Of a stretch of 64,000 bases of DNA, positions 1 through 64,000 are shown in pieces. The notes under the pieces were generated by a model that saw only the letters and a list, made by a program, of their open reading frames with translations, did not search any database and was not told the DNA's origin. A program made the position numbers and the translations under genes. The first letter of the stretch is position 1. Every line of letters starts with the position of its first letter. The DNA comes from Vulcanimicrobiota bacterium (GTDB taxonomy: Bacteria; Vulcanimicrobiota; Xenobia; Xenobiales; JADMJV01): NCBI GenBank assembly GCA_050250895.1, contig JBFWNU010000004.1, positions 558,934-622,933 of the forward strand, in the 5' to 3' direction.

Positions 1-1883
1 CTCTCGTCGGGGCGCAGGTGGCGGCGCAGATGCGAGATGGCGGCCGACAGGTTCTTACGGCCTTTGATGGCGTCTTTGGGCCAGAAGGCGTCGATCATCA
101 GGTCTTCGGGCACGGCCCGGTCGCCCTGGGCGGCCAGGAAGGCCAGCAAGAAAGACAGTTGCTTGCCGCGCCACTTGCCGTCGAGGCGTTCTTCGCCGTA
201 ATAGACCTCGAAGCCACCCATGCTGTAGATGCGCAACAGCGGCGCGCTGCCAGTGCCGGTGCGCTGGGCCAGGGCCTCGTTGGCGGCCTGCCGGACAGCC
301 GAGTCGGGGTCAGAGGTGAGCTGGCGCAGGCTGTCTTCGGCCATGTGACCACCAGCCCCGGCCAGAGCGCCCACGGCCGCTTTGCGGGCGGCGGCCGAGA
401 GTTCGCCCCGCAGGCTGCTCTGGAACTTGGTGGCACAATCGCGGGCCAACCGGGTCAGGGCGCGCTCGACCAGCGGGGTCGGGCTGTTGCCGTGCAATTC
501 GAGCAGGTGCGGGATCAGCCAGTCACCATTCTCGGCCATGTCGGTGAGATTTTCGGGTTGGAGCAACACATTGAGGGCCGCTTCGAGCTTGCTGGGGTCG
601 CCGGCTCCGAAGCGATGCAGAGCCAGCATGGTCAGGGCTTTGCCCGAGGGGATGCGCAGCTCGCCCAGCAGGCGGTCGGCCTGCTCGAGCAAAGTCACGC
701 CCTTGGCCTGCCCTACCCGGGCCAGCAAGAGGCCACCGCGCAGACCGGTCCAGCCGGCCGTGACCGGACCCATCAGCCGAGCCGCATCCAGGGCGCGATC
801 GACCGAATCGGCCAGACTCTGGGGCTCGCCGGCCAGGCGTGAAAGTCGGGCCATACCCAGGTGGGCCTCGACCGCCTCGCGGGAGGCTCCGGGTTCTTCG
901 ATGACGCGAGCGAAGGCCTGGCGGGCCCCGTCAAGCTGCAGAGCTTCTTCCAGGGCGCGGCCCAGCGAGAGCAACCCGCGCCGGCGCCGGCCGGACTCTG
1001 ACTCGGCGTCTTCTAAGGCTTTGACCTGGGCGGCGTCGACGTTCTGGCTGGCCGCTTCGACCCGGGCCCAGACATCAGGATCGAATTCACCCGGCTCTTC
1101 GATGCGATTCTCGAGCAGAGCCAGGGCCGCGGCCACGATGCGCGAGCCCACCGGAATGGCCTTCTCGGCCAGGCCATCGGGCTGGCCGTGGCCGTCCCAA
1201 CGCTCGCTCGAGTGGCGAACGATGCGGTCGATCTCGGGGCCCAAAGCCTGGCGGGGCCAGTCGTTGCCCAGAGTGCCGTAGCGCTCGATGCCGGTGGCCA
1301 GGCAGGCGGCGCGAATCTGATGGGCCGTCTCGTGGGGCAACGCCATGCCGCTGGCGGTCAGGGCGCACAGGTCGGCGGCCTCGGTCAGAGTGACGCCGGC
1401 CCCTTCGGGAAGCTCGAGTTGGATGCTGCCGTCGGCTACGGCGGCCAGGGTCTCGATAGCCCAGCGAGCCACCCGTTCGGCCGTCTGCTCGGTGGCTGAA
1501 ATCAGTTGAGCCTGGCGGCGCTTTTCGAGCAAAGCCTCGATGGCGTTGAGAAAATCGGACAGATCGAAGGGCTTCTTGAGATACTCGCCCACCCCCAGCC
1601 GAATGGCCCGAATCGAGTCGGCCTCGGTGGAATAGCCGGTCACCACCAGACTGCCGATATCGGGCTGATGCTGCTTCATCTGGGCCAGGGCGTCGAGACC
1701 GCTCATGCCCTCCATCCGGATGTCGGTGACCACCAGATCAAAGGGGGTTTCCATGGCCCGGCGCACGGCTTCTTCGCCGCGCCCGACCGCCTCGACGTGG
1801 TAGCCCTGTTCGGACACCAGCTCGGCCAGCATCTCGCGCAGCGAGACATCGTCTTCCAAAATCAGGATCCGGATCTGTTCCAC
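1..1883 (-). CDS. Response regulator: REC + helical region + SARP-type winged HTH; runs off the left end of the window
   Basis: Not in the ORF track. Hand translation from GTG 1883 gives MEQIRILILEDDVSLREML...DLVVTDIRMEGMSG...TGYSTEADSIRAIRLGVGEYLKKPF. The same frame at the window edge reads YSMGGFEV...DAFWP...GRKNLSAAISHLRRHLRPDE. Paralog of 48428-50803. Confidence 0.85.
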   Translation of the reverse strand, partial: MEQIRILILEDDVSLREMLAELVSEQGYHVEAVGRGEEAVRRAMETPFDLVVTDIRMEGMSGLDALAQMKQHQPDIGSLVVTGYSTEADSIRAIRLGVGEYLKKPFDLSDFLNAIEALLEKRRQAQLISATEQTAERVARWAIETLAAVADGSIQLELPEGAGVTLTEAADLCALTASGMALPHETAHQIRAACLATGIERYGTLGNDWPRQALGPEIDRIVRHSSERWDGHGQPDGLAEKAIPVGSRIVAAALALLENRIEEPGEFDPDVWARVEAASQNVDAAQVKALEDAESESGRRRRGLLSLGRALEEALQLDGARQAFARVIEEPGASREAVEAHLGMARLSRLAGEPQSLADSVDRALDAARLMGPVTAGWTGLRGGLLLARVGQAKGVTLLEQADRLLGELRIPSGKALTMLALHRFGAGDPSKLEAALNVLLQPENLTDMAENGDWLIPHLLELHGNSPTPLVERALTRLARDCATKFQSSLRGELSAAARKAAVGALAGAGGHMAEDSLRQLTSDPDSAVRQAANEALAQRTGTGSAPLLRIYSMGGFEVYYGEERLDGKWRGKQLSFLLAFLAAQGDRAVPEDLMIDAFWPKDAIKGRKNLSAAISHLRRHLRPDE

Positions 1884-2035
1884 GGCGCTAGCATTTGACG
1901 GGGGTAGGGCTCCTCCCTGTGAAGCCGTTCACAATGTGGTCGAGCCCACCGAACAGCCTTGACGGATGTCGTAAAATGAAATTGTTCGAAGGTCGCAGCG
2001 CGACAATCGGACGCGGGCAAAACAAGCGTGGTTTA

Positions 2036-2066
2036 GAAGAGGGCACCGTCCCTCTTCCTTTTTTTT
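2036..2066 (+). terminator. Intrinsic terminator or attenuator hairpin directly before the APH(6)-like gene
   Basis: GAAGAGGG-caccgt-CCCTCTTC followed by c and T8. Confidence 0.7.
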
Positions 2067-2861
2067 GTGCACGAATATCTCGACAAATGGCGGCTGACCA
2101 ATCCCCGGCCACTGGCAAAGACTGCGACCAGTCACCTCTTTCGGGTCGACTATCGGGGCGAGCCGGCCGTGTTGAAGTTGCTCACTCCCCTGGGGGTCAA
2201 AGACGAGAGCCTGGGAGCCCGCAGCCTGGCCGTCTGGAACGGGGACGGATCGGTGCGGCTACTGGCGGCCGACGAGAAGGCGCACCTGCTGGAGTGGGTC
2301 GAGGGCGAACCGCTCAGCAGCCTGGTCGCGGCTGGGCAGGATGAGAAGGCCACCGAGATCCTGGGTGAGGTGGTGGCCAGGCTCCACGCCTATCAGGGCC
2401 AGCTGCCATCTGGCCTGACGCCTCTCGAGGAGTATTTTCGCAGTCTCTTTCGGCAAGCCGACCGTGACCCCGATCTGGTCGCCGGAGCGGCCGTCGCCGA
2501 AGAGTTGCTAGCTAGCGGCGGGCGGGTTTACCTGCTTCACGGTGATCTCCACCACGACAACATCCTGCACCATCCTGGGCGAGGCTGGCTGGCCATCGAC
2601 CCCAAAGGGGTGGTGGGAGAACCGACCTTTGATCTAGCCTGCGCCCTGCTCAATCCTGTCTGGTTGCCAGACCTGGTCGAGGACCCGCGCCGACTGCGGG
2701 CGATGGCCGAAAGTCTTGGGCGACGCCTGGGTCTGGCCAGCGAGCGCATCCGCAAATTCGCCTTCGTTTACGCTTGCCTGTCGGTGTGTTGGAGCTGGGA
2801 AGACGGCGACGACCCCGAACCTCGCCTGAGGATGGTGAGACGACTGAGCGAGCGAGCTTAG
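2067..2861 (+). CDS. Aminoglycoside phosphotransferase, APH(6)/hydroxyurea-resistance kinase family
   Basis: PAVLKL...W.GDG.VRLL...LLEW, LLHGDLHHDNIL and WLAIDPKGVVGE motifs. Confidence 0.85.
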   Translation: MHEYLDKWRLTNPRPLAKTATSHLFRVDYRGEPAVLKLLTPLGVKDESLGARSLAVWNGDGSVRLLAADEKAHLLEWVEGEPLSSLVAAGQDEKATEILGEVVARLHAYQGQLPSGLTPLEEYFRSLFRQADRDPDLVAGAAVAEELLASGGRVYLLHGDLHHDNILHHPGRGWLAIDPKGVVGEPTFDLACALLNPVWLPDLVEDPRRLRAMAESLGRRLGLASERIRKFAFVYACLSVCWSWEDGDDPEPRLRMVRRLSERA

Positions 2862-2865
2862 CCGC

Positions 2866-3444
2866 TCAGTCGGGGTTTTCGAGCAACTCGCGCAATCGCT
2901 CAGCCAAGCTCGGAATGAACTTCTCGCACCAGGTCATATCGATCAGTCCGACCTCGGCCAAATCGAGAAGGTGAACCTGATCTTTGCGACCGTAGGAGGT
3001 CAACTTCATGCGAACCAGCGCCTCGAGAGCCACCACGCAAAAATCACCATCCGATTTGACTTCATCCAACTCGGGAGTAGCCGTCGAGTAGTCAGGCTTC
3101 ACCTTTTCTCCGGCAAAAATGACAGGGACAGCCTCTCGGGCCCTGGCCTCAGGGCCATCCAAAAACATATCTAGACTGGCAGCGTGGCGATAGATAAAGC
3201 CGGCCGCCGCCATCACCGTCTTGGCTCGGTCGAGGTCGGCACGCCGAAGGAGAATGTCGACATCCTGAGTGTTTCGTACGGCGCTCTCATCGATGCGGGC
3301 AACCCAAGCCGCCACAGCGTTTCCCCCGGCAACCGCGTAGTCGATGCCGGCCTCTTCTAAAGCCGTGACGGCTCGAACCAGTCGCTGTTTGACCTTCTCC
3401 ACGGCTCTTGCCATCCTATCGAGCGAAATCGGGTGTAGTGTCAT
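2866..3444 (-). CDS. Putative nucleotidyltransferase family protein
   Basis: YAVAGGNAVAAW...RNTQDVDILL (GG...DxD motif); C-terminal KL..Y..KD..HL. Confidence 0.7.
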   Translation of the reverse strand: MTLHPISLDRMARAVEKVKQRLVRAVTALEEAGIDYAVAGGNAVAAWVARIDESAVRNTQDVDILLRRADLDRAKTVMAAAGFIYRHAASLDMFLDGPEARAREAVPVIFAGEKVKPDYSTATPELDEVKSDGDFCVVALEALVRMKLTSYGRKDQVHLLDLAEVGLIDMTWCEKFIPSLAERLRELLENPD

Positions 3445-3541
3445 CCGCCCGCATTATAGTTCCCAAGAGTGGGGACTCACAAGGCCCCGGGCAATTCACC
3501 CGACGCGAATGTTCCCGCCAACTATCCGAACGACAACGGGC

Positions 3542-5500
3542 TCAGGGGCCTTTCCGAGCACCCTTAAAGCCAAATAAGCGACCGGCCCGTTGGATAAGCG
3601 ACCCGCGAGGCTGTGCCAGGACCGCTCCGGCCTGGGGGTGTCCCAGAGCTCGAGCCTGCTCAAAGCTACGGCGGGCTTGCTCGGCGCGCTCCTGCTGGCT
3701 CAGTGCCTGGCCCAGGTTGAACCAGGCGGCCGCGTCCTCGGGGTCGAGGCGAGTGGCCTCTTCGAGGCTGGCAACGGCCTCGGCGAAGCGTCCTAGACAC
3801 AAGAGACTGGACCCCCGAACATAGTGGGCCAGGGCCGCCTGCGGGTCGAGTTCGAGGGCCCGGTCGAGCAACTGCAGGGCCTTCTCGTAGTCCTGGGCCA
3901 TCACCAGCATACGACCGGCGTTGAGCCAGGCCAACGCGAGCATCGGTTCGGCCTGCATGGCCCGGTCAAAACAGGGCGTGGCTCGGCTGGCCTCGCCCTG
4001 GGCTAGCAGAGCCTCGCCCAGATAGTTCCAGCCCGAGCCTGAAGTGGGGTCGAGAGTGACGCAGGTCTCGAAGGCCTCGGCTGCCGAGGCAAACTGTTGC
4101 ACCTGATAGAGCAGCATGCCACGAGAGAGAAACAGGCGGGCGTCGCGAGGCGCCAGCTGGACGGCTCGATTCGAGGCCGCCAGGGCCTCGTCGAGACGGC
4201 CTTGACCGGCCAGATACAGACAGAGATTCTGCCAGGCCAGCAGGTAGCGCGGATTGGCCTCGATGGCCTGACGAAGCAGTTGCTCGGCCGACGGGTCACC
4301 CAGCCGGGCGGTGGCCATGCCCATCAGATTGAGCAGGCGGGCGTCCGGTCGCAGGCCCCCGACCCTGCGATAGCACTCGAGGGCCTGGCGGGGATGGCCG
4401 GTCTTGTCCAGGAGATACCCCTTATTGATCCAGGCCTCAGATAAGTCGGGCGCTTGGGCGAGAGCCTTGTCGAGCAAACGGGACGCCTCGGGTACCAGAC
4501 CCATGTTGAGCAAGCAGGCTGCCTTGTTGGACAGGTCCACGGCCTCGGGCTCCATCGCCTCCGAGGGGGGTGGCGGGGTCATCTGCAAGGCTTGCATGGC
4601 GGCAACCAGGCGAGCCCGAACCTGACCAAAATCGGCCGGTCTCGCTTCGGGAGCTTTGGCCAGACAGGCCTGCACGAGTTCGTCGAGACCGGACCCAAAC
4701 TCGGGATTCAGGTGGGGAGCCGGGGTGCGAAAGTGATGAAAGGCGAATTCTTGCAGGTCGGTTCCCGGGAAGGGCAGGCGCCCGGTCAGCATCTCGTGGA
4801 GCATCACCCCGAAGGAATAGATGTCGGCTCGCACGTCGACCTGAGCGGCATCGACGAACTGTTCCGGGGCCATGTGGGTGTAGGTTCCCATCGCCTGGCC
4901 GGCCCCGGTGGCGTGGGGATTGCCCTGGGGGGGCGGAGCATCGACCCCGCGCGCCACCTCGACCAGCCAGGCCGCCATGGCCTGATCCTGGCGATGAGCG
5001 GCCAGCCCGGCTTCATCGAGCACTTTGGCCAGGCCGAAGTCGGTGATCTTCAGGCGCCCGTCCGAGGTCATCATGCAGTTGGCCGGCTTGATGTCGCGGT
5101 GGACCTTCAAGCCTCGGGAGGCGGCGTGCACCATCCCGTCGCAAAAGTCGAGCGCTAGCCTCAGAGCCAACTCGGTGGTCAGCCTGGGAGTGCCTATCCA
5201 GTGCAACAGATCACCCCCGTCGACAAACTCGAGGAAGAGAAATGGCCGGCCATTGACCAGCTCGAAGCGCTCGGCCGTCACGATATTCGGATGGCGCTCG
5301 AGACCGATCCAGGTGTGGGCCTCGCGACGAAAGGCGTCAAGAGCGTGTGAGCCGGGCAAAAGCTCGGCCAGGAAGGTCTTGGCGGCCAGGGGCACTCGGT
5401 CTTCGTGATCAAAGACCAGATACACGACCCCCAGCCCCCCGGCCAGAGCCCGAAAGACCTCGAAGCGGCCTGCCAGCAGGTCCCCCCTCTGAAGCGTCAT
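3542..5500 (-). CDS. Hanks-type Ser/Thr protein kinase with C-terminal TPR repeats
   Basis: HRDIKPAN, DFGLAK, GT..HMAPEQ and DIYSFG motifs, then multiple TPR motifs. Confidence 0.92.
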   Translation of the reverse strand: MTLQRGDLLAGRFEVFRALAGGLGVVYLVFDHEDRVPLAAKTFLAELLPGSHALDAFRREAHTWIGLERHPNIVTAERFELVNGRPFLFLEFVDGGDLLHWIGTPRLTTELALRLALDFCDGMVHAASRGLKVHRDIKPANCMMTSDGRLKITDFGLAKVLDEAGLAAHRQDQAMAAWLVEVARGVDAPPPQGNPHATGAGQAMGTYTHMAPEQFVDAAQVDVRADIYSFGVMLHEMLTGRLPFPGTDLQEFAFHHFRTPAPHLNPEFGSGLDELVQACLAKAPEARPADFGQVRARLVAAMQALQMTPPPPSEAMEPEAVDLSNKAACLLNMGLVPEASRLLDKALAQAPDLSEAWINKGYLLDKTGHPRQALECYRRVGGLRPDARLLNLMGMATARLGDPSAEQLLRQAIEANPRYLLAWQNLCLYLAGQGRLDEALAASNRAVQLAPRDARLFLSRGMLLYQVQQFASAAEAFETCVTLDPTSGSGWNYLGEALLAQGEASRATPCFDRAMQAEPMLALAWLNAGRMLVMAQDYEKALQLLDRALELDPQAALAHYVRGSSLLCLGRFAEAVASLEEATRLDPEDAAAWFNLGQALSQQERAEQARRSFEQARALGHPQAGAVLAQPRGSLIQRAGRLFGFKGARKGP

Positions 5501-5592
5501 CGACTGATTTTCGGTCCCTCGCCGAGCTTCGCCTTTTCTGAATTCCTTAAGGGTTCTGGCCTACTCTGCCAGCAGACACAAGAGGAACCGAA

Positions 5593-7815
5593 ATGAACAC
5601 CATCTCCCCCCTTCAAATCGGTTTCAACCATCGCCTCACCTCACTCACTCACACCGCCGCCGCCGGCCCGGTCGACCGCTTCCAAGCGAGCGCCGAGCCT
5701 GACTTTCTGCATCCCCGCAGCGTGGCCGTGGTGGGCGGAACCACCAAAGAGGGCAAGCCTGGCAACACCATTCTTACCAATCTGCTGAAGTCGTTCCAGG
5801 GCGAGACCCACATCGTCAATACCCGGGCCGCCGGCCAGCAAATGCTGGGCAAGCCGGTCTACGGCTCGGTCAAAGATATTCCCGATCAGGTCGACCTGGC
5901 CGTCATTACCGTGCCCGGTCAATATGTCCAGGGCGTCATCGAGGATTGCGCCGCCAAGGGCGTCAAGAACGCCATCGTCATCAGCGCCGGCTTTAGCGAG
6001 ACCCACGACATGGAAGCCCGAGCCGCGGCTCTCAAGAAAACGGCCGCAGACAACGGCATCCGGGTGATGGGTCCCAACTGTCTGGGTTTGATCAACACCG
6101 CCGTAGGCCTCAATGTGAGCTTTGCCTCGACCCCCGCCAACCCCGGCTCGATCGCCATGCTGAGCCAGTCGGGCGGGGTGATGATCTCGATGCTGGGCGC
6201 GGGACAGCAAAAGAATTTCGGCTTTAGCACCCTGGCCAGCCTGGGCAACAAGATGGACCTGCAAGAGTCCGACTTTCTCAAGCTGCTCGAGAGCGACGAC
6301 AACACCCGGGTGGTTTCGATCTACACCGAGGGCATCAAGGACGGCCGCCGCTTTCTCGAGACGGCTGCCCAGACTTCCAAGCGCATGCCTGTGCTGGTGC
6401 TCAAGGGCGGTCGCTCGGCCTCGGGAGCCCAGGCGGCAAGCTCACACACCGGCAGCCTGGCCGGTCAATCGGTGGTCTTTGATGCGGCCATGCGCAAAGC
6501 CGGGGTCATCCAGGTGCACGACGAAGAGCACATGGCCGATCTGGCCATGGCTTTCGCCGAGCAGCCGCTGCCAGCCGGACGCCGCCTGACCATCGTGACC
6601 AACGGCGGAGGCCCCGGCATCATCGCCACCGACAACGCCACCGAGAAGAACGGCCTGGAACTGTCCAAGCTCGACCCCTCCACCGGCGAACGGCTGCTGG
6701 CCAGCCTGCCCGACGAGGGCATCTCGGTCAAGAACCCCATCGACATCCGGGGCGACGCCGGAGCCGACCTTTACAAAGCCGCCCTGGAAGCAGCCCTGCA
6801 AGACCCCAACACCGACATGGCCATGGTCATCCTGGTGGCTGCCAGCGGCACCGCCGACGGTCCCGAGCAGGTGGCCAAAGCTATCGCCGACCTCTCGCAA
6901 AAGTATGACAAGCCGGTGGTGGCAAGCTTTATGGGTGGTCAGGTCACCGAACCGGCTCAGGCAGTGCTGCGGGCCAACCGCATCCCCGTCTATCCCACCC
7001 CCAGCCGCGGCACCCGGGCTCTGGGAGCCATGGCCGACTACGCCGAGACCAGGGCCAGCCACCAGGCCGAAGAAACCAGCTCGCTGCCTGCCCCCGACAA
7101 AGCGCGGGCCAAAGCCATTCTCGACGAGGCTCAAGCTCAGGGGCGCAAGATGCTGTCGGCTCAAGACTGTATCGATCTCTTCGAGGCTTATCAGATCCCC
7201 GTGGTCAAGTCACGCCTTTCGCAGGATGCCGACGCTTCGGTCAAAGCGGCGGACGAAATCGGCTATCCGGTGGTGATGAAGCTGGCCTCGCAAGACATCG
7301 TGCACAAGAAAGATGTGGGCGGAGTCATCCTCAATCTCAACAACGCCGACGAGGTGCGCCAGGCCCACGCCAAACTGCTGGAGAATCTCAAGACCCACCG
7401 CCCCGACGCCAAACTCGACGGCATTCAGGTGATGGAGCAGGCCAGCTTTGAAGGCGCCCGCGAGATTATCGCCGGGCTGGTCCACGACCCGACCTTTGGG
7501 GCCACCCTGATGACCGGTCTCGGCGGCACCTATGTCGAGGTGTTCAAAGACGTCAAGTTCGGAGTGGCTCCGGTCAGTCCCGGCGCAGCCGGCGAGATGC
7601 TCTCTTCGTTGCAGGCCTACAAGTTGCTCGAGGGAACCCGCGGCGAAGCCCCCTCGGACATCTCCGCTTTGACCCAGGTGCTGGCCAGAGTGTCTGAACT
7701 GGGTCACGACTTCCCTCAAATCAAAGAACTCGACATCAACCCCTTCCTGGTCTACCAGAAGGGCGTGCGAGCCGTGGATGGGCGGGTCACGCTGGCCTCG
7801 CCGGAAAGGGTTTAG
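5593..7815 (+). CDS. ADP-forming acetate/acyl-CoA synthetase (fused alpha-beta) with an N-terminal extension of about 35 aa
   Basis: P.SVAVVG, ISAGFSE, GPNCLG, SQSGG, SHTGSLAG, HKKDVGGV and ELDINP motifs; GAGGA RBS. Confidence 0.92.
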   Translation: MNTISPLQIGFNHRLTSLTHTAAAGPVDRFQASAEPDFLHPRSVAVVGGTTKEGKPGNTILTNLLKSFQGETHIVNTRAAGQQMLGKPVYGSVKDIPDQVDLAVITVPGQYVQGVIEDCAAKGVKNAIVISAGFSETHDMEARAAALKKTAADNGIRVMGPNCLGLINTAVGLNVSFASTPANPGSIAMLSQSGGVMISMLGAGQQKNFGFSTLASLGNKMDLQESDFLKLLESDDNTRVVSIYTEGIKDGRRFLETAAQTSKRMPVLVLKGGRSASGAQAASSHTGSLAGQSVVFDAAMRKAGVIQVHDEEHMADLAMAFAEQPLPAGRRLTIVTNGGGPGIIATDNATEKNGLELSKLDPSTGERLLASLPDEGISVKNPIDIRGDAGADLYKAALEAALQDPNTDMAMVILVAASGTADGPEQVAKAIADLSQKYDKPVVASFMGGQVTEPAQAVLRANRIPVYPTPSRGTRALGAMADYAETRASHQAEETSSLPAPDKARAKAILDEAQAQGRKMLSAQDCIDLFEAYQIPVVKSRLSQDADASVKAADEIGYPVVMKLASQDIVHKKDVGGVILNLNNADEVRQAHAKLLENLKTHRPDAKLDGIQVMEQASFEGAREIIAGLVHDPTFGATLMTGLGGTYVEVFKDVKFGVAPVSPGAAGEMLSSLQAYKLLEGTRGEAPSDISALTQVLARVSELGHDFPQIKELDINPFLVYQKGVRAVDGRVTLASPERV

Positions 7816-7824
7816 AAGCCTTTC

Positions 7825-9057
7825 ATGGAAGCACTCCGCATGCAGATCAACCCGGGGGGTTTGCCGGCCAGACGCGTGGTCTCTTCCATTCGCGAACAGC
7901 AGGACGCCGCCCACGCGGTGAGCCTCGACATTCTCGACCGCACCCCGGGTGACACCGTGGCTCTGGTCTCGCGCGAGTTACAAGCCCAGCGCTCCAACGC
8001 CCAGTACCAGGTTTGCATCGACAAGCTGCGAGCCACAGGACTGGCCGCTCTGGGCACGGCCACCACCGTGGCCCTGACCCAGGTGTCGGCTCCGGCCGCG
8101 CTGGTGGCGGGCGTGGTCAGCCTGATGGCTGTCGCTCATCAGGCTCAAAAGGCCATCACCGGCCAACATCAGGTGAGCGACCTGACCGACGCCAACGACC
8201 TGCTCTGGTCCCGCGCCGATGCGCAGATGGGTATCTCGAGCGTCGCCCAGAACGGCTGCACCCTCGACCCCTTTGTCGACAACTACGGCCCCTGGGCGGT
8301 GGTGACCGGCGCCTCGGCCGGTATTGGCAAGAGCTTCTGCGACCAGCTGGCGGCCAAAGGGATGAACCTGGTGATGGTGGCTCGCAACGCCGACAAGCTA
8401 AACATCGCGGCCGAAGAGATCCGAGCCGAGCACGGCGTCCAGGTGCGAGCGATTTCGGCCGACCTGGGCCAGGATGACTTCATGATGCCGATTCGTGAGG
8501 CCACCGGCGACATCCGGGTGGGCCTGCTCGTAAACAATGCGGGCATCCTCATTCCCGGCCCGGTCACCGAGGCCAGCTATGAATCTCAGCGCAAGATGAT
8601 GGACGTCAATCTGGGCGCTCCCCTGCAGCTTTGCCACGAGTTCGGCAGCAAGATGGCCGAGCGAGGACGCGGCGGCATCATCAACGTCTCGTCGATGGCC
8701 GCCTATCACGGGGTGGCCAACCAGACCACCTATTCGGCCACCAAGGCCGCCCTACTCAACCTTTCCGAGGGGATGACCAGCGAACTGCGCTCGCGGGGGG
8801 TCGATGTGATCGCCAGCACTCCCGGGCCCGTGGCCACCGACGCGGCCGTCGGCACCGACTTCAGCAAGATTCCCATCCCGGTCGTCGAGCCCGAACAGGT
8901 GGCCGCCGACGCCATCGACAAACTCGGTCAGAAGTCGGTCACCACGCCCGGCTTTCTAGCCAGTCTCTCGAAGACGGTCTCGGCGGCGCTGCTGCCGCGC
9001 GACGTCAACTCGGCCCTGGCCGGCTACTTCTATTCCAAAGCCTCCGGGCACGAGTAG
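7825..9057 (+). CDS. SDR oxidoreductase (17-beta-HSD/3-ketoacyl-CoA reductase-like) with a hydrophobic N-terminal extension of about 150 aa
   Basis: YGPWAVVTGASAGIG, NNAG and YSATK motifs; start could be ATG 7840. Confidence 0.85.
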   Translation: MEALRMQINPGGLPARRVVSSIREQQDAAHAVSLDILDRTPGDTVALVSRELQAQRSNAQYQVCIDKLRATGLAALGTATTVALTQVSAPAALVAGVVSLMAVAHQAQKAITGQHQVSDLTDANDLLWSRADAQMGISSVAQNGCTLDPFVDNYGPWAVVTGASAGIGKSFCDQLAAKGMNLVMVARNADKLNIAAEEIRAEHGVQVRAISADLGQDDFMMPIREATGDIRVGLLVNNAGILIPGPVTEASYESQRKMMDVNLGAPLQLCHEFGSKMAERGRGGIINVSSMAAYHGVANQTTYSATKAALLNLSEGMTSELRSRGVDVIASTPGPVATDAAVGTDFSKIPIPVVEPEQVAADAIDKLGQKSVTTPGFLASLSKTVSAALLPRDVNSALAGYFYSKASGHE

Positions 9058-9088
9058 GGATCTGGCCCCGGCTCACAAATCCTCCGGG

Positions 9089-9607
9089 ATGAAAAACACC
9101 ATTCTCAAGGCGATGAGCCTCTCCATTCTCCTCACTTCGCCGCTGGCCCTTGGTCTGCCGGCGTGGGCCGAGCCACCGGCCCCCAGGGCCGAAGTCAGAG
9201 CTGCCCTGGCCGACGACTTCTTCCAGGTGGCCCAACACAGCCAGCAAGACGAGTTCAACGCCTTCTTCCAGAGCCAGTATGACTACTGGGACGCCAAGAT
9301 CCTGGCCAAGTTCTGGGGACAGGACCTGGCCGAAACCAAGGCCCGGATGGGTCGCAAAATCCTGTGGGGGGGCGAGAACAAAGCGATGCTCGGCATGTTT
9401 CTGGCCGACGCCCGCGTCAAAGCCCTGGGCTCGGTCGAGAACCTCGAGCTCTATTCCGAATCGGGCTATAGTTACACCGACGCCGAGGCCCTGGCCAAGT
9501 ATTGGGGAGACGCCGACGCCTGGCAGGGCAAGCTGCGCATCGAGCGCAACCTGATTCTGGGCAACGACGATTGGCTCGCGACGATGATGGAAGCGGTCCG
9601 CCGCTAG
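9089..9607 (+). CDS. Secreted hypothetical protein with an internal duplication
   Basis: Signal peptide ending PAWA; repeats YDYWDAKILAKFWG and YSYTDAEALAKYWG. Confidence 0.7.
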   Translation: MKNTILKAMSLSILLTSPLALGLPAWAEPPAPRAEVRAALADDFFQVAQHSQQDEFNAFFQSQYDYWDAKILAKFWGQDLAETKARMGRKILWGGENKAMLGMFLADARVKALGSVENLELYSESGYSYTDAEALAKYWGDADAWQGKLRIERNLILGNDDWLATMMEAVRR

Positions 9608-10633
9608 GTGCTCGATTGGCGACTGGGTGTCGAGGTGGAGTTGCTGGCTCCTCCCGGCCAAAGTCGCTACGATCTGGCCCTGGCCATCGCTCGAGAATAC
9701 GGCGGCACCGTCCGCCGTTTTTTTCATCCTCAATCCGAACCGAGCAAAGTTCCCGGCATGCCGGTTTTTCACAACCTGACCCTGGGTTTCGAGGTCCTGG
9801 ACCCCCGGGGCAAAAGGGTGGCTCAGTGCGTCGACGACTTGACCCTGCAGGCGGATCTCGTGCGCGAAACGCCGCCGCTCTCGGGTTGGTACCGCATCGT
9901 CAGCGACGACGAGCGGCTGCTGCGATTGGTCGCGCGCCAGAGCGACCCCGAGTGCCAACTGGCCGAGGTGCTCGAGCCTTTGGCCCGGCTGTTCGGCACC
10001 GAACTCGAGGCGGGTCCTGGGGGGATGCAGCGAGTCAACGACGAGACGGGGGCTTCGGTGGCCATTGCCGCCCCTTTGCCGGGGGAGCGCGAGCGGCCTT
10101 GCGAGCTGATCACGGCTCCCCTCGACACCGATCACCCGATTCAGCTCGAGCGTTTACTCAAGCTGGCGCGAGAGTTGGGCTTCACCGCGCCGGCGGAAGG
10201 GGCGACCCACTTTCACTTTGATGCCGGCCGGTTGCAGTCGGCCCGGGTGCTGGCCAATCTGGTAAAACTGCTGTGGGCCTGCCCGCTGCGAGAATTGGTG
10301 GGTACCAATCCACGCTGCCGTCGCCTGGGAGCCTGGCCAGACGAACTGCTCGAGGTGGTCAGCGCCCCCGACTTCGCCCAGCTTGACTGGGCTCAGGCAA
10401 CGGCCCGGTTGAGCCCGTTGGCGCTCACCAAATACTGCGACGTCAACCTGCTCAACTGCCTCAACCCACGAGCGCGGCAAAACACGATAGAGGTTCGCAT
10501 TCTGCCGGTCTGGCTCGAAGCCGAGCCCATGCTGAAGATGGCCGCTTTGTTCGCGGCCATCTTCGCGCGAGCCCAGGGCCCCCCGGTGGCGCGCCCCCCC
10601 GAGTCGGTGCCCGAGCTGATGGCGCTGCTTTAG
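9608..10633 (+). CDS. Putative amidoligase (glutamate-cysteine ligase-like fold)
   Basis: GVEVEL, ELITAPL, GATHFHFD, KY.DVNL and TIEVR motifs. Confidence 0.75.
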   Translation: MLDWRLGVEVELLAPPGQSRYDLALAIAREYGGTVRRFFHPQSEPSKVPGMPVFHNLTLGFEVLDPRGKRVAQCVDDLTLQADLVRETPPLSGWYRIVSDDERLLRLVARQSDPECQLAEVLEPLARLFGTELEAGPGGMQRVNDETGASVAIAAPLPGERERPCELITAPLDTDHPIQLERLLKLARELGFTAPAEGATHFHFDAGRLQSARVLANLVKLLWACPLRELVGTNPRCRRLGAWPDELLEVVSAPDFAQLDWAQATARLSPLALTKYCDVNLLNCLNPRARQNTIEVRILPVWLEAEPMLKMAALFAAIFARAQGPPVARPPESVPELMALL

Positions 10634-10900
10634 CTAAATATCGTTAGGGTAACGGAAAGGCTCGCTGGGATCCCACTGAAAGTTGTCGGGCCCCGGCTCG
10701 GGAGCGGGCTTGTCGTCTTGACTGGGAGCCTGGGCGGGGGCAGGACGGCTGGGCGTCCAGCAGTGGCTGAACGGCTCGTTTGGATGATAGCTCTCTTGAG
10801 GCTCGGGAGCCGGTTGCTCGGTCCTGGGCTGTTCGGGAGCCGGCTTAGGGGGAGTGGAAGGTTTCCAGCAATTGCCGAAAGGTTCTCCGACGAGTGACAT
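10634..10900 (-). CDS. Small Pro-rich protein with repeated EPF motifs
   Basis: AGGAGG RBS; EPFGNCWKPS, EPFSHCWTPS, EPFRYPND. Confidence 0.7.
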   Translation of the reverse strand: MSLVGEPFGNCWKPSTPPKPAPEQPRTEQPAPEPQESYHPNEPFSHCWTPSRPAPAQAPSQDDKPAPEPGPDNFQWDPSEPFRYPNDI

Positions 10901-10926
10901 ACGTACCTCCTGGGCGTGGTCTGTCC

Positions 10927-10959
10927 AACCTAAGGCACCGGGCTGAATCTAGACTGAAA
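10927..10959 (-). promoter_or_regulatory. Direct-repeat promoter: TTTCAGT-N4-ATTCAGC-N9-TAGGTT
   Basis: 10927-10961 matches 16371-16405 at 27 of 35 nt; same spacing at 26079 and 30621. Confidence 0.65.
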
Positions 10960-11066
10960 GCCCGGTTCCCCAACCCAAGGATGGCCGTCTCAGGATCGGG
11001 GGGATGTTCCAGGCGGGGGTCTGACCGCTTAGGCTCGACCTATTGCCAGTCCAGGAGGTTATTCTA

Positions 11067-11324
11067 ATGCAAATGACGCGCGAGAAACTCGACTTGAACC
11101 AATGGGTGGAATCGGCCTTTCGCGGAGAGGTACCCGCAGCGGTGCGCGAACTGGTGGATCGCCGCAACACCCGAATTAATGTGCTCGAAGAGATGATGAC
11201 CCAGATGGAGCCTGAACTGCGCAAGGCCGTCGAGTGCCTGCACGAAGCTCAGCAGGCCGAGACGGCCCTGCAATACCAGGTCTTGCAGAGTGTCTTCGAG
11301 CGCCACCTCGCCAATCACCCCTAG
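11067..11324 (+). CDS. Small helical hypothetical protein
   Basis: AGGAGG RBS before ATG 11067, in frame with ORF 11043. Confidence 0.65.
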   Translation: MQMTREKLDLNQWVESAFRGEVPAAVRELVDRRNTRINVLEEMMTQMEPELRKAVECLHEAQQAETALQYQVLQSVFERHLANHP

Positions 11325-11375
11325 CGGTTGGCCCGGACGCTGGCGAGGCGGCCCGCGCAGTGTTACAATCTCAAA

Positions 11376-13055
11376 GTGAACAAACGAGGGGTGGCCATAC
11401 CGACCGCGCTATTCTTTGTTTTGATCATCTTCTTTCTGGCCACCGTCATGGCCGCCCGGGCTCATATGAACCTGCGGCTGTCGCGCTATGAGGCTGACGG
11501 TTTCAAGCGCCAGCAGGCGGCTCGCGGAGCGGCCGCCCAGGCCCTGATCGAACTGAACAAAGACGACAACTGGAAGGTTCACGACAGCGCGGACCGGGTG
11601 ATTTTCGAACGGGATCCACTGGTCACCGAGGCCTGGATCACCCAGGACCCGGACCATCCCCTCATCATGCACATCTTCGGACGGGCGTATCCGGCCGGCA
11701 ACGAAGACATGGCCGAGATCTCGTCGCGGGTGGTTCTGCGCCGGCCCGACATCGAAGGGGTCACCTTCACCAACGCTCCGGTATTTGGCCGCCTGACCCC
11801 CGACTCGATGTTCTATAAGCGAAGCTACGACACCGAATGGACCAAGCTTCCGCCCTGCCCGCGCCTGACCTACTCCGAATCGGGCGTGCTGCAGACCCAC
11901 TCGGGCTACGCCGGTAGCCTGACCAACCTGGCCGCTGACGATCGCGGCCGCCTCTACGCCCACTATGTGCCCGGCTACGACCGAGACGACGCCATCGGCG
12001 ATATCTATCGCGAGAAATACGCCCGCTTCCTCACCACCGGAGATTTCGGCGAGATGTTTCGGGCTGTGCCCGATTATGTCGAGACCCTCGGATCCGGGCT
12101 GCGGGCCCAGGCGTTCGGCGGCAGCGTGATCATGACTTTCGACACGGCCAACGAAAGCTGGAGAGCCCTTCCCCCCGTGCCCGATGTCTCGTTTAGCGGA
12201 GGCACGGCCAGTCTCAACACGTCGCGCATCTACGAAGGCGGCGTGGGGCCGATCGAGGTGTCCAACGACACCCTTTATGTCTCGATCTACAAAGACGGCC
12301 AGGACGGAATGGCCATGCTCGACCTGAATACCGAGACCTGGCAGGCGATCCAGCCGCCGCCTCAGAGTTATTTCACTTCCAGTGGGCAGCGGGTCGACCG
12401 CCCCGGCCTGATGCAAGAGGCCGGCAACGCCGAGGCCGACTCGGCCGGCAACCTCTACGCCAACTGGCTCACCGGTGACCGCAACAACGGAGCCATCTTC
12501 AAAAAGGCTCCGGGGGGTACCTGGGAGTTGCTGCCGCCCCCCGAGGCGGGCCAATTCGCCGAAGACGGCCGCTGGCTTCCTCTGGGAGGCAAAGCCAACA
12601 AGCTGTCTTACCTCGATGTCACTCCCGAGGGGGACGTCTACGCTACCTGGAACGCGCACCTGGACAACTCTTCGCTCGACTACGTCGTCTACCATCTCGA
12701 CACCGACGAGGACGGAGTTCAAAGCTGGGAGCCGGTGCCGCCCTCACCGCGCTTCACCTACGACGACACGGGCAAGGTGCAGCGCCTGACCGGACGCTCG
12801 AGCCTGCTCAAGGCCATGGCCATCGATGCCGAAGGCCAGGTGATCGCCTCGATGTACGAAACGGCCGGCCCCGACCCGCTGGCTCACTACTACGAGGGCG
12901 AGTTCGTGCCGCTGCCTCGGCTGCCCGATAAGCGCGACCGCCCGGATGGCACCTCGGTCGAAGACCCCGACGGTTATCTCGAGCCTTTCCAGGCCGACGG
13001 TGGGGGTTATCGCAACGGTCTGGAGAACCGCTATATTCCGATCTATCGCTATTAA
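11376..13055 (+). CDS. Large minor pilin (PilX/GspK-like N-terminus) with six WxxLPPxP repeats
   Basis: MNKRG-VAIPTALFFVL class III signal lacking E5; extended -10 TGtTACAAT 6 nt before GTG 11376; paralog of 28446-30116. Confidence 0.8.
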   Translation: MNKRGVAIPTALFFVLIIFFLATVMAARAHMNLRLSRYEADGFKRQQAARGAAAQALIELNKDDNWKVHDSADRVIFERDPLVTEAWITQDPDHPLIMHIFGRAYPAGNEDMAEISSRVVLRRPDIEGVTFTNAPVFGRLTPDSMFYKRSYDTEWTKLPPCPRLTYSESGVLQTHSGYAGSLTNLAADDRGRLYAHYVPGYDRDDAIGDIYREKYARFLTTGDFGEMFRAVPDYVETLGSGLRAQAFGGSVIMTFDTANESWRALPPVPDVSFSGGTASLNTSRIYEGGVGPIEVSNDTLYVSIYKDGQDGMAMLDLNTETWQAIQPPPQSYFTSSGQRVDRPGLMQEAGNAEADSAGNLYANWLTGDRNNGAIFKKAPGGTWELLPPPEAGQFAEDGRWLPLGGKANKLSYLDVTPEGDVYATWNAHLDNSSLDYVVYHLDTDEDGVQSWEPVPPSPRFTYDDTGKVQRLTGRSSLLKAMAIDAEGQVIASMYETAGPDPLAHYYEGEFVPLPRLPDKRDRPDGTSVEDPDGYLEPFQADGGGYRNGLENRYIPIYRY

Positions 13056-13431
13056 TCGCCCTCATCGGGTCAAACGCGGCTTCACCCTCAGTGAAGTCAT
13101 GGTGGCTATTATGCTCATCTCGATAGCCCTGCTAGCTCTGGTCTCGATGCAGGCTCACACGCTGCGCTCGGAGGGGATGACCCAACAAAGGCACCAGGCT
13201 TCGGTCATCGCAGGCTCGTATCTGGCCCAGGCCGAAGCTTCTCTCGAGAGCGACTTCGATCGTGATGTGAGTAAGCCACGTCAAACTGCCGACGACCCCG
13301 ATTTCGAGGTCGAGGTCAATCAGCAGCCGCTTGAGCCTGACCTGCAAGCGGTCACGGTGAGAGTGCTCTGGCGAGAGAAGCAGGGGTGGATGGACTATGT
13401 GGTGCGGAGCAAGGTGGCCAGGAGTATCTAG
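12946..13431 (+). CDS. Prepilin-type minor pilin (PilV/GspI-like); start uncertain, GTG 13000 possible
   Basis: KRG-FTLSEVMVA. Confidence 0.8.
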   Translation: MAPRSKTPTVISSLSRPTVGVIATVWRTAIFRSIAINRPHRVKRGFTLSEVMVAIMLISIALLALVSMQAHTLRSEGMTQQRHQASVIAGSYLAQAEASLESDFDRDVSKPRQTADDPDFEVEVNQQPLEPDLQAVTVRVLWREKQGWMDYVVRSKVARSI

Positions 13432-13981
13432 AGCCTTCACGCTGGTCGAACTGATGGTGGCCATCGGGGTCTTTCTCACCTTGATGGTGGCCACCATGTA
13501 TATCTATCAGGTGGGACTGGCCGCTGACCGCAAGTCGTCGGTTCACGGCGAGGCCTATCGGGCCACCGCCCTGGCTCTAAGCCACATCAGGGCAGAGCTG
13601 CAAGGGGCTGATGCCAACCTGTCTCTGGGAGATCCACCCCAATCTAGCCTCGACTATCGGGTACCCGACTGGCAAGATGGTCGCATCAAAGTCGATCGGC
13701 GGGGGCTACCCATCTGGAAAGCCGACCGCCGCATCTGGCTCAAACCCGACGGAACGGTGGTCCGCCAGGAGGGCGACATCGAGCGCGTGCTGTCGCGTCT
13801 GGGCGAGGGCGGCCTGCTCTTCGAGCGAATCGACGAGCAGTTGGTCAAGGTCACCATCGTGGCCAGTCTACAGGGCCCGACCGGCCGGCCAGACGACACC
13901 GCTACCCACCGTATCGAAGCCACCCTCGGCCTCTCTAAGCGACTCTTCTGGGATGACCTGACGGTGTTGCCGGCCTTCTGA
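13397..13981 (+). CDS. Prepilin-type minor pilin (PilW/GspJ-like)
   Basis: RA-FTLVELMVA. Confidence 0.8.
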   Translation: MWCGARWPGVSRAFTLVELMVAIGVFLTLMVATMYIYQVGLAADRKSSVHGEAYRATALALSHIRAELQGADANLSLGDPPQSSLDYRVPDWQDGRIKVDRRGLPIWKADRRIWLKPDGTVVRQEGDIERVLSRLGEGGLLFERIDEQLVKVTIVASLQGPTGRPDDTATHRIEATLGLSKRLFWDDLTVLPAF

Positions 13982-15015
13982 TGGACATCAGCCTGACCCG
14001 CTCGCAGGTGGCTGCTTTCACCCTGCAATTGTCGATCATGATCGACTCGGGCATTCCGCTGCTGCGGGCCCTCGAGGCCCTGACCCTCAGCGACGAGGAC
14101 GGTCCGGCCCTGTTGGCCGAGCGGGTTTGTGTTCAGCTGCATCGCGGCAACTCTCTGTCGGCGGCTTTGCGCAACTTTCCCGAGCACTTTGATCGCACTT
14201 TCACCGGTAGCCTGAAAGTGGGTGAGAAGACCGGCTGCCTGCACTTAGTGCTGGCCAACCTGGCCAGCCAACTCGAGCATGCCGAACGAGAGCGCCAGCG
14301 ATTGGTGAGCTCGCTGACCTATCCGATCGCCTTGTTGGTCACCACCTTCTTGATGATAGGCTTTCTGATCTACTACATGCTGCCGCGCTTCTTGCCGTTC
14401 TTTCTGGCCAGTGGCCAGCCCCTGCCCGGACCGACCAGAGTGGTGATGGCCCTCAGCGGCAACCCCGCCATCAAGGTGGCGCCGCTGCTGTTGGGCGCGG
14501 CTTTCATCCTGCTCTGGACCAACCGTCACCGCCAGGGCCTGATCGATGCCTGGTCGGCCGTGGTGACGCGCCTGCCTTTGCTCGGTCGCGTCGTCTTGCT
14601 GCGGGACCTTTCGCGAATCTGCCTGCAGCTGGCCATTCAAGTCGAAAGCGGCGTGCGACTCGACGACGCCCTGGCCACTACCGCTCGCTCGACCTCGACC
14701 TCTCGCACCCGCGAGGCATTGATGCGAGTGTGGCGAGGAGTGCGCGAAGGTGAAGAATTGGGCACGCTCTTCCGCCAGGAAGCCGACTTCCCGCCGCTAC
14801 TCTGGCAGGCCGTGGTCACCGGCGAAAACTCGGGCAAACTAGCCTCGATGTTCCGGCGAGTGGGCAGGATGTTCGGCGAGCAGTCGCAGCTTCGCCTCGA
14901 GGCTGTGCTGCAATTGCTAGAACCAGCCGTCATGGCCTTCATGGGGTTGGTGGTCGGCTCGATCGTGCTGGCCTGTTTTCTGCCCATCTACCAACTGGTT
15001 CTAACCACCCTCTAG
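13981..15015 (+). CDS. Type II secretion system F / PilC family platform protein
   Basis: FT.QL..MI.SGIPL, GE..G.L, LTYP and LLEP motifs. Confidence 0.9.
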   Translation: MDISLTRSQVAAFTLQLSIMIDSGIPLLRALEALTLSDEDGPALLAERVCVQLHRGNSLSAALRNFPEHFDRTFTGSLKVGEKTGCLHLVLANLASQLEHAERERQRLVSSLTYPIALLVTTFLMIGFLIYYMLPRFLPFFLASGQPLPGPTRVVMALSGNPAIKVAPLLLGAAFILLWTNRHRQGLIDAWSAVVTRLPLLGRVVLLRDLSRICLQLAIQVESGVRLDDALATTARSTSTSRTREALMRVWRGVREGEELGTLFRQEADFPPLLWQAVVTGENSGKLASMFRRVGRMFGEQSQLRLEAVLQLLEPAVMAFMGLVVGSIVLACFLPIYQLVLTTL

Positions 15016-16364
15016 TCCTCGATCGGGATATGGAAGTCACCCACAGTGAGGAGCGAATCCCCGAGTTCGAGCGTGGGCAACACCATTTCGGGCTGCTCGC
15101 GTAGTCGACCGGCCAGCTTCGCCAGGGATTGGCTGCTGAGGGCGTGAACCTGGCCCTTATCGGTGGCCAGATAGACCATGTCGCCTTTGGTGGTCACCAC
15201 AGCCTTGCCGCCGGTTCTGGAAGAAAATCGCCACAATGGCTGGCCTTCCGAGCTGAAGGCTTTGAGCTGACCGGTTCGATCGCAGGTGGCATAGATCGTG
15301 CCGTCGTCACCCACCTGCACACCATCATCGCCGATGTCCAGGCCCGTCTCGACGCTCCAGCGCTTGTGACCTTGCTGGTCCACTGCCAACAACTTGCCGT
15401 GACTGCCCCCGGCATAGATGGTCTGACCGTCGGGCGAGAGCACGGGAGTGCTGCTCAGCTCCATGTTCCCCGCCAGCAAAGCCGTCTCTTGATCCTCGGG
15501 TGATAGTTCGTCAAGGCGTTTTTCGCTCGAGGCGCCGAACTGCCATAGCACCTTACCCTCGGGACTGACCTTACGAAGGTGACTGTTCATGGTCGTGTAC
15601 AGGACTCCGCCGTCGGGAGCCACCGTCACTCCGGTGCCCGTCTGGGCCCGATTGCCATACTCGGATTCCTCGGTCCAGAGCTTCTTGCCCTCGGACCCGA
15701 AGGCGTGAACGATACCGGGGTCCTCGATCACATAAAGGTTACCTTCTGGACCTAGCGCCATCTGGCCGTTGACGTGGTTGTCCAGGCTGGTTCGCCAGCG
15801 CTCGCTGCGGTCAGGATTGAAGGCGACCACATTGCCCTGGTAGTCGCCGGCATAGAGCGAGCCGTCGGGACCGAGAATGGGCGCCTCCTGAAAGTTCTCG
15901 AGGTTGCCCTCCCACTCCAGCTGGCCAGTTTTGGTCGAAAAACCGATCAGACCGGGCTGACCCGGACGGTAGTCAGAGACGGCGAAGACCGTGTCTTCAG
16001 TGGCCACCGGCGAGGCGTAACGACTGAGGCGAGTAGGGTTGCTCCAGAGCTGATGCCCCTCGGGAGCAAGCGCCACCAGCCCCCCCGGGGCCTGAAAATA
16101 CAAATTGCCTTCGGGCCCGATGGAGGCTGGCGATTCTACCCCGGTGGGGATGAACTCGCTCCAGGCGACCACCTCGCTGTGAAAGCTGGGCACCTGATCC
16201 TCGGGCTTGATATCGGGAGCAAACAACCGCTCCAGGTCCTGACGCGACACGGGGCGTGAACGGTCCTCACCCGAGAACTCGACCTGGTCGGGCGAGGCAG
16301 GCCTGGCGGCCGCTCGGGTCGGGCGGGGTGGTGCGCCCAGCGGGGAGCTTCCAATAACGTACAT
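15012..16364 (-). CDS. PQQ-like (BamB-type) beta-propeller protein with a low-complexity N-terminus
   Basis: Repeated P..GPDG.LY...G...A..PDG...W blades. Confidence 0.8.
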   Translation of the reverse strand: MYVIGSSPLGAPPRPTRAAARPASPDQVEFSGEDRSRPVSRQDLERLFAPDIKPEDQVPSFHSEVVAWSEFIPTGVESPASIGPEGNLYFQAPGGLVALAPEGHQLWSNPTRLSRYASPVATEDTVFAVSDYRPGQPGLIGFSTKTGQLEWEGNLENFQEAPILGPDGSLYAGDYQGNVVAFNPDRSERWRTSLDNHVNGQMALGPEGNLYVIEDPGIVHAFGSEGKKLWTEESEYGNRAQTGTGVTVAPDGGVLYTTMNSHLRKVSPEGKVLWQFGASSEKRLDELSPEDQETALLAGNMELSSTPVLSPDGQTIYAGGSHGKLLAVDQQGHKRWSVETGLDIGDDGVQVGDDGTIYATCDRTGQLKAFSSEGQPLWRFSSRTGGKAVVTTKGDMVYLATDKGQVHALSSQSLAKLAGRLREQPEMVLPTLELGDSLLTVGDFHIPIED

Positions 16365-16370
16365 ACCCAG

Positions 16371-16403
16371 AGCCTATGAAACCGAGCTAAAAGTAGACTG
16401 AAA
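16371..16403 (-). promoter_or_regulatory. Direct-repeat promoter TTTCAGT-N4-TTTTAGC-N9-TAGGCT, leaderless to ATG 16364
   Basis: Read directly from the sequence; recurrent architecture. Confidence 0.65.
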
Positions 16404-16497
16404 GCAGATGTTCATAATCCGGCAATGGTCCGGACAAATCGAACCAGCAGACTTAGCGCTGGTCCGCCCTGCTCTTGTCCAACGAAGGAGCCAGGTC

Positions 16498-17475
16498 ATG
16501 AAACTTAATCCCGCCGTCGGTGGACGGCTTACCGTGGTCGCGCACGGCCAGGTCAGCAGTCCCGACATTTCTGCCAACGGCCAGGTGGTCGTTTATAACG
16601 AGTTCAAAGATGGCGAGACCGCCGTCTATAAGTGGCAAGCCGAAGATACCGTCAAGCTGACCACCGACCATTATCCCAGCATGCACCCCACCGTCAACGA
16701 GGACGGCACGGTGGTCGCCTTCACCCGCTACTCGGCCAATAGCCCGAGCCAGGCCGGCAGTTGGGATGTGGCCCGCTGGGAGAACGGCCAGACCCAAATG
16801 CTGGCCACTGGCCCCGGCCACGAAATGGACCCGAAGATCTCTGACGACGGCCGCACCGTCGTCTGGGACGACGACGAAGACGGCAAATTCACCCACGGCA
16901 ATATCGTGAAGTGGCACGACGGTGAGGTCAGCTCTGTCACCACTGGCCGCGAGTTCAACCTCTTTCCCGAGCTCTCGGGCAATGGCGAGCGCGTGGTCTG
17001 GCGCAAGTTCAAGGACGGCGACTCGGCTCTATGGCTCCAAGACGAAGCGGGCACGGTCAAGCCCTTCTTGTCGGCCAAGGGCGATCTGTTCCAACATTCG
17101 CTCTCCGACAGCGGCACCCGCCTGGTCTTTAGCGATAACAGCGGCGCCGACGACGACCTGATGTTCCACGACGAGCGCACCGGCCAGAGTCGGATGGTGG
17201 CCGGCAAGACCGAGGTCAACGAAACCTGGGCGTCAATCTCGGGCGACGGCCACACCATCGCCTGGACCGAACTTGACTTTCGCAAGGGCACTCCGGCCGC
17301 CACCAACGTCTTCCTCGAGCGAGAAGGCCAGGTGCTGCAAGTGACGATCGCCGACAAGGGCGAGGGCCTCAACGTCTCACCCGAACTCTCGCGCGACGGC
17401 AAGAGCCTGGTCTGGACCTGGATCGACAGCAAAGACACCGACAACCGCAAGATCTACAAACTCGACCTGGAGTAG
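16498..17475 (+). CDS. TolB/PD40-like beta-propeller protein
   Basis: Repeated P.IS.DG..VVW motifs; AAGGAG RBS before ATG 16498. Confidence 0.8.
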   Translation: MKLNPAVGGRLTVVAHGQVSSPDISANGQVVVYNEFKDGETAVYKWQAEDTVKLTTDHYPSMHPTVNEDGTVVAFTRYSANSPSQAGSWDVARWENGQTQMLATGPGHEMDPKISDDGRTVVWDDDEDGKFTHGNIVKWHDGEVSSVTTGREFNLFPELSGNGERVVWRKFKDGDSALWLQDEAGTVKPFLSAKGDLFQHSLSDSGTRLVFSDNSGADDDLMFHDERTGQSRMVAGKTEVNETWASISGDGHTIAWTELDFRKGTPAATNVFLEREGQVLQVTIADKGEGLNVSPELSRDGKSLVWTWIDSKDTDNRKIYKLDLE

Positions 17476-17587
17476 GGCAGGAGCGCTGGCTGCGCCAGCG
17501 GGAAAGGAGCGGCTTCGCCGAGACCTCGCCCTTCAGGCGACGAGGAGCCGCCTTCGACGGAGCCGGGGGCGGGCCGCTGGGGCGTTA

Positions 17588-17923
17588 CTAGTGGGCTATC
17601 AGGTAGCCGTCGTGCTGGGCCGGCAAGGCAGCGACTTCGGACTTTACTTCCGGCTTGGCCTCGGGGTTGAAGAAGAAGTCGATCAGCTTCTTGATGAAAT
17701 AGACGCTGACTTCGATGCCGGGCTCGATCAGGATACCCCAGGGGAAGCCCATCATCGTGTCTTGAGGGGGTAGACCGGCTTTGGCCGGCTGGGACGAACC
17801 GAGTTCGACCTGCTCGGCGGGGTCGGAGGTGGTCTCGGTAGGAGTCTCCTCGGTAGTAGCCACTTCGGGCCGGGTAGCGCGCAAAGGCGCCGGGGTAGCG
17901 GTGGAGCTGAGGGAACGAATCAC
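17588..17923 (-). CDS. Small hypothetical protein with a disordered N-terminus and an amphipathic segment
   Basis: AGGAGG RBS before GTG 17923. Confidence 0.65.
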   Translation of the reverse strand: MIRSLSSTATPAPLRATRPEVATTEETPTETTSDPAEQVELGSSQPAKAGLPPQDTMMGFPWGILIEPGIEVSVYFIKKLIDFFFNPEAKPEVKSEVAALPAQHDGYLIAH

Positions 17924-18047
17924 GGGGACCTCCTGCGGTGAAGTTCTCGCAGGACTATGGTAGCCTAACCTATCCCAAAACGATGGCTGATTTCATTGCC
18001 ATTTTGTAACCGCGCCGCCAAGCCTGAAAAAACCCTTAAAATGCGGC

Positions 18048-18630
18048 CAACCAGCCCGGCCTGGCTCCACCCGGAGTGGGCGAAATCCCCCAGCCGGAGT
18101 GGGCGATCGCTAGCCTTGGCCCACCAGCCGGCCTGGCCCCACCCGGAGTGGGCGAAATCCCCCAGCCGGAGTGGGCGATCGCTAGCCTTGGCCCACCAGC
18201 CGGCCTGGCCCCACCCGGAGTGGGCGAAATCCCCCAGCCGGAGTGGGCGATCGCTAGCCCTGGCCCGCCAGCCCGGCCTGGCCCCACCCGGAGTGGGCGA
18301 AATCCCCCAGCCGGAGTGGGCGATCGCTAGCCTTGGCCCACCAGCCGGCCTGGCCCCACCCGGAGTGGGCGAAATCCCCCAGCCGGAGCGGGCGATCGCT
18401 AGCCCTGGCCCACCAGCCGGCCTGGCCCCACCCGAAGTGGGCGAAATCCCCCAGCCGGAGTGGGCGATCGCTAGCCTTGGCCCACCAGCCCGGCCTGGCC
18501 CCACCCGAAGTGGGCGAAATCCCCCAGCCGGAGTGGGCGATCGCTAGCCCTGACCCGCCAGCCGGCCTGGCCCCACCCGGGTTGGGCGAAATCCCCCAGC
18601 CGGAGTGGGCGATCGCGGCCAGCCAGCCCG
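18048..18630. repeat. Tandem array of 8 near-identical 72-73 bp units
   Basis: GAAATCCCCC anchor at 18082, 18154, 18226, 18299, 18371, 18443, 18516 and 18588; each unit holds two CCGGAGTGGGCGA-like sub-repeats. Confidence 0.95.
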
Positions 18631-18699
18631 GCGTGGAGCACCAGCACCGCGACTCCCCTTCAAGGAGACCCGAATACCATGGTATGATGTTAGCTGGAT

Positions 18700-20226
18700 T
18701 TGGAACCTCTTGACCTGAAGAAGCCGGGCGTACTCATGGGGCTAGGAATAGCCCTGGCGGTGTTCCTGATGATGACCACCGCGGGGTTGTTCCTCAGCAT
18801 CGGCAAGGTCAATCCTGACGACGGCCAGGTCGTCGCCGAGTCGCAGCCTTACCTCGAGGCCCGTTTTCTGGGCTTTCCCGTGGCCGGCCAGATGCTGGTG
18901 GATGCCCGCCCCATCGCCTTTACCATGCAACGCTTCCCCGGGCGCGTGGTGGGGCTGCCGGGCCCGTTGTCGGAGGGCTCGCACACGGTGGTGCTCGACC
19001 TGCGCACGGCCCTGGGCCGCCGGGCTCGCAAGGTGTGGCAGGTGCGGGTCGACCGCCAGGGTCCTGGTCTGACCCTCGAGTCCCCCGCCGACGGTGAAGT
19101 GACCGGCAAGGAAGAACTCGAAGTCCAGGGCCACTCCGAGCCGGGTAGCCGGGTGCGCATCAACGACCAGGAGGTGAGAGCCGACGGAGGTGGCCAGTTC
19201 AGCCTCAGTCTGACCCTCAAGCCGGGCGAGAATACCCTGACGGTATCGGCTGTCGACGAGGCCGGCAATACCGAAACGCTCGAGCGAGGTTTCTATTGCG
19301 ACCTGACCCCGCCAGAAGTGAAAGTGATTTCGCCCAAAGAGGGCGAGCACATCAAGAAGGCCCCTCCCACCGTGACTCTGGCCATCCAGGAGGACCGTGG
19401 TCTCAAAGACATCGTGGTGACCGTCGATGGCAAGGAATACAAAAGCCAGGCCGATGAAGAATCGGGCCAGTTCCATATTTCCCTGGGCAACCTGGCCCAG
19501 GGCGAGCGCCAGCTGACGGTCATGGTCGAGGATCTGGCCGGCCACCTGATCAAGCACGAACGCACGGTGGTGGTCGACACCTCCGAGACCTTTGGCGAGG
19601 CCAACCTGACCCGCGGCGCGGTGGGCGCCGACGTCAAGGGCCTGCAGAAGCGCCTGCACAAGCTAGGTTTCCTCGAACAATCCGATATCAACGGGCAGTT
19701 CGACGAGACCACCCTGAGCGCCCTCAAGCGTTATCAAACCGAGGAGGGGCTCGAGCCCGACGGCACCGTGGGACCTCAGGTGCTGGCCTCGCTCGGCCCG
19801 CGAATCTATGTGAACCTGGCCAGGTTTGGACTGGTGCTCGAAGACCCCATGGCCGCTCCCCGACGGTTCGGCATTGCCCACGGCATGCTCGAGCATCCTA
19901 CTCCAACGGGCAAATTCCGCATCGTCGAGAAAATCAAGAACCCCGAGTGGATCCCTCCCGATTCTCCCTGGGCTCGCGAGGCCAAGTTGACCCCGCCCGG
20001 GCCCGACAACCCGCTGGGCACTCGCTGGCTGGGCCTGGATTCGAACCTCGTGGGCCTGCACGGCACGCCCTTTCCGGGCACCATCGGCACCCGCTCGTCC
20101 CACGGGTGTGTAAGGCTGAAGATTACCGATATCGAGGCTCTCTACGAATTGGTCAACGTGGGTACGCCCGTGACCATCTTCGCCGGCAGCGAAGACGACC
20201 CGAACCTCGAGAGACTCTGGCCCTGA
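18700..20226 (+). CDS. L,D-transpeptidase (YkuD) with TM anchor, Ig-like and peptidoglycan-binding domains
   Basis: TPTG.F, NPLGTRWLGL and GLHGT...SHGCVRL motifs; LQKRL..LG...DG.VGP PG-binding motif. Confidence 0.9.
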   Translation: MEPLDLKKPGVLMGLGIALAVFLMMTTAGLFLSIGKVNPDDGQVVAESQPYLEARFLGFPVAGQMLVDARPIAFTMQRFPGRVVGLPGPLSEGSHTVVLDLRTALGRRARKVWQVRVDRQGPGLTLESPADGEVTGKEELEVQGHSEPGSRVRINDQEVRADGGGQFSLSLTLKPGENTLTVSAVDEAGNTETLERGFYCDLTPPEVKVISPKEGEHIKKAPPTVTLAIQEDRGLKDIVVTVDGKEYKSQADEESGQFHISLGNLAQGERQLTVMVEDLAGHLIKHERTVVVDTSETFGEANLTRGAVGADVKGLQKRLHKLGFLEQSDINGQFDETTLSALKRYQTEEGLEPDGTVGPQVLASLGPRIYVNLARFGLVLEDPMAAPRRFGIAHGMLEHPTPTGKFRIVEKIKNPEWIPPDSPWAREAKLTPPGPDNPLGTRWLGLDSNLVGLHGTPFPGTIGTRSSHGCVRLKITDIEALYELVNVGTPVTIFAGSEDDPNLERLWP

Positions 20227-20879
20227 TGCACGAGAAGATCCTGGTGGTCGAGGACGAGGCGTCCATCGCCGATTTTCTCCAGGTCAATCTCTCCAAAGAA
20301 GGCTTCTCGGTGGTCTGGGCTCGCGACGGACTCGAAGCTGTCGAACTGTTTGGCCAGCACAGCCCCGACCTGGTCCTGCTGGATATGATGCTGCCAGGCC
20401 TGACCGGGTTGGATGTGCTCAAGCGCATTCGCCATCACTCCGAGGCGCCGGTGCTGGTGGTCTCGGTGCGCGATGACGAAGTCGACAAGGTGTGCGCCCT
20501 CGAGATGGGGGCCGACGACTATGTGACCAAGCCGTTCTCGGCCCGCGAATTGGTGGCTCGCATCCGGGCCAATCTCAGAGTAGGCCGGGGTCAGCAGCGG
20601 GTGCGCCTGGCCGACCTCGAGATCGACTTTCGACGGGCCGAGTTGTTTCGCGACGGCGTGCGCATCTTTCTCTCGGCCCGTGAGTTCGAGACGCTCCATC
20701 TGCTCTATCAGAATCGGGATCGGGTGCTCACCCGCGACTTCTTTCTAGAGAGGGTTTGGGGCTACGACTACGAGGGCGACCCCAGAGTGGTCGACACCAC
20801 CGTCAAGCGCCTGCGACGCAAGATCGGGGCCGATCTGGTCGAGACAGTCCGAGGGCTGGGCTACCGCCTGCCTCGATGA
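20226..20879 (+). CDS. OmpR-family response regulator (CreB-like by context)
   Basis: MHEKILVVEDE...DMMLPG...GADDYVTKPF...VRGLGY; ATG overlaps the upstream stop. Confidence 0.92.
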   Translation: MHEKILVVEDEASIADFLQVNLSKEGFSVVWARDGLEAVELFGQHSPDLVLLDMMLPGLTGLDVLKRIRHHSEAPVLVVSVRDDEVDKVCALEMGADDYVTKPFSARELVARIRANLRVGRGQQRVRLADLEIDFRRAELFRDGVRIFLSAREFETLHLLYQNRDRVLTRDFFLERVWGYDYEGDPRVVDTTVKRLRRKIGADLVETVRGLGYRLPR

Positions 20880-22255
20880 GGACAGTCTCCTGGCTGCTGC
20901 TGGCCAGTCTCGGCCTGATCGCCCTGTTCGCCCTGGCCTCGGCCCTGATGCGCGGCTACGAGCGGACCGAACTCAACCGGCTAGAGAGTTCGATGGCAGC
21001 CACCGCGCGCATCGTGGCTCCCCAGGTCGAGCCCTCCTTGAGCCGCCCTACCCCACCGCCCCGACCGGACCTGCAAAGAGCCCTGCGCGAGACCGGCAAT
21101 GTCACCGGCTCGCGCACCCGGGTGCTCGACCGCAATCGCTCGGTATGGATCGACTCGCTGGAGCAACCTCCCCAACAAGGGCTTCGCTTTCGTCCCGAGA
21201 TCGACCAGGCGTTTGCCGGCCACTACTCGGCCTACACCCGTTTCGCCGACGAAAACGAACTCTCGCTGGCCCTGTTCATCGCCTGGCCCGTCTTCTCGGG
21301 CGATCAGGTGGTGGGGGTGGTCTACATCAGTCACACCACCGACGAGATTCTCCAGCACCTGGGTAAGCTGCGCCGCCGGGCTCAGCAACTGTTGGCCGGC
21401 CTGACGGTGGTGGTCTTCCTGGCCGCTCTCGGCCTCTCGGGCAGCTTGTCGCGCACGCTGGGGCGCCTGCGCGGGGTGGTCAGCCCCGGGGTGGCCGAGG
21501 AAGGTCTCGACGACGTGACCCGCATCGAGCGTAGCTTTCAGCAACTGGTCGACAATCTCGAGACCAAGGTGGCCGAACTCGAACTCGAACGCACTCGCAC
21601 CCGCCAGTTCATCGAGGACGTGGCCCACGAACTCAAGACGCCGGTCACCGGGTTATGCGGCTCGGTCGAAACCTTGATGGCGGCCGAACTCGAGCCCGAA
21701 ACCCAGCAAAAGCTGCTGGGAAATCTCGAGCGTGAGGCCCAGCGCCTGTCGACTCTGACCTCTCGCCTGCTCGAGCGGCAAAAGCTCGACTATTACGAAA
21801 TGCAGCCGGTCGATTTCGAGCTGGTATCCTTGCTCGAGACGGTGCTCGACAGTTTCGCGGTAGCGGCCGAAAAGCGCGAGGTGAAGCTGGTCTTCCAGGG
21901 GCCCGACCAGGCCCGAGCCCGAGGGGATGCCGATAAGTTGCGACGGGTGGTCGAGAACCTGGTCGAAAACGCCGTGCGTTGTTCGCCCCGGGGGTCGCAG
22001 GTGACCATCGGCCTCGAGGGACAGGCCGCCGGTTGGCGGGTGAGCGTTGACGACGAGGGACCGGGTGTGCCCGAGGCCCTGCGCGAAAAGATCTTCGAGC
22101 GCCATCGCCAGGGCAAGGAACAAGCCGGCAGCCTGGGCCTGGGACTGTCGATCGCCGCCGAGATCGTGTCGCGCCACGGGCACACCCTTCTGGTCGAGCC
22201 TCGAACACGGGTTGGCTCGAGATTTGCCTTTGTGGTCGAGCGAACTGACACCTGA
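20876..22255 (+). CDS. Membrane sensor histidine kinase (CreC-like by context)
   Basis: Two TM segments; AHELKTP, NLVENA, DEGPG and GLGLSI boxes. Confidence 0.9.
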   Translation: MRTVSWLLLASLGLIALFALASALMRGYERTELNRLESSMAATARIVAPQVEPSLSRPTPPPRPDLQRALRETGNVTGSRTRVLDRNRSVWIDSLEQPPQQGLRFRPEIDQAFAGHYSAYTRFADENELSLALFIAWPVFSGDQVVGVVYISHTTDEILQHLGKLRRRAQQLLAGLTVVVFLAALGLSGSLSRTLGRLRGVVSPGVAEEGLDDVTRIERSFQQLVDNLETKVAELELERTRTRQFIEDVAHELKTPVTGLCGSVETLMAAELEPETQQKLLGNLEREAQRLSTLTSRLLERQKLDYYEMQPVDFELVSLLETVLDSFAVAAEKREVKLVFQGPDQARARGDADKLRRVVENLVENAVRCSPRGSQVTIGLEGQAAGWRVSVDDEGPGVPEALREKIFERHRQGKEQAGSLGLGLSIAAEIVSRHGHTLLVEPRTRVGSRFAFVVERTDT

Positions 22256-22300
22256 TTGACACACGGGTGACCTGCGCCTGACCAGCGCTACCGCTAGCCT
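22256..22300 (+). promoter_or_regulatory. Three TGAC repeats at 11-bp period plus -10 TAGCCT, leaderless to ATG 22307
   Basis: TGAC at 22257, 22268 and 22279; TAGCCT at 22295-22300. Confidence 0.5.
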
Positions 22301-22306
22301 GGGGGT

Positions 22307-23434
22307 ATGCGCTATACCACCCTGTTCTTGATCTATTTGCTCGCCTCGTTTGCCTGGGTCATGCTGGGTCTTCGCCTGCAAGCCCGTCACCAGGGGCAAG
22401 ATGCCCGCTTGCGAGCGGCGGTGGCCGACCTGTGGGGGGCCAGCCATCGCCAGGAGGGCCCCACTCTGATGCATCCAGAAGGCAAGGTCCTGGCCCTGGA
22501 CTCGACCCGGGCTACGGTCGAGTTGGCCCTGGAATATCGCCGCAAAGGCATGCTCTGGTACTCGACCTATCGGGTCAACTTCGACGCCAAATACCAGCTC
22601 GAATGCCCGGTCGAGGGAGGACGCTTCCACTTTCCGCTGCCCGCCCGGGGAGGCATGTACAGCGACTTCTCGCTGGCTGTCGACGGGCAGCCGGTGGAAG
22701 GCCAACTGGCCGATTCAGTGCTGGTGCTGCCCGTGCCCAAAGGTAAGCATGAGGTCGAGGTGAGGCTCAGTTCGCAAGGCTTAGACAGCTGGTCCTATCA
22801 GTTTCGCAAGGGCAGCCCCACGCGCAGCCTCGACCTGGTGATGCACACCAATTTTACGGGGGTCGACTTTCCGGACGGAACCGTCTCGCCGGTCAGCCAG
22901 AAGAGCTATCAGAACGGCCTCGAACTCAAGTGGAGCTACGCCAAGCTCCTGACCGGCGCCACCATCGGGGTCGAGTTGCCCCATCGGTCCAATCCAGGAC
23001 CCAGGTTGATCTCGCTGTGCCTATGGGCGCCGGTGGGACTGCTGCTGTTCCTGGGTCTGACCACCGTCTTCGCCATGGTAGACCGAGTCGACATCCAACC
23101 ACTGCACTATTTCTTGCTGGTGGCTGGCTTCTTCAGCTTTCACCTCTTGCTCGTCTATCTGGGCGACGTGGTCAACCTGGCCTGGGCCTTCGGTCTGGCC
23201 GGAGCGGCCTCGAGCTTCGTCTGCGTGAGCTACGCCCGGCGGGTCACCGGCTCACCGTTTGCCTACAAGCGGGCGGCCCCGGCTCTGGCCCTGAGCCTGG
23301 TCACGTTCTCGCTGGCCTTCCTGAGCGAGGCCTACCGGGGACTGCTGCTGGTGGTGTTGTTGGTGGTCTGTCTGCACGTGGTCATGCAGGTCACCGCCGG
23401 GTTTGATTGGGACGAGGTGGCCAGCAATGGCTAA
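22307..23434 (+). CDS. CreD-like inner membrane protein
   Basis: N-terminal TM, WG..Q.GP, soluble domain, then about six C-terminal TMs with I.PL.Y.LV; follows a two-component system. Confidence 0.65.
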   Translation: MRYTTLFLIYLLASFAWVMLGLRLQARHQGQDARLRAAVADLWGASHRQEGPTLMHPEGKVLALDSTRATVELALEYRRKGMLWYSTYRVNFDAKYQLECPVEGGRFHFPLPARGGMYSDFSLAVDGQPVEGQLADSVLVLPVPKGKHEVEVRLSSQGLDSWSYQFRKGSPTRSLDLVMHTNFTGVDFPDGTVSPVSQKSYQNGLELKWSYAKLLTGATIGVELPHRSNPGPRLISLCLWAPVGLLLFLGLTTVFAMVDRVDIQPLHYFLLVAGFFSFHLLLVYLGDVVNLAWAFGLAGAASSFVCVSYARRVTGSPFAYKRAAPALALSLVTFSLAFLSEAYRGLLLVVLLVVCLHVVMQVTAGFDWDEVASNG

Positions 23435-24335
23435 GCGCAAGATTCTGCTCGGCCTCTTCGGGCTGGCTTGCCTGTGGACCGCCGTCAACCTCTATCGCAC
23501 CTACAGTTGGCCGGCCGAACCGGCGCGCCCCAGCGCCGAAAACGGGGTCTGGCTCGGCCACCGCTGGCTCACGCCTCAGTCCGACGTGACCCAACTAGCC
23601 GCTCGAGTCGAGCAGCACGGTCTGGGCTATCTGTTCGTGCACGCCGGACCCCTCGATTGGCAGGGCAAAGTGGCCGCTCTGCCTGGCGAGTGGGACGGAT
23701 TGGCACAACTTCGCCGCCATTGCCCCGAGACCCAAATCTATGCCTGGCTGGGCGGACTTAACGCCGACTTTCTGGGTCAGGCCGAGGACACCGTGGACCT
23801 TTCTTCGTCGCGGGTGCGAGCCAACATTGTGGCCACCGGCCGCCGCCTGGTCGAGGCCGGCTTCGATGGGATTCACTATGACCTCGAGCCGGTGCGCGAG
23901 GGAGACTCCAACTTTCTAGCTCTGCTGCGTGAGAGTCGCGAGGCCGGGCTGCTGGTCTCGGTGGCCACTCCCCAGGTGCGACCACAAGGCCTGCCACTGC
24001 CCCAGCTGTGGAGCCAGGACTACTACATCCGGGTGGGCGGTCTGGTCGACCAGGTGGTGCTGATGGGCTATGACACCTGCCAGCCCAGCCAGGACCTCTA
24101 TACCCGCTATCTGGCCTATCAGACCCACCAGGTGGGCACGGTCAGTTGCCAGTTCCTTTTGGGCTTGCCCACTTACGATGACAACGCGCCCTATCACAAT
24201 CCGGCCCACGAGACGCTGGCCGCCGGACTGGCGGCCGCCGGCCCGGCCGACGGAGTGGCCATCTATGCCTATTGGACGACCACGGAGTCAGATTGGACGC
24301 TCATCGACGATGGGCGTCGAAAAAGTCGCCAATGA
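23427..24335 (+). CDS. GH18-like TIM-barrel glycoside hydrolase
   Basis: GFDGIHYDLEP (DxxxxDxE), VLMGYD and LGLPTY motifs. Confidence 0.75.
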   Translation: MAKRKILLGLFGLACLWTAVNLYRTYSWPAEPARPSAENGVWLGHRWLTPQSDVTQLAARVEQHGLGYLFVHAGPLDWQGKVAALPGEWDGLAQLRRHCPETQIYAWLGGLNADFLGQAEDTVDLSSSRVRANIVATGRRLVEAGFDGIHYDLEPVREGDSNFLALLRESREAGLLVSVATPQVRPQGLPLPQLWSQDYYIRVGGLVDQVVLMGYDTCQPSQDLYTRYLAYQTHQVGTVSCQFLLGLPTYDDNAPYHNPAHETLAAGLAAAGPADGVAIYAYWTTTESDWTLIDDGRRKSRQ

Positions 24336-25176
24336 TCTCGACGGCGTCGATGTCGCGACAGACTCTTCCGATCATCTTCTCGGGCAGATACTGGTGGCCT
24401 CCTGGCACGGTGTGACCACCGCCGATGACGCGATAGAAAACCACCTCGGCTGCCCCGCCGGCGTAGACGCTCTTTTCAACGCTACAGCCGTCGTTGGTCA
24501 GATCCGGAAGCTTTTCGACCACCGGCTCGCCGCTGCAGCCGTTGCGGCCGCACCAGAGCTCGAGAGCCCTGGCGGTCGAGACGATGGGCACGGCCTTCAC
24601 CTTGCCCACCGAGATCGCTCCACCCGCGTAGGGAACCCAGGGGTCGGTGGTGCTCTGAAAGATGAGCACCGAAACCGGCCGGGTGGGAGCAAAATCGCGA
24701 GCCATCGGCTCGGTCAGTCCGCCGATGATAGGCGCGATGGCGGCAAAGCGGTCGGACATCTCCATCCCCACCCGATGGCTCATGATGCCGCCGTTGGACG
24801 GCCCGGTGGCGTAGACCCGATTGGGATGGATGGGATAGTCCTTGGCGACCCGATCCAGCAGCGCTCGAACGAAAGCGAGATCATCCACGGCTCTGCTCAT
24901 CCCGAGGTCTTGGGGCCGCGAACGGCCATCACTCCAGTGATGTTCAAAGCCGTCCGGAAAGACCACCAGATAGCCCCGGTCGGCTAGTCTTGAAAAACCT
25001 TGCAGAGCCGTTCCTCGAGCCGAACCGCCGCCTCCATGGAAGACGATGATCACCGGCAAGCGCCGGTCCGACTCGCGGCTGCTCGGCTCGACTACAAAGT
25101 AACGGCGCCGCTCGCCGTCGACATTCAGATAAACCAGGCAGGGCGGGCCAAGCACGGTAAAGCGGTGGCCAGCCAC
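24301..25176 (-). CDS. PHB depolymerase/LpqC-like alpha/beta esterase
   Basis: FHGGGG, VDD.AF, YATGPSNGG and GGGHTVPG motifs. Confidence 0.85.
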   Translation of the reverse strand: MAGHRFTVLGPPCLVYLNVDGERRRYFVVEPSSRESDRRLPVIIVFHGGGGSARGTALQGFSRLADRGYLVVFPDGFEHHWSDGRSRPQDLGMSRAVDDLAFVRALLDRVAKDYPIHPNRVYATGPSNGGIMSHRVGMEMSDRFAAIAPIIGGLTEPMARDFAPTRPVSVLIFQSTTDPWVPYAGGAISVGKVKAVPIVSTARALELWCGRNGCSGEPVVEKLPDLTNDGCSVEKSVYAGGAAEVVFYRVIGGGHTVPGGHQYLPEKMIGRVCRDIDAVEIIGDFFDAHRR

Positions 25177-25209
25177 AGAGCTACCACGAGAGCCTTGAGC
25201 ACGAAAGTG

Positions 25210-26031
25210 TTATTGAGGGACACTCTCGCCGGCCAGGTGGTAGAACAGGCTGCCGTCGTAGAGTTGATGGAATCGCTCCCGGCTGAGGGCATTCACGGTT
25301 TGCCCGTCAACCTGAGTGGGTTGACCCGCCAGTTCAAGCAACATCTCGAACTCGGCGCGGGCGCCCGCCTGGCCGGAATCGGTCTTGTTGCCGGCCAGCA
25401 GATGCTCGATCTCGCCAGCGTCGAGAGCGTTGTTTTTGTCGAGATCATTAGCGTTGAACATCTGGTCGACTCGCTCGGGGACGACCTGGCCCTGAGTGTC
25501 GTAGATGCCGGTATCGCTGCCGTGCTTGCCGAGGTGGATGTTGTCGGTGATGATGGTGGTGGGCGAATACCAGGGGGCTCCGGTTGCAGGGCCCAGCGCT
25601 CCGTTGATAACGGTGGCTACCAGGGCGGCTTTGGGAGCGGCCATGTGCATGGCGCGCAAACCCTGATAGGTCTCGGGAATCTGGATGTCGCCATCACCGT
25701 CGCGGTCAAAGAAGTCGACGTGCTTCTCCAGGCCGGTGCGAGTCTGGCTGACGGTGGTGGCCGGCGTGATCGGCACAAATGCGCTGCCAGCCACGACGGC
25801 CGCGAGTCCGGCCAGGGCCAGGCCGACCTTGAGACCTAGATGTCTTGATTTGGGGGCCACCGGGTCGCTGGTGGGTCCGAGGGTGGCTGGCTCGATGGTA
25901 TCAGGGCCGCCCGAGGTCGGGGGGGCGGTCGATTCAAATCGATCGGTGTCGGGGGAGGGGGTCTGGGGCGGGGTTGCGGATGCAAACCTGGACACAGGCG
26001 TGGCCAGGGCTGGCGTGAACTTTACTTGCAT
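25210..26031 (-). CDS. Caleosin/peroxygenase family protein
   Basis: LEKHVDFFDRDGDGDI...ETYQGLR EF-hand, NIH..KHGSDTGIYD..G and YDGSLFY motifs. Confidence 0.85.
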   Translation of the reverse strand: MQVKFTPALATPVSRFASATPPQTPSPDTDRFESTAPPTSGGPDTIEPATLGPTSDPVAPKSRHLGLKVGLALAGLAAVVAGSAFVPITPATTVSQTRTGLEKHVDFFDRDGDGDIQIPETYQGLRAMHMAAPKAALVATVINGALGPATGAPWYSPTTIITDNIHLGKHGSDTGIYDTQGQVVPERVDQMFNANDLDKNNALDAGEIEHLLAGNKTDSGQAGARAEFEMLLELAGQPTQVDGQTVNALSRERFHQLYDGSLFYHLAGESVPQ

Positions 26032-26078
26032 GGCGTGGCGGGACTCCTTATTACTTGAGCGATTGGTGGCCCCGAGCG

Positions 26079-26111
26079 AGACTATCCCAGCGACGTGAAA
26101 GAATGCTGAAT
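26079..26111 (-). promoter_or_regulatory. Direct-repeat promoter: ATTCAGC-N4-TTTCACG-N9-TAGTCT
   Basis: Read directly from the sequence; recurrent architecture. Confidence 0.65.
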
Positions 26112-26115
26112 TGGG

Positions 26116-27012
26116 TCAGGGACCGAGATATCGCTTCATCAGAGCGCCCAGGCCCACCAGCAAGAAACCGCCACAGCTCACCAGCACGGTCTCCCAAAAA
26201 TAGCCGAAGGTCCAGGCTGCCTCAAAGGTGCCGACGCGCGGAGAGCCCTTCCTGTAGCGCACCTGGGGATGGCTTCCCACCGCCAGGCTCCCGGCCGCGA
26301 GTTGCTCGAGCTGGCTTCGGTTTCGGCTGCTGGCCCGGGTCGAAAGGGTCGACTCGACCGTCTGTCCCTCGGCCGTGTAGCTGCATCTGACCTGCAATCG
26401 CAAGGTGTTGCGGGTGGCCGGCACGATGCGGTTCGAAATCACGGTGGCTTCGGCCACGGGCCAGTTGGTGAGAACATCGACCTTCTTGACCACCAGGACC
26501 ACCCCCACCCCGACCAATCCCAGCCCGATGACTACAAAACCCAACCCGGCCAGAGCTACGGCGTCGCTACGGTCGCTCAAAGCCATGACACCGACCGGAA
26601 TCACCCCGAACAACAGACCCCCTCCCGCCAAAGCCAGGGGGATGATCCAATCGCTCCCGCCGGGCGGCAGGCGAAGGTCCTCGGGATCGCTGGGGTTCTG
26701 GGGCAGGTCGACCTCGGCTCCCACTGGAGTAGCTGCCAGGGCCGACTCGATCAAGGTTACATCCGAACTCGACCAGGAGGTGGTCAGGACTTTCTCGGCA
26801 CCCTGGCTGGTCTTGATCCGAACCTCGCCCAGAAAGTCATTGCCGTTGGGCACAACCTGACTGGAGATCACCTCGACGGTGAGCTTCGGCCAACCTGCCA
26901 CGCGCTGCATCGACCAGCCAAAAAAGCCGCCCAGAGCAAGCAACAGGGCGCCAATTCCCCAAAAGATCAAAACCACGGGGTCGCGCAGGAACTTCATGGA
27001 TGAGATTTCCAC
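26116..27012 (-). CDS. Membrane protein with two DUF3592-like units (start possibly 26997)
   Basis: Two TM-WP...VISS-beta-domain-TM units. Confidence 0.65.
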   Translation of the reverse strand: MEISSMKFLRDPVVLIFWGIGALLLALGGFFGWSMQRVAGWPKLTVEVISSQVVPNGNDFLGEVRIKTSQGAEKVLTTSWSSSDVTLIESALAATPVGAEVDLPQNPSDPEDLRLPPGGSDWIIPLALAGGGLLFGVIPVGVMALSDRSDAVALAGLGFVVIGLGLVGVGVVLVVKKVDVLTNWPVAEATVISNRIVPATRNTLRLQVRCSYTAEGQTVESTLSTRASSRNRSQLEQLAAGSLAVGSHPQVRYRKGSPRVGTFEAAWTFGYFWETVLVSCGGFLLVGLGALMKRYLGP

Positions 27013-27075
27013 CTGAGGACCTGGACTTTCCTACAGCGTCGAGGGTATCCAGACGGATCTGTCCAAGCCACTGCG

Positions 27076-27555
27076 ATGCGATACCTTCTCCTGGTCCTGA
27101 TGCTGCTCGGCTCCCCGGCCTGGTGCGAACTCGTAACCGACGAGGACAAGAGCTTCTCGCTGGAGTGCCCGACGGACTGGACGGTGCTCGCAGTGAAGGC
27201 TGGCCACGTCATCCTCTCGGCTCCCAACCCTCAGCTGAGCGTAATCCTGGTCGGAGTCGAGCCCGAACCCATCAAGACCGAGGCCGGCCGGGAAAGCGCC
27301 CGCGAAGTCATGAAGCAAGCTGTGGCCGGCCAATGGAAGAGCCTCGACTTCGCTCCTGAGGAATCAACCCTCTGGGCCGGCCTGAAGGGCTGGCGGTCCG
27401 AGGCGACGGCCGTGCTCAAGAGCGGCAAGACGATCTCCGGCTACGTGATCCTGGTCCAGGGTAAAACCTCGGCCTATTATCTTTTCTACCTGGCCGACAA
27501 TGTCGACCAGGCGAAGACCGCCAGCGCCTGCCTCGAAAGCTTCCAAGAGCTTTAA
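27076..27555 (+). CDS. Secreted hypothetical protein
   Basis: Signal peptide ending SPAWC; FSLECPTDW is reminiscent of PsbP-like folds. Confidence 0.65.
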   Translation: MRYLLLVLMLLGSPAWCELVTDEDKSFSLECPTDWTVLAVKAGHVILSAPNPQLSVILVGVEPEPIKTEAGRESAREVMKQAVAGQWKSLDFAPEESTLWAGLKGWRSEATAVLKSGKTISGYVILVQGKTSAYYLFYLADNVDQAKTASACLESFQEL

Positions 27556-27563
27556 TCGCCAGT

Positions 27564-28115
27564 CTAGAATCGAGTGACCGGCGGGGATTGCTGATTGGCC
27601 AAAAACACCTTGAAGGTGACCTCGTAGAGGCTTCCGGCGGCGTCGCTGGTGAGGCGAATCTCCACCATGCCCTGGGTTGGCTGGTTGAAAGAGGCCTCCC
27701 CACGCTCTCCCAGTCGAGCCAGCAGCCGGGTCCGCCCGGCATCATCTTCGTGAACCAGGTTGGTCCCCTCCAGTCGAATCTTTTGACTGGCTCCCCAGCG
27801 GGGAGCACCCCATTGATCCACCTCAAGCAGCTCGTCGTTCTTGAGGGGCGGTTGAAACTCGAGCTCGGTGGCAGCCGGGTCCCCCACTTTGGGAGCGACC
27901 AGTTCGCTCCCCCGCAGCAGCCGCTGGATGTGCCCCACGCCGAGCATAGCCGCCCGGTAAGCCTGGCTGTGAACGTCTTGCTTGGCCGAGGCCTGAAAGC
28001 TGAGGCGGTAGGCAGCCAGAGTCATCACCGTCAGCATGGCGAAGATGGCGCTGGCCACCAGCACCTCGGCCAGGGTCAGCCCTCGGCGAGTTACTCGCGG
28101 AGCAAACGCGTCCAC
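27564..28115 (-). CDS. Prepilin-type minor pilin (PilW-like); paralog of 13397-13981
   Basis: RRG-LTLAEVLVA; shared K..VH..AYRA motif. Confidence 0.8.
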   Translation of the reverse strand: MDAFAPRVTRRGLTLAEVLVASAIFAMLTVMTLAAYRLSFQASAKQDVHSQAYRAAMLGVGHIQRLLRGSELVAPKVGDPAATELEFQPPLKNDELLEVDQWGAPRWGASQKIRLEGTNLVHEDDAGRTRLLARLGERGEASFNQPTQGMVEIRLTSDAAGSLYEVTFKVFLANQQSPPVTRF

Positions 28116-28468
28116 AGCCTGTAGTTCTGCTCGGCCTGATCGTCGGTCCAGAACACCCGCACCTCGACCCGCTTGAGGTCGGGATCCTCCACCACCTCGG
28201 CGACCTCGACCTCGAAACCCGGGGTGGTCGAGGCTGCTCTGGGTCGACCGGTGCTGGTCTCGAAGTCATCCTTTAGTGATTGCTCGACCTCGCTCAACAC
28301 GGTAGAGGCCACCAGGCTGGCGGTATGACGCTGGGTTGACTTGCTCTGAGTAGAGAGGGCGAAGGTCTGCATCGAGAGCGTTCCCAGCAAAGCGATGGAA
28401 AGCACGGCCATGGCCACCAGCACCTCGGCCAGGGTGAAAGCCCGCTCAGTAGCTGGCCATCGGCACAT
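28091..28468 (-). CDS. Prepilin-type minor pilin (PilV-like); paralog of 12946-13431
   Basis: RA-FTLAEVLVA; shared QRH.AS..A and FEVEV motifs; start uncertain. Confidence 0.8.
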   Translation of the reverse strand: MCRWPATERAFTLAEVLVAMAVLSIALLGTLSMQTFALSTQSKSTQRHTASLVASTVLSEVEQSLKDDFETSTGRPRAASTTPGFEVEVAEVVEDPDLKRVEVRVFWTDDQAEQNYRLWTRLLRE

Positions 28469-30116
28469 AGCGGCTCCCTCCCGTGTTGCGATAGCCTCCC
28501 CCGATGATCTGCGTCTGGACGTTGAAAAATCCGTCATCGACGATCAGGTTGCCGTGGCCGTCGTAACGCTGTCTAGGCAGGGGCGGCAAGGCCTCGTAGT
28601 CGCGCTCAAGAGAATACTGGGTGTCGGGGGCCGAAGGGTCGAGCGACTTGATCAGCCGGCGGCCCTGGGCGTCGATGCCCAGCGAGTCGATACGAGTGTT
28701 GATACCCCCCGACGGAGTGGCCCGTCCACTGGCGTCGTAATGGGCAGCCTGGGCCGGAGGGATCGGCTTCCACTGGCCGTCTTCCAGGCGAAACAGGGTG
28801 TCGGCCGCGCCCGGATGCTCGCGTGAGGCCCAATAGACGGCGTGCAGACCGCTGTCGATGTTGGCCTCGGCGTGGCCCGTGTGCGGCGAGTAGCCGTCCT
28901 CTTTGACCAGGCCGGACTCGGTGTAATACTCGCGTGGCACCGGTGGCAGCGGGTCCCAGCCGGTGTCGGTCTTGCGATAGAGCACGTCGCGGCCGTCGGG
29001 CTCGCCCCACTGGGCATAGACCTCGGCATCCTGGTCTCCGGTCAGATTGAACAACACCTTGGGAAGCCCTGGTGCACCGACCAACTCTCCGGCGTCGTTA
29101 TAGTGCTGACTGGGAGGAGGCGGCAAGGCATCCCAACTGTTGGAATTGAAGTCGTATTGCAGCAGCATGTCGCCCCCCTGGCGCATGCAAGCTACATGGA
29201 GATGGTCATCGGAAGCGTGCATCTTGGCCAACAGGCCAGGGGCCTGGAAGCCTCCCGGTCGCACGATGTTGCCCGAGGCGTCGTAGTCCATCTTGGGAAT
29301 GGGTGGCAAAGCCTCCCAATTGGCCGAGTCGACGTTGAACTTCAAGATGGTCGACCGCCCCACAATGGCGTCCCAGATCGGACCAGCGCCGGCAGCCTCG
29401 GCCATGCCTGCCAGAGCGTAGATGTGGCCGGCCCCGTCCTGGGCGGCCATGTCGCCTTCGACCAGGCCGCGCACCAGATTGGTGAGAGGGTCATCCCCTT
29501 CGAGAAAGGCGTAGGAGGCGGCGAACAGGTTGCCGTGATTGTCGGCGCTCAAGAAGAAGAGGCTGTTGCAGTACTCGCCCGGCACCTGGTGCAAGTTTCC
29601 ATCCGAGGAGTAATACTGTAGCGGGGCCGGAGGGATCAGCTGCCAATCGGGCTCATCCCCGGTGCGATAGAAGATGGAGTCGGGATTGTTGGCTCCCAGC
29701 ACCGGGGACTGGGCGAAGGTGATCCCCTTCACGTCGGGCCGCTTGCGCACCACTCGCTCGAAGCTGCGAGCCTGACCGCGCCGGCCCTCGATGTAGGCCA
29801 GACCGTGGACGTGAAAAAGTCTGGGGTTGTCGGGGTCGACGGTGGCCCAGGCCTCGAGTTTCAAGCCGTCCTCCTCCTCGGTGTAGGGCGTGGCCTCGCT
29901 GTAGCTCTCGAAGGCCTCGTCCTGGTTGAGCAGCAAGATGGCCTTGTTGGTCACGGCCCGAGCCGCCTGGAGCCAGCGTGTCTCTTCAGCCTCGCGCTGG
30001 GTCAGGCGCAGGTTGATCGAGGCCTGCTGGGCGGCCACCGTGCCCAGCACGAAAAGCAAGAGCACGATAAATAGGGCGATAGGAATCGCCATGCCCTTGC
30101 GCCCCGGGAGTGTCAT
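28446..30116 (-). CDS. Large minor pilin (PilX-like) with six WxxLPPxP repeats
   Basis: RKG-MAIPIALFIVL; paralog of 11376-13055. Confidence 0.8.
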   Translation of the reverse strand: MTLPGRKGMAIPIALFIVLLLFVLGTVAAQQASINLRLTQREAEETRWLQAARAVTNKAILLLNQDEAFESYSEATPYTEEEDGLKLEAWATVDPDNPRLFHVHGLAYIEGRRGQARSFERVVRKRPDVKGITFAQSPVLGANNPDSIFYRTGDEPDWQLIPPAPLQYYSSDGNLHQVPGEYCNSLFFLSADNHGNLFAASYAFLEGDDPLTNLVRGLVEGDMAAQDGAGHIYALAGMAEAAGAGPIWDAIVGRSTILKFNVDSANWEALPPIPKMDYDASGNIVRPGGFQAPGLLAKMHASDDHLHVACMRQGGDMLLQYDFNSNSWDALPPPPSQHYNDAGELVGAPGLPKVLFNLTGDQDAEVYAQWGEPDGRDVLYRKTDTGWDPLPPVPREYYTESGLVKEDGYSPHTGHAEANIDSGLHAVYWASREHPGAADTLFRLEDGQWKPIPPAQAAHYDASGRATPSGGINTRIDSLGIDAQGRRLIKSLDPSAPDTQYSLERDYEALPPLPRQRYDGHGNLIVDDGFFNVQTQIIGGGYRNTGGSRYVPMASY

Positions 30117-30143
30117 AGACCAAATATACCAGACGGAGCGGGA

Positions 30144-30614
30144 TCAGGCCACCGTTTCAAAGCCGTGGCGAGTGCTCTCGCGGAAAGTATCGAGGTTCTG
30201 GAAGGGGTCGACGCCCGCGGCTTTGAGTTCACGCTCGTGAGACAGGGTCTTGCGAGTGTGGTCGACATCGAGCACCGAGAAGCTGCTCAGGTCGGACACC
30301 TGGACGAACCGCTCCTGGGCGGGATCGAAAGCGTAGATGGGAGCATGCCGCTCCGAGAACGAGGCGATCTCTTTGGCCACGCCCGCGCCCACGCTGCCGT
30401 CCGAGTGGGTGGCGAAGAACACGCCGTCCTGGGCGTCGCACAGTTGCACGAAGTAGTCCATGCCCCCGCGCTGATAACCCTCGGAGTGGCAGGGCTGGTT
30501 GGGGTTCTCGACTCGGGTGTCGGGAAATTCGCGCTGAAAGCGCTGGCTGATGAGCCGCTCGACCGGGGTGTCGTACATGCTGGTGGGATGGGCGAAGTAG
30601 AAGTTTCTGACCAT
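30144..30614 (-). CDS. Nucleoside 2-deoxyribosyltransferase-like protein
   Basis: YFAHP...ENPN...D....F....DGSVGAGVAKEI. Confidence 0.55.
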   Translation of the reverse strand: MVRNFYFAHPTSMYDTPVERLISQRFQREFPDTRVENPNQPCHSEGYQRGGMDYFVQLCDAQDGVFFATHSDGSVGAGVAKEIASFSERHAPIYAFDPAQERFVQVSDLSSFSVLDVDHTRKTLSHERELKAAGVDPFQNLDTFRESTRHGFETVA

Positions 30615-30620
30615 GCTCTG

Positions 30621-30653
30621 AGCCTATCTGACCGCGCTGAAATTCGCGTGAAA
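30621..30653 (-). promoter_or_regulatory. Direct-repeat promoter TTTCACG-N4-TTTCAGC-N9-TAGGCT, leaderless to ATG 30614
   Basis: Read directly from the sequence; recurrent architecture. Confidence 0.7.
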
Positions 30654-30697
30654 GTGGAACGACCAGGGTTGAAGGGCCCGGCTACGAACCAGCCTGG

Positions 30698-32017
30698 ATG
30701 AAGCTGCGGGACCTGGCCGACTTTCTCGACCAGATTCAAGAAGGCCATGTCGACTCCCACGGCGTGTTCACCCTGGACTGGTCGCGGGCCCAGGAGAAGC
30801 TGGCCAAATATCAAGCCGAGGCGCCCGGGTTGTGGCTGCTCAAGCTGTTGCAGTTTGCGGTGGCTCACGACTCCGAGTATTTTCTGGTGAAGGTGCGATT
30901 CGACACGACGGTTGTCGAGTTCAAGGCGCCAGCGGAGGGAGCCATCGAAGCGTTGACTACCCTCGACCCGGTCGGATGTTCTTCCCTCGACCATCTCCAG
31001 GTCGGAGTTCAGTCGCTGTGCACCGTCCCCAAGAGCGAAGCCACTCTGGCCTTCGGTGACCGAGAATACCCATTGAGAAACGGAGTGCTCATCGAACCTG
31101 GCGAGCCTCTCAAACGCCCCCTGGCTCACTTTCGCATCACCCGCCGCTGGAAATCAACCGGCCGCGGGCGGTTGTTCGACTATTTCGGGAACAGCCGGGT
31201 GCACCTGGATGAGTCGCTGTTTCTTCAAGAGATGGGTCGCTTCGCCCCCACCAGGCTTCTTTACGATGGGCGCCTGCTCAACGACCCCGTGGTCAACAAG
31301 CCGCCGGCGCTCCGGCTTGGGGTCTGGGTCGGACCGTTCCAACGCCGCCCGCGACCGGCCATCCCCTACGCTACCCTCGAGCGCATCGTGCTGACCCGAG
31401 CGCCCATGGAGCAGCGCCTGGTGGTCGCCGACCACAGCCTGCGCAGTCCAGAGTTTCTGGTGACCGACCACAACGCCTATCGCGTGAATGGCTACCACGC
31501 CTTCGTGCAGGAGTGGCAAATGGAGGATGGGCAGATCGAGTGCCGGCCTGACAAACTCAGAGAGTTTCTGCGCTCGTTGAGACCCCACTACAACTTTTTC
31601 ACCTCTCGCATCGAGCGAGCCGATGGCGAGACCGAACTCTGGTATGATTACAATCGTGGCCTGCCGGCCCTGAGTGCGCGCGGTTATCTGTCGCTTGACC
31701 TTGGCCAGGACCGGGAAGGCCGCCTTTATCTGGTGCATCACGGGGTGTGCATGAAGCACCGGCCGCTGGGCCCCAAGTTCAAGGGGTGTCTGGCGATCTG
31801 GAGTGTTCCCGAGGTACACACCGACCTGAGCCAGTTGCAGGTGCTCGACGACGAACTCTACGCCTCCATTCTGGCCACCGTCCAATCCCACTTCTCCGAG
31901 GCGGCGGCCACCCTGGTGCGCATAGCGGAGGAGCCCCGCGACCTTTGGCACCGCTATCAACGCCCGCTCGACGACATGCTCCTGGCCCGAGCCAGGGGGT
32001 TGGCCGAGAACAAATAA
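30698..32017 (+). CDS. Hypothetical protein with a degenerate GHKL/HSP90-like N-terminus
   Basis: SHGVFTLDWSRAQEKLAKYQ...WLLKLLQFAVA; paralog of 41690-42820. Confidence 0.65.
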   Translation: MKLRDLADFLDQIQEGHVDSHGVFTLDWSRAQEKLAKYQAEAPGLWLLKLLQFAVAHDSEYFLVKVRFDTTVVEFKAPAEGAIEALTTLDPVGCSSLDHLQVGVQSLCTVPKSEATLAFGDREYPLRNGVLIEPGEPLKRPLAHFRITRRWKSTGRGRLFDYFGNSRVHLDESLFLQEMGRFAPTRLLYDGRLLNDPVVNKPPALRLGVWVGPFQRRPRPAIPYATLERIVLTRAPMEQRLVVADHSLRSPEFLVTDHNAYRVNGYHAFVQEWQMEDGQIECRPDKLREFLRSLRPHYNFFTSRIERADGETELWYDYNRGLPALSARGYLSLDLGQDREGRLYLVHHGVCMKHRPLGPKFKGCLAIWSVPEVHTDLSQLQVLDDELYASILATVQSHFSEAAATLVRIAEEPRDLWHRYQRPLDDMLLARARGLAENK

Positions 32018-32045
32018 AAAAACCACCCGGAGGCGACCCGGGTGG
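32016..32045 (-). terminator. Intrinsic terminator of the 34343-32055 operon
   Basis: CCACCCGG/CCGGGTGG stem with T7 on the minus strand. Confidence 0.75.
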
Positions 32046-32054
32046 CGAGGAGAT

Positions 32055-33188
32055 TCACTTCTTGGCGTTGGACCACAAGACTTTGTTGTCTTCGCCAAGG
32101 ACTCGGAGGTTTTCCACACCGTTGACCTTGATTTGGCTGCCTCCTTTCCCCTGAGAGTAGAGTACTTTTCCGTCGGCTCCGACCAGGGAAAAGTTCTGGC
32201 CGTTGCCGTTGATGTCGGCTGAATCCTTACCAAGCCCGCCATTGAGAGAGACCTTGTCGCGGCCCTGGCTGACGTCGTAGGTCAGATGATCGTTGCCCCA
32301 GCCTCCATTCATCTCGATTTTGTCGTTGCCCCGGCCGCCGCCGGCGCGAAGTTCATCGTTACCCAGTCCTCCTTTCTGGACGATATGATCGTTGCCGTTG
32401 CCGCCCGAGGCGGCCAGTTTATCATTGCCCCATCCTCCTCTTTGTTCGATGTCGTCGCGGCCGCGGCCGCCGGTAGCCAATTGCTCATCGTTGCCCAGGC
32501 CACCGCGCTGGCGGATCCGGTCACTACCGTCGCCACCGTCGGCCACTTGCTGGTCGTTGCCCAGGCCGCCGTGCTGGTCGATGCGATCCCGGCCGCGCCC
32601 GCCCAGCCCGACCTGGAAGTCGTCGCCCCAGCCGCCGCGCTGGCTGATGTGGTCGTTGCCGCCATCACCGGAGGCATACTGCTGATCGCGTCCCAGGCCA
32701 CCCCGCTGGTGGATGTGGTCGTTGCCGCCGCCAGTCACGGCGGCCTGCAGGTCGTCACCCAGGCCGCCGCGCTGGTGCACACGATCGGCCCCGGCGCTGC
32801 CGCCGGCAATCTGGGTGTCGCTGCCCCAACTGCCACCCTGCGAGACCCGCCCGCCGTTGGTGTTGACCTGATAAGGGCCTTTGAACCCCTCGGGGTTGGC
32901 CACCGCCAGAGCTGACGAGCCGTTGTGGGCGGTAGCCGCGGCGGTGCCGTCATTGGCCGCCGCCAGGGCGAAGTTGAAGCCGCCCATAATGTCGTTGAGG
33001 TTGCGGTTGAGTAGCTGATTGATGGTGAACTTGCCGTTCTGGTTCCAGCCCAGCGACAGCCCCAGGGCGGTGCCACCCGGGCCGGCCTGGGCCAGGGCCC
33101 CGGCCGAGTTGGCCGTCGACCCGGCCGCGGCCGTGCCCTTGTTCTCGGCCTGGGTGAAGGCCAGCGGAAGTTGGTTAGCGATCAACAT
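32055..33188 (-). CDS. Gly-rich protein with 11-aa GGxGxD (RTX/curlin-like) repeats
   Basis: About 15 units such as GGLGNDQQVAD and GGDGSDRIRQR; AAGGAG RBS. Confidence 0.85.
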   Translation of the reverse strand: MLIANQLPLAFTQAENKGTAAAGSTANSAGALAQAGPGGTALGLSLGWNQNGKFTINQLLNRNLNDIMGGFNFALAAANDGTAAATAHNGSSALAVANPEGFKGPYQVNTNGGRVSQGGSWGSDTQIAGGSAGADRVHQRGGLGDDLQAAVTGGGNDHIHQRGGLGRDQQYASGDGGNDHISQRGGWGDDFQVGLGGRGRDRIDQHGGLGNDQQVADGGDGSDRIRQRGGLGNDEQLATGGRGRDDIEQRGGWGNDKLAASGGNGNDHIVQKGGLGNDELRAGGGRGNDKIEMNGGWGNDHLTYDVSQGRDKVSLNGGLGKDSADINGNGQNFSLVGADGKVLYSQGKGGSQIKVNGVENLRVLGEDNKVLWSNAKK

Positions 33189-33198
33189 GGCGTGCTCC

Positions 33199-33357
33199 TT
33201 ACTTGTGACGAATCTCGATGACGATCTCGCCGGGGCCGGCCACCGCCTCGGCTTTGGCTCCCCCTGAAGCCGAGGCGATGGCGATCGATCCCTGGCAGTG
33301 CTCTGGCATGACCAGAGGCCGGCTGGCTAGCAGTTTCTTGATCCACTCGCGATCCAT
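33199..33357 (-). CDS. 52-aa protein absent from the ORF track: MDREWIKKLLASRPLVMPEHCQGSIAIASASGGAKAEAVAGPGEIVIEIRHK
   Basis: ATG overlaps the upstream TAA (TAATG), its stop overlaps the RBS of the next gene, and it shares ASGG/AGPG motifs with both neighbours. Confidence 0.75.
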   Translation of the reverse strand: MDREWIKKLLASRPLVMPEHCQGSIAIASASGGAKAEAVAGPGEIVIEIRHK

Positions 33358-34343
33358 TAGCGACCTCCCGCATTGCTGTCGGCACGACCGAACAAGAGGG
33401 CGTCGGCCACGGCTCCACCGCCCCAGTCGGCCCGGCTGCGGGCTGACGAGAACAGGTCGGCGCGAGCCACCGAGTTGGAGCCGTGGAAAGCGCTGGCATC
33501 GGCACTCGACCAGTCATCGGCCTGAGCGGCGGCCCCGCTCCGATTGGCGGCCAGGGCGTTGGCGCTGGAACGGTCGTCGGCGTCGGCGAAGGCCTGGGAG
33601 TGGAAGTCGGCTCGACTGGTAGCCCGCGAGCCGTCGTCGGCTACCGCATCGGCCCGAGACAGGCCGGTAGCGTGGGCGCGAGCGCTGGAATGGTCGGAGG
33701 CGAAGGCGTTGGCCAGCGAGTCGATGCTGGGGCCGGTCGAGCTGTCGTCGGCGATGGCGGTGGCGTTGGAGTGGTTGATGGCGCCAGCGTTGGCAAACGA
33801 GGCCACGTTGGCGTTCGAGTCCGCCCGGGAATGGTTGATGGCGTTGGCCGTGGCGCCCGAGCCGGCGTTGGCCCTGGCATTGGCCGAGGAGAACCAGTCG
33901 GCGTTGGAGCTGGCGCTGGAGTTGTTGGTGGCGGTCGAGGTGGCCCGCGACAGGTCGTCGGCCCTGGCCGAGGCGCTCGAGTTGTTGCTGGCCGTGGCCC
34001 GCGAGCTGGACAGGTCGGTGGCTCGGGAGACCGCCGTCGAGTTGTTGGAGGCGCTGGCGTTCGAGCTGCTATGATTGGCCGCCGAGGCGACCGAGGTGGA
34101 GCCGTTTCGGGCCGTCGAGGTGGCCGAGCTGCCGCCGCTGGCGCTCGACACGGCCAGGTTGCCGCCGCTCATCGCGTTGCTCAGCACGCTGTTGATGCCA
34201 GAGTTGACGGCCCAGCCCGATTTCCAGGGCAGCCCGGAGCCACCGGCCTGGGTCGAGGCGGCGCCGCCGGTCTGAGTGGGAGCGGCCACGCGAGCGGTGG
34301 GGCGGGCGGTCTGGGCGGGAGAGTTCTGAATTGCTAGAGCCAT
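33357..34343 (-). CDS. Ser/Ala/Asn-rich protein with about 25 decapeptide repeats (predicted beta-solenoid)
   Basis: NNSSASARAD/DLSRATSTAT/NHSRADSNAN periodicity; AAGGAGG RBS. Confidence 0.85.
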   Translation of the reverse strand: MALAIQNSPAQTARPTARVAAPTQTGGAASTQAGGSGLPWKSGWAVNSGINSVLSNAMSGGNLAVSSASGGSSATSTARNGSTSVASAANHSSSNASASNNSTAVSRATDLSSSRATASNNSSASARADDLSRATSTATNNSSASSNADWFSSANARANAGSGATANAINHSRADSNANVASFANAGAINHSNATAIADDSSTGPSIDSLANAFASDHSSARAHATGLSRADAVADDGSRATSRADFHSQAFADADDRSSANALAANRSGAAAQADDWSSADASAFHGSNSVARADLFSSARSRADWGGGAVADALLFGRADSNAGGR

Positions 34344-34380
34344 TTGTTTGGCCTCCTTCGGTGTTGTTTAACTTGGTCAC

Positions 34381-34455
34381 AGAATAGGCCACCGCATGAC
34401 GTGCTCGATAAAATCGGATCAAAAATTGTAAACGGCATGTAAACTTCAGGTGAAA
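34381..34455 (-). promoter_or_regulatory. TTTCACC-N4-GTTTACA-N4-GTTTACA-N11-GATTTTATCG-N19-TATTCT
   Basis: Spacing identical to 42835-42898. Confidence 0.6.
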
Positions 34456-34658
34456 CTTGCAGGCGGGGTTGGCTGAGATACCTGAGAAAACGGAGCAGCA
34501 CCCACCGGGGGAGCCCCGGCTTCGATCACCGCAACATTGACCAAACAGGCCGCCACGGCACTTGCCGGGGACCGAGCCTACCACAGGACTCGAGTCGGCT
34601 GGGAAGAAATCAGAGACCGTGTTTGCGAGGTCGGGGCGACGACGCAAACGGGGAGGTC

Positions 34659-35162
34659 ATGGAACTTCAACTGAATGACGCATTGTCTCTATTGGGAGCG
34701 GTGGTAACGGTGGCTCTCACCATTTTCATGATGACGCGCGTGCCGAAGCCGGCCGGCAACGCACCGAGAGCGACCTTTCCGGCCCCGAAGAACATTCGTA
34801 TGGGGCGTCACCCCATCTTGAGGACCCAGGAGGCCGGCCTGGATCTGGTGCGACACAAGCAACAGATGCACTTTGAGTATCAGGGAAAGCGGGTGCAAGT
34901 CGAAGCCAAGGGTAACGCCGAGGTTCTGATCCTGATGCTGTGGAGCGCCATCGAGAGCCAGGGGTCGCCCGCCGTTCCGACCGAAACCGGTCCAGGGATC
35001 TGGCACTGGCGGTGGACCTTCGGAGGCGGGACCAGTGACGTCGGTCCGGAATTGATCCACTATGATACGGGAGAGGCGCAGGTGACTCTCGATGCTTCTG
35101 GAGCCCTCCTGACTCTCGAGACGGTCAAGGAGTCTCGTGCGCGACCGAGTGGGCCGCCGTAG
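34659..35162 (+). CDS. Hypothetical protein with an N-terminal TM
   Basis: GGAGG RBS before ATG 34659. Confidence 0.55.
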   Translation: MELQLNDALSLLGAVVTVALTIFMMTRVPKPAGNAPRATFPAPKNIRMGRHPILRTQEAGLDLVRHKQQMHFEYQGKRVQVEAKGNAEVLILMLWSAIESQGSPAVPTETGPGIWHWRWTFGGGTSDVGPELIHYDTGEAQVTLDASGALLTLETVKESRARPSGPP

Positions 35163-35167
35163 ACCTG

Positions 35168-35349
35168 ACGTGCCCAACCGACTCTGGGCTTGACGTCCAT
35201 CAAGTGGTCTTTTACCGCCGCGGCGGGTCTACCGTGCCAGACAACCTGATCGTGGTCTGTTGGTCTGCCACGCCAACGGGCGCGACCTGGAACGGGAAGA
35301 ACCGGTAGGAGTCATCGATTGGCTAGCGCCCTCGCCCAGGACTGGATGA
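35168..35349 (+). pseudogene. Frameshifted C-terminal remnant of an HNH endonuclease, homologous to 37625-38683
   Basis: LDVHQVVFYRRGGSTVPDNLIVVC and GRDLEREEPVGVIDWL versus LDVHHVVFYCRGGPTVPENLVVVC and GRELERERESGLLEWL. Confidence 0.8.
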
Positions 35350-35473
35350 CGGTTCCGAAGGACGGATGGGTTCCGCCCGCAAGCCCGGACGATGATGCGG
35401 GGTTACTCTCTCCCCGCAGAACCGAACGGACGGCTACACGGATACCCTTTGTCAATACAACGGAGGTACTGCG

Positions 35474-35695
35474 ATGATAAAAACGTTAACCAAGCATGGG
35501 AACAGTCACGCCTTGATCCTCGACCGCGCCATAATGGAATTACTCGAGATTGACGGCAATACGCCGATCAAGATCACTACGGACGGGAAACAGCTCATCC
35601 TGACGCCGATTCGCGAGCCTCAAACGGACCTAAAGAAAGCCCTTACCCGGGTGAACCAACGTCACGGTGGAGCCCTCCGGCGTCTGGCCGAGTAG
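35474..35695 (+). CDS. AbrB/MazE-family antitoxin with no adjacent toxin
   Basis: KTLTKHGNSHALIL...ITTDG..LILTP; GGAGG RBS. Confidence 0.85.
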   Translation: MIKTLTKHGNSHALILDRAIMELLEIDGNTPIKITTDGKQLILTPIREPQTDLKKALTRVNQRHGGALRRLAE

Positions 35696-35767
35696 TTCGT
35701 CTTCAGGGGTCGATGACTGGCGTTCTACCCTGACGGAGAAAATCGGCCGTGGCAACCTTATCGACCA

Positions 35768-35967
35768 CCCAGGCGACCTGCGGGCTGTAGACGTCCGGCC
35801 CACGGCTCCAACGGCAAGCCTCGCGCAGTGCCCTCGCAACCCGAGCGAGTCCCCACGGCGATCCGCCGTTGAGAATGGGTGCAATGCCTTGGAAACGCCA
35901 ATTTGGAGACTCGGATGCGACCGATGGCATCCTCCTTGGCGCCCTTTTGGAGCTGCAAGACTAAGGG
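35768..35967. repeat. 200-bp sequence duplicated in two pieces at 40347-40470 and 40938-41025
   Basis: First 124 nt differ at 3 positions; second part has an 11-nt indel and a few substitutions. Confidence 0.9.
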
Positions 35968-36049
35968 TCTGTCAGTAAGAGTCGCATTCCGGGTGTCGAG
36001 GCGCCCCTGTGGCAAGGCGCGTCTGACCGCGCATATGGCAATATGTAAG

Positions 36050-36713
36050 GGAAGCGCAACGCAGCCCCAGACTGAACTTGTCGAGACGAAAGAATTTTTT
36101 GAGAATCTCAACGGCTTGTGGATAGGACATTTGGCTGGCAAGCAGGGCCATCACTTCTTGAAGGTCAGGTAGGGCGCTGTGCTTGCCGTCTAGGCCCGCA
36201 GAAGGTCGAGAGGAACGGCAGAGTGACCACAATCGCCGTGGTAGGCGCGCTGGATCTGGATCTGGCCGAGTTTGGTCTTCACCGATTTCTTGACATCCCC
36301 CTGGAACTCGAGCTCCTGATCGCAGTCGTGGCAGCACATACGGCTGCGGTAGAACCCTTGATAATGCCCCAAGACGGCCTCCATCAGCCCGCGCCCGAGT
36401 GAGAAGACGACCTCAGGGATGAATTCCTGGAGGAGTCCGGGAAGCTCCTTCTCTTGGTTGCGAACGAGCGCTTCATTAAAGCGAAGGAATACGGTGCGAA
36501 AGCATTCCCCCGCTAGCGAGACTATCTGGTTCCAGAGGCGGTCGGCACGGCGGGGTAGTCCGACGCGCGGACCCGGGCCATTTCACGTTAGATGGGCTGC
36601 GGTTCGGCAGCCATTCGGGACTTACACTGAGTCGACTGTTCCGTAGGATTTTCGGGGATTCGATCGCGAACTTTACCGCTCGGCGTTGCACTGGCAATCG
36701 GGATGATATTCAT
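36050..36713 (-). pseudogene. Degenerate ISKra4-family transposase (N-terminal part)
   Basis: C..C.....FQG...KSVKTKLG.I.I.RAY...CGH...PLD, a frameshift, then LQEVMALLASQMSYPQAVEIL; GAGGAGG RBS before ATG 36713. Confidence 0.7.
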
Positions 36714-36858
36714 TGTTGGCCTCCTCTTGAAGTGGGTGTTTTAGTCTACAGTCAACTTCAAGTTCGGAGGCCATTTCCTTGCCCTTCGAGAGGATCAAAC
36801 CCCACAAAATGACGTCCCAGAGGGTTTACCGAGAAATCGGATCAGCAACCAATAGCAC

Positions 36859-36887
36859 TTGACAATACGTGATCGGAAAACTACTAT
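36859..36887 (+). promoter_or_regulatory. Sigma70-type promoter TTGACA-N17-TACTAT, leaderless to ATG 36894
   Basis: Consensus -35 with canonical spacing. Confidence 0.75.
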
Positions 36888-36893
36888 CGCATC

Positions 36894-37367
36894 ATGTCTC
36901 GCAGTGACGTTATCTGTGCGTGTTGCCATCAGGAAGTGTATCGAAGCGATGAAACGTACGCGGGCCTATCCGGTGGTGCTTGCATCGAACTCGACCTCGA
37001 TGAAGATCTTGAGCTATACCGAAGACTTGTGCAAAGGGCCTCAGGTTTTCTCGAAATCTGGTGGCGCTCACCCTATTCCAAGGGCGAAGGGGGCAGTCTT
37101 GAGAAGGCGAAGATTGTTGAAGATGGGCATCACGGTCAATTCGATTTGGCTTTCTGTTCCACGATTTGTCTTCGTTCCTACTTGAATTCACGCGTGGATG
37201 CTCTCGAGGGCGTTGTCCAAAGTTGGTATCTAAGTCGTGTTCGGTTCACCCTGGAGCAAGGGGATGATTCAAAGGCGATCAGCGAATGGCAGAGCTATTT
37301 CGGGTGCTCTCGACAAGAGGCCGAGGAAGTTGTTGCGAATTTGAAAGACGGCAATACTTCACAGTAG
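36894..37367 (+). CDS. Hypothetical protein with Cys pairs
   Basis: CACC...FCSTICL; strong promoter upstream; lower GC. Confidence 0.65.
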   Translation: MSRSDVICACCHQEVYRSDETYAGLSGGACIELDLDEDLELYRRLVQRASGFLEIWWRSPYSKGEGGSLEKAKIVEDGHHGQFDLAFCSTICLRSYLNSRVDALEGVVQSWYLSRVRFTLEQGDDSKAISEWQSYFGCSRQEAEEVVANLKDGNTSQ

Positions 37368-37467
37368 CGTTCTCCTTCGTAACTGAACGCACCGTGGCGC
37401 TGGCGCGCCCTTTGCCCCAAGAGCGCTCGTCAGGGCCGCGAGGCAGAGGCAAAGACTGCAACGGAGA

Positions 37468-37496
37468 AGGGCGTGACCGTCGCCGAAAGGCGCTCG
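37468..37496. repeat. 29-bp direct repeat, left copy (right copy 39489-39517)
   Basis: AGGGCGTGAsCGTCGCyGAAAGGCGCTCG, 2 mismatches. Confidence 0.8.
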
Positions 37497-37624
37497 GGCG
37501 CAGTTCAGACCACGTTGAACCTGATGGAACTGCGAACGAAACGAGCGCGCCCGGGGGCGACGGCTCAGCGACCCCCACAGCCAGAAAAGGTCTGGTATCG
37601 GGGGTACTTCTCCGTCGCCGCAAC

Positions 37625-38683
37625 TTAGCCAGCTCGAGCCCATTCCAGCAGCCATTCCAATAGCCCGCTCTCTCGCTCGCGTTCAAGCTCGCGCCCGCGA
37701 CGGTCGCGCCAGACCAGCCCCTGGGGAGCAACCCCGCTCACTTGCAGGATGCCTTTGTGGATGTTCTTGTGGCAGCGCGAGCACACCACGACGAGATTCT
37801 CTGGCACCGTCGGTCCGCCCCGACAGTAAAAGACTACGTGATGCACATCGAGCCAGAGTCGGTGCGGGCAACCCGGACAAGAGCAGCGGTAGCCATCCCG
37901 CCGCAGCACGGCCCGGCGCTGGGCGGAAGTCGCCTGCCGCTTGCTGGGATTGAACCTCAACCGACCGGCCAACTGCAACTTCGTCTCGCCCGGACACACG
38001 TGTGTCTGCATTGCCAGCGCCTCGACCGGAGCGACCAGGTCCTGGGCGGCTTCAACCTTGAGTTGCTCCACCTGGCCGCCCAGAAAGTCGGCCAGGATCC
38101 ATTCGAACGCCTCGGCCGGATTGACCGTGCCGCCGTTGTCTCTCGAGATTACGGTCACCGCTCGCGACCACAGCTCGGACACCTCGGGAGCGACCCGAAA
38201 ACGAAGCTCGACCTCTTCTACCATATTCAGGGCCGCCTCGGCCGGAGTGTCACCGCGATTGGCCCCGCTCACTAAACGAGCCAGGCGATGAGGCTTGAGG
38301 CGCACCGCCAGGTCAAGCCAGGCCTCTTCGGTCTCGGGCGTCACGATGCGGGTGACTACGCGCAGGTTGGACCAGCAGATTCGGTTCTCTTCGCAGGCTT
38401 TGGAAAACAGCGGCAGCTCTTCGAGATGGCCGGCGATCCGCATCGAATCTAGTGCCTCGCGCTTCTCTACTTTGATCAGCCGGGCGAAATGGATAGCCGA
38501 GTGGCAGCCGGTCTCGGCGCAAAAATCGGTGCGCTCGATAACCAATAGACATCGTCCCAGCAGGATGCGAGTCAGGGCCAGGGTGTTGGCCAGGCGACGG
38601 ATCACCCTTTCCAGCCGCTCGTGAGGGAGCTTGCTCAAGTTTTCGACGGTCCAGAATTCGCGTTGCTTTTGATCGGTAATCAT
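37625..38683 (-). CDS. HNH endonuclease with a DUF222-like N-terminal region
   Basis: RRAVLRRDGYRCSCPGC...LDVHHV....GG.T...NL...C.RCH..IH.G; TTGACG-N18-TATCAT-N6-ATG places the start at 38683. Confidence 0.88.
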   Translation of the reverse strand: MITDQKQREFWTVENLSKLPHERLERVIRRLANTLALTRILLGRCLLVIERTDFCAETGCHSAIHFARLIKVEKREALDSMRIAGHLEELPLFSKACEENRICWSNLRVVTRIVTPETEEAWLDLAVRLKPHRLARLVSGANRGDTPAEAALNMVEEVELRFRVAPEVSELWSRAVTVISRDNGGTVNPAEAFEWILADFLGGQVEQLKVEAAQDLVAPVEALAMQTHVCPGETKLQLAGRLRFNPSKRQATSAQRRAVLRRDGYRCSCPGCPHRLWLDVHHVVFYCRGGPTVPENLVVVCSRCHKNIHKGILQVSGVAPQGLVWRDRRGRELERERESGLLEWLLEWARAG

Positions 38684-39049
38684 AAGTCCATGATAGCCTT
38701 TGCCCCCGTTGTTCGTCAAAGATTCGATGCGGCCCAAACCCTTATTTTACAGGCAATTGCGCATTTTCTAAACGATGATTATTCGAGCTTTTCGGGGCCG
38801 AAATGAAGTTTTCTTCAAACACGGCTGTTCAAGTGCCTGAGGGGGTCCTGGAGGGGCTATCACGAGCAGTTTAGGGGCGAGGCTCCTCCCGGGCGGTTGG
38901 GCGGCCGCATCTGAAAAAAGTTTGACACACGTGTGCGCGGCGCGGGGTTAGACGATCTGGTGGAGTCGTTAGCCACGACAATGATGGCAACATGATCGCA
39001 CGGGTTCTCGACCCGAGCGGTACGCCAGCGACGACCAACTTCGAGCTGG

Positions 39050-39395
39050 ATGTTCATGAGCGTCTCAACATTTCTTCCATGTGATGGCGAGTCAAAAGCG
39101 ATTTTCAGGGCGTCAAGCTCCCGGGTATTCAGCTTGGAAAGCTGCTGTAGAAGGCCGGCTAGCTCTACGTCTTCGACCGCCATCCCAGCGATCACACCTT
39201 TATCATCCAACAGCAGTTGTTCTACGGGACTTCGAGAGCTTCGGCGACCTTTTCCAAAGTGCCCATGCGAGGATTCACACGATCCGTTTCCCAGCTGGCG
39301 ACATAACTCTGCGAAACGCCAACGAGATCAGCCAGTTCCCGCTGCTTGAGGCCTTTCTGCTTGCGGTGTTTCGCGATGATCTGACCGATGCTCAC
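39050..39395 (-). pseudogene. Frameshifted XRE-family HTH regulator (3' end approximate)
   Basis: GTG 39395 gives MSIGQIIAKHRKQKGLKQRELADLVGVSQSYVASWETDRVNPRMGTLEKVAEALEVP* (stop 39222); continues in another frame as VEQLLLDD...DVELAGLLQQLSKL. Confidence 0.8.
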
Positions 39396-39615
39396 CTCTT
39401 AGGAAATCCTGTAAGAATGACGTGACTCCTCGTAGCCTAGTCACTAAACGAAATAAGGTCGCGGTTACTCCAGGAATGTAATTACAAGAGGGCGTGAGCG
39501 TCGCTGAAAGGCGCTCGAGAGAGAGCCAACTCGCCAGATTCACCAACCCTTCCCTTCCTCGCCTTTTGCGGCTCGGCGGCCGAGTGCCGACTCCGGGAAC
39601 TTGGAGCCGCCGTGC

Positions 39616-40506
39616 CTAGATATAGAACCAGCCATCCTCTTCCTTGAGTCCGGGCCCTTCGAAAGTGAGCCGCTCCCGGACCGGTCGACCGTTGGTGTCG
39701 GTTCCGTCGTAGGGCACCGATTGGCCGTAGTGGTCGGCCAGGGTCGTTCCATCCACCCGCTCGACATAGACGGCGTGCCCAAAGCTGCTCACGACCGTGC
39801 TCTCTCCCAACAGTGGATCCTCACCCGCCATCGCTCGCACCCTGGTCTCGCTCCCCACTCCGAGATAATTGGCGCAGTGGCGCGGACGTTGACCCGAGCG
39901 CAGATCCTCGAGAGCTCGCTCGAAGCGCTGGTGCTCACTCAGCCAACCCTCGACCAACCCCATTTTCAGATCAGCCGCCGGCATCAGCTGGGCCCGTCGG
40001 GCGGCGGCCACCGCGTAGGCGAAGATGGCAAAGGTTTTGGTGGGCGAGGCCGCTCCCTTGAGGCAGGCAGAATCGCGAGCCAGGGCCACTTCTTCCTCAG
40101 TAAGACTGACCACCGCCCCGTCGCGTAGAGTGACCCGAAAGCCATCCTCGAGCCGCTTGACCGACTTGAAGAGCTTGCGACCGAACACTTTCATGGCGGC
40201 TTTGACGGTAGCCACCAACGCACAGTTTCCCTGACTGGTCTGAGCGAAGTCGACCACCAGGGCATCGGTCTCGAGAGGCAGTTGGAAGGCCTCGGCGAGC
40301 AGGCGGTCTTCCTGCTCGCTCCAATCGGGTGCAAAAACCCGGCCATCCCAGGCGAACTGCGGGCTGTAGACGTCCGGCCCACGGTTCCAACGGCAAGCCT
40401 CGCGCAGTGCCCTCGCAACCCGAGCGAGTCCCCACGGCGATCCGCCGGTGAGAATGGGTGCAATGCCTTGATACGGCAACGTTTTGAGTGCGACGCCCCC
40501 AACCAT
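39616..40506 (-). CDS. Putative papain-fold cysteine protease; 5' end doubtful because it runs into the duplicated element
   Basis: FAQTSQGNCALVATVKAAM...GHAVYV...D. Confidence 0.55.
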   Translation of the reverse strand: MVGGVALKTLPYQGIAPILTGGSPWGLARVARALREACRWNRGPDVYSPQFAWDGRVFAPDWSEQEDRLLAEAFQLPLETDALVVDFAQTSQGNCALVATVKAAMKVFGRKLFKSVKRLEDGFRVTLRDGAVVSLTEEEVALARDSACLKGAASPTKTFAIFAYAVAAARRAQLMPAADLKMGLVEGWLSEHQRFERALEDLRSGQRPRHCANYLGVGSETRVRAMAGEDPLLGESTVVSSFGHAVYVERVDGTTLADHYGQSVPYDGTDTNGRPVRERLTFEGPGLKEEDGWFYI

Positions 40507-41120
40507 TGTCGGCTATCTCACGAACTTTGCGCAACTTGTCTAGTGGGATTTACCCCCTGGTCTTCGCACGTGCCCATTTAGCGTCAACGACTGGGCGGAC
40601 GCGAGCAGACGGTCCTGCTCAAAGCCGCCGTGGTCCAGATTCTGAACTTCAATACCTCGAACGTCTTCACAAGATGAAATCAAAGTGATCTCAACAGTCG
40701 GGACATCTTTCTGGAGTACACGCACGTCCCCAGCTGGGAAGCGACAGACGAGAGCATCTGTGTGCGAGACGGTCTGGTGATCAGTGCCATTGGGCGCCTT
40801 CGTGTGGAAGCTTGTGAGCTCAAGCCGGGAGAGAACTTTTCGCCAAGTTCTCTGAAGAAGTCGCTCTCTGACATTGGGTGGCAACAGACAGAAGAGGTCT
40901 CTTTTTACAACATCATCCGAACCACCTATCTTTGCCGGGAAACGCCAATTTGGAGACTCCAGGTCAACGAGGATGCGACCGCGGGCATCTTCCTTGGCGC
41001 CCTTTTGCAGTTGCAAGACTAAGGGCCCCGCGCGCTTGCGGCTGGCACCCTCCGCCAACGTCCAATCCTCCGCGGCCCACCGCGGATCTCCGCGGTTTCC
41101 CCAAGTCGAGCGCCCACGCT

Positions 41121-41516
41121 CTAGCCGACGATACTACCGCCGGTGAAGTCGTTCTCGAGGCGGTCCATGTTGTCTTCGGTGATGCCGATCAGCTCGGCCA
41201 TCACCCGCGAGCCCTCTTCAGCCAGGCGCAACGCCTCGGCCGCTGCCTCGGGGTTGCGGTCGTGAGCGTAGCCACGCAACAGCTCGACCGCCTCATAGAC
41301 TAGCTCGAGCGAATCCTTGGCATCCTCCATCAACTGCTGCTCTTCCGGAGCCTTGTCGCCGACCTGGATCTGATCGAGCTGTTCATACCACCCTTTCACC
41401 TGGGCCTCGAACTGGTCGAGGTTGCTCAGAAAAGTGGGACCGTCGAGGTGACCCTGGTCGAACTGCTGCACCAGCGTGGCGGCGATGTGATAAGGGCTGT
41501 TGGGATACTGCTCCAC
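41121..41516 (-). CDS. Acidic helical hypothetical protein
   Basis: Clean ORF with genome-like codon usage. Confidence 0.7.
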   Translation of the reverse strand: MEQYPNSPYHIAATLVQQFDQGHLDGPTFLSNLDQFEAQVKGWYEQLDQIQVGDKAPEEQQLMEDAKDSLELVYEAVELLRGYAHDRNPEAAAEALRLAEEGSRVMAELIGITEDNMDRLENDFTGGSIVG

Positions 41517-41558
41517 CTGCCAGAACTACGGGGAACGCCCGTGCTTATCCTGGTCTGG

Positions 41559-41609
41559 TCAGGGCAAGCTGATCTGCCACGAGACGCCGAAGCGGTCGTT
41601 GAGCCACGC
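41559..41609 (-). pseudogene. C-terminal fragment of a VOC/PhnB-family gene
   Basis: Translates as AWLNDRFGVSWQISLP*; rest of the gene is absent. Confidence 0.6.
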
Positions 41610-41689
41610 ATATGGTAAACCACCCGCCAAAACCTTGCAAGCTTGAGCCTCTCGCGGGGTGAAGGGTAGCCGCTCTCGAAGGAGCCAGT

Positions 41690-42820
41690 ATGAGCCTGGA
41701 GGACTTCCTCAAAGAGCAGAGTGGCGGAGGAGGCGAATCGGGCCGATTCACCGTCAACCACGCCCGCGCCCTCGAGCTGATGCGGACCTATCAGCTACCC
41801 GAGCCTCGCGCCTACATCCTGAAGCTGGTGCAATGGGCTGTGGCTTGCCAACCCCGCCTGATCGAAGTCAGCGCGGATCGCGAGCACGTGAGCGTGCGCC
41901 ACGACGGGCAACCGGTGGCCGACGAGGTTCTGGCCGCCATCCTGGATGCCAGAGTCGACTTTCACCACCTTTCGCGAGGGCTCTACGGGGCCCTGGGGCT
42001 GGCGCCGGCCGAGCTCTGCCTGACTACGGCCGGCCGGCGCTACGAGTTGGTTTCGGGCAAGCAAGAGAAGGTGGCGGGGGAACCAGAGACGGTCACGGTC
42101 TTGGGACTGCGAAAGCGCCCTTTAGAAACGAGCCCCATGGTTCGGCGCGCCCTGCGACAGCGTTGGGCAACCATGAGCGTGGAAGGCCCTCTGCAGACCA
42201 TGATTTGGGATGCCACCGGTCTGGCCGGTCTGGAGGCGAGTCTGCTGAGAACCTTTTGTTACTGGTGCAAGGTGCCCTTGCGGTTGAATGGCAAGTTTCT
42301 CAACCGGCCGGGGGACGCCAACTTCGATTACGTCTGGGAGGATGGTGTGCTGGCCATGACCGATCACAACCTCACCCGGGGAAACAGCCTCTTCGTCTGC
42401 CACTTCGGCGAGGGACCTGCCGAGGTGCTGGCAGGCTGCCCCAGCCAAAGACTCAAGCTGGTCTGGGCCGAAGGGGAGCGGGAAATCGAACCCGAGGCCC
42501 GGGAAACGCTGCCCCACATCACCATCAACGGGGGCCCGGTAGCGGCCGCCCTGGGCTACAGCCGGCACTTTGCCGCCGCGGGCCTCGGTCGGCAAATCTA
42601 CTTCCTGAAGGATGGAGTGGTCATCGACAGCTTCAGCGAAACGTCTCGCCGCAGCAGCTTCGCGTTCTTCTCGGCCGGTCCCCTTCGGTGCGGCGCCGAC
42701 GGCTTCGGGTTGCTGCGCAACGCCGAATTCGAGGCCTACGTGGCCGAGCTGCGTCAGCGGTTGGACTTTTTCGACGCCTTCTTCGCCAAGCGCTCCAAGA
42801 CGTGGTTTCTTCCCATGTGA
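41690..42820 (+). CDS. Hypothetical protein with a degenerate GHKL-like N-terminus
   Basis: SGRFTVNHARALELMRTYQL...YILKLVQWAVA; AAGGAG RBS. Confidence 0.7.
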   Translation: MSLEDFLKEQSGGGGESGRFTVNHARALELMRTYQLPEPRAYILKLVQWAVACQPRLIEVSADREHVSVRHDGQPVADEVLAAILDARVDFHHLSRGLYGALGLAPAELCLTTAGRRYELVSGKQEKVAGEPETVTVLGLRKRPLETSPMVRRALRQRWATMSVEGPLQTMIWDATGLAGLEASLLRTFCYWCKVPLRLNGKFLNRPGDANFDYVWEDGVLAMTDHNLTRGNSLFVCHFGEGPAEVLAGCPSQRLKLVWAEGEREIEPEARETLPHITINGGPVAAALGYSRHFAAAGLGRQIYFLKDGVVIDSFSETSRRSSFAFFSAGPLRCGADGFGLLRNAEFEAYVAELRQRLDFFDAFFAKRSKTWFLPM

Positions 42821-42834
42821 GAGGGGCTGCCGAG

Positions 42835-42898
42835 GTTAACATCTCGTTCACACCGTGAGGCGTGATTTTATCGGGGGCGTCGAGGCGCGTCCTATCCT
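42835..42898 (+). promoter_or_regulatory. GTTAACA-N4-GTTCACA-N11-GATTTTATCG-N19-TATCCT
   Basis: Spacing identical to 34381-34444. Confidence 0.6.
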
Positions 42899-42919
42899 GG
42901 CTTCAGGAGGACTACCGCA

Positions 42920-43909
42920 ATGATCATCACCAGCAATCCGATTTCCAAGCCCACCCTCACCCGCAAGCCCAACGCCCCCGAGGCCCAGGCGTCGGCGGCC
43001 AGGCCGACCGCGCCGGCGGCTGCGCCTGCCAATCCCATCGAAGAGTTCTTCGCCGGCATCGGCAAGCTACTCTTCGGCGAGCACAAGAGCGACCTTGGCA
43101 ACGACGGGCGCAAGGAGGAGGTCTTCTCGGCCGACCCTAAAGCCGACGATCGCCGCTCGATGATTTTTGTGGGCGGAGCCGGCACCAAGTTCGAAGACTC
43201 CAAGGACGAAGCCAAGTATCTGGCCGATCGGCTGGGTCGCGACGTGACCCTCATCCACAATGCTACCGAGATTCCCGAGATCGAGGGCGGCCTGTTCAGC
43301 TTTCTGACCGCTCCCGCGGCCACTCTCGAGGGGGCTGGCAAGGACCTGGCCCAGGTGGCCGACGACTTCGAAGGCAAAGGCAACGACCCGGCCGTGGATG
43401 CGGTCAAGACCGAAGTGCGCAACCGCCTTCTGCGCGGCGCCGACAAGGTCGACCTGTTGGGCTCGAGCCAGGGCAACGCCATCATCATGCGAGCCCTGCG
43501 CGAACTCAACGAAGAGCCGGGCATGGACGTGCTGATGGACAAGATCAACGTGGTCAACATGATGGGCCCGGTGCGCCAGCAAGATTACCCTGAGGGTGTG
43601 CATTACCAGCACGTCGAGATGGCTACCGATCCGGTCACCCAGCTGCTGGGCGAGAACGTCCCTCAGGCAGAGCTGGCCGATCGTCAGGCTCGCTACCGCG
43701 ACCGCGTCTTCACCCTGCCCCAGCTGATGCTCGCCGGCGGCTGGCCGGGCCATAACCCTCACGCCATCCTGGGACCGGCGCCCGGGGGCAGCAATATCGA
43801 CGACCACGAGTTGGGGACGCTGCACCTGACCCGAGCAGAGCTGTTGGCCCAACAAGCCGAAAACGTACGGCGCATCACCGACCTGTTCGATGGCGCTCAA
43901 CAGGCCTGA
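42920..43909 (+). CDS. Alpha/beta-hydrolase-fold protein with a low-complexity N-terminus
   Basis: LLGSSQGNAI nucleophile elbow, DPV motif and a later His; AGGAGG RBS. Confidence 0.7.
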   Translation: MIITSNPISKPTLTRKPNAPEAQASAARPTAPAAAPANPIEEFFAGIGKLLFGEHKSDLGNDGRKEEVFSADPKADDRRSMIFVGGAGTKFEDSKDEAKYLADRLGRDVTLIHNATEIPEIEGGLFSFLTAPAATLEGAGKDLAQVADDFEGKGNDPAVDAVKTEVRNRLLRGADKVDLLGSSQGNAIIMRALRELNEEPGMDVLMDKINVVNMMGPVRQQDYPEGVHYQHVEMATDPVTQLLGENVPQAELADRQARYRDRVFTLPQLMLAGGWPGHNPHAILGPAPGGSNIDDHELGTLHLTRAELLAQQAENVRRITDLFDGAQQA

Positions 43910-43936
43910 GCAGCGGCGACTGAGAATTACTCGCCC

Positions 43937-45142
43937 ATGAGGTTCCGCTACTGGGCGTCCGCCGATGGCGGGCAGGCCCGGGATGGGGTCGTGGAAGCCC
44001 GCTCCCTGCTCGAGGCCCGTACCAAACTGTCGCGCCAGGGCTTGACGGTGCTCGTGCTCGAACCTGAGGGCCGGGTCGAGCCCGACCAGCCCGAGGCTCG
44101 CAAGCAAATGGCGGGATTGCTCTCGGCCGACGACCGCATGCTGTTCCACCTCCAGTTGTCGACTCTGCTGGCCAGCGGAGTGCCCATCGTGGAGGGGCTC
44201 GAGGTGCTCAGCCGCAGCGACTCGCCGGCCCTCAACGCGGTGGTCGAGGAGCTGTGCGTCAGGCTCTGCAAAGGTCAGACCATGGCCGCGGCCATGGCGT
44301 CCTGTGGAGCCTTCGGACCGGTCGAGATCAGTCTGGTGCAAGTGGCTGAAGAGACCGGCTCACTGGCCCAGATGTTCTCGCGCCTGGCCAGCCGATTGCG
44401 GGCCCTGGTCACGCGCCGCAATGACCTCGTCTCGGCCCTGGCCTATCCGGCCGTCATCCTGGTGGTGTGCGTGGGGCTGTTGGGGTTGCTGGTGGGCTAT
44501 ATGCTGCCTCAGTTCACCAGCATCTTCCAAAGCCTGGGCAGCGACCTGCCCTGGCTGACCCGAATGCTGTTGGGCCTGACCTCGGGGCCGTGGCTGCCGA
44601 TGGGGGCCCTGCTGGTGCTGATGGCGGGCTTCTCGCTGTGGTATTCGAGTCGCCGCGGAGGAAGCGGCCAACTGCTGCTCGAGAAGTTTCTCTACGAGGC
44701 ACCGCTGGTCGGACCGCTGGCTTTAAAGGCGCTGTTAGCCAGGCTGGGAAGCGATCTGGCCCTGATGGTCTATCTGGGTGTTCCCCTCGACAAGGCGCTG
44801 GGTCTTTTGGGGCGCCCGAGCAGCGGCTATTACTGCATGGACGAGGCCCTGCGTATGACCCGGGTCGAGCTGCAAGCCACCGGCGACCTGGCCCAGGCCT
44901 TTCGACAGTCGCCGCTCTTTCCCGAGGCCTTTGTGCAGATGGTGGTGGTGGGCCTGGAGGTGGGCCGGCTGGGCAATTTTCTCGACCAATATGCCAGGCT
45001 CGCCAACCTCGAGACCGAACTCGCCCTCGAGAACCTGTTGGGGTTGCTCGAGCCGCTCATCCTGGTGATTCTGGGCCTGGGAGTGGGTCTGGTGGTTTTG
45101 TCCGCGTTCTTACCAATGTACCAGGTGTTGTCCCAATTTTGA
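43937..45142 (+). CDS. Type II secretion system F / PilC family protein
   Basis: MRFRYWA...G.VEA, QL.TLL.SGVP, EETG.L, LAYP and LLEP motifs. Confidence 0.9.
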   Translation: MRFRYWASADGGQARDGVVEARSLLEARTKLSRQGLTVLVLEPEGRVEPDQPEARKQMAGLLSADDRMLFHLQLSTLLASGVPIVEGLEVLSRSDSPALNAVVEELCVRLCKGQTMAAAMASCGAFGPVEISLVQVAEETGSLAQMFSRLASRLRALVTRRNDLVSALAYPAVILVVCVGLLGLLVGYMLPQFTSIFQSLGSDLPWLTRMLLGLTSGPWLPMGALLVLMAGFSLWYSSRRGGSGQLLLEKFLYEAPLVGPLALKALLARLGSDLALMVYLGVPLDKALGLLGRPSSGYYCMDEALRMTRVELQATGDLAQAFRQSPLFPEAFVQMVVVGLEVGRLGNFLDQYARLANLETELALENLLGLLEPLILVILGLGVGLVVLSAFLPMYQVLSQF

Positions 45143-47532
45143 TGCGAGCGGTTCTGGCCACGGTCTGCCTGGCCCTGGGGGTGGTCTGCCTGGTGGGGGG
45201 CCCTGGCCCGCGCGATGGCCCTCTGCTGCTGGTGTTCGCGGTCTTCGCCATGGCCCTCGAGGCCCGGGCCGTGGCCCTGCCGGTGGCCGGAGTGGTGTCG
45301 CTGGCCTGGGTCTTCGTGTTGGGGGCGGCGATCGCTGCCGGCCTGGGCACGGCCGCCGCCGTGCTTTTGCTGCTGGCGGTATTGACCGTTCGTTTCGCCT
45401 TAAGCCCGCGGCGCAGCCTGGAAGACTTCGTGATGGACGCCCTGCCCGCCCTGGCGGCCTCGGCCAGCCTGTTGCTGGTGCCGGGCGAGCTGGTCGGGCG
45501 GATGGTCATGGCGGCGGTGGTCTGGGCCGCCACCATCGTGTTTTTACCGGGGTTGCTGGTGCCCGAGGTCCACCCCGACCTGCAGGTGGCCTGGGGACGG
45601 GCCCGCAACGAAGTGTTGGCAGCCCTGGCCAGCCTGGGGCTGGCGGGCGGCGTGGTCGCCTTGCTGGCTGGCCAGCAGCGCTGGTCAGTGTTGCTGGTGG
45701 GAGTCATCTTGCTGGCTCTGTCCCGACCCTTACGCCTGGCCGCCGAAAGCCCCTTGCCCTCAGAGCTGCGCGCCACCCATCACCACCTCCAGCGGGCCCT
45801 CGACACCAGCCAGGCGCTCGAGAGTTCGCTGCGCCGGGTCGAGAAAGAGAAGGCCACCGCCAGCGCCGAGCTGCGCCTGTTGCGGCGGCTGGGCCAGAAG
45901 GCCGGTCGCAGTCAGAGTTTTGGCGAACTGGCCGCGGCCCTGGTGGAGGTGGCCCAAGAAGTGGCTCCGCTGCGTTCGGCCGCGCTCTTTCTCGAGGACG
46001 GGCGGGCCTGCTATTGCGACAGCCCCGATCGCGAGCGCCTCGAGTCGGCCAGCCTGCTCGAGCTTGACGAGCCTCTGGTGGAGAGGTGCCGGCGCGACGG
46101 CCAGGCCCTCTATGGCAAGCCTCCCGGTGAGAGCATCTTTCGGGGCGATGCGGTGGGGGCGGCCTTGCCGGTGGGGCGAGCTGTGCTCTATCTTGGCCGG
46201 GGCGAGGGCGAGTTCGACGCCAGCCAGCGCCAGCGCCTCGAGCTGCTGGCCGAGTCGGCCGCCGGTTGGATTCAGATGGCCCGCGCCCGCGACGCCGAAC
46301 AGAGCGCCCGCACCGCCACCGAGACGGCCCTCGAGCGCCTGAGCAGCTGGGCTGACCGCCTTTCGGCCCTGCTCAACGGCGCCCGCATTCTGGCTGGCGA
46401 GCTCGAGCCGGCCCGCCTGTTCGAGCATCTCGAGGACATGCTGCGAGCGGTCTTGCCCCACCAGCGCGGTTGTTTCTTGCGCCTGGCCGACGGGCGCCTC
46501 GAGCCCCAGCGGGTCTGGCCCGAGGCGGTCGACCCCGAGGCGGCTCTGGCCCTGGGTGAAGCCATTCTCCAGAACGGCCGTCCGCTGCTCATCGAAGAGG
46601 CCGAGTCGAGCCGGTTTGCTCCCCTGTACGCCGGCCAACAGAGCTTTTTGGGAGTGCCGGCCGAGTCGCAGTACGGTCTGGCCGGGGTACTGATGGTAGC
46701 CGGCAGCCGGCCCGGCCTGTACCAGCGCGAAGATCAGGAGTTTCTCTATCTGGTGGGCCTGCTCACAGCCGTGGCCTATCGGGCCGCCAACACCCACCAT
46801 CGCCTGAAAGAATCGCAGGCGCAACTGGTTCAAGCCGGCAAGATGGCGGCAGTGGGCCAGCTGGCGGCCGGGGTGGCCCACGAGCTGAACACTCCCCTGG
46901 GAGCGGTCATGGTGCAGCTGGGTTCGGCCAGCCTCAACCTCGAGCGCGAACGCTACGACCGGGCCGCGGATAAACTTGCCTCGGCCGAGAAAGCCGCCGA
47001 GAAGGCTCGCGAGATCATCGCCAAGCTGCTGTTCTATTCGCGCGAGGCTCAACGGGGGCGGCGCCGGGTCGACCTCAACCAGGTGGTCAACGACACCCTG
47101 GCCCTGCTGGGCTCGCAGCTGACCCACGACGAAGTCGTGGTGCGCACCGAGCTCAGCGAGCTGCCCAGTGTTCTGGCCAACCAGAACGAGCTGCAGCAGG
47201 TGGTCACCAACCTGTTGCTCAACGCCCGCGACGCCGTGCTCGAGCCTACTGCCAGAGGCAAGGAGATCGTGGTCTCGACCGGCTTTGACGGGCAGGCGGT
47301 GAGGCTGGCCGTGGCCGACCAGGGGCCGGGCCTGGCCCCCGAGGTGGTCGACCGGCTGTTCGAGCCCTTCTTCACCACCAAGCCGGTGGGCAAAGGCACG
47401 GGCCTGGGCCTGTCGGTGAGCCAGCAGATCGTGACCCAGCACGAAGGCAGTCTGAGCGCCGCCAATCGGCCCGAAGGCGGAGCCGTCTTCGAGGTGCGCC
47501 TGGCCCCGGCCCGGGGGGAGGAGCCGCGATGA
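45142..47532 (+). CDS. Multi-TM sensor histidine kinase with two GAF-like domains
   Basis: QAGKMAAVGQLAAGVAHELNTP, NLLLNARDA and FEPFFTTK..GKGTGLGL; ATG overlaps the upstream TGA. Confidence 0.92.
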   Translation: MRAVLATVCLALGVVCLVGGPGPRDGPLLLVFAVFAMALEARAVALPVAGVVSLAWVFVLGAAIAAGLGTAAAVLLLLAVLTVRFALSPRRSLEDFVMDALPALAASASLLLVPGELVGRMVMAAVVWAATIVFLPGLLVPEVHPDLQVAWGRARNEVLAALASLGLAGGVVALLAGQQRWSVLLVGVILLALSRPLRLAAESPLPSELRATHHHLQRALDTSQALESSLRRVEKEKATASAELRLLRRLGQKAGRSQSFGELAAALVEVAQEVAPLRSAALFLEDGRACYCDSPDRERLESASLLELDEPLVERCRRDGQALYGKPPGESIFRGDAVGAALPVGRAVLYLGRGEGEFDASQRQRLELLAESAAGWIQMARARDAEQSARTATETALERLSSWADRLSALLNGARILAGELEPARLFEHLEDMLRAVLPHQRGCFLRLADGRLEPQRVWPEAVDPEAALALGEAILQNGRPLLIEEAESSRFAPLYAGQQSFLGVPAESQYGLAGVLMVAGSRPGLYQREDQEFLYLVGLLTAVAYRAANTHHRLKESQAQLVQAGKMAAVGQLAAGVAHELNTPLGAVMVQLGSASLNLERERYDRAADKLASAEKAAEKAREIIAKLLFYSREAQRGRRRVDLNQVVNDTLALLGSQLTHDEVVVRTELSELPSVLANQNELQQVVTNLLLNARDAVLEPTARGKEIVVSTGFDGQAVRLAVADQGPGLAPEVVDRLFEPFFTTKPVGKGTGLGLSVSQQIVTQHEGSLSAANRPEGGAVFEVRLAPARGEEPR

Positions 47533-48431
47533 CTGCGAAAACCCGAATTCTGGTGCTCGAAGACGACCGCGATTTCCTCCAGGTGTTAGTCGAGAACCTC
47601 GAGGAAGAGGACTTTCCGGTGTGGGGGGCTGCCTCCAATGCCGAGGCCCTGGCCGTGGCTCAGCAGCAGACCCTCGACCTGGTCATCACCGACGTGCGCA
47701 TGGCCGGCAAGGACGGCATCGACACCCTGGCCGAACTGCGAGCCTTGCAACCCATGCTGCGCAGCATCGTCATCACCGGGTTTGCCAGCGAAGAGGCTCC
47801 CGGCCGGGCCATCCGCCAACAGGCCAGCGATTATCTCTACAAGCCGTTTCGCCTGGTCGAGCTGCTCAAGTCGATCGAGCGCACCATGCAGCACGAGCAG
47901 CAGCGCAGTCGGGCTCAAGACCTGCTGGCGCCGGTGGTAGAAGGCTATCGCAAGCTGGTGGCCGCGCTCGCCACCCTGGTCAGCAACCGCCAACTGGCGG
48001 CGGTGGAGAAGATTCGCGAGCACGCCTACAACGGCTTCTATGTCTCGGTTCGCTCCCAGGCCCTCGACGACGAACAGGCTCTGCGGGTCTGGGACGCGCT
48101 CGAAGAGCTCGAGCGCGACCGCCAGCAACTCAAGGAGGGACGCCTCGATCTGGCCTTGTGCCAGCGGCTGGTCGAGGGTTATCAGTGGACCCTCGACCTG
48201 ATGGTCGCCTACGCGCGCCAGCCTCTGGCCGCCGCCCGACCCACCGGTCCGGGCCAGGTCAGCCGCCGCCAATTCAAGCATTTCTACCAGCAGATCCAGC
48301 AGGGATGGGTGCCCATCGGGCACATGAGTCTGGCTCCCTTTCTACGCTCGCTCAATCGCTTGACCCTGAGCCAATCCCAGCAACTGGCCGCTCTCTATCA
48401 GCAGTGCTGGGGCCAACCGGAGGAGGCGTGA
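47529..48431 (+). CDS. Response regulator: REC plus an unrecognised C-terminal domain
   Basis: ILVLEDD, DVRMAG and YLYKPF motifs. Confidence 0.88.
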   Translation: MTAKTRILVLEDDRDFLQVLVENLEEEDFPVWGAASNAEALAVAQQQTLDLVITDVRMAGKDGIDTLAELRALQPMLRSIVITGFASEEAPGRAIRQQASDYLYKPFRLVELLKSIERTMQHEQQRSRAQDLLAPVVEGYRKLVAALATLVSNRQLAAVEKIREHAYNGFYVSVRSQALDDEQALRVWDALEELERDRQQLKEGRLDLALCQRLVEGYQWTLDLMVAYARQPLAAARPTGPGQVSRRQFKHFYQQIQQGWVPIGHMSLAPFLRSLNRLTLSQSQQLAALYQQCWGQPEEA

Positions 48432-50803
48432 CCGAAGAGAAGATTCGCATCCTGGTGCTCGAGGACCAGGCCGAAATGCGCACTGCCCTGGCCGAAGCCC
48501 TCGAGGACGAAGGCTACGAGGTGACGGTAGCCAGCCGGGGGGCCGAGGCGGTGGCCATGGCTAGCGCCTCGCCCTATGACCTGCTGGTCACGGATATTCG
48601 CATGGACGGCATGGACGGGCTTGAGGCCCTGCGCCGGGTGCGCGAAGAACAACCCGAAATCCACAGCATGGTGGTCACCGGCTACTCCACCGAAGAGGAC
48701 TCGATTCGGGCCATCCGCCTGGGAGCAGGGGACTATCTGAAAAAGCCCTTCAAGCTCAGCGACTTTCTCGACCGGGTCAGCCGGCTGGTGGCCGAGCGCC
48801 GAGGCCAGATCGAGCGCCTCGAGAGCGAGCAGGGCCTGCGCGAGACGACCCTGTGCCTGGGCTGGGGACTGGCCGAAGGGCTGGACCCCACCGCCTGCCT
48901 GGCCGGACGGCTGGCCGCCTGGCTGAGCCGCGAGGTAGGCCTGGCCGACCAGGAGCCGCTGGCAGCGGCCGTAGCCGCCAGCTTGAGCGCCTCGGGCAAG
49001 GCCCCTCCGGCCCTGGCCCGGTTGGGCCAGCTGAGCAAGCCGATGGAGCGATTATTACGCCAGTATGACAGCTGGAAGAAAGCCCCCCTGGGGGCCCGGG
49101 TAGTAAGCCTGGCGGTAGCCGCGGCGGCCCGCTGGGAACAGCTTGAAGACGACCCCTCGGTCAGCCGGGCCGAGGTGCTCGAGGCCGAACAGCCCGGGCG
49201 TCACGACCCCTTCTTGCTGCAACTGGTCAATCGCTTTCCCGATTCGACCGGCGATTTTCTGGCCGAGCGCCTCGACCGGGCTCCGCCCCGGGAGCGTGGC
49301 CTGCTGAGTCTGGCCCTGACCCTGGAAGAGTCGGGCGACCTGGCCGGAGCCGAGCGAGCCTACCAGCTGATCACCAGCCCCGAGCGGCGTGAGGCCGTCA
49401 GCGCCTGGCTGGGTCTGGCCCGCCTGGCCCGCCGTCAGGACCAGCTCGAGACGGCCCACCAGGCCGTGGACCGAGCCGTGCAACTGGCCCGCCGCCACGG
49501 GCCCGGAGCCAGCGGAGAGGCTCTGCTCGAAGCCGGCTTGATGGGCCTGCACTGGGGCCTGGACGCGGCCGCGCCCATGCTCGAAGAGGCCGAGACCTTG
49601 CTGGCCAGAGTTGGCTCGCAGACGGGACGAGCGCGGGCGCGACTAGCCCGTTTCGGGTTGGGCCAGGTCGAGCCCGAAGTGGCCTTGGAAGCCCTCAAGA
49701 CGCTGGGCAACCCGGGCAATTTTGGCGAGCTGATCGGGGCCGCCCAGTGGCTCTTCCCCATCTTGCTCGAAGCCCGAGCCCGCCAGCCTCATGCGCTATT
49801 AGACGGGGCCCTGAGCCGGCTGGTGCGCGAGGTTCCTCGAGTGCTCGAAGGAGCTCTCGCCAGGGGCCTTTCCGAACCGGCCCGCGAGGTGGCCTTGAAC
49901 CTGGTGGCCTCGACCGGCTTGCTGAGCCTCAAGCCGGCCGTGACCCGAATGCTGGCCGACCCCAGCCCGGCCCTGCGCGAGCGGGCCGCCGAGCTGCTCA
50001 ACCGGCTGGCCGACCAGGATGGCCCGCCCTGTCTGATGCTCTACTCGATGGGCTCGTTCGAGGTCATGCTGGGTAGCGAGCGAGTCAAAGAATCGGGCTG
50101 GAAGACGGCTAAGGTCAAGTATCTGCTGGCCTATCTGGCCTCGCGCGCAGGCCGAGCGGTGGCTGACGATCGCCTCATCGAGCTGTTCTGGCCCGGCCCT
50201 GCGGCCAAGGGCAAGCGCAACCTCAACACCGCCGTCTCGCGCCTGCGCAAGTGCCTGCGCCCAGCCGATTGGGACGACGAACTCGACTATGTGCTGCGCT
50301 CTACCGGCCAGCTCTTGATGAATCCCCAACTGGCTCGCTGGCACGACCTCGAAGAGCTAGAAAAAGCGGCCAGTCGAGCGGCCCAGCTCGAGGCGACCGG
50401 GCAAGCGGCCGAGGGCATTGCCCACCACGCCCGGGTGGCCCAGCTCTATCGCGGCCCTTATCTCGAGGAATGCTATATGGACTGGGCTTCGGCTTATCGC
50501 ACCCGACTCGAGCAGACGGCTATGCTGAGCTTTCAGAAGCTGGCCGACCACTATCTCGAGAGCCAGCCCCAACAGGCCCTGGAATACGCCCAGCGCCAGC
50601 TCGAAATCGACCCCTGCAGCCAGGAGGCTTACGCCAACATCATCCAGGCGAACATCAAGCTGGGCGCCTATCAAGAGGCGGTTCGAGCCTTCAAGACCTG
50701 CGAAAAGGTGCTCGACCGCGAACTCGGCATGGAACCCTCGGTCGAGCTGTTTCGCCTCTACCAGATGGCTCTGGTCAGCCAGAGCGGCGGCCTGATCGGG
50801 TGA
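48428..50803 (+). CDS. REC + TPR/HEAT + winged HTH + BTAD (SARP-type) regulator
   Basis: AGGAGG before GTG 48428; REC motifs; MGSFEV...LFWP....NL..AVSRLRK; LYRGPYLE...W; EIDPCSQEAY; LGMEPS. Confidence 0.88.
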   Translation: MTEEKIRILVLEDQAEMRTALAEALEDEGYEVTVASRGAEAVAMASASPYDLLVTDIRMDGMDGLEALRRVREEQPEIHSMVVTGYSTEEDSIRAIRLGAGDYLKKPFKLSDFLDRVSRLVAERRGQIERLESEQGLRETTLCLGWGLAEGLDPTACLAGRLAAWLSREVGLADQEPLAAAVAASLSASGKAPPALARLGQLSKPMERLLRQYDSWKKAPLGARVVSLAVAAAARWEQLEDDPSVSRAEVLEAEQPGRHDPFLLQLVNRFPDSTGDFLAERLDRAPPRERGLLSLALTLEESGDLAGAERAYQLITSPERREAVSAWLGLARLARRQDQLETAHQAVDRAVQLARRHGPGASGEALLEAGLMGLHWGLDAAAPMLEEAETLLARVGSQTGRARARLARFGLGQVEPEVALEALKTLGNPGNFGELIGAAQWLFPILLEARARQPHALLDGALSRLVREVPRVLEGALARGLSEPAREVALNLVASTGLLSLKPAVTRMLADPSPALRERAAELLNRLADQDGPPCLMLYSMGSFEVMLGSERVKESGWKTAKVKYLLAYLASRAGRAVADDRLIELFWPGPAAKGKRNLNTAVSRLRKCLRPADWDDELDYVLRSTGQLLMNPQLARWHDLEELEKAASRAAQLEATGQAAEGIAHHARVAQLYRGPYLEECYMDWASAYRTRLEQTAMLSFQKLADHYLESQPQQALEYAQRQLEIDPCSQEAYANIIQANIKLGAYQEAVRAFKTCEKVLDRELGMEPSVELFRLYQMALVSQSGGLIG

Positions 50804-50843
50804 GCCCCCAGGCTAAGCTGGCCAGGAGCTAGAAAGAGCCGGA

Positions 50844-53800
50844 ATGACCTTTCGCCGGCTACTGACTTGCCTGGCTCTGTTGTGCTTGGCGGTCTTTCCG
50901 GCCCGGGCCGAAGCTCCCGAACTGGTGCTGCAGCTGGGGCACTCCAGACCTCTCACCACGGCTGCCTTCAGCCCCGACGGCACCAGCCTGCTGACCGGCA
51001 GCAACGACGGCAGCGCCCGCCTGTGGGACCTGGCCAGCGGCCGCTCGTTGCTGGCCGTCTATCCCGGCGCGCTCGAGGCCAAGCAGGACCTGACTCCGGA
51101 GGAAGTCCTGGGACAATACTCGGAAGGTGTGACCGGAGTCGCCTTTCGGCCCGATGGACGAGCCTTTGCCACCGCCACCCGACCGGGTCAGATTCAGGTC
51201 TGGGACGCGGCCAACGGCCGCCAGCTGGCCTCTTGGACCAGTCAACCCAACCTGATCTCGCTTGATTTTAGCCGCCAGGGCGACAGCCTGGCGGTGGCCA
51301 ACTCCCACGGGCAGATCACCGTCTTCGATGCGGCTACCGGCAAACAGCGCTTCCAGCTGAGCCACGGCAAAGCGGCGCTGCGGGCCATCTATACTCCCGA
51401 CGGACAGCTGGCCAGCTTCGGTCTGGATCGCGAGGTCAAGCTGTGGGACCCGGCCACGGGCGCTCCGGCCGAGACCTTCGCCGCGCCTGGGCTTTACGTC
51501 ACGGCGGCAGCCTTTTCCAAGGCCGGCCGCCTGGCCGTGGCCGGCCCACGCAGCCTCATTGTCTATCCCGACAAGAAGGTTCTGCGTCTGAGCAAAGTCG
51601 AGGGGTTGGCCTTTGCCCCCGACGGCAAAACGCTGCTGGTCACCAGCCAGGAGCGCCTGCAACGCGTGGATGTGGCCACCGGCTCGGTGTTGGGTCAGGC
51701 CCCCAGTAGCCCGGTCGCCAAAGGCCTGGTGGTCAGCCCTGACGGTAGCCGGGCGGCGACCTCGACCAGGACTCCCGACGTGCTGGTCTGGGACACCCGT
51801 CAATTCGGGCTGGTCGGCACCTTCCAGGGGCGCGAATCGAGCTGGCCGGCTCCGCTGGCCTTCTCGGCTGACGGGCGCAGGCTGGCCGCCGGCTCGGGTT
51901 CGGTTCTTTCTGTGTTTAACCTCGATGGCGGCCGACTCGAACTGGTCCACGACCTGCCCGGCGCGATCTCGGCCGTAGACCTCTCCAAAAACGGGCGCTG
52001 GCTGGCCGCGGCCACCCGCCAGGGAGCTGTCTGGCTGTGGTCCATCGAAGACGACAAACAAGTGGCCATGGTTGCCCCCGATGCCAGTTATCGCGAAAAG
52101 GATCAGGCCCTCAGCGGGTTGAGCTTTAGCCCCGACGACTCGCTGTTGGCTGTCCATGGCGCCCACGGCATTCGCCTGCTCGAGGTGCCCACTGGTGCTA
52201 CCCGCCTCAAATTCTCGGCCCACCACGGTCTGATCACCGGCCTCTGCGTCACTCCCCGAGGCTTTGCCAGCTGCGACCTCGAGGGGCGAGTCCTCCATTG
52301 GGACAAGACCGGAAAAATCCTCGAAGAGTTCAAGCTCGACGGCCCGGCGCTCTCGGTAGCCGCTGACAAAGACGGCCAGCTGGCAGTCGCCGGCCCCGAT
52401 AAGATCACCTTTCCCGGCAGCAACCGCTCGGCTCTGCCCGGCTCTTTTCCTGTCCAACTGCGATTCTCCGACGACGGCAAGCTCGGCTGGGTCGAGGGCA
52501 AGACGGTCGTGCACGATGGCCAACGACTAGAGCATGCCAGCCCGGTGAGCGGCTTTGCCACCCAGCCCGGGGGTGGCCTGCTGGTCACCCACGCCAAGGA
52601 CGAGCAATTCCGCTTCTGGTCGGCCGGCGGTCAGCTGCTGGCCACCCTGGCCACGCCGTCCTCGACAGAATGGGTGGCCTTCGACCCTCAGGGCCGATTC
52701 GACGGCTCGACGGCCGGCCAACAGCGCCTCGAATGGCGCATCAAAGACCGCCTTTTCGCCCTCGAGCAGTTCTACAACCAGTTCTTCACCCCCGGCTTGC
52801 TGGGGCAACTGGGCGCCCAAAGGCCGGCTCCCGAACGCTCGGTCGAGGGGCTGGCCCCGCCCCCGCGCGTTCGCATCCTCTCGCCAGAACCCGGTCAGAA
52901 GATCGACGCGCCCAAAGTGACCGTCAGGGTCGAATTCACGGACCAGGGCGGCGGCATCGCTTCTCCGAGCCTGTATCTCAACGACAGCCGCGCCCCGGCG
53001 CCATACAATCAGGGCCAGTTCGAGGTGCAACTGGTGCCCGGCAGCAATGTCATTCGGGTCACGGCCACCAATCGCGACGGCACCGTCGAGAGCCGCCCCG
53101 ACCGCATTCGGCTCGAGTGCACCTCGGCTGCGGCCGCCCCTCGCCTGCATGTGCTGGCGGTGGGTATCGATCGCTACCAGGCCGGGATGAACCTCTCCTT
53201 CGCCCGGGCCGACGCCCTGGCCATCGGCAGCTTTTTCAAGCCCGGTCTGTTCGCGGCCGTCCAGGCCGACGCCCTCACCGATGAGCAGGCCACCCGCCAG
53301 GCGGTGCTGTCAGCCCTGGCCCGGCTCAAAGCGACAGCCCCCCAGGACACCGTGCTGGTCTATCTGGCCGGCCACGGAACCACCATCGGAGACGTGTTCT
53401 ACTTCATGCCTTCAGACGCCCGAGTGGACACTGACCAGAGCCTGCGCCAGACTTGCCTGTCCTCGACCGAACTCGGCCAGGCGCTCGACGACATCCCGGC
53501 TACCAAGCAGATCCTGGTGCTCGACGCCTGCCACTCGGGGGCTAGCAATAAGGCCCTCTCGCGCCTGGTCGGCGCCCGCGACCCCATGACCCGCATTCGC
53601 GCCCAGCAAAGACTGGCCCGCAGCAGCGGGGTCTTTCTCATCGCCGCCTCCACCGCCGAGCAGGCCGCCAAGGAATACCCCGAATTGGGCCACGGAGTGC
53701 TCACCTACGCCATCCTGCGAGCCCTGGGCGAAGGCGGCCGGCCCGAGGCCCTCGATGACGAAGGTGTGGTCACGGCCAATTCGCTTTTGACCTACGTGGC

Positions 53801-53897
53801 CCGCGAGGTGCCCCGGCTGACCCGCAAGTTCCAGGGCAGCGAGCAGATTCCCGTGCAGTTTAGCACCGGCCAGGACTTCCCCCTGATCACACCGTGA
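50844..53897 (+). CDS. Exported WD40-repeat protein with a C-terminal caspase (C14) domain
   Basis: Signal peptide; GH...FSPDG..L.TGS.D...RLWD repeats; YLAGHG and LDACHSG catalytic dyad. Confidence 0.9.
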   Translation: MTFRRLLTCLALLCLAVFPARAEAPELVLQLGHSRPLTTAAFSPDGTSLLTGSNDGSARLWDLASGRSLLAVYPGALEAKQDLTPEEVLGQYSEGVTGVAFRPDGRAFATATRPGQIQVWDAANGRQLASWTSQPNLISLDFSRQGDSLAVANSHGQITVFDAATGKQRFQLSHGKAALRAIYTPDGQLASFGLDREVKLWDPATGAPAETFAAPGLYVTAAAFSKAGRLAVAGPRSLIVYPDKKVLRLSKVEGLAFAPDGKTLLVTSQERLQRVDVATGSVLGQAPSSPVAKGLVVSPDGSRAATSTRTPDVLVWDTRQFGLVGTFQGRESSWPAPLAFSADGRRLAAGSGSVLSVFNLDGGRLELVHDLPGAISAVDLSKNGRWLAAATRQGAVWLWSIEDDKQVAMVAPDASYREKDQALSGLSFSPDDSLLAVHGAHGIRLLEVPTGATRLKFSAHHGLITGLCVTPRGFASCDLEGRVLHWDKTGKILEEFKLDGPALSVAADKDGQLAVAGPDKITFPGSNRSALPGSFPVQLRFSDDGKLGWVEGKTVVHDGQRLEHASPVSGFATQPGGGLLVTHAKDEQFRFWSAGGQLLATLATPSSTEWVAFDPQGRFDGSTAGQQRLEWRIKDRLFALEQFYNQFFTPGLLGQLGAQRPAPERSVEGLAPPPRVRILSPEPGQKIDAPKVTVRVEFTDQGGGIASPSLYLNDSRAPAPYNQGQFEVQLVPGSNVIRVTATNRDGTVESRPDRIRLECTSAAAAPRLHVLAVGIDRYQAGMNLSFARADALAIGSFFKPGLFAAVQADALTDEQATRQAVLSALARLKATAPQDTVLVYLAGHGTTIGDVFYFMPSDARVDTDQSLRQTCLSSTELGQALDDIPATKQILVLDACHSGASNKALSRLVGARDPMTRIRAQQRLARSSGVFLIAASTAEQAAKEYPELGHGVLTYAILRALGEGGRPEALDDEGVVTANSLLTYVAREVPRLTRKFQGSEQIPVQFSTGQDFPLITP

Positions 53898-53921
53898 ACC
53901 CGGCTTCGGCCCCTTCACACC
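53893..53921. repeat. 29-bp direct repeat, left copy (right copy 54818-54846), flanking the TA module
   Basis: CGTGAACCCGGCTTyGGyCmCTTCACACC, 3 mismatches. Confidence 0.8.
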
Positions 53922-53926
53922 TAGCC

Positions 53927-53955
53927 TTGACACAGAATATGTGCGCACGTATCAT
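53927..53955 (+). promoter_or_regulatory. Sigma70-type promoter TTGACA-N17-TATCAT, leaderless to ATG 53962
   Basis: Consensus elements; GTGCGCAC palindrome in the spacer may be an operator. Confidence 0.8.
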
Positions 53956-53961
53956 GTGTGC

Positions 53962-54177
53962 ATGAATATCACCCTCTCCGTCGACGAAGGGCTGCTAAAA
54001 CGGGCTCGCGTGGCGGCCAAGGCCATGGGAAAGAGCCTCAACCAGTTGATTCGAGAGTACCTCGAGGAAATTTCAGGGACCGACGATCGGCAAGCGCTAG
54101 TCGACGAATTGAACGAGTTGAGGGCTAAGGGAGACTCGGGCGGTTGGCAGTTCAACCGCGAGGAACTCTATGACTGA
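53962..54177 (+). CDS. RHH-type antitoxin (VapB/DUF6364-like)
   Basis: MNITLSVDE.LL.RAR..A...GKSLNQLIREYLE; overlaps the PIN gene. Confidence 0.85.
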   Translation: MNITLSVDEGLLKRARVAAKAMGKSLNQLIREYLEEISGTDDRQALVDELNELRAKGDSGGWQFNREELYD

Positions 54178-54583
54178 GCGCTCCTTCGTCGACACGAATG
54201 TCCTGGTCTACGCCGCCGACCGCTCGGCCGGGGCAAAGCAAAGAGTCGCGGCTGAGCTGTTAGACTCGGGAATCTTGTCGGGAAAGATCGTGTTCTCGAT
54301 TCAAGTTTTCCAAGAATACTTCTCTGCCTGCATCAAGAAACTCCAAGTCGACCCCGCCATCGCCAGAAGAACCATCGAACTCTATGGTCAGCAGTCGGTC
54401 GTGCTTCCCGATGTCGATGACATCCTACAGGCCATCGATCTTCACCGGCTCCATCAACTATCGGTCTGGGACGCCCTGATCGTGCGCGCCGCCATCCGAG
54501 GACAGTGCAAGGTCCTGTATACTGAAGACCTTCAGCATCGCCAGGTCTTTCAGGGCCTGAGAGTAGTCAACCCATTCGTCTAG
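54170..54583 (+). CDS. vapC: PIN-domain toxin
   Basis: FVDTNVLVYA...E...S.WDALI..AA......LYTEDL...VNPF. Confidence 0.9.
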   Translation: MTERSFVDTNVLVYAADRSAGAKQRVAAELLDSGILSGKIVFSIQVFQEYFSACIKKLQVDPAIARRTIELYGQQSVVLPDVDDILQAIDLHRLHQLSVWDALIVRAAIRGQCKVLYTEDLQHRQVFQGLRVVNPFV

Positions 54584-55022
54584 CCTCGGCCCAGGGACAG
54601 CCTCCGATCGGTGGTGTGCGTCTTGGGATGGGACTCATCGACATTGGGCGCCGAGATGCTGGGTCGGCGTGGCGAGTTGTGCGCCGCACAAATCGATTCG
54701 ATGGTGGGTACGGCGCACATCGGGCAGGCCCGGCATTACCTACTCCGTGTTCTCCTGATCTCCGTGTTCCATTCGTCAAACACCAACGTCGCCAGTCTCA
54801 GACAACCCTTCACCCTGCGTGAACCCGGCTTTGGTCACTTCACACCGTGAAAATCGCGGCGTACTCGCCTGGCCAGGTCACTTCCAGCTGGAAGCACCAC
54901 CGGCTGCACTACCCCTGCCAACACGACCCCCTCGGCGCCTTCCCGTCTCGGCGGTTTTCACGGAGAGCGCCCACCTCGCAGTATACTGTGCCCTACCGGG
55001 TCCTCCGCGTAGTGCGAACCGC

Positions 55023-57191
55023 TCATAGTTCGTGGGTGGAGAGATTGGTCATCTGGACGCTGACCGGGGCGGACGGCATCCACGAGGTGAGATAAGCCGG
55101 ATCGAAGGTCAGGTCGACCGAATCGGCGGTCAGGTAGATGTTGCCCTGGCCAGCCACCGGGGGGGCCGAGGGGTCGCCGCCGTAGGCCACCATCGCCCCC
55201 CGCAGGTCAAATTTGCGACCCGCGTGCTTCTCGCCACCGACCTGGACGGTGATGTTCTTCCAGCTGTAGACGATGCCCTTGAGCTTGACGTCGACATAGT
55301 CATAGAGGGTGGGATCGTCGTCGTGGGGGCGCAGGGTGGAAATGAAGATGTCGTCGCGGGCATAGAGGCTGACGCCCGCGCGCTCGGCATCAGGATCGGC
55401 CGAGAGGTCGACTCCCACACCCACGATGCGAATCTGGCCACCGGCCTTGATCGAAGCGTTCTCGCCCGAGAGGTCGGCCCCGAAGCGGATGTCGCCATTG
55501 CCACTGGTCGAGAGCGAGGCCGGCCCGCCATCGGCACCCTCGAAGCGCACCTCGAAATCCTGGGGGGCTAACGAGTCGGTGGCCGCCCCCAGATTGAGTG
55601 TCTCCATGGTGCGTCCCGTGCCCGGGTTGGCCACGAAGTCGTCAAAGGCGGCCGGATCGATGGCATACCAGTCCGAACCCTGCGGGTTGAGAAGGTGACC
55701 GTTCGGCGCCGTGGTCGAGTGCAGCTTGCCGCCGCCGAAGAGATAGGTCACGGCTTGATCACCACTGCCGTAGACGGTCATGGTGTTCTTATCCCAATGG
55801 ATGCCGTTGCCGCCTGGGCCCGAGAAATCGCCAACAGGGGCAAGGGTCTTGAGCATCTCGTGAATCTCGGAGCCGTCGTTCCAGTCATTGATGCCGATAT
55901 AGTTAGCGGCGGCGGTGGCATAATCGTTGGGTGCGCCGTAGGGCAGCGGCGGACGACTGGGGTTAGAGGCATCCTCGGCCACTCCGCTGCGGGGAATGAT
56001 CGTCAGATCCTCGACCGGGTGGTTGGGGTCGCCCACCGGCGTCACGTCGACCTCGGTGGTGACCGCGAAGACCTTCTTGCCGTCGGCCTCGTGAAACGAG
56101 ACGGCCCCGGTCAGGTTGACGATGGTGCCCTCGTCGCTGGGATCGGCCTGGATGCGGGCCTCGTAGTCTTCCCAATTGTCGGGATAGTAGTGGACCTGCC
56201 CGTCGGCCTCCCAAAAGACATAGACGCCGGCCGGCAGCGTGCCGTCACCCGGTTCGTCGAGGTCATCCCAGGCCAGTTGATAAAAGGCGTCGCCGGCCTC
56301 TTCCAGAGCCTTGCTGATGTGGTCGGTGTCGAAGTTCGCCTTGACGGTGCCGCCAGCCAACACCTCGGCGCTGGCGGCCGTACGCAAGTTTTCTCCTGGC
56401 CCATCCACGGTGAGGTCGTTCTTGACCCGCACCCGGGTGGGCTGGTCACTGCCGACGCTGGCCAGGTTCAAAGGAGCGGTCCCCGTCAGGTCGGTTACAA
56501 AGTCTCCGGCCGACATCAACACGGCTCCGTTCACGTCTCCCTCGAGCTCGAGATCGCCCACGCCACACAAGGACTCGATGGTCAGGTGAGCGCGAATCGC
56601 CTGCAGAGGGGGATTTGGGTTGGCGGCGTCGGCCACCGAAAGCTGGGGCGAGACCCGGCCTTCGATCAGCAGCGCTACGCAGTGCTCGGGCACCTCGTGA
56701 TCGGCTGTGCCGTTGACGGAATAGTTCGCGCCGTTGGCGATGGGCAGAACCACCGGCCCGCTGCCCAACAGGTTGTTGACCGAGACATAAGGGGTATCGA
56801 AGCGCAATTCGGCCGGAGGGTCGTCAAGATCGTCGCCCCCACCGCCGCCGTCTTGATGGTTGAAGCGAATCCGAAACTGTGCGGTGCGGCCCGAACCGTC
56901 GCGCAACAGACCAACCACGTTACCGTCTCGCTCGACCACCACCAGGTCGGGGGTGTCGACCACGGTGCCGTTGCCGTCGCCGCGCCAGGTCGGATTTTCT
57001 TCGAGCCGGGTCATGGCGTAGGCCAGTCCCGAACGGGCCGCCCCTCGGGCCGCTTTGTAGTCGGCCTCATTGCGAATAAGGCCCAACTGGCCCGGGTTGA
57101 GAGAGGCCGCCGCGCCGACGAACATTGCGATCAAGAGAGTCAGCAAGAGAACGGCGACGATGACGATGCCACGAGATCCAGACCTAATCAC
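55023..57191 (-). CDS. Large PilX-like minor pilin or adhesin
   Basis: SRG-IVIVAVLLL class III-like signal, A...ARSG..YA...L motif, long acidic beta-rich C-terminus. Confidence 0.75.
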   Translation of the reverse strand: MIRSGSRGIVIVAVLLLTLLIAMFVGAAASLNPGQLGLIRNEADYKAARGAARSGLAYAMTRLEENPTWRGDGNGTVVDTPDLVVVERDGNVVGLLRDGSGRTAQFRIRFNHQDGGGGGDDLDDPPAELRFDTPYVSVNNLLGSGPVVLPIANGANYSVNGTADHEVPEHCVALLIEGRVSPQLSVADAANPNPPLQAIRAHLTIESLCGVGDLELEGDVNGAVLMSAGDFVTDLTGTAPLNLASVGSDQPTRVRVKNDLTVDGPGENLRTAASAEVLAGGTVKANFDTDHISKALEEAGDAFYQLAWDDLDEPGDGTLPAGVYVFWEADGQVHYYPDNWEDYEARIQADPSDEGTIVNLTGAVSFHEADGKKVFAVTTEVDVTPVGDPNHPVEDLTIIPRSGVAEDASNPSRPPLPYGAPNDYATAAANYIGINDWNDGSEIHEMLKTLAPVGDFSGPGGNGIHWDKNTMTVYGSGDQAVTYLFGGGKLHSTTAPNGHLLNPQGSDWYAIDPAAFDDFVANPGTGRTMETLNLGAATDSLAPQDFEVRFEGADGGPASLSTSGNGDIRFGADLSGENASIKAGGQIRIVGVGVDLSADPDAERAGVSLYARDDIFISTLRPHDDDPTLYDYVDVKLKGIVYSWKNITVQVGGEKHAGRKFDLRGAMVAYGGDPSAPPVAGQGNIYLTADSVDLTFDPAYLTSWMPSAPVSVQMTNLSTHEL

Positions 57192-57236
57192 CCCAATAGT
57201 ATAACCCCTGAAAGTCGAATCTGCTATAATTTGGCG

Positions 57237-57746
57237 ATGAAGGTGGGGACGCGCGGGTTCACTCTGTTGGAGGTCCTGCTGGCCATTGGCTTAGCGGCCG
57301 TGGTCGTGCTTACCCTTTTGGCCCTGGGGGCTCAATCGCTCCGGGCCTCACAAAAGAGTGGCGATAGCGACAAGGCGCTGATGGTGGCCGACAACGTGCT
57401 CGAACGGGTGGTGGCCCACGTCAAAGCCGACGACCCCGCGGGTTGCCGCGATAGTTTTTGGAACGACGCGGGCACGGCGCCCTGGATCCCACCCTGGGAC
57501 GCCAACACATCGGTAACCGTCGAGGGAACCGAATACCGCTACACCATTTTTACCTCGAGGGTCACCAACCAGCTCAATGGCCAGGTCTTGGGAACCGGAC
57601 CGGCCGGTAGCGAGGTGCCTGACAATGGTCTCAAGAAGGTCGACATCGTGGTGGAATGGTGGGACGAACCCAACGGCAGTCATCAGGGCTACGGCCTGCT
57701 CGAGGTACGGCTGACGCGCCTGGTGAAGCGGCCCCGTGAAAGCTAG
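57237..57746 (+). CDS. Prepilin-type minor pilin (PilV-like)
   Basis: MKVGTRG-FTLLEVLLA; TGcTATAAT 6 nt upstream. Confidence 0.85.
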   Translation: MKVGTRGFTLLEVLLAIGLAAVVVLTLLALGAQSLRASQKSGDSDKALMVADNVLERVVAHVKADDPAGCRDSFWNDAGTAPWIPPWDANTSVTVEGTEYRYTIFTSRVTNQLNGQVLGTGPAGSEVPDNGLKKVDIVVEWWDEPNGSHQGYGLLEVRLTRLVKRPRES

Positions 57747-58518
57747 AGCGGGAGGCTTCACCCAGATCGAGCTATTGGTGGCCGTCGGGCTCTTCGCCAT
57801 CATCATGACCGTGCTGGCCTTTGCCCTGGGCCAGACGGTGAAAGTGTGGAATCACTCCTGGGGCGACGACGAGTCGATCCGCGAGCTACGCCGAGGCCGC
57901 CAACGCCTGGATCAGGAACTGTCAGCCACCGGGTTCAGCTTCTTGAGTCGAGCCGACGGGCCCACCACCCTGGTCGGCAAGGATGGCGACGCCCTCTGGT
58001 TTTTGTCGGCCCACGACCCCGCCACCGGTGAGTTTCTGGTCAAGTCTGACGGAACCCCTGACTGGTCGTGCAACGTGCTCTACTATGCCGTCTGCCCCAC
58101 CAATCTCGCCAGCTTCGGTTTCACTGGTCCCGGTCTTGCCAGCGGAGGCTACGAGGTTGCTTGTCCTTACAAGGTGCTGGTACGCAAGGTGATTGACAGC
58201 CAGCCGGGCCCGGGCGAGACGCTGTTGACCGATGTCGCCCCCTATCTCGACGCACCGGCCGGCGTCGACACGAGCAGCCTGGGCGGGCCCGGTCTGGTGC
58301 GGGCCGAGATCGTTTGCTCACGACTGTTGAGCTTTCGCGTAGCGACGGACGACGTGGTGGGCGAGGTCTCGGTCGACCTGCGCGGGGTGGCTCTGCGACG
58401 AGCCTTGCGCGAAGTGGCCGTGGGCAGCCTTTCGCTCGAGAGCGGAGCCTACACCTCGCAGTTGCAGTTTTCGGTCTTTCCTGCCAATGGCGGCCCGCTG
58501 GCGACGCCTACCCCGTGA
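57736..58518 (+). CDS. Prepilin-type minor pilin (PilW-like)
   Basis: GG-FTQIELLVA. Confidence 0.8.
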   Translation: MKARAGGFTQIELLVAVGLFAIIMTVLAFALGQTVKVWNHSWGDDESIRELRRGRQRLDQELSATGFSFLSRADGPTTLVGKDGDALWFLSAHDPATGEFLVKSDGTPDWSCNVLYYAVCPTNLASFGFTGPGLASGGYEVACPYKVLVRKVIDSQPGPGETLLTDVAPYLDAPAGVDTSSLGGPGLVRAEIVCSRLLSFRVATDDVVGEVSVDLRGVALRRALREVAVGSLSLESGAYTSQLQFSVFPANGGPLATPTP

Positions 58519-59467
58519 CCAGGGCCCGGTAGAGCACGTAGCCGAGCGGAGCCACCACCGGCATGGCCAGAAGGGGATGAATACCCACCGCCGTGCGCGC
58601 CAGGTGGTAGTAGCCAAAACCGGCCGCGCCCAGCAGCACGGCGGTTTCGCCGTGAGTGCGAGCCACGTGGCCGAGGCCGCCATAGATGGCGGCGTCGAGG
58701 GCCGTGTCCAGGCGCGGCACCGTGGCCGTGGCGTAGGCCTGGCTGAAGGCCTCGAGGGTTTGGCCCAGGCGCTGGCGATAGAGGTCGAGGTCGCGCGATT
58801 TGCGACCGAACAGGCCGGTGGTGTGGAAGGCCGACTGCTCGAAGCGCGAGTAGGCGGTGGTTTCCATGGGTCGCACCAGCTGGTCGAAGGCCGATTTTCG
58901 GTCTTGCTCGGTCAGACCGGCGAGAAAAGGCTTGAGTTCGGCCAGGTTGGCCGGCTGGCGTCCGTAAGCCCGGCGGAAGTGGTCGGCGGCCACAGTGCCC
59001 AGGGCGGCCGCCCCGCCAAGCACGCATTGGAGGCCGTGGACCAGCTCGTGAAAGGCCGAAGGCCCGCCGCTCTCGCGAATCTCGAGGCGCCCGTCACCCG
59101 ACCAGTTGACGGTGGGGGTGCCTCGTTCGAAGTCGATGGCCAGACCAAACTCGCGAGCGACGCCTTCGAGCCCGCTCTTGAAACTGTCCAGGCCATCCAG
59201 ACCCTCGACCACACCGGCCAGCCGAGCGCTGAGATGGGCCATCACCATCGGGTTGGCCGGACGCCCACCGGGAATGGGCGAGCCGCCCGGGGTAGGGCGG
59301 TCGACGGTCAGGCGGCGGGCCATGGCCACGGGATGAATGCCAAAATCGCGCCACAGGCGCTCACCGCTGTCGGCCAGCCCCGAAGACGTAAAGACATCTA
59401 CCGGCTGGGCGGCAGGACGCGGCCGCGGCGGAGGGGCCAGAGTGAGCGGTCGACCTTGAATTCTCAC
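58508..59467 (-). CDS. Putative zincin (HExxH) protein with a Pro-rich N-terminus and C-terminal hydrophobic helices
   Basis: AFHELVHGLQ...E..AY. Confidence 0.6.
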   Translation of the reverse strand: MRIQGRPLTLAPPPRPRPAAQPVDVFTSSGLADSGERLWRDFGIHPVAMARRLTVDRPTPGGSPIPGGRPANPMVMAHLSARLAGVVEGLDGLDSFKSGLEGVAREFGLAIDFERGTPTVNWSGDGRLEIRESGGPSAFHELVHGLQCVLGGAAALGTVAADHFRRAYGRQPANLAELKPFLAGLTEQDRKSAFDQLVRPMETTAYSRFEQSAFHTTGLFGRKSRDLDLYRQRLGQTLEAFSQAYATATVPRLDTALDAAIYGGLGHVARTHGETAVLLGAAGFGYYHLARTAVGIHPLLAMPVVAPLGYVLYRALVTG

Positions 59468-59513
59468 TCTGGCAATCTAGCCCGGCCGGAGTGTTCGATA
59501 GTGACCGAAGTGT

Positions 59514-59556
59514 TAAAACCCAGATGATGCTGTCTTGCGACGCATCACCTGGGTTA
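59514..59556 (-). terminator. Intrinsic terminator after the esterase gene
   Basis: AACCCAGGTGATGC...GCATCATCTGGGTT stem, inner GTC-GCAA-GAC loop, then a short T-run. Confidence 0.65.
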
Positions 59557-59558
59557 AA

Positions 59559-60248
59559 TCAAAGATACTTATCGAACCAGTCGAGGGTGCGTTCCCACAG
59601 CACCCTCCAGTCTTGCTCGCGCATGAAGTGGTCGCTGTCAGGATAAACGTGATAGGCCAGGCGCTCAGGGTCCTGCTGGTAGCGAGGGCGTAGCTGGTCG
59701 ACCAGCTGGCGAGACTGGTCCGGCGGCACGTTGCGATCCTGGCCGGCGTTCTGGGCCAGCAGGGCCACCGGCCAGAAGCGGTCGAGCTGGCGATGGGGCG
59801 AGTCGTCGCCTCCCCATTGGGGCGAGCCGAGAATCGGCACGGCCGCTTTCAGGCTGGGTTCGAGCTGTAGGGCTCCATAGCAAATGTAGCCCCCCATGGA
59901 GATGCCGGTGATGCCGAAGTTGGTGGGCTTGTCGAGCAGAGCGCGAATCAAGCGCACCAGCCGGGGCACCTCCCCCACCGTGGCCCGCACCAGCTCGAGA
60001 AAGGCCTTCTTCGAATCCGGCCCGGCCATCTTCTCGCGCAGCTGCGGGTCGCGGCGCTCGCCGTGACCGAAGGCGTCTACCCCCACGGCCAGGTAGCCGC
60101 GCCGACCCAGCGTCTCGAGTTCTTTACGCTGGGTCTCTTTGTCGGCAAACAGGCCGTGATAAACCAGAACGACTCCGCGAAAGTCGGTGTCGCGGTCACT
60201 GATACACAGAGCCGGGGTCGCTCCGAAGTGCCGCCAGCGCTCATGCAC
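59559..60248 (-). CDS. Alpha/beta hydrolase (YjfP-like esterase)
   Basis: YHG, DA..HGER, GISMGG, D..VP and DH motifs. Confidence 0.85.
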   Translation of the reverse strand: MHERWRHFGATPALCISDRDTDFRGVVLVYHGLFADKETQRKELETLGRRGYLAVGVDAFGHGERRDPQLREKMAGPDSKKAFLELVRATVGEVPRLVRLIRALLDKPTNFGITGISMGGYICYGALQLEPSLKAAVPILGSPQWGGDDSPHRQLDRFWPVALLAQNAGQDRNVPPDQSRQLVDQLRPRYQQDPERLAYHVYPDSDHFMREQDWRVLWERTLDWFDKYL

Positions 60249-62539
60249 TACTGGGTTTCCAGGCCGGTCATGCCGTTGTAGAGCGGTCGGTTGGGGGGAA
60301 GCTCCTGGTGGTGGTGGCCCGAGCAGAAGAAAGTGTACATGTCAGGGTCCGTCGCCATCTGATAGCTTTGACTGTAAGTATCCTCACCCGCCGACGGACA
60401 GGTCGGGATCATGCGCAGATAGTTGGGGGTCAGGGTGTTGAGGTCTTGAGGGTAACGACCGGAATAGTCGGTGCTGTACATCTCGCAGGCCGTTCCAATG
60501 TTCTTGAGGTTCGACTTGCAAGCCGTGCTCTGACCCTGTCCGCGCGCCTTGATGAAGTTTGGCACCAAAATGGCGGCGCCGATACCGGCCACGCCGGCCA
60601 GCTTCATCAGCTCGGCCCCCTCTGAACGGGTGTAGATGCCGTCGGCCCGAACGGCCGCCACAGTCACGCCACGACCTTGTGGATGCTGCTTCACCAGGGT
60701 TGCCGCCGGGTGGTCGCCGATACTCTTCTCGAGCTTGTCGAAGAACGGCCCGAAGTTGATGAATTGTAGCGACAACAGGTCGTCGCCGGCCCACTTGAGT
60801 CCCGACTTTACCAGCTCGTCATCGGCCAGGCTCGACCCGCCCGAGACGGCTGTCTGAAACATCTCGTCACTCTTGTCACCAAATCCGACGATCAGGCAGG
60901 GCAGCGGCTTGTCGATCACCGTCACCAGGTCTTGCCCGGTGAACGAATAGACCTCGTGCTCGCCCACCTGGCGCGTGGGCGGCTTGCGGCCGGCCTGGCC
61001 CATGACCTTGTCAAGCAGGCCCTCGATCTTGGCTTTGTCCTTGCCTGGCACATAGACCATGGCAGTGAACCTCGACGCGGGCGCGGGAGTGCTCGAGCCC
61101 GCTTCGGCCATCAGGCCCTGGTCCGAAGTGTAGTAGGGGTCTTCGGAGGCGACTTCGGAGTGATGGTTGCCTTCGCAGGCAAACCGGTAGCTGTCAGGAG
61201 AGGTGCCCATTTGATACGTGCCCGTGTAGGTGTCTTTCTGGGCCGCGGGGCAGCTGGGAATGGTCTTGAGATAGTTGGGGGTGAGCAGGGCTAGCTCGGT
61301 CGGATAGCGACCTGACCAGTCGGTGCTATACATCTCGCAAGCCGTGGCGATGTTCTTGAGATTCGATTTACAGGCCGTGTACTGGCCCTGCGCCCTGGCC
61401 CCGCCAAAGCCGCCGGCGAAGCTGGCCCACATCGAGTCGAGAAAGTCTGAACTGTAGGCGAGTTCGCCGTCGAGGATCTCCCACAACCCCTTTTCGGGGT
61501 CAACGCCCAATACGCTCGAGACGCCAAAACTGGCCATTCCTACCTGACCGCGAACCTGGGTGTTCAAGCGAGCCACTTCGAGGAGCAGATGGTAGCCATA
61601 GTTGAGGCCGAACACGGCATAAGTCTGAGCGTCGGCCGAAACCAGCTGGGCCGAGCGGCCCTGGATGCCTGGCTTGGCCAATAGAGCTTTGGCCAGCGGA
61701 GCCTGGCTGGTCTCGTCGACCCGCAACAGCCCATAGGCAGTGCCGTCGGACCAATTGCCGGCATAGGCCGTATAGAGCAGCGCCTTGAGACCTTCGCTGC
61801 TCTGGCTATCGACCACTCCGGCCGCCTGGGGTAGCTCGCACAGCCCCACCAGGGTCTCGCTGAGGTTCAGGAACACGAAAGTATCGGGGTTGTCCTCGGA
61901 GAGCTTCTGACGGGCCTCTTGAAAGCGAGGTTTGCTGGTCACATTGGGGCCGCCCCGCATGGTCTTGATGCTGGCAGCGGCAGCGCGCTGGCTCGAGACC
62001 ATCAGCAACCATCCGTTCTCGATGGCGTAGCCGGCGTTGTCAGTCGTGAAACGAAAGTCCACACCCTCGACGGCCTGGGCCGGCGTCTCGCCTGCCTTCT
62101 TTTCGATCCAGGCCTTGACCAGCTCGGGCTCGCGCAGGCGCAGAGCCACGATAGCATCCACCTCGACCTGTTGTTGGGCGGGCAATAAGCCTTTGCCGCC
62201 ATTAGGTGCCAGCACGGCAAAGTAGCCCACCGGGTCGAACCAGCTGGCGAACTCTTCCGGCTTGGCCCCCAATTCTGCCTCGACCTGATCGGCCTTGTAG
62301 TCGGGCAACTGCTCGGCCATGGCTACCAGGTCGCGAGCCATGGTGACCAGGTCTACCTGACCCTCGAGCGAGGTGGCGGCCACCAGTTCGGCCTCGGCCG
62401 GCACCAGGGCCAATACCGGGTCGAGCCCACCAGCCGGTTTGCTAAACCACCGATAGGCAAAGAACCCACCCGCCAGCACAATGACTGCCAGCACCAAAAG
62501 GACTACAATAGTGTTTCCAAGACGTCCCCGATTTCGCAT
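60248..62539 (-). CDS. Membrane-anchored DUF3352-like protein carrying two internal pilin-like domains
   Basis: N-terminal TM; two copies of AR.QGQ.TACKSNLKNI.TACEMYSTD.SGRYP..L..LTPNYL..IP.CP. Confidence 0.75.
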   Translation of the reverse strand: MRNRGRLGNTIVVLLVLAVIVLAGGFFAYRWFSKPAGGLDPVLALVPAEAELVAATSLEGQVDLVTMARDLVAMAEQLPDYKADQVEAELGAKPEEFASWFDPVGYFAVLAPNGGKGLLPAQQQVEVDAIVALRLREPELVKAWIEKKAGETPAQAVEGVDFRFTTDNAGYAIENGWLLMVSSQRAAAASIKTMRGGPNVTSKPRFQEARQKLSEDNPDTFVFLNLSETLVGLCELPQAAGVVDSQSSEGLKALLYTAYAGNWSDGTAYGLLRVDETSQAPLAKALLAKPGIQGRSAQLVSADAQTYAVFGLNYGYHLLLEVARLNTQVRGQVGMASFGVSSVLGVDPEKGLWEILDGELAYSSDFLDSMWASFAGGFGGARAQGQYTACKSNLKNIATACEMYSTDWSGRYPTELALLTPNYLKTIPSCPAAQKDTYTGTYQMGTSPDSYRFACEGNHHSEVASEDPYYTSDQGLMAEAGSSTPAPASRFTAMVYVPGKDKAKIEGLLDKVMGQAGRKPPTRQVGEHEVYSFTGQDLVTVIDKPLPCLIVGFGDKSDEMFQTAVSGGSSLADDELVKSGLKWAGDDLLSLQFINFGPFFDKLEKSIGDHPAATLVKQHPQGRGVTVAAVRADGIYTRSEGAELMKLAGVAGIGAAILVPNFIKARGQGQSTACKSNLKNIGTACEMYSTDYSGRYPQDLNTLTPNYLRMIPTCPSAGEDTYSQSYQMATDPDMYTFFCSGHHHQELPPNRPLYNGMTGLETQ

Positions 62540-62589
62540 TGCGCAACTTTCTAGCCCGACGCGCGAGGACCTTCTAGCCAGACAGGCTT

Positions 62590-63999
62590 CTAGTGCCGCC
62601 CACGCCCGCGGCCTCGACCGTGGCCACGCCCCCCACCAACAGGATTGGGGATGCTGACGCGAACCTGGGGCAGGCGGACCTCGACCCGAGGGGCGGGGGG
62701 AATATAGCTCGGTTGTGGGGGAGGACGATAGGTCGGCTGCGGGGGCGGTGAGTAGGAGGAACGACCCCCGCTGTAGGACGGAGTCGAGCTATAACTGGGC
62801 GCGTAGTAGACCGGGGCCGGAGGCGGCGGGGGTGGCGGGATCTTGTCGAGGGCTAGCTCGAGGTTCTGGAGTTGCCCGGCCACCACCTCGACCGTCCCGG
62901 TCTTCTTCTTGTAGCCTTCTTTGACCAGACTGTACTCGTATTTCTGAGGAGCCAGTTCGCCCACCTTGAGAGGCGTTACCCCCCGCGGCTTGCCGGCCAG
63001 AAACAACTTGGCCCCGGCCGGCTTGGAGACCAGTTTGATGGTCCCGGTGGCCGGCTCGAGCTTGGCCGCAATCTTGTAGGTGCCGCCGGCCTCGAGGTTG
63101 ACGGTTTCGAAGTGCTCTTTGAAGCCCTTCTTGAAAAACTTGACTTTATACTCGCCCGGGGGCAGTTCCAGACTGGCGGGGGCGGGATGGCGGTCGGTGT
63201 CGTTGAGTTTGACCACCGCGCCGGCCGGCTCGCAACGGATTTCGAGCTTGCCGGAGCGAGGCTGCATGGCCCAGGCCCCCAGGGCCAAGAGGACCAGCAA
63301 GCTCACCAGCGCCAGTGGCCAGCGCGGAAGCTTCGCACCGTTCGTCGCCACCGCTACGGGCGGAGGCTGAGTGCGAGCAACCGTCTTGGCTCGGGTCTCG
63401 CCCGGTTGCTTGCGGGTTTGGGCCCCTAGCAGACCCGTCTCGCGAGCCTGCAGGCCCTGGGCCAATTGCTCGAAGCGCTCGGCCTCGGCCAGACTCAAGC
63501 CAGGATACTCTTTCTGGCTGCCCTGGCGATGGAGTTCGGCCAGGGCCAGATTGAGCCGCACCTGACCACTTCGGTCGGCCGAGGGTATCAGTGTTCGCGC
63601 CTCTTGCAGAGCGTCGAGCCCGCTCTTCCACATGCCGCGATCGACACAGATCTCGGCCAGGGCCACCAGAGCCATTCCCAACACCGCGGGGCGATCGGCT
63701 TTGCGGGCCAGCGCCACCGCCTGTTGGGCCGACATCAGCCCGCCCTGAGTATCACCCTCACGACGCCTGGCCGTGGCCAACTGCGCCAGCGACTCGGCCA
63801 TCAGCACCTGACTGCCCGAAGTCTCGGCCAGGGCCACCGCTTGCTCGAGGGTGGCCACCGCTTCGCCAGATTGCTCGTCTTCCAGGCGCAGCCTGCCCAG
63901 GCCCAGTCGAGAACGGGCCTGAATGTCACTACTGTCGGTGAGGTCGCCCACCTCGACGCTCTCGCGAAAGAAGTCGGCCGCCTCCCGGCGCAACCCCAA
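62590..63999 (-). CDS. TPR + TM + two PEGA-domain protein; 5' end lies outside the window
   Basis: TPR-like helices; G.L.I...P.GA.V / S.P.GA.....G...GVTPL / KEGY PEGA motifs; Pro-rich tail. Confidence 0.8.
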   Translation of the reverse strand: MGLRREAADFFRESVEVGDLTDSSDIQARSRLGLGRLRLEDEQSGEAVATLEQAVALAETSGSQVLMAESLAQLATARRREGDTQGGLMSAQQAVALARKADRPAVLGMALVALAEICVDRGMWKSGLDALQEARTLIPSADRSGQVRLNLALAELHRQGSQKEYPGLSLAEAERFEQLAQGLQARETGLLGAQTRKQPGETRAKTVARTQPPPVAVATNGAKLPRWPLALVSLLVLLALGAWAMQPRSGKLEIRCEPAGAVVKLNDTDRHPAPASLELPPGEYKVKFFKKGFKEHFETVNLEAGGTYKIAAKLEPATGTIKLVSKPAGAKLFLAGKPRGVTPLKVGELAPQKYEYSLVKEGYKKKTGTVEVVAGQLQNLELALDKIPPPPPPPAPVYYAPSYSSTPSYSGGRSSYSPPPQPTYRPPPQPSYIPPAPRVEVRLPQVRVSIPNPVGGGRGHGRGRGRGRH

Positions 64000-64000
64000 C

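Follow-up and report, generated by a model that had tools for sequence, protein, structure and literature searches.

What do three tightly packed genes of a Vulcanimicrobiota bacterium build, if the first of them encodes a protein of regular alanine- and serine-rich decapeptides? The original prediction saw here the subunit (gene A), cap or chaperone (B) and calcium-binding tip (C) of a new fibre or, alternatively, an ice- or mineral-binding solenoid. We followed this up in the window, meaning the whole 64,000-nucleotide stretch of DNA that was analysed, and in related genomes. The features concerned are:

33357-34343, minus strand: gene A, open reading frame of 328 aa, coordinates verified
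33199-33357, minus strand: gene B, open reading frame of 52 aa, coordinates verified
32055-33188, minus strand: gene C, open reading frame of 377 aa, coordinates verified
41121-41516, minus strand: gene H, 131 aa, pI 4.1, predicted all-helical, without a known family
34425-34454, minus strand: promoter-like site TTCACC-18 nt-TACAAT, from a consensus scan
34427-34448: two 11-nt direct repeats, overlapped by the promoter-like site, from a repeat finder
32012-32046, minus strand: intrinsic terminator, 10-pair stem (7 GC pairs), 5-nt loop and T-run, with the hit of the terminator scan at 32022-32046

Layout of the locus and the small gene B

The proposed unit of promoter, three close genes and terminator was borne out, with the open reading frames in place, a promoter-like site upstream and a strong terminator downstream. 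A, B and C are predicted to be co-transcribed. The promoter-like site and the direct repeats are matches at consensus level only; the consensus scan returned two promoter-like sites (0.3 expected) and four terminator-like sites (2.7 expected). GAAGGAGG stands upstream of the A start codon, the TAA stop of A overlaps the ATG of B (TAATG), and AAGGAG lies over the stop of B, 5 nt 5' of the ATG of C. GC3 was 0.86 for A, 0.75 for B and 0.79 for C. Tandem Repeats Finder returned short, weak rows only, implying that no recent duplication of DNA gave rise to the protein repeats, and no Rfam family matched within 31500-42000 at E ≤ 0.1. The only sequencing runs to share words with the stretch, seven DNA runs from sludge and wastewater metagenomes, contained 5-6% of its words, which is uninformative on habitat; no RNA run was among them.

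The hidden reading frame B proved to be a real gene: conserved, evolving under purifying selection and coupled to A in translation. Its conserved core reads AVAVAVASGP..AKAEA..G..VEA.AGPGE.V, and comparison of G009 with G015 gave pN/pS values of 0.28/0.73 for B and 0.21/0.71 for A. In each of the five genomes with an A-B pair, B is preceded by a Shine-Dalgarno (SD) sequence or by an overlap of stop and start codons. These five are drawn from eight A-positive genomes of the family; B is absent beside A in G007, G003 and G012, as it is beside the giant A paralogues. In the copy of the window, one hairpin is missing, as is most of the N-terminal helix.

What B does is less readily read from its sequence. 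The suggestion that it represents one rung of the N-terminal block of A and C found no statistical support (hhalign E 0.068, probability 0.8%), and a role as a cap received neither statistical nor modelling support; prediction of an A-B complex scored 0.00, with the fold of B itself uncertain in the model, and speaks neither for nor against such a complex. B matched no Pfam family at E ≤ 1, and none of the six B proteins scanned matched PF22746 (SHOCT-like). What follows the A-type gene in G019 is a protein of 389 aa that matches PF22746 (E 4.7e-7) and PF13349 (DUF4097, Toastrack; E 2.5e-24), an architecture that we take to be of the LiaX/YvlB type. The B profile aligns with the first 68 residues of this protein (hhalign E 1.2e-4, probability 55%), whereas B has no Toastrack domain and the B of the window lacks most of the helix.

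Predicted folds of the two repeat proteins

Protein A holds 25 in-register decapeptides of the form [D/S]-[N/D]-x-S-x-A-x-A/S-x-A, in agreement with the roughly 25 counted at first sight. Serine occupies position 4 in 22 of the 25 units and alanine position 6 in 21, while position 8 is alanine or serine and position 10 alanine in every unit. Compared with 200 shuffles, residue autocorrelation had its maxima at lags 10 and 20 (z 10.4 and 15.1). A polar, disordered leader (residues 1-45) and a conserved amphipathic segment (~46-60) precede 27 strands.

An AlphaFold2 model, built on a 6-sequence alignment, resolved these strands as 6-7 residues long (mean pLDDT 81.7; ~95 for residues 90-320). On this model, A is predicted to be a two-sheet beta-solenoid, as had been proposed, of ~13.5 coils of 20 residues with two 7-residue strands per coil. 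The S/A/A/A residues would be packed in a very thin core and the D/N-x-x turns would form the arcs; with a rise of 4.8 Å, 27 strands would give a rigid rod of roughly 6-7 nm. A structure search over 48,161 chains returned curli CsgA (8c50) as the best match (Z 20.6, rmsd 8.2 Å, 270 residues aligned), followed by TibA (Z 16.4), UspA1 (Z 15.8) and the calcium-dependent antifreeze 3p4g (Z 15.7). Foldseek against the PDB gave no match at E ≤ 0.001 for the model of A or that of C. A also matched no Pfam family at E ≤ 1, bactofilin and pentapeptide-repeat profiles included. Its structural neighbours in the Atlas, which serve as leads only, were unnamed clusters, an arthropod cluster named 'fibroin heavy chain-like' (TM 0.65) and pertactin-type autotransporters; a feature search of the Atlas with A returned no match.

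Like CsgA from Pontibacter korlensis (R15.5, PDB 8c50), A is predicted to run strand-arc-strand with a tight core of small residues and polar outward faces, and its 20-residue coil falls inside the 23 ± 5 aa of curlin repeats (PMC10192328). Unlike CsgA, it has no Curlin_rpt match, no N-x-psi-x-psi-x-Q motif and no Sec signal, and carries a conserved N-terminal segment as a possible cap.

Protein C consists of an A-type N-terminal module (1-99), repeat units (~118-326) and a C-terminal domain. The N-terminal block said to be common to A and C was recovered by profile comparison (A-family profile versus C: hhalign probability 95%, E 3.2e-8, 95 columns), although pairwise BLASTP of A against C was not significant (E 0.18). 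The GGxGxD repeats likewise proved regular, comprising 19 units of 11 residues with G5 and D7 in 19/19, and with autocorrelation maxima at lags 11 and 22 (z 10.6 and 19.6). In the model of C (pLDDT 93-98 over residues ~125-377), the repeats form a solenoid of the calcium-roll type, consistent with the calcium-binding character first ascribed to C. Structural matches comprised CsgA (Z 24.1), 3p4g (Z 17.9, rmsd 3.7 Å, 20% identity), RsaA (16.3) and the CyaA RTX (14.5). Since CsgA is the top match both of A and of the RTX-like C, that match reflects general architecture rather than kinship.

From fold modelling, the repeat part of C is thus predicted to be a beta-roll of the calcium type, unusual in its unit of 11/22 residues. 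C resembles the RTX beta-rolls of CyaA, RsaA and MpAFP RIV (3p4g) in its GGxGxD repeat, invariant glycine and aspartate and predicted flat roll, but its unit has 11 residues (22 per coil) where that of RTX has 9 (18 per coil), and HemolysinCabind (PF00353) matches neither C nor anything else in the genome. A Pfam scan of C at E ≤ 1 gave a weak DUF3060 match only, and with the SMc04171 calcium-binding repeat family NF046115 C scored 17.9 bits against a cut-off of 625.

The 3p4g matches of A and C, both predicted to be flat two-sheet solenoids, bear on the notion that a flat, regular face of either protein binds ice or a mineral crystal lattice. Any calcium-roll would give such a match, however, and no ladder of Thr or Thr/Asx runs along the 25 units of A: positions 5, 7 and 9 of the decapeptide, which face outward, vary among S, R, V, T, N, D and other residues, and threonine accounts for 5.8% of the protein. 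An ice-binding face is therefore not evident on A, contrary to the original prediction, and we consider ice or mineral binding extremely improbable.

The curli-like fold also speaks to a functional-amyloid reading, whereby A would stack end to end through open ends into extracellular fibres, with C as nucleator or tip and B as cap or anti-aggregation chaperone. Several points would fit: the modelled Ala/Ser core of steric-zipper type, the N-terminal module common to A and C, which could give both compatible ends, and the coupling of a small partner gene to A. Moreover, open-ended solenoids without caps polymerise, according to Sleutel et al. 2023 (PMC10192328). In A, however, every family member has the conserved amphipathic segment ahead of the first rung, where it may cap that end of the solenoid, albeit with a pLDDT of only 35-43 in the model of A.

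Distribution of the family and its most constant neighbour

Searching 1.84 billion representatives with A returned 114 matches at E ≤ 1e-3, 23 of them at E ≤ 1e-10; 33 of the 114 carry at least five motif copies spaced exactly 10 residues apart. In a sample of the phylum, 17 of 301 genomes had an A match. A related-locus search found three loci with a smaller A alignment and none with A alone. Extracellular-type domains (Planctomycete-extracellular, dockerin, Calx-beta, cadherin/Big_9, RTX and GEVED) accompany the repeats in 10 of the 26 best hits scanned, and two short hits bear signal peptides. A full-text search of the literature, at the level of listings and abstracts, turned up no description of the family. 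The A family is best read as a new one of rare, lineage-restricted, unnamed two-sheet beta-solenoids with an Ala/Ser core.

The notion of three genes that travel together as one system did not survive comparison across genomes. The C-type fusion was found in this genome only and not in 39 other genomes of the order; its C-terminal domain is common to a family found across the order. B accompanies only some A genes, as described above. The gene that most constantly lies beside A-type genes elsewhere is instead H, and the recurring module is A plus H, with B added in some genomes. For the functional-amyloid reading, this means that C is not an essential nucleator for the family. B, too, shows no significant likeness to a rung that would support its part in that reading, and the giant A paralogues (994-1321 aa) resemble single long stalks, not polymerising subunits.

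H is a small, acidic protein (14.7 kDa, pI 4.13). At 10 loci, spread over nine genomes, its gene is no more than 1 kb away from an A-type gene, in tandem, convergent or divergent orientation. In the window it lies 6.8 kb from A, with a low-GC island between them. With 17 paralogues in this genome, H is not exclusive to A. It matches no Pfam family, its database relatives are all unnamed and the Atlas returned unnamed clusters only; matches to PDB profiles (designed helical bundles and MIT domains, E 6e-5 to 4e-3) were regarded as helical-repeat noise.

Among other neighbours, GspK-like pseudopilins occur near A/H here and in G004 and G003, and GspF-like genes within ~5 kb of giant paralogues in G009, G012 and on contig C7 of this genome (G000-C7). 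This genome holds 76 GspF-like open reading frames, and four of the 17 H paralogues have one within 10 kb, compared with 14% of random positions, which is no enrichment; a link of A/H to type IV filaments is thus unproven. The 'K' proteins flanking the unit at 30698-32017 and 41690-42820 belong to a family that numbers ~44 in this genome, and their being adjacent is thus not specific.

Export and proposed function

As the original prediction had it, the three proteins carry no Sec signal and no csg, fap or type I secretion gene lies close by. The highest 12-aa Kyte-Doolittle window within the first 70 aa reached 0.72 in A, 1.34 in B and 1.24 in C, below both controls (3.65 for a pseudopilin, 1.81 for a signal-peptide protein), and hence revealed no Sec-type hydrophobic segment. 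H has no signal peptide, and none of A, B, C and H has a transmembrane segment. Pfam scanning of the 56 window ORFs found no ABC, HlyD, OEP, csg or fap family. Across the whole genome (G000, 99.64% complete), CsgG (PF03783) had no match, with positive controls in four genomes, and neither did the curlin repeat (PF07012), with a positive control in E. coli. No Fap family came up when A, B, C and their neighbours were scanned with NCBIfam and Pfam, and by the same scans H and B are unrelated to CsgB/C/E/F. Elsewhere in the genome there are nine TolC-family genes, one ABC-HlyD-TolC cluster (C2:940-945 kb) and two full-length FlhA-type gates; no secretion gene specifically linked to A, B, C or H was found.

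CsgG is present in ~98% of CsgA-bearing genomes, according to PMC10192328. Its absence here, with that of any curlin repeat and of a Sec signal on A, counts against A as a curli-like subunit and, taken with the possible cap, the confinement of C to one genome and the stalk-like paralogues, leaves the functional-amyloid reading unlikely.

The same lack of signal peptides and transmembrane segments would suit a cytoplasmic scaffold analogous to bactofilin, in which A would form an intracellular beta-helical polymer or rod, its N-terminus would act in targeting and H would regulate it. Consistent with this, A comprises a disordered tail followed by a solenoid core, and the first few N-terminal residues (M-x-x-x-I-x-N) are conserved in A-type proteins and C. 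Bactofilins have a three-sided hydrophobic core, however, unlike the two strands per coil and Ala/Ser core predicted for A, which matched neither bactofilin nor any other Pfam profile. Relatives of the repeat, moreover, occur in proteins with extracellular-type domains and signal peptides. C carries a predicted calcium-roll, and RTX calcium-rolls fold poorly at cytoplasmic calcium levels. We judge an intracellular scaffold quite unlikely.

Members of the A family probably serve as structural proteins outside the cell or on its surface and have dedicated helpers. For the locus itself, we put at about an even chance a reading in which A and C, with H and/or B as escorts, leave the cell by a non-Sec route and fold outside it into stiff structural rods. 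Both proteins would be made without a Sec signal, and H, the small, acidic and helical companion of A-type genes, and/or B, a small conserved accessory protein, would keep them unfolded or escort them. A type I system would be the leading candidate for C, which resembles type I substrates in having no N-terminal signal, albeit with no adjacent ABC-MFP(-OMF) exporter in the window. Once outside, A and C would fold into rods serving as surface, matrix or adhesion material, the folding of C depending on calcium.

FliS, FlgN and FliT are flagellar-type export chaperones paired with filament substrates. By analogy, H might be likened to them, being small, acidic, helical and encoded beside a presumed client with an unstructured polar N-terminus; none of seven H proteins matched the FliS, FlgN or FliT families at E ≤ 0.1, however, and H-A loci were not found beside flagellar genes. 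A more far-reaching version, in which A is the subunit of a new extracellular amyloid-like fibre independent of Sec, CsgG and Fap, appears very improbable to us. It would have the proteins exported unfolded by a type I system or a flagellar-type type III gate, H acting as a FliS-like chaperone, the N-terminal module as the export or docking end, and C as a calcium-triggered nucleator or tip in this lineage.

Beta-solenoid fibres and rods, among them curli, Fap, RTX adhesins and antifreezes, have a central place in the biology of biofilms and serve as engineered materials. Set against these, the A family has the thinnest kind of core, of alanine and serine, in a strict 10/20-residue register; no tie to a known system for assembly or secretion was detected, and its partner genes matched no Pfam family. 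With its 11-residue variant of the calcium repeat, the predicted roll of C extends the range of known beta-roll geometries. Should A be no more than a monomeric stalk, it represents a new repeat family of modest interest; if it is exported and self-assembling, it would offer a further route to bacterial functional amyloid and a compact new scaffold.

Operon layout and predicted folds

The A-B-C unit is a real, well-formed operon. Its three minus-strand open reading frames occur exactly where the original prediction had placed them, and a consensus scan found a promoter-like site and a terminator around them.

Features of the A-B-C unit
34454-34425, minus strand: promoter-like TTCACC-18-TACAAT (consensus scan)
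34343-33357, minus strand: gene A, 328 aa
33357-33199, minus strand: gene B, 52 aa
33188-32055, minus strand: gene C, 377 aa
32046-32022, minus strand: terminator with a 10-pair stem (consensus scan), a GC-rich hairpin and T-run after the stop of C

The promoter-like site is overlapped by two 11-nt direct repeats, and GAAGGAGG lies 8 nt upstream of the ATG of A. The ATG of B overlaps the TAA stop of A (TAATG), and that of C lies 5 nt downstream of an AAGGAG which spans the stop of B. GC3 values of 0.86 (A), 0.75 (B) and 0.79 (C) fit real genes in this ~63% GC genome. Rfam returned no family within 31.5-42 kb of the window.

Compared with shuffled sequences, autocorrelation peaked at lags 10 (z 10.4) and 20 (z 15.1) in A and at lags 11 (z 10.6) and 22 (z 19.6) in C. 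The roughly 25 decapeptides claimed for A proved to be 25 in-register copies with one 7-residue indel at residues ~199-215 and the consensus [D/S]-[N/D]-x-S(22/25)-x-A(21/25)-x-A/S(25/25)-x-A(25/25), while the GGxGxD repeats claimed for C comprise 19 units of x-G-G-x-G(19/19)-x-D(19/19)-x-[IQLV]-x-[AQ], the RTX motif in a unit longer by two residues. Alanine and serine make up 25% and 20% of A, and glycine 22% of C. No long DNA tandem repeats were found, so the protein repeats of both must be old and maintained at the protein level.

Modelling, from family alignments of six (A) and eight (C) sequences, predicts two solenoid folds. In the model of A (mean pLDDT 81.7, pTM 0.75), residues 61-328 form 27 predicted strands of 6-7 residues with 3-residue turns (pLDDT ~95), and residues 1-60 are of low confidence, with a predicted helix at 48-60. 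Residues 125-377 of C are confident (pLDDT 93-98), with 5-residue strands at 11-residue intervals; its N-terminus went unmodelled because the alignment included no A-type sequences (members of the A family). Foldseek returned no significant match to the A model. In an exhaustive structural alignment, the top match of A was the curli subunit CsgA from Pontibacter korlensis (8c50; Z 20.6, with 270 residues aligned at rmsd 8.2 A), ahead of TibA (Z 16.4, rmsd 3.6 A) and of three proteins at Z ~15.7: UspA1, a tailspike and the Ca-dependent antifreeze protein 3p4g. For C, CsgA (Z 24.1) preceded 3p4g (Z 17.9, rmsd 3.7 A, 20% identity), RsaA (16.3) and the CyaA RTX domain (14.5). As CsgA ranks first even for the RTX-like C, we take the match to reflect architecture, a flat solenoid whose coils have two strands each, rather than kinship; such a coil would be consistent with the 20-residue super-period of A. 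Binding of ice or minerals is highly improbable, given that there is no regular face.

Microprotein B and the origin of C

B follows A in four other genomes (G001, G004, G009, G015) as in the window, where it takes a short form lacking one hairpin and most of the N-terminal helix. A Shine-Dalgarno sequence or stop-start overlap precedes every B. Between G009 and G015, pN/pS was 0.28/0.73 for B and 0.21/0.71 for A, a substitution pattern that places B under purifying selection, like A. B thus holds up as a genuine conserved gene, albeit a rare one: strong profile matches (E<=4e-10) were confined to six of 301 genomes, and 12 further matches (E>3e-4, within larger frames or with stops) were discarded as noise. 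The proposal that B looks like one rung of the solenoid could not be substantiated, its profile matching that of A at hhalign E 0.068 and 0.8% probability. In G019, the slot of B is taken by a different gene.

L073:2540-3709 (G019), minus strand: 389-aa SHOCT-like plus Toastrack (DUF4097) protein, convergent to the A-type gene

Its first 68 residues match the B profile (hhalign E 1.2e-4, probability 55%), and B may have arisen from the N-terminal part of proteins of this kind, a lead to its origin rather than to membership.

An N-terminal block common to A and C had also been noted. Pairwise BLASTP was not significant (E 0.18), and profile comparison shows the two heads to be homologous, the A family aligning to C residues 3-99 with a probability of 95% (hhalign E 3.2e-8). 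The module runs from a conserved M-x-x-x-I-x-N-like start through a polar low-complexity stretch, a Trp and an amphipathic segment (F-N-x-x-L-x-x-N-L-x-x-I-M-N) to the first rungs (N-L-A-V-A-V-A-x-N-G-S...). The calcium-roll and C-terminal domain of C occur in 38 of 40 genomes of the order; outside the source genome only two weak matches start N-terminal to residue 76 of C (at positions 22 and 51), and the paralogues of C within that genome have different N-termini. Together, these comparisons mark C as a local fusion in which an A-type head has been joined to a widespread calcium-roll body, a lineage-specific chimera.

Relatives of A and the partner gene H

A-type genes were found in 17 of the 301 genomes of the phylum sample, among them eight of 16 in the own family (the source genome and 7/15 others), 5/5 in a sister family, 1/1 in another and, weakly, 3/207 in the largest. 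Searching 1.84 billion representative proteins with the A profile gave 114 matches at E<=1e-3, 23 at E<=1e-10 and three at E<=1e-30, the top ones mostly giant proteins; 33 of the 114 carry at least five motif copies at exact ten-residue spacing, at least one of these being a spurious simple repeat. Ten of the 26 top matches scanned contain extracellular-type domains (Planctomycete-extracellular motif, dockerin, Calx-beta, cadherin/Big_9, RTX, GEVED). Two short database matches bear signal peptides. The 152-aa database protein P0013 has an unrelated N-terminus and near-identity to the end of A over its last ~85 residues (one substitution seen); strain variation, truncation or misassembly could each account for it.

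A 994-aa giant paralogue on contig 7 of the source genome (L067, 420995-424465) shares the head module and lies between a gamma-glutamyltranspeptidase gene upstream and, 88 bp downstream, a paralogue of H, a small acidic protein; this order recurs in G009 and G012. That A polymerises end to end into amyloid-like fibres is unlikely: the conserved head segment may cap the rod, the giant paralogues are single chains, and C is unique to the source genome.

The predicted three-gene system does not recur, C being local; the true recurring partner of A is H, which lies outside the region originally singled out.

H and the genes flanking the unit
41516-41121, minus strand: H, 6.8 kb upstream of A
30698-32017 and 41690-42820, plus strand: paralogues of the unnamed family 'K', either side of the A-B-C unit and H, no Pfam match

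H (~130 aa, pI 4.13) is all-helical by sequence pattern. Ten loci in nine genomes place it within 1 kb of an A-type gene (G001, G003, G004, G007, G009 twice, G012, G015, G019 and the contig 7 giant paralogue), in tandem, convergent or divergent orientation. Exceptions are the window and G066, whose A gene is separated by ~5 kb from a pair of H and B. No Pfam family matches H, none of its PDB matches is convincing, and its relatives in the databases all lack names; the gene is multi-copy, with 17 ORFs in the source genome and matches in 68 of the 301 phylum genomes.

Between A and H, ~35200-41100 forms a low-GC island (0.55-0.60 versus 0.63 elsewhere) of low-GC3 ORFs, including an AbrB/MazE-like gene (35474-35695, by eye) and an HNH gene (37625-38737); it is probably a mobile insertion separating the two. 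On contig 2, a paralogue of the HNH gene and another H paralogue are ~3.5 kb apart. The 'K' genes were set aside as specific partners, the family numbering ~44 ORFs in the genome; one member, on contig 2, has as neighbours an ABC-HlyD-TolC cluster and the gene for a 532-aa protein that contains an H-like domain. An apparent link to type IV filament genes was set aside, since H paralogues are not enriched near the 76 GspF-like platform ORFs of the genome, themselves a very large expansion (149 T2SSF domain matches). The window holds two of these ORFs (13981-15015 and ~43910-45140, both plus strand) and three GspK-like and pseudopilin gene sets (11328-13981, 27564-30116, 55023-58518). Next to large two-component regulator genes (44467-50803) lies a gene for a 1017-aa protein (50844-53897, plus strand) that combines WD40 propellers with a caspase domain (Peptidase_C14) at its C-terminus.

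Proposed export and function

Pfam and NCBIfam contain no named family for A or B and gave only sub-threshold matches for C (DUF3060; NF046115, with 17.9 bits where the cut-off is 625). The claimed absence of a Sec signal was borne out: A, B, C and H all lack a hydrophobic N-terminal or transmembrane segment, which two control proteins of the window possess. So was that of csg genes, with no CsgG, curlin repeat or canonical RTX nonapeptide anywhere in the 99.64%-complete genome (positive controls accompanied each search). The locus is neither a curli nor a canonical RTX system, and Pfam and NCBIfam scans of A, B, C and their neighbours named no Fap family. Elsewhere, the genome carries nine TolC-family genes, has ABC, HlyD and TolC genes clustered on another contig, and encodes a flagellin as well as two full-length export gates of the FlhA type. 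The gates lie on contig 1 (585691-587613 and 1458965-1460971); eight more matches cover the C-terminal part of FlhA, and the one flagellin cluster seen is near the first gate.

The case for an extracellular location draws on the domain company of the repeat elsewhere, the calcium-roll of C and protein composition rather than on any linked exporter. A cytoplasmic scaffold is quite unlikely, what speaks for it being that export of A and C is deduced indirectly.

The A family comprises new, rare, curli-like beta-solenoids with an Ala/Ser core; a full-text literature search, at the level of listings and abstracts, found no description of such a family. We give an even chance to the proposal that A and C would leave the cell by a non-Sec route, with H, perhaps also B, escorting or restraining A ahead of export, and would fold outside it into stiff rods, C on calcium, to serve as surface, matrix or adhesion material.
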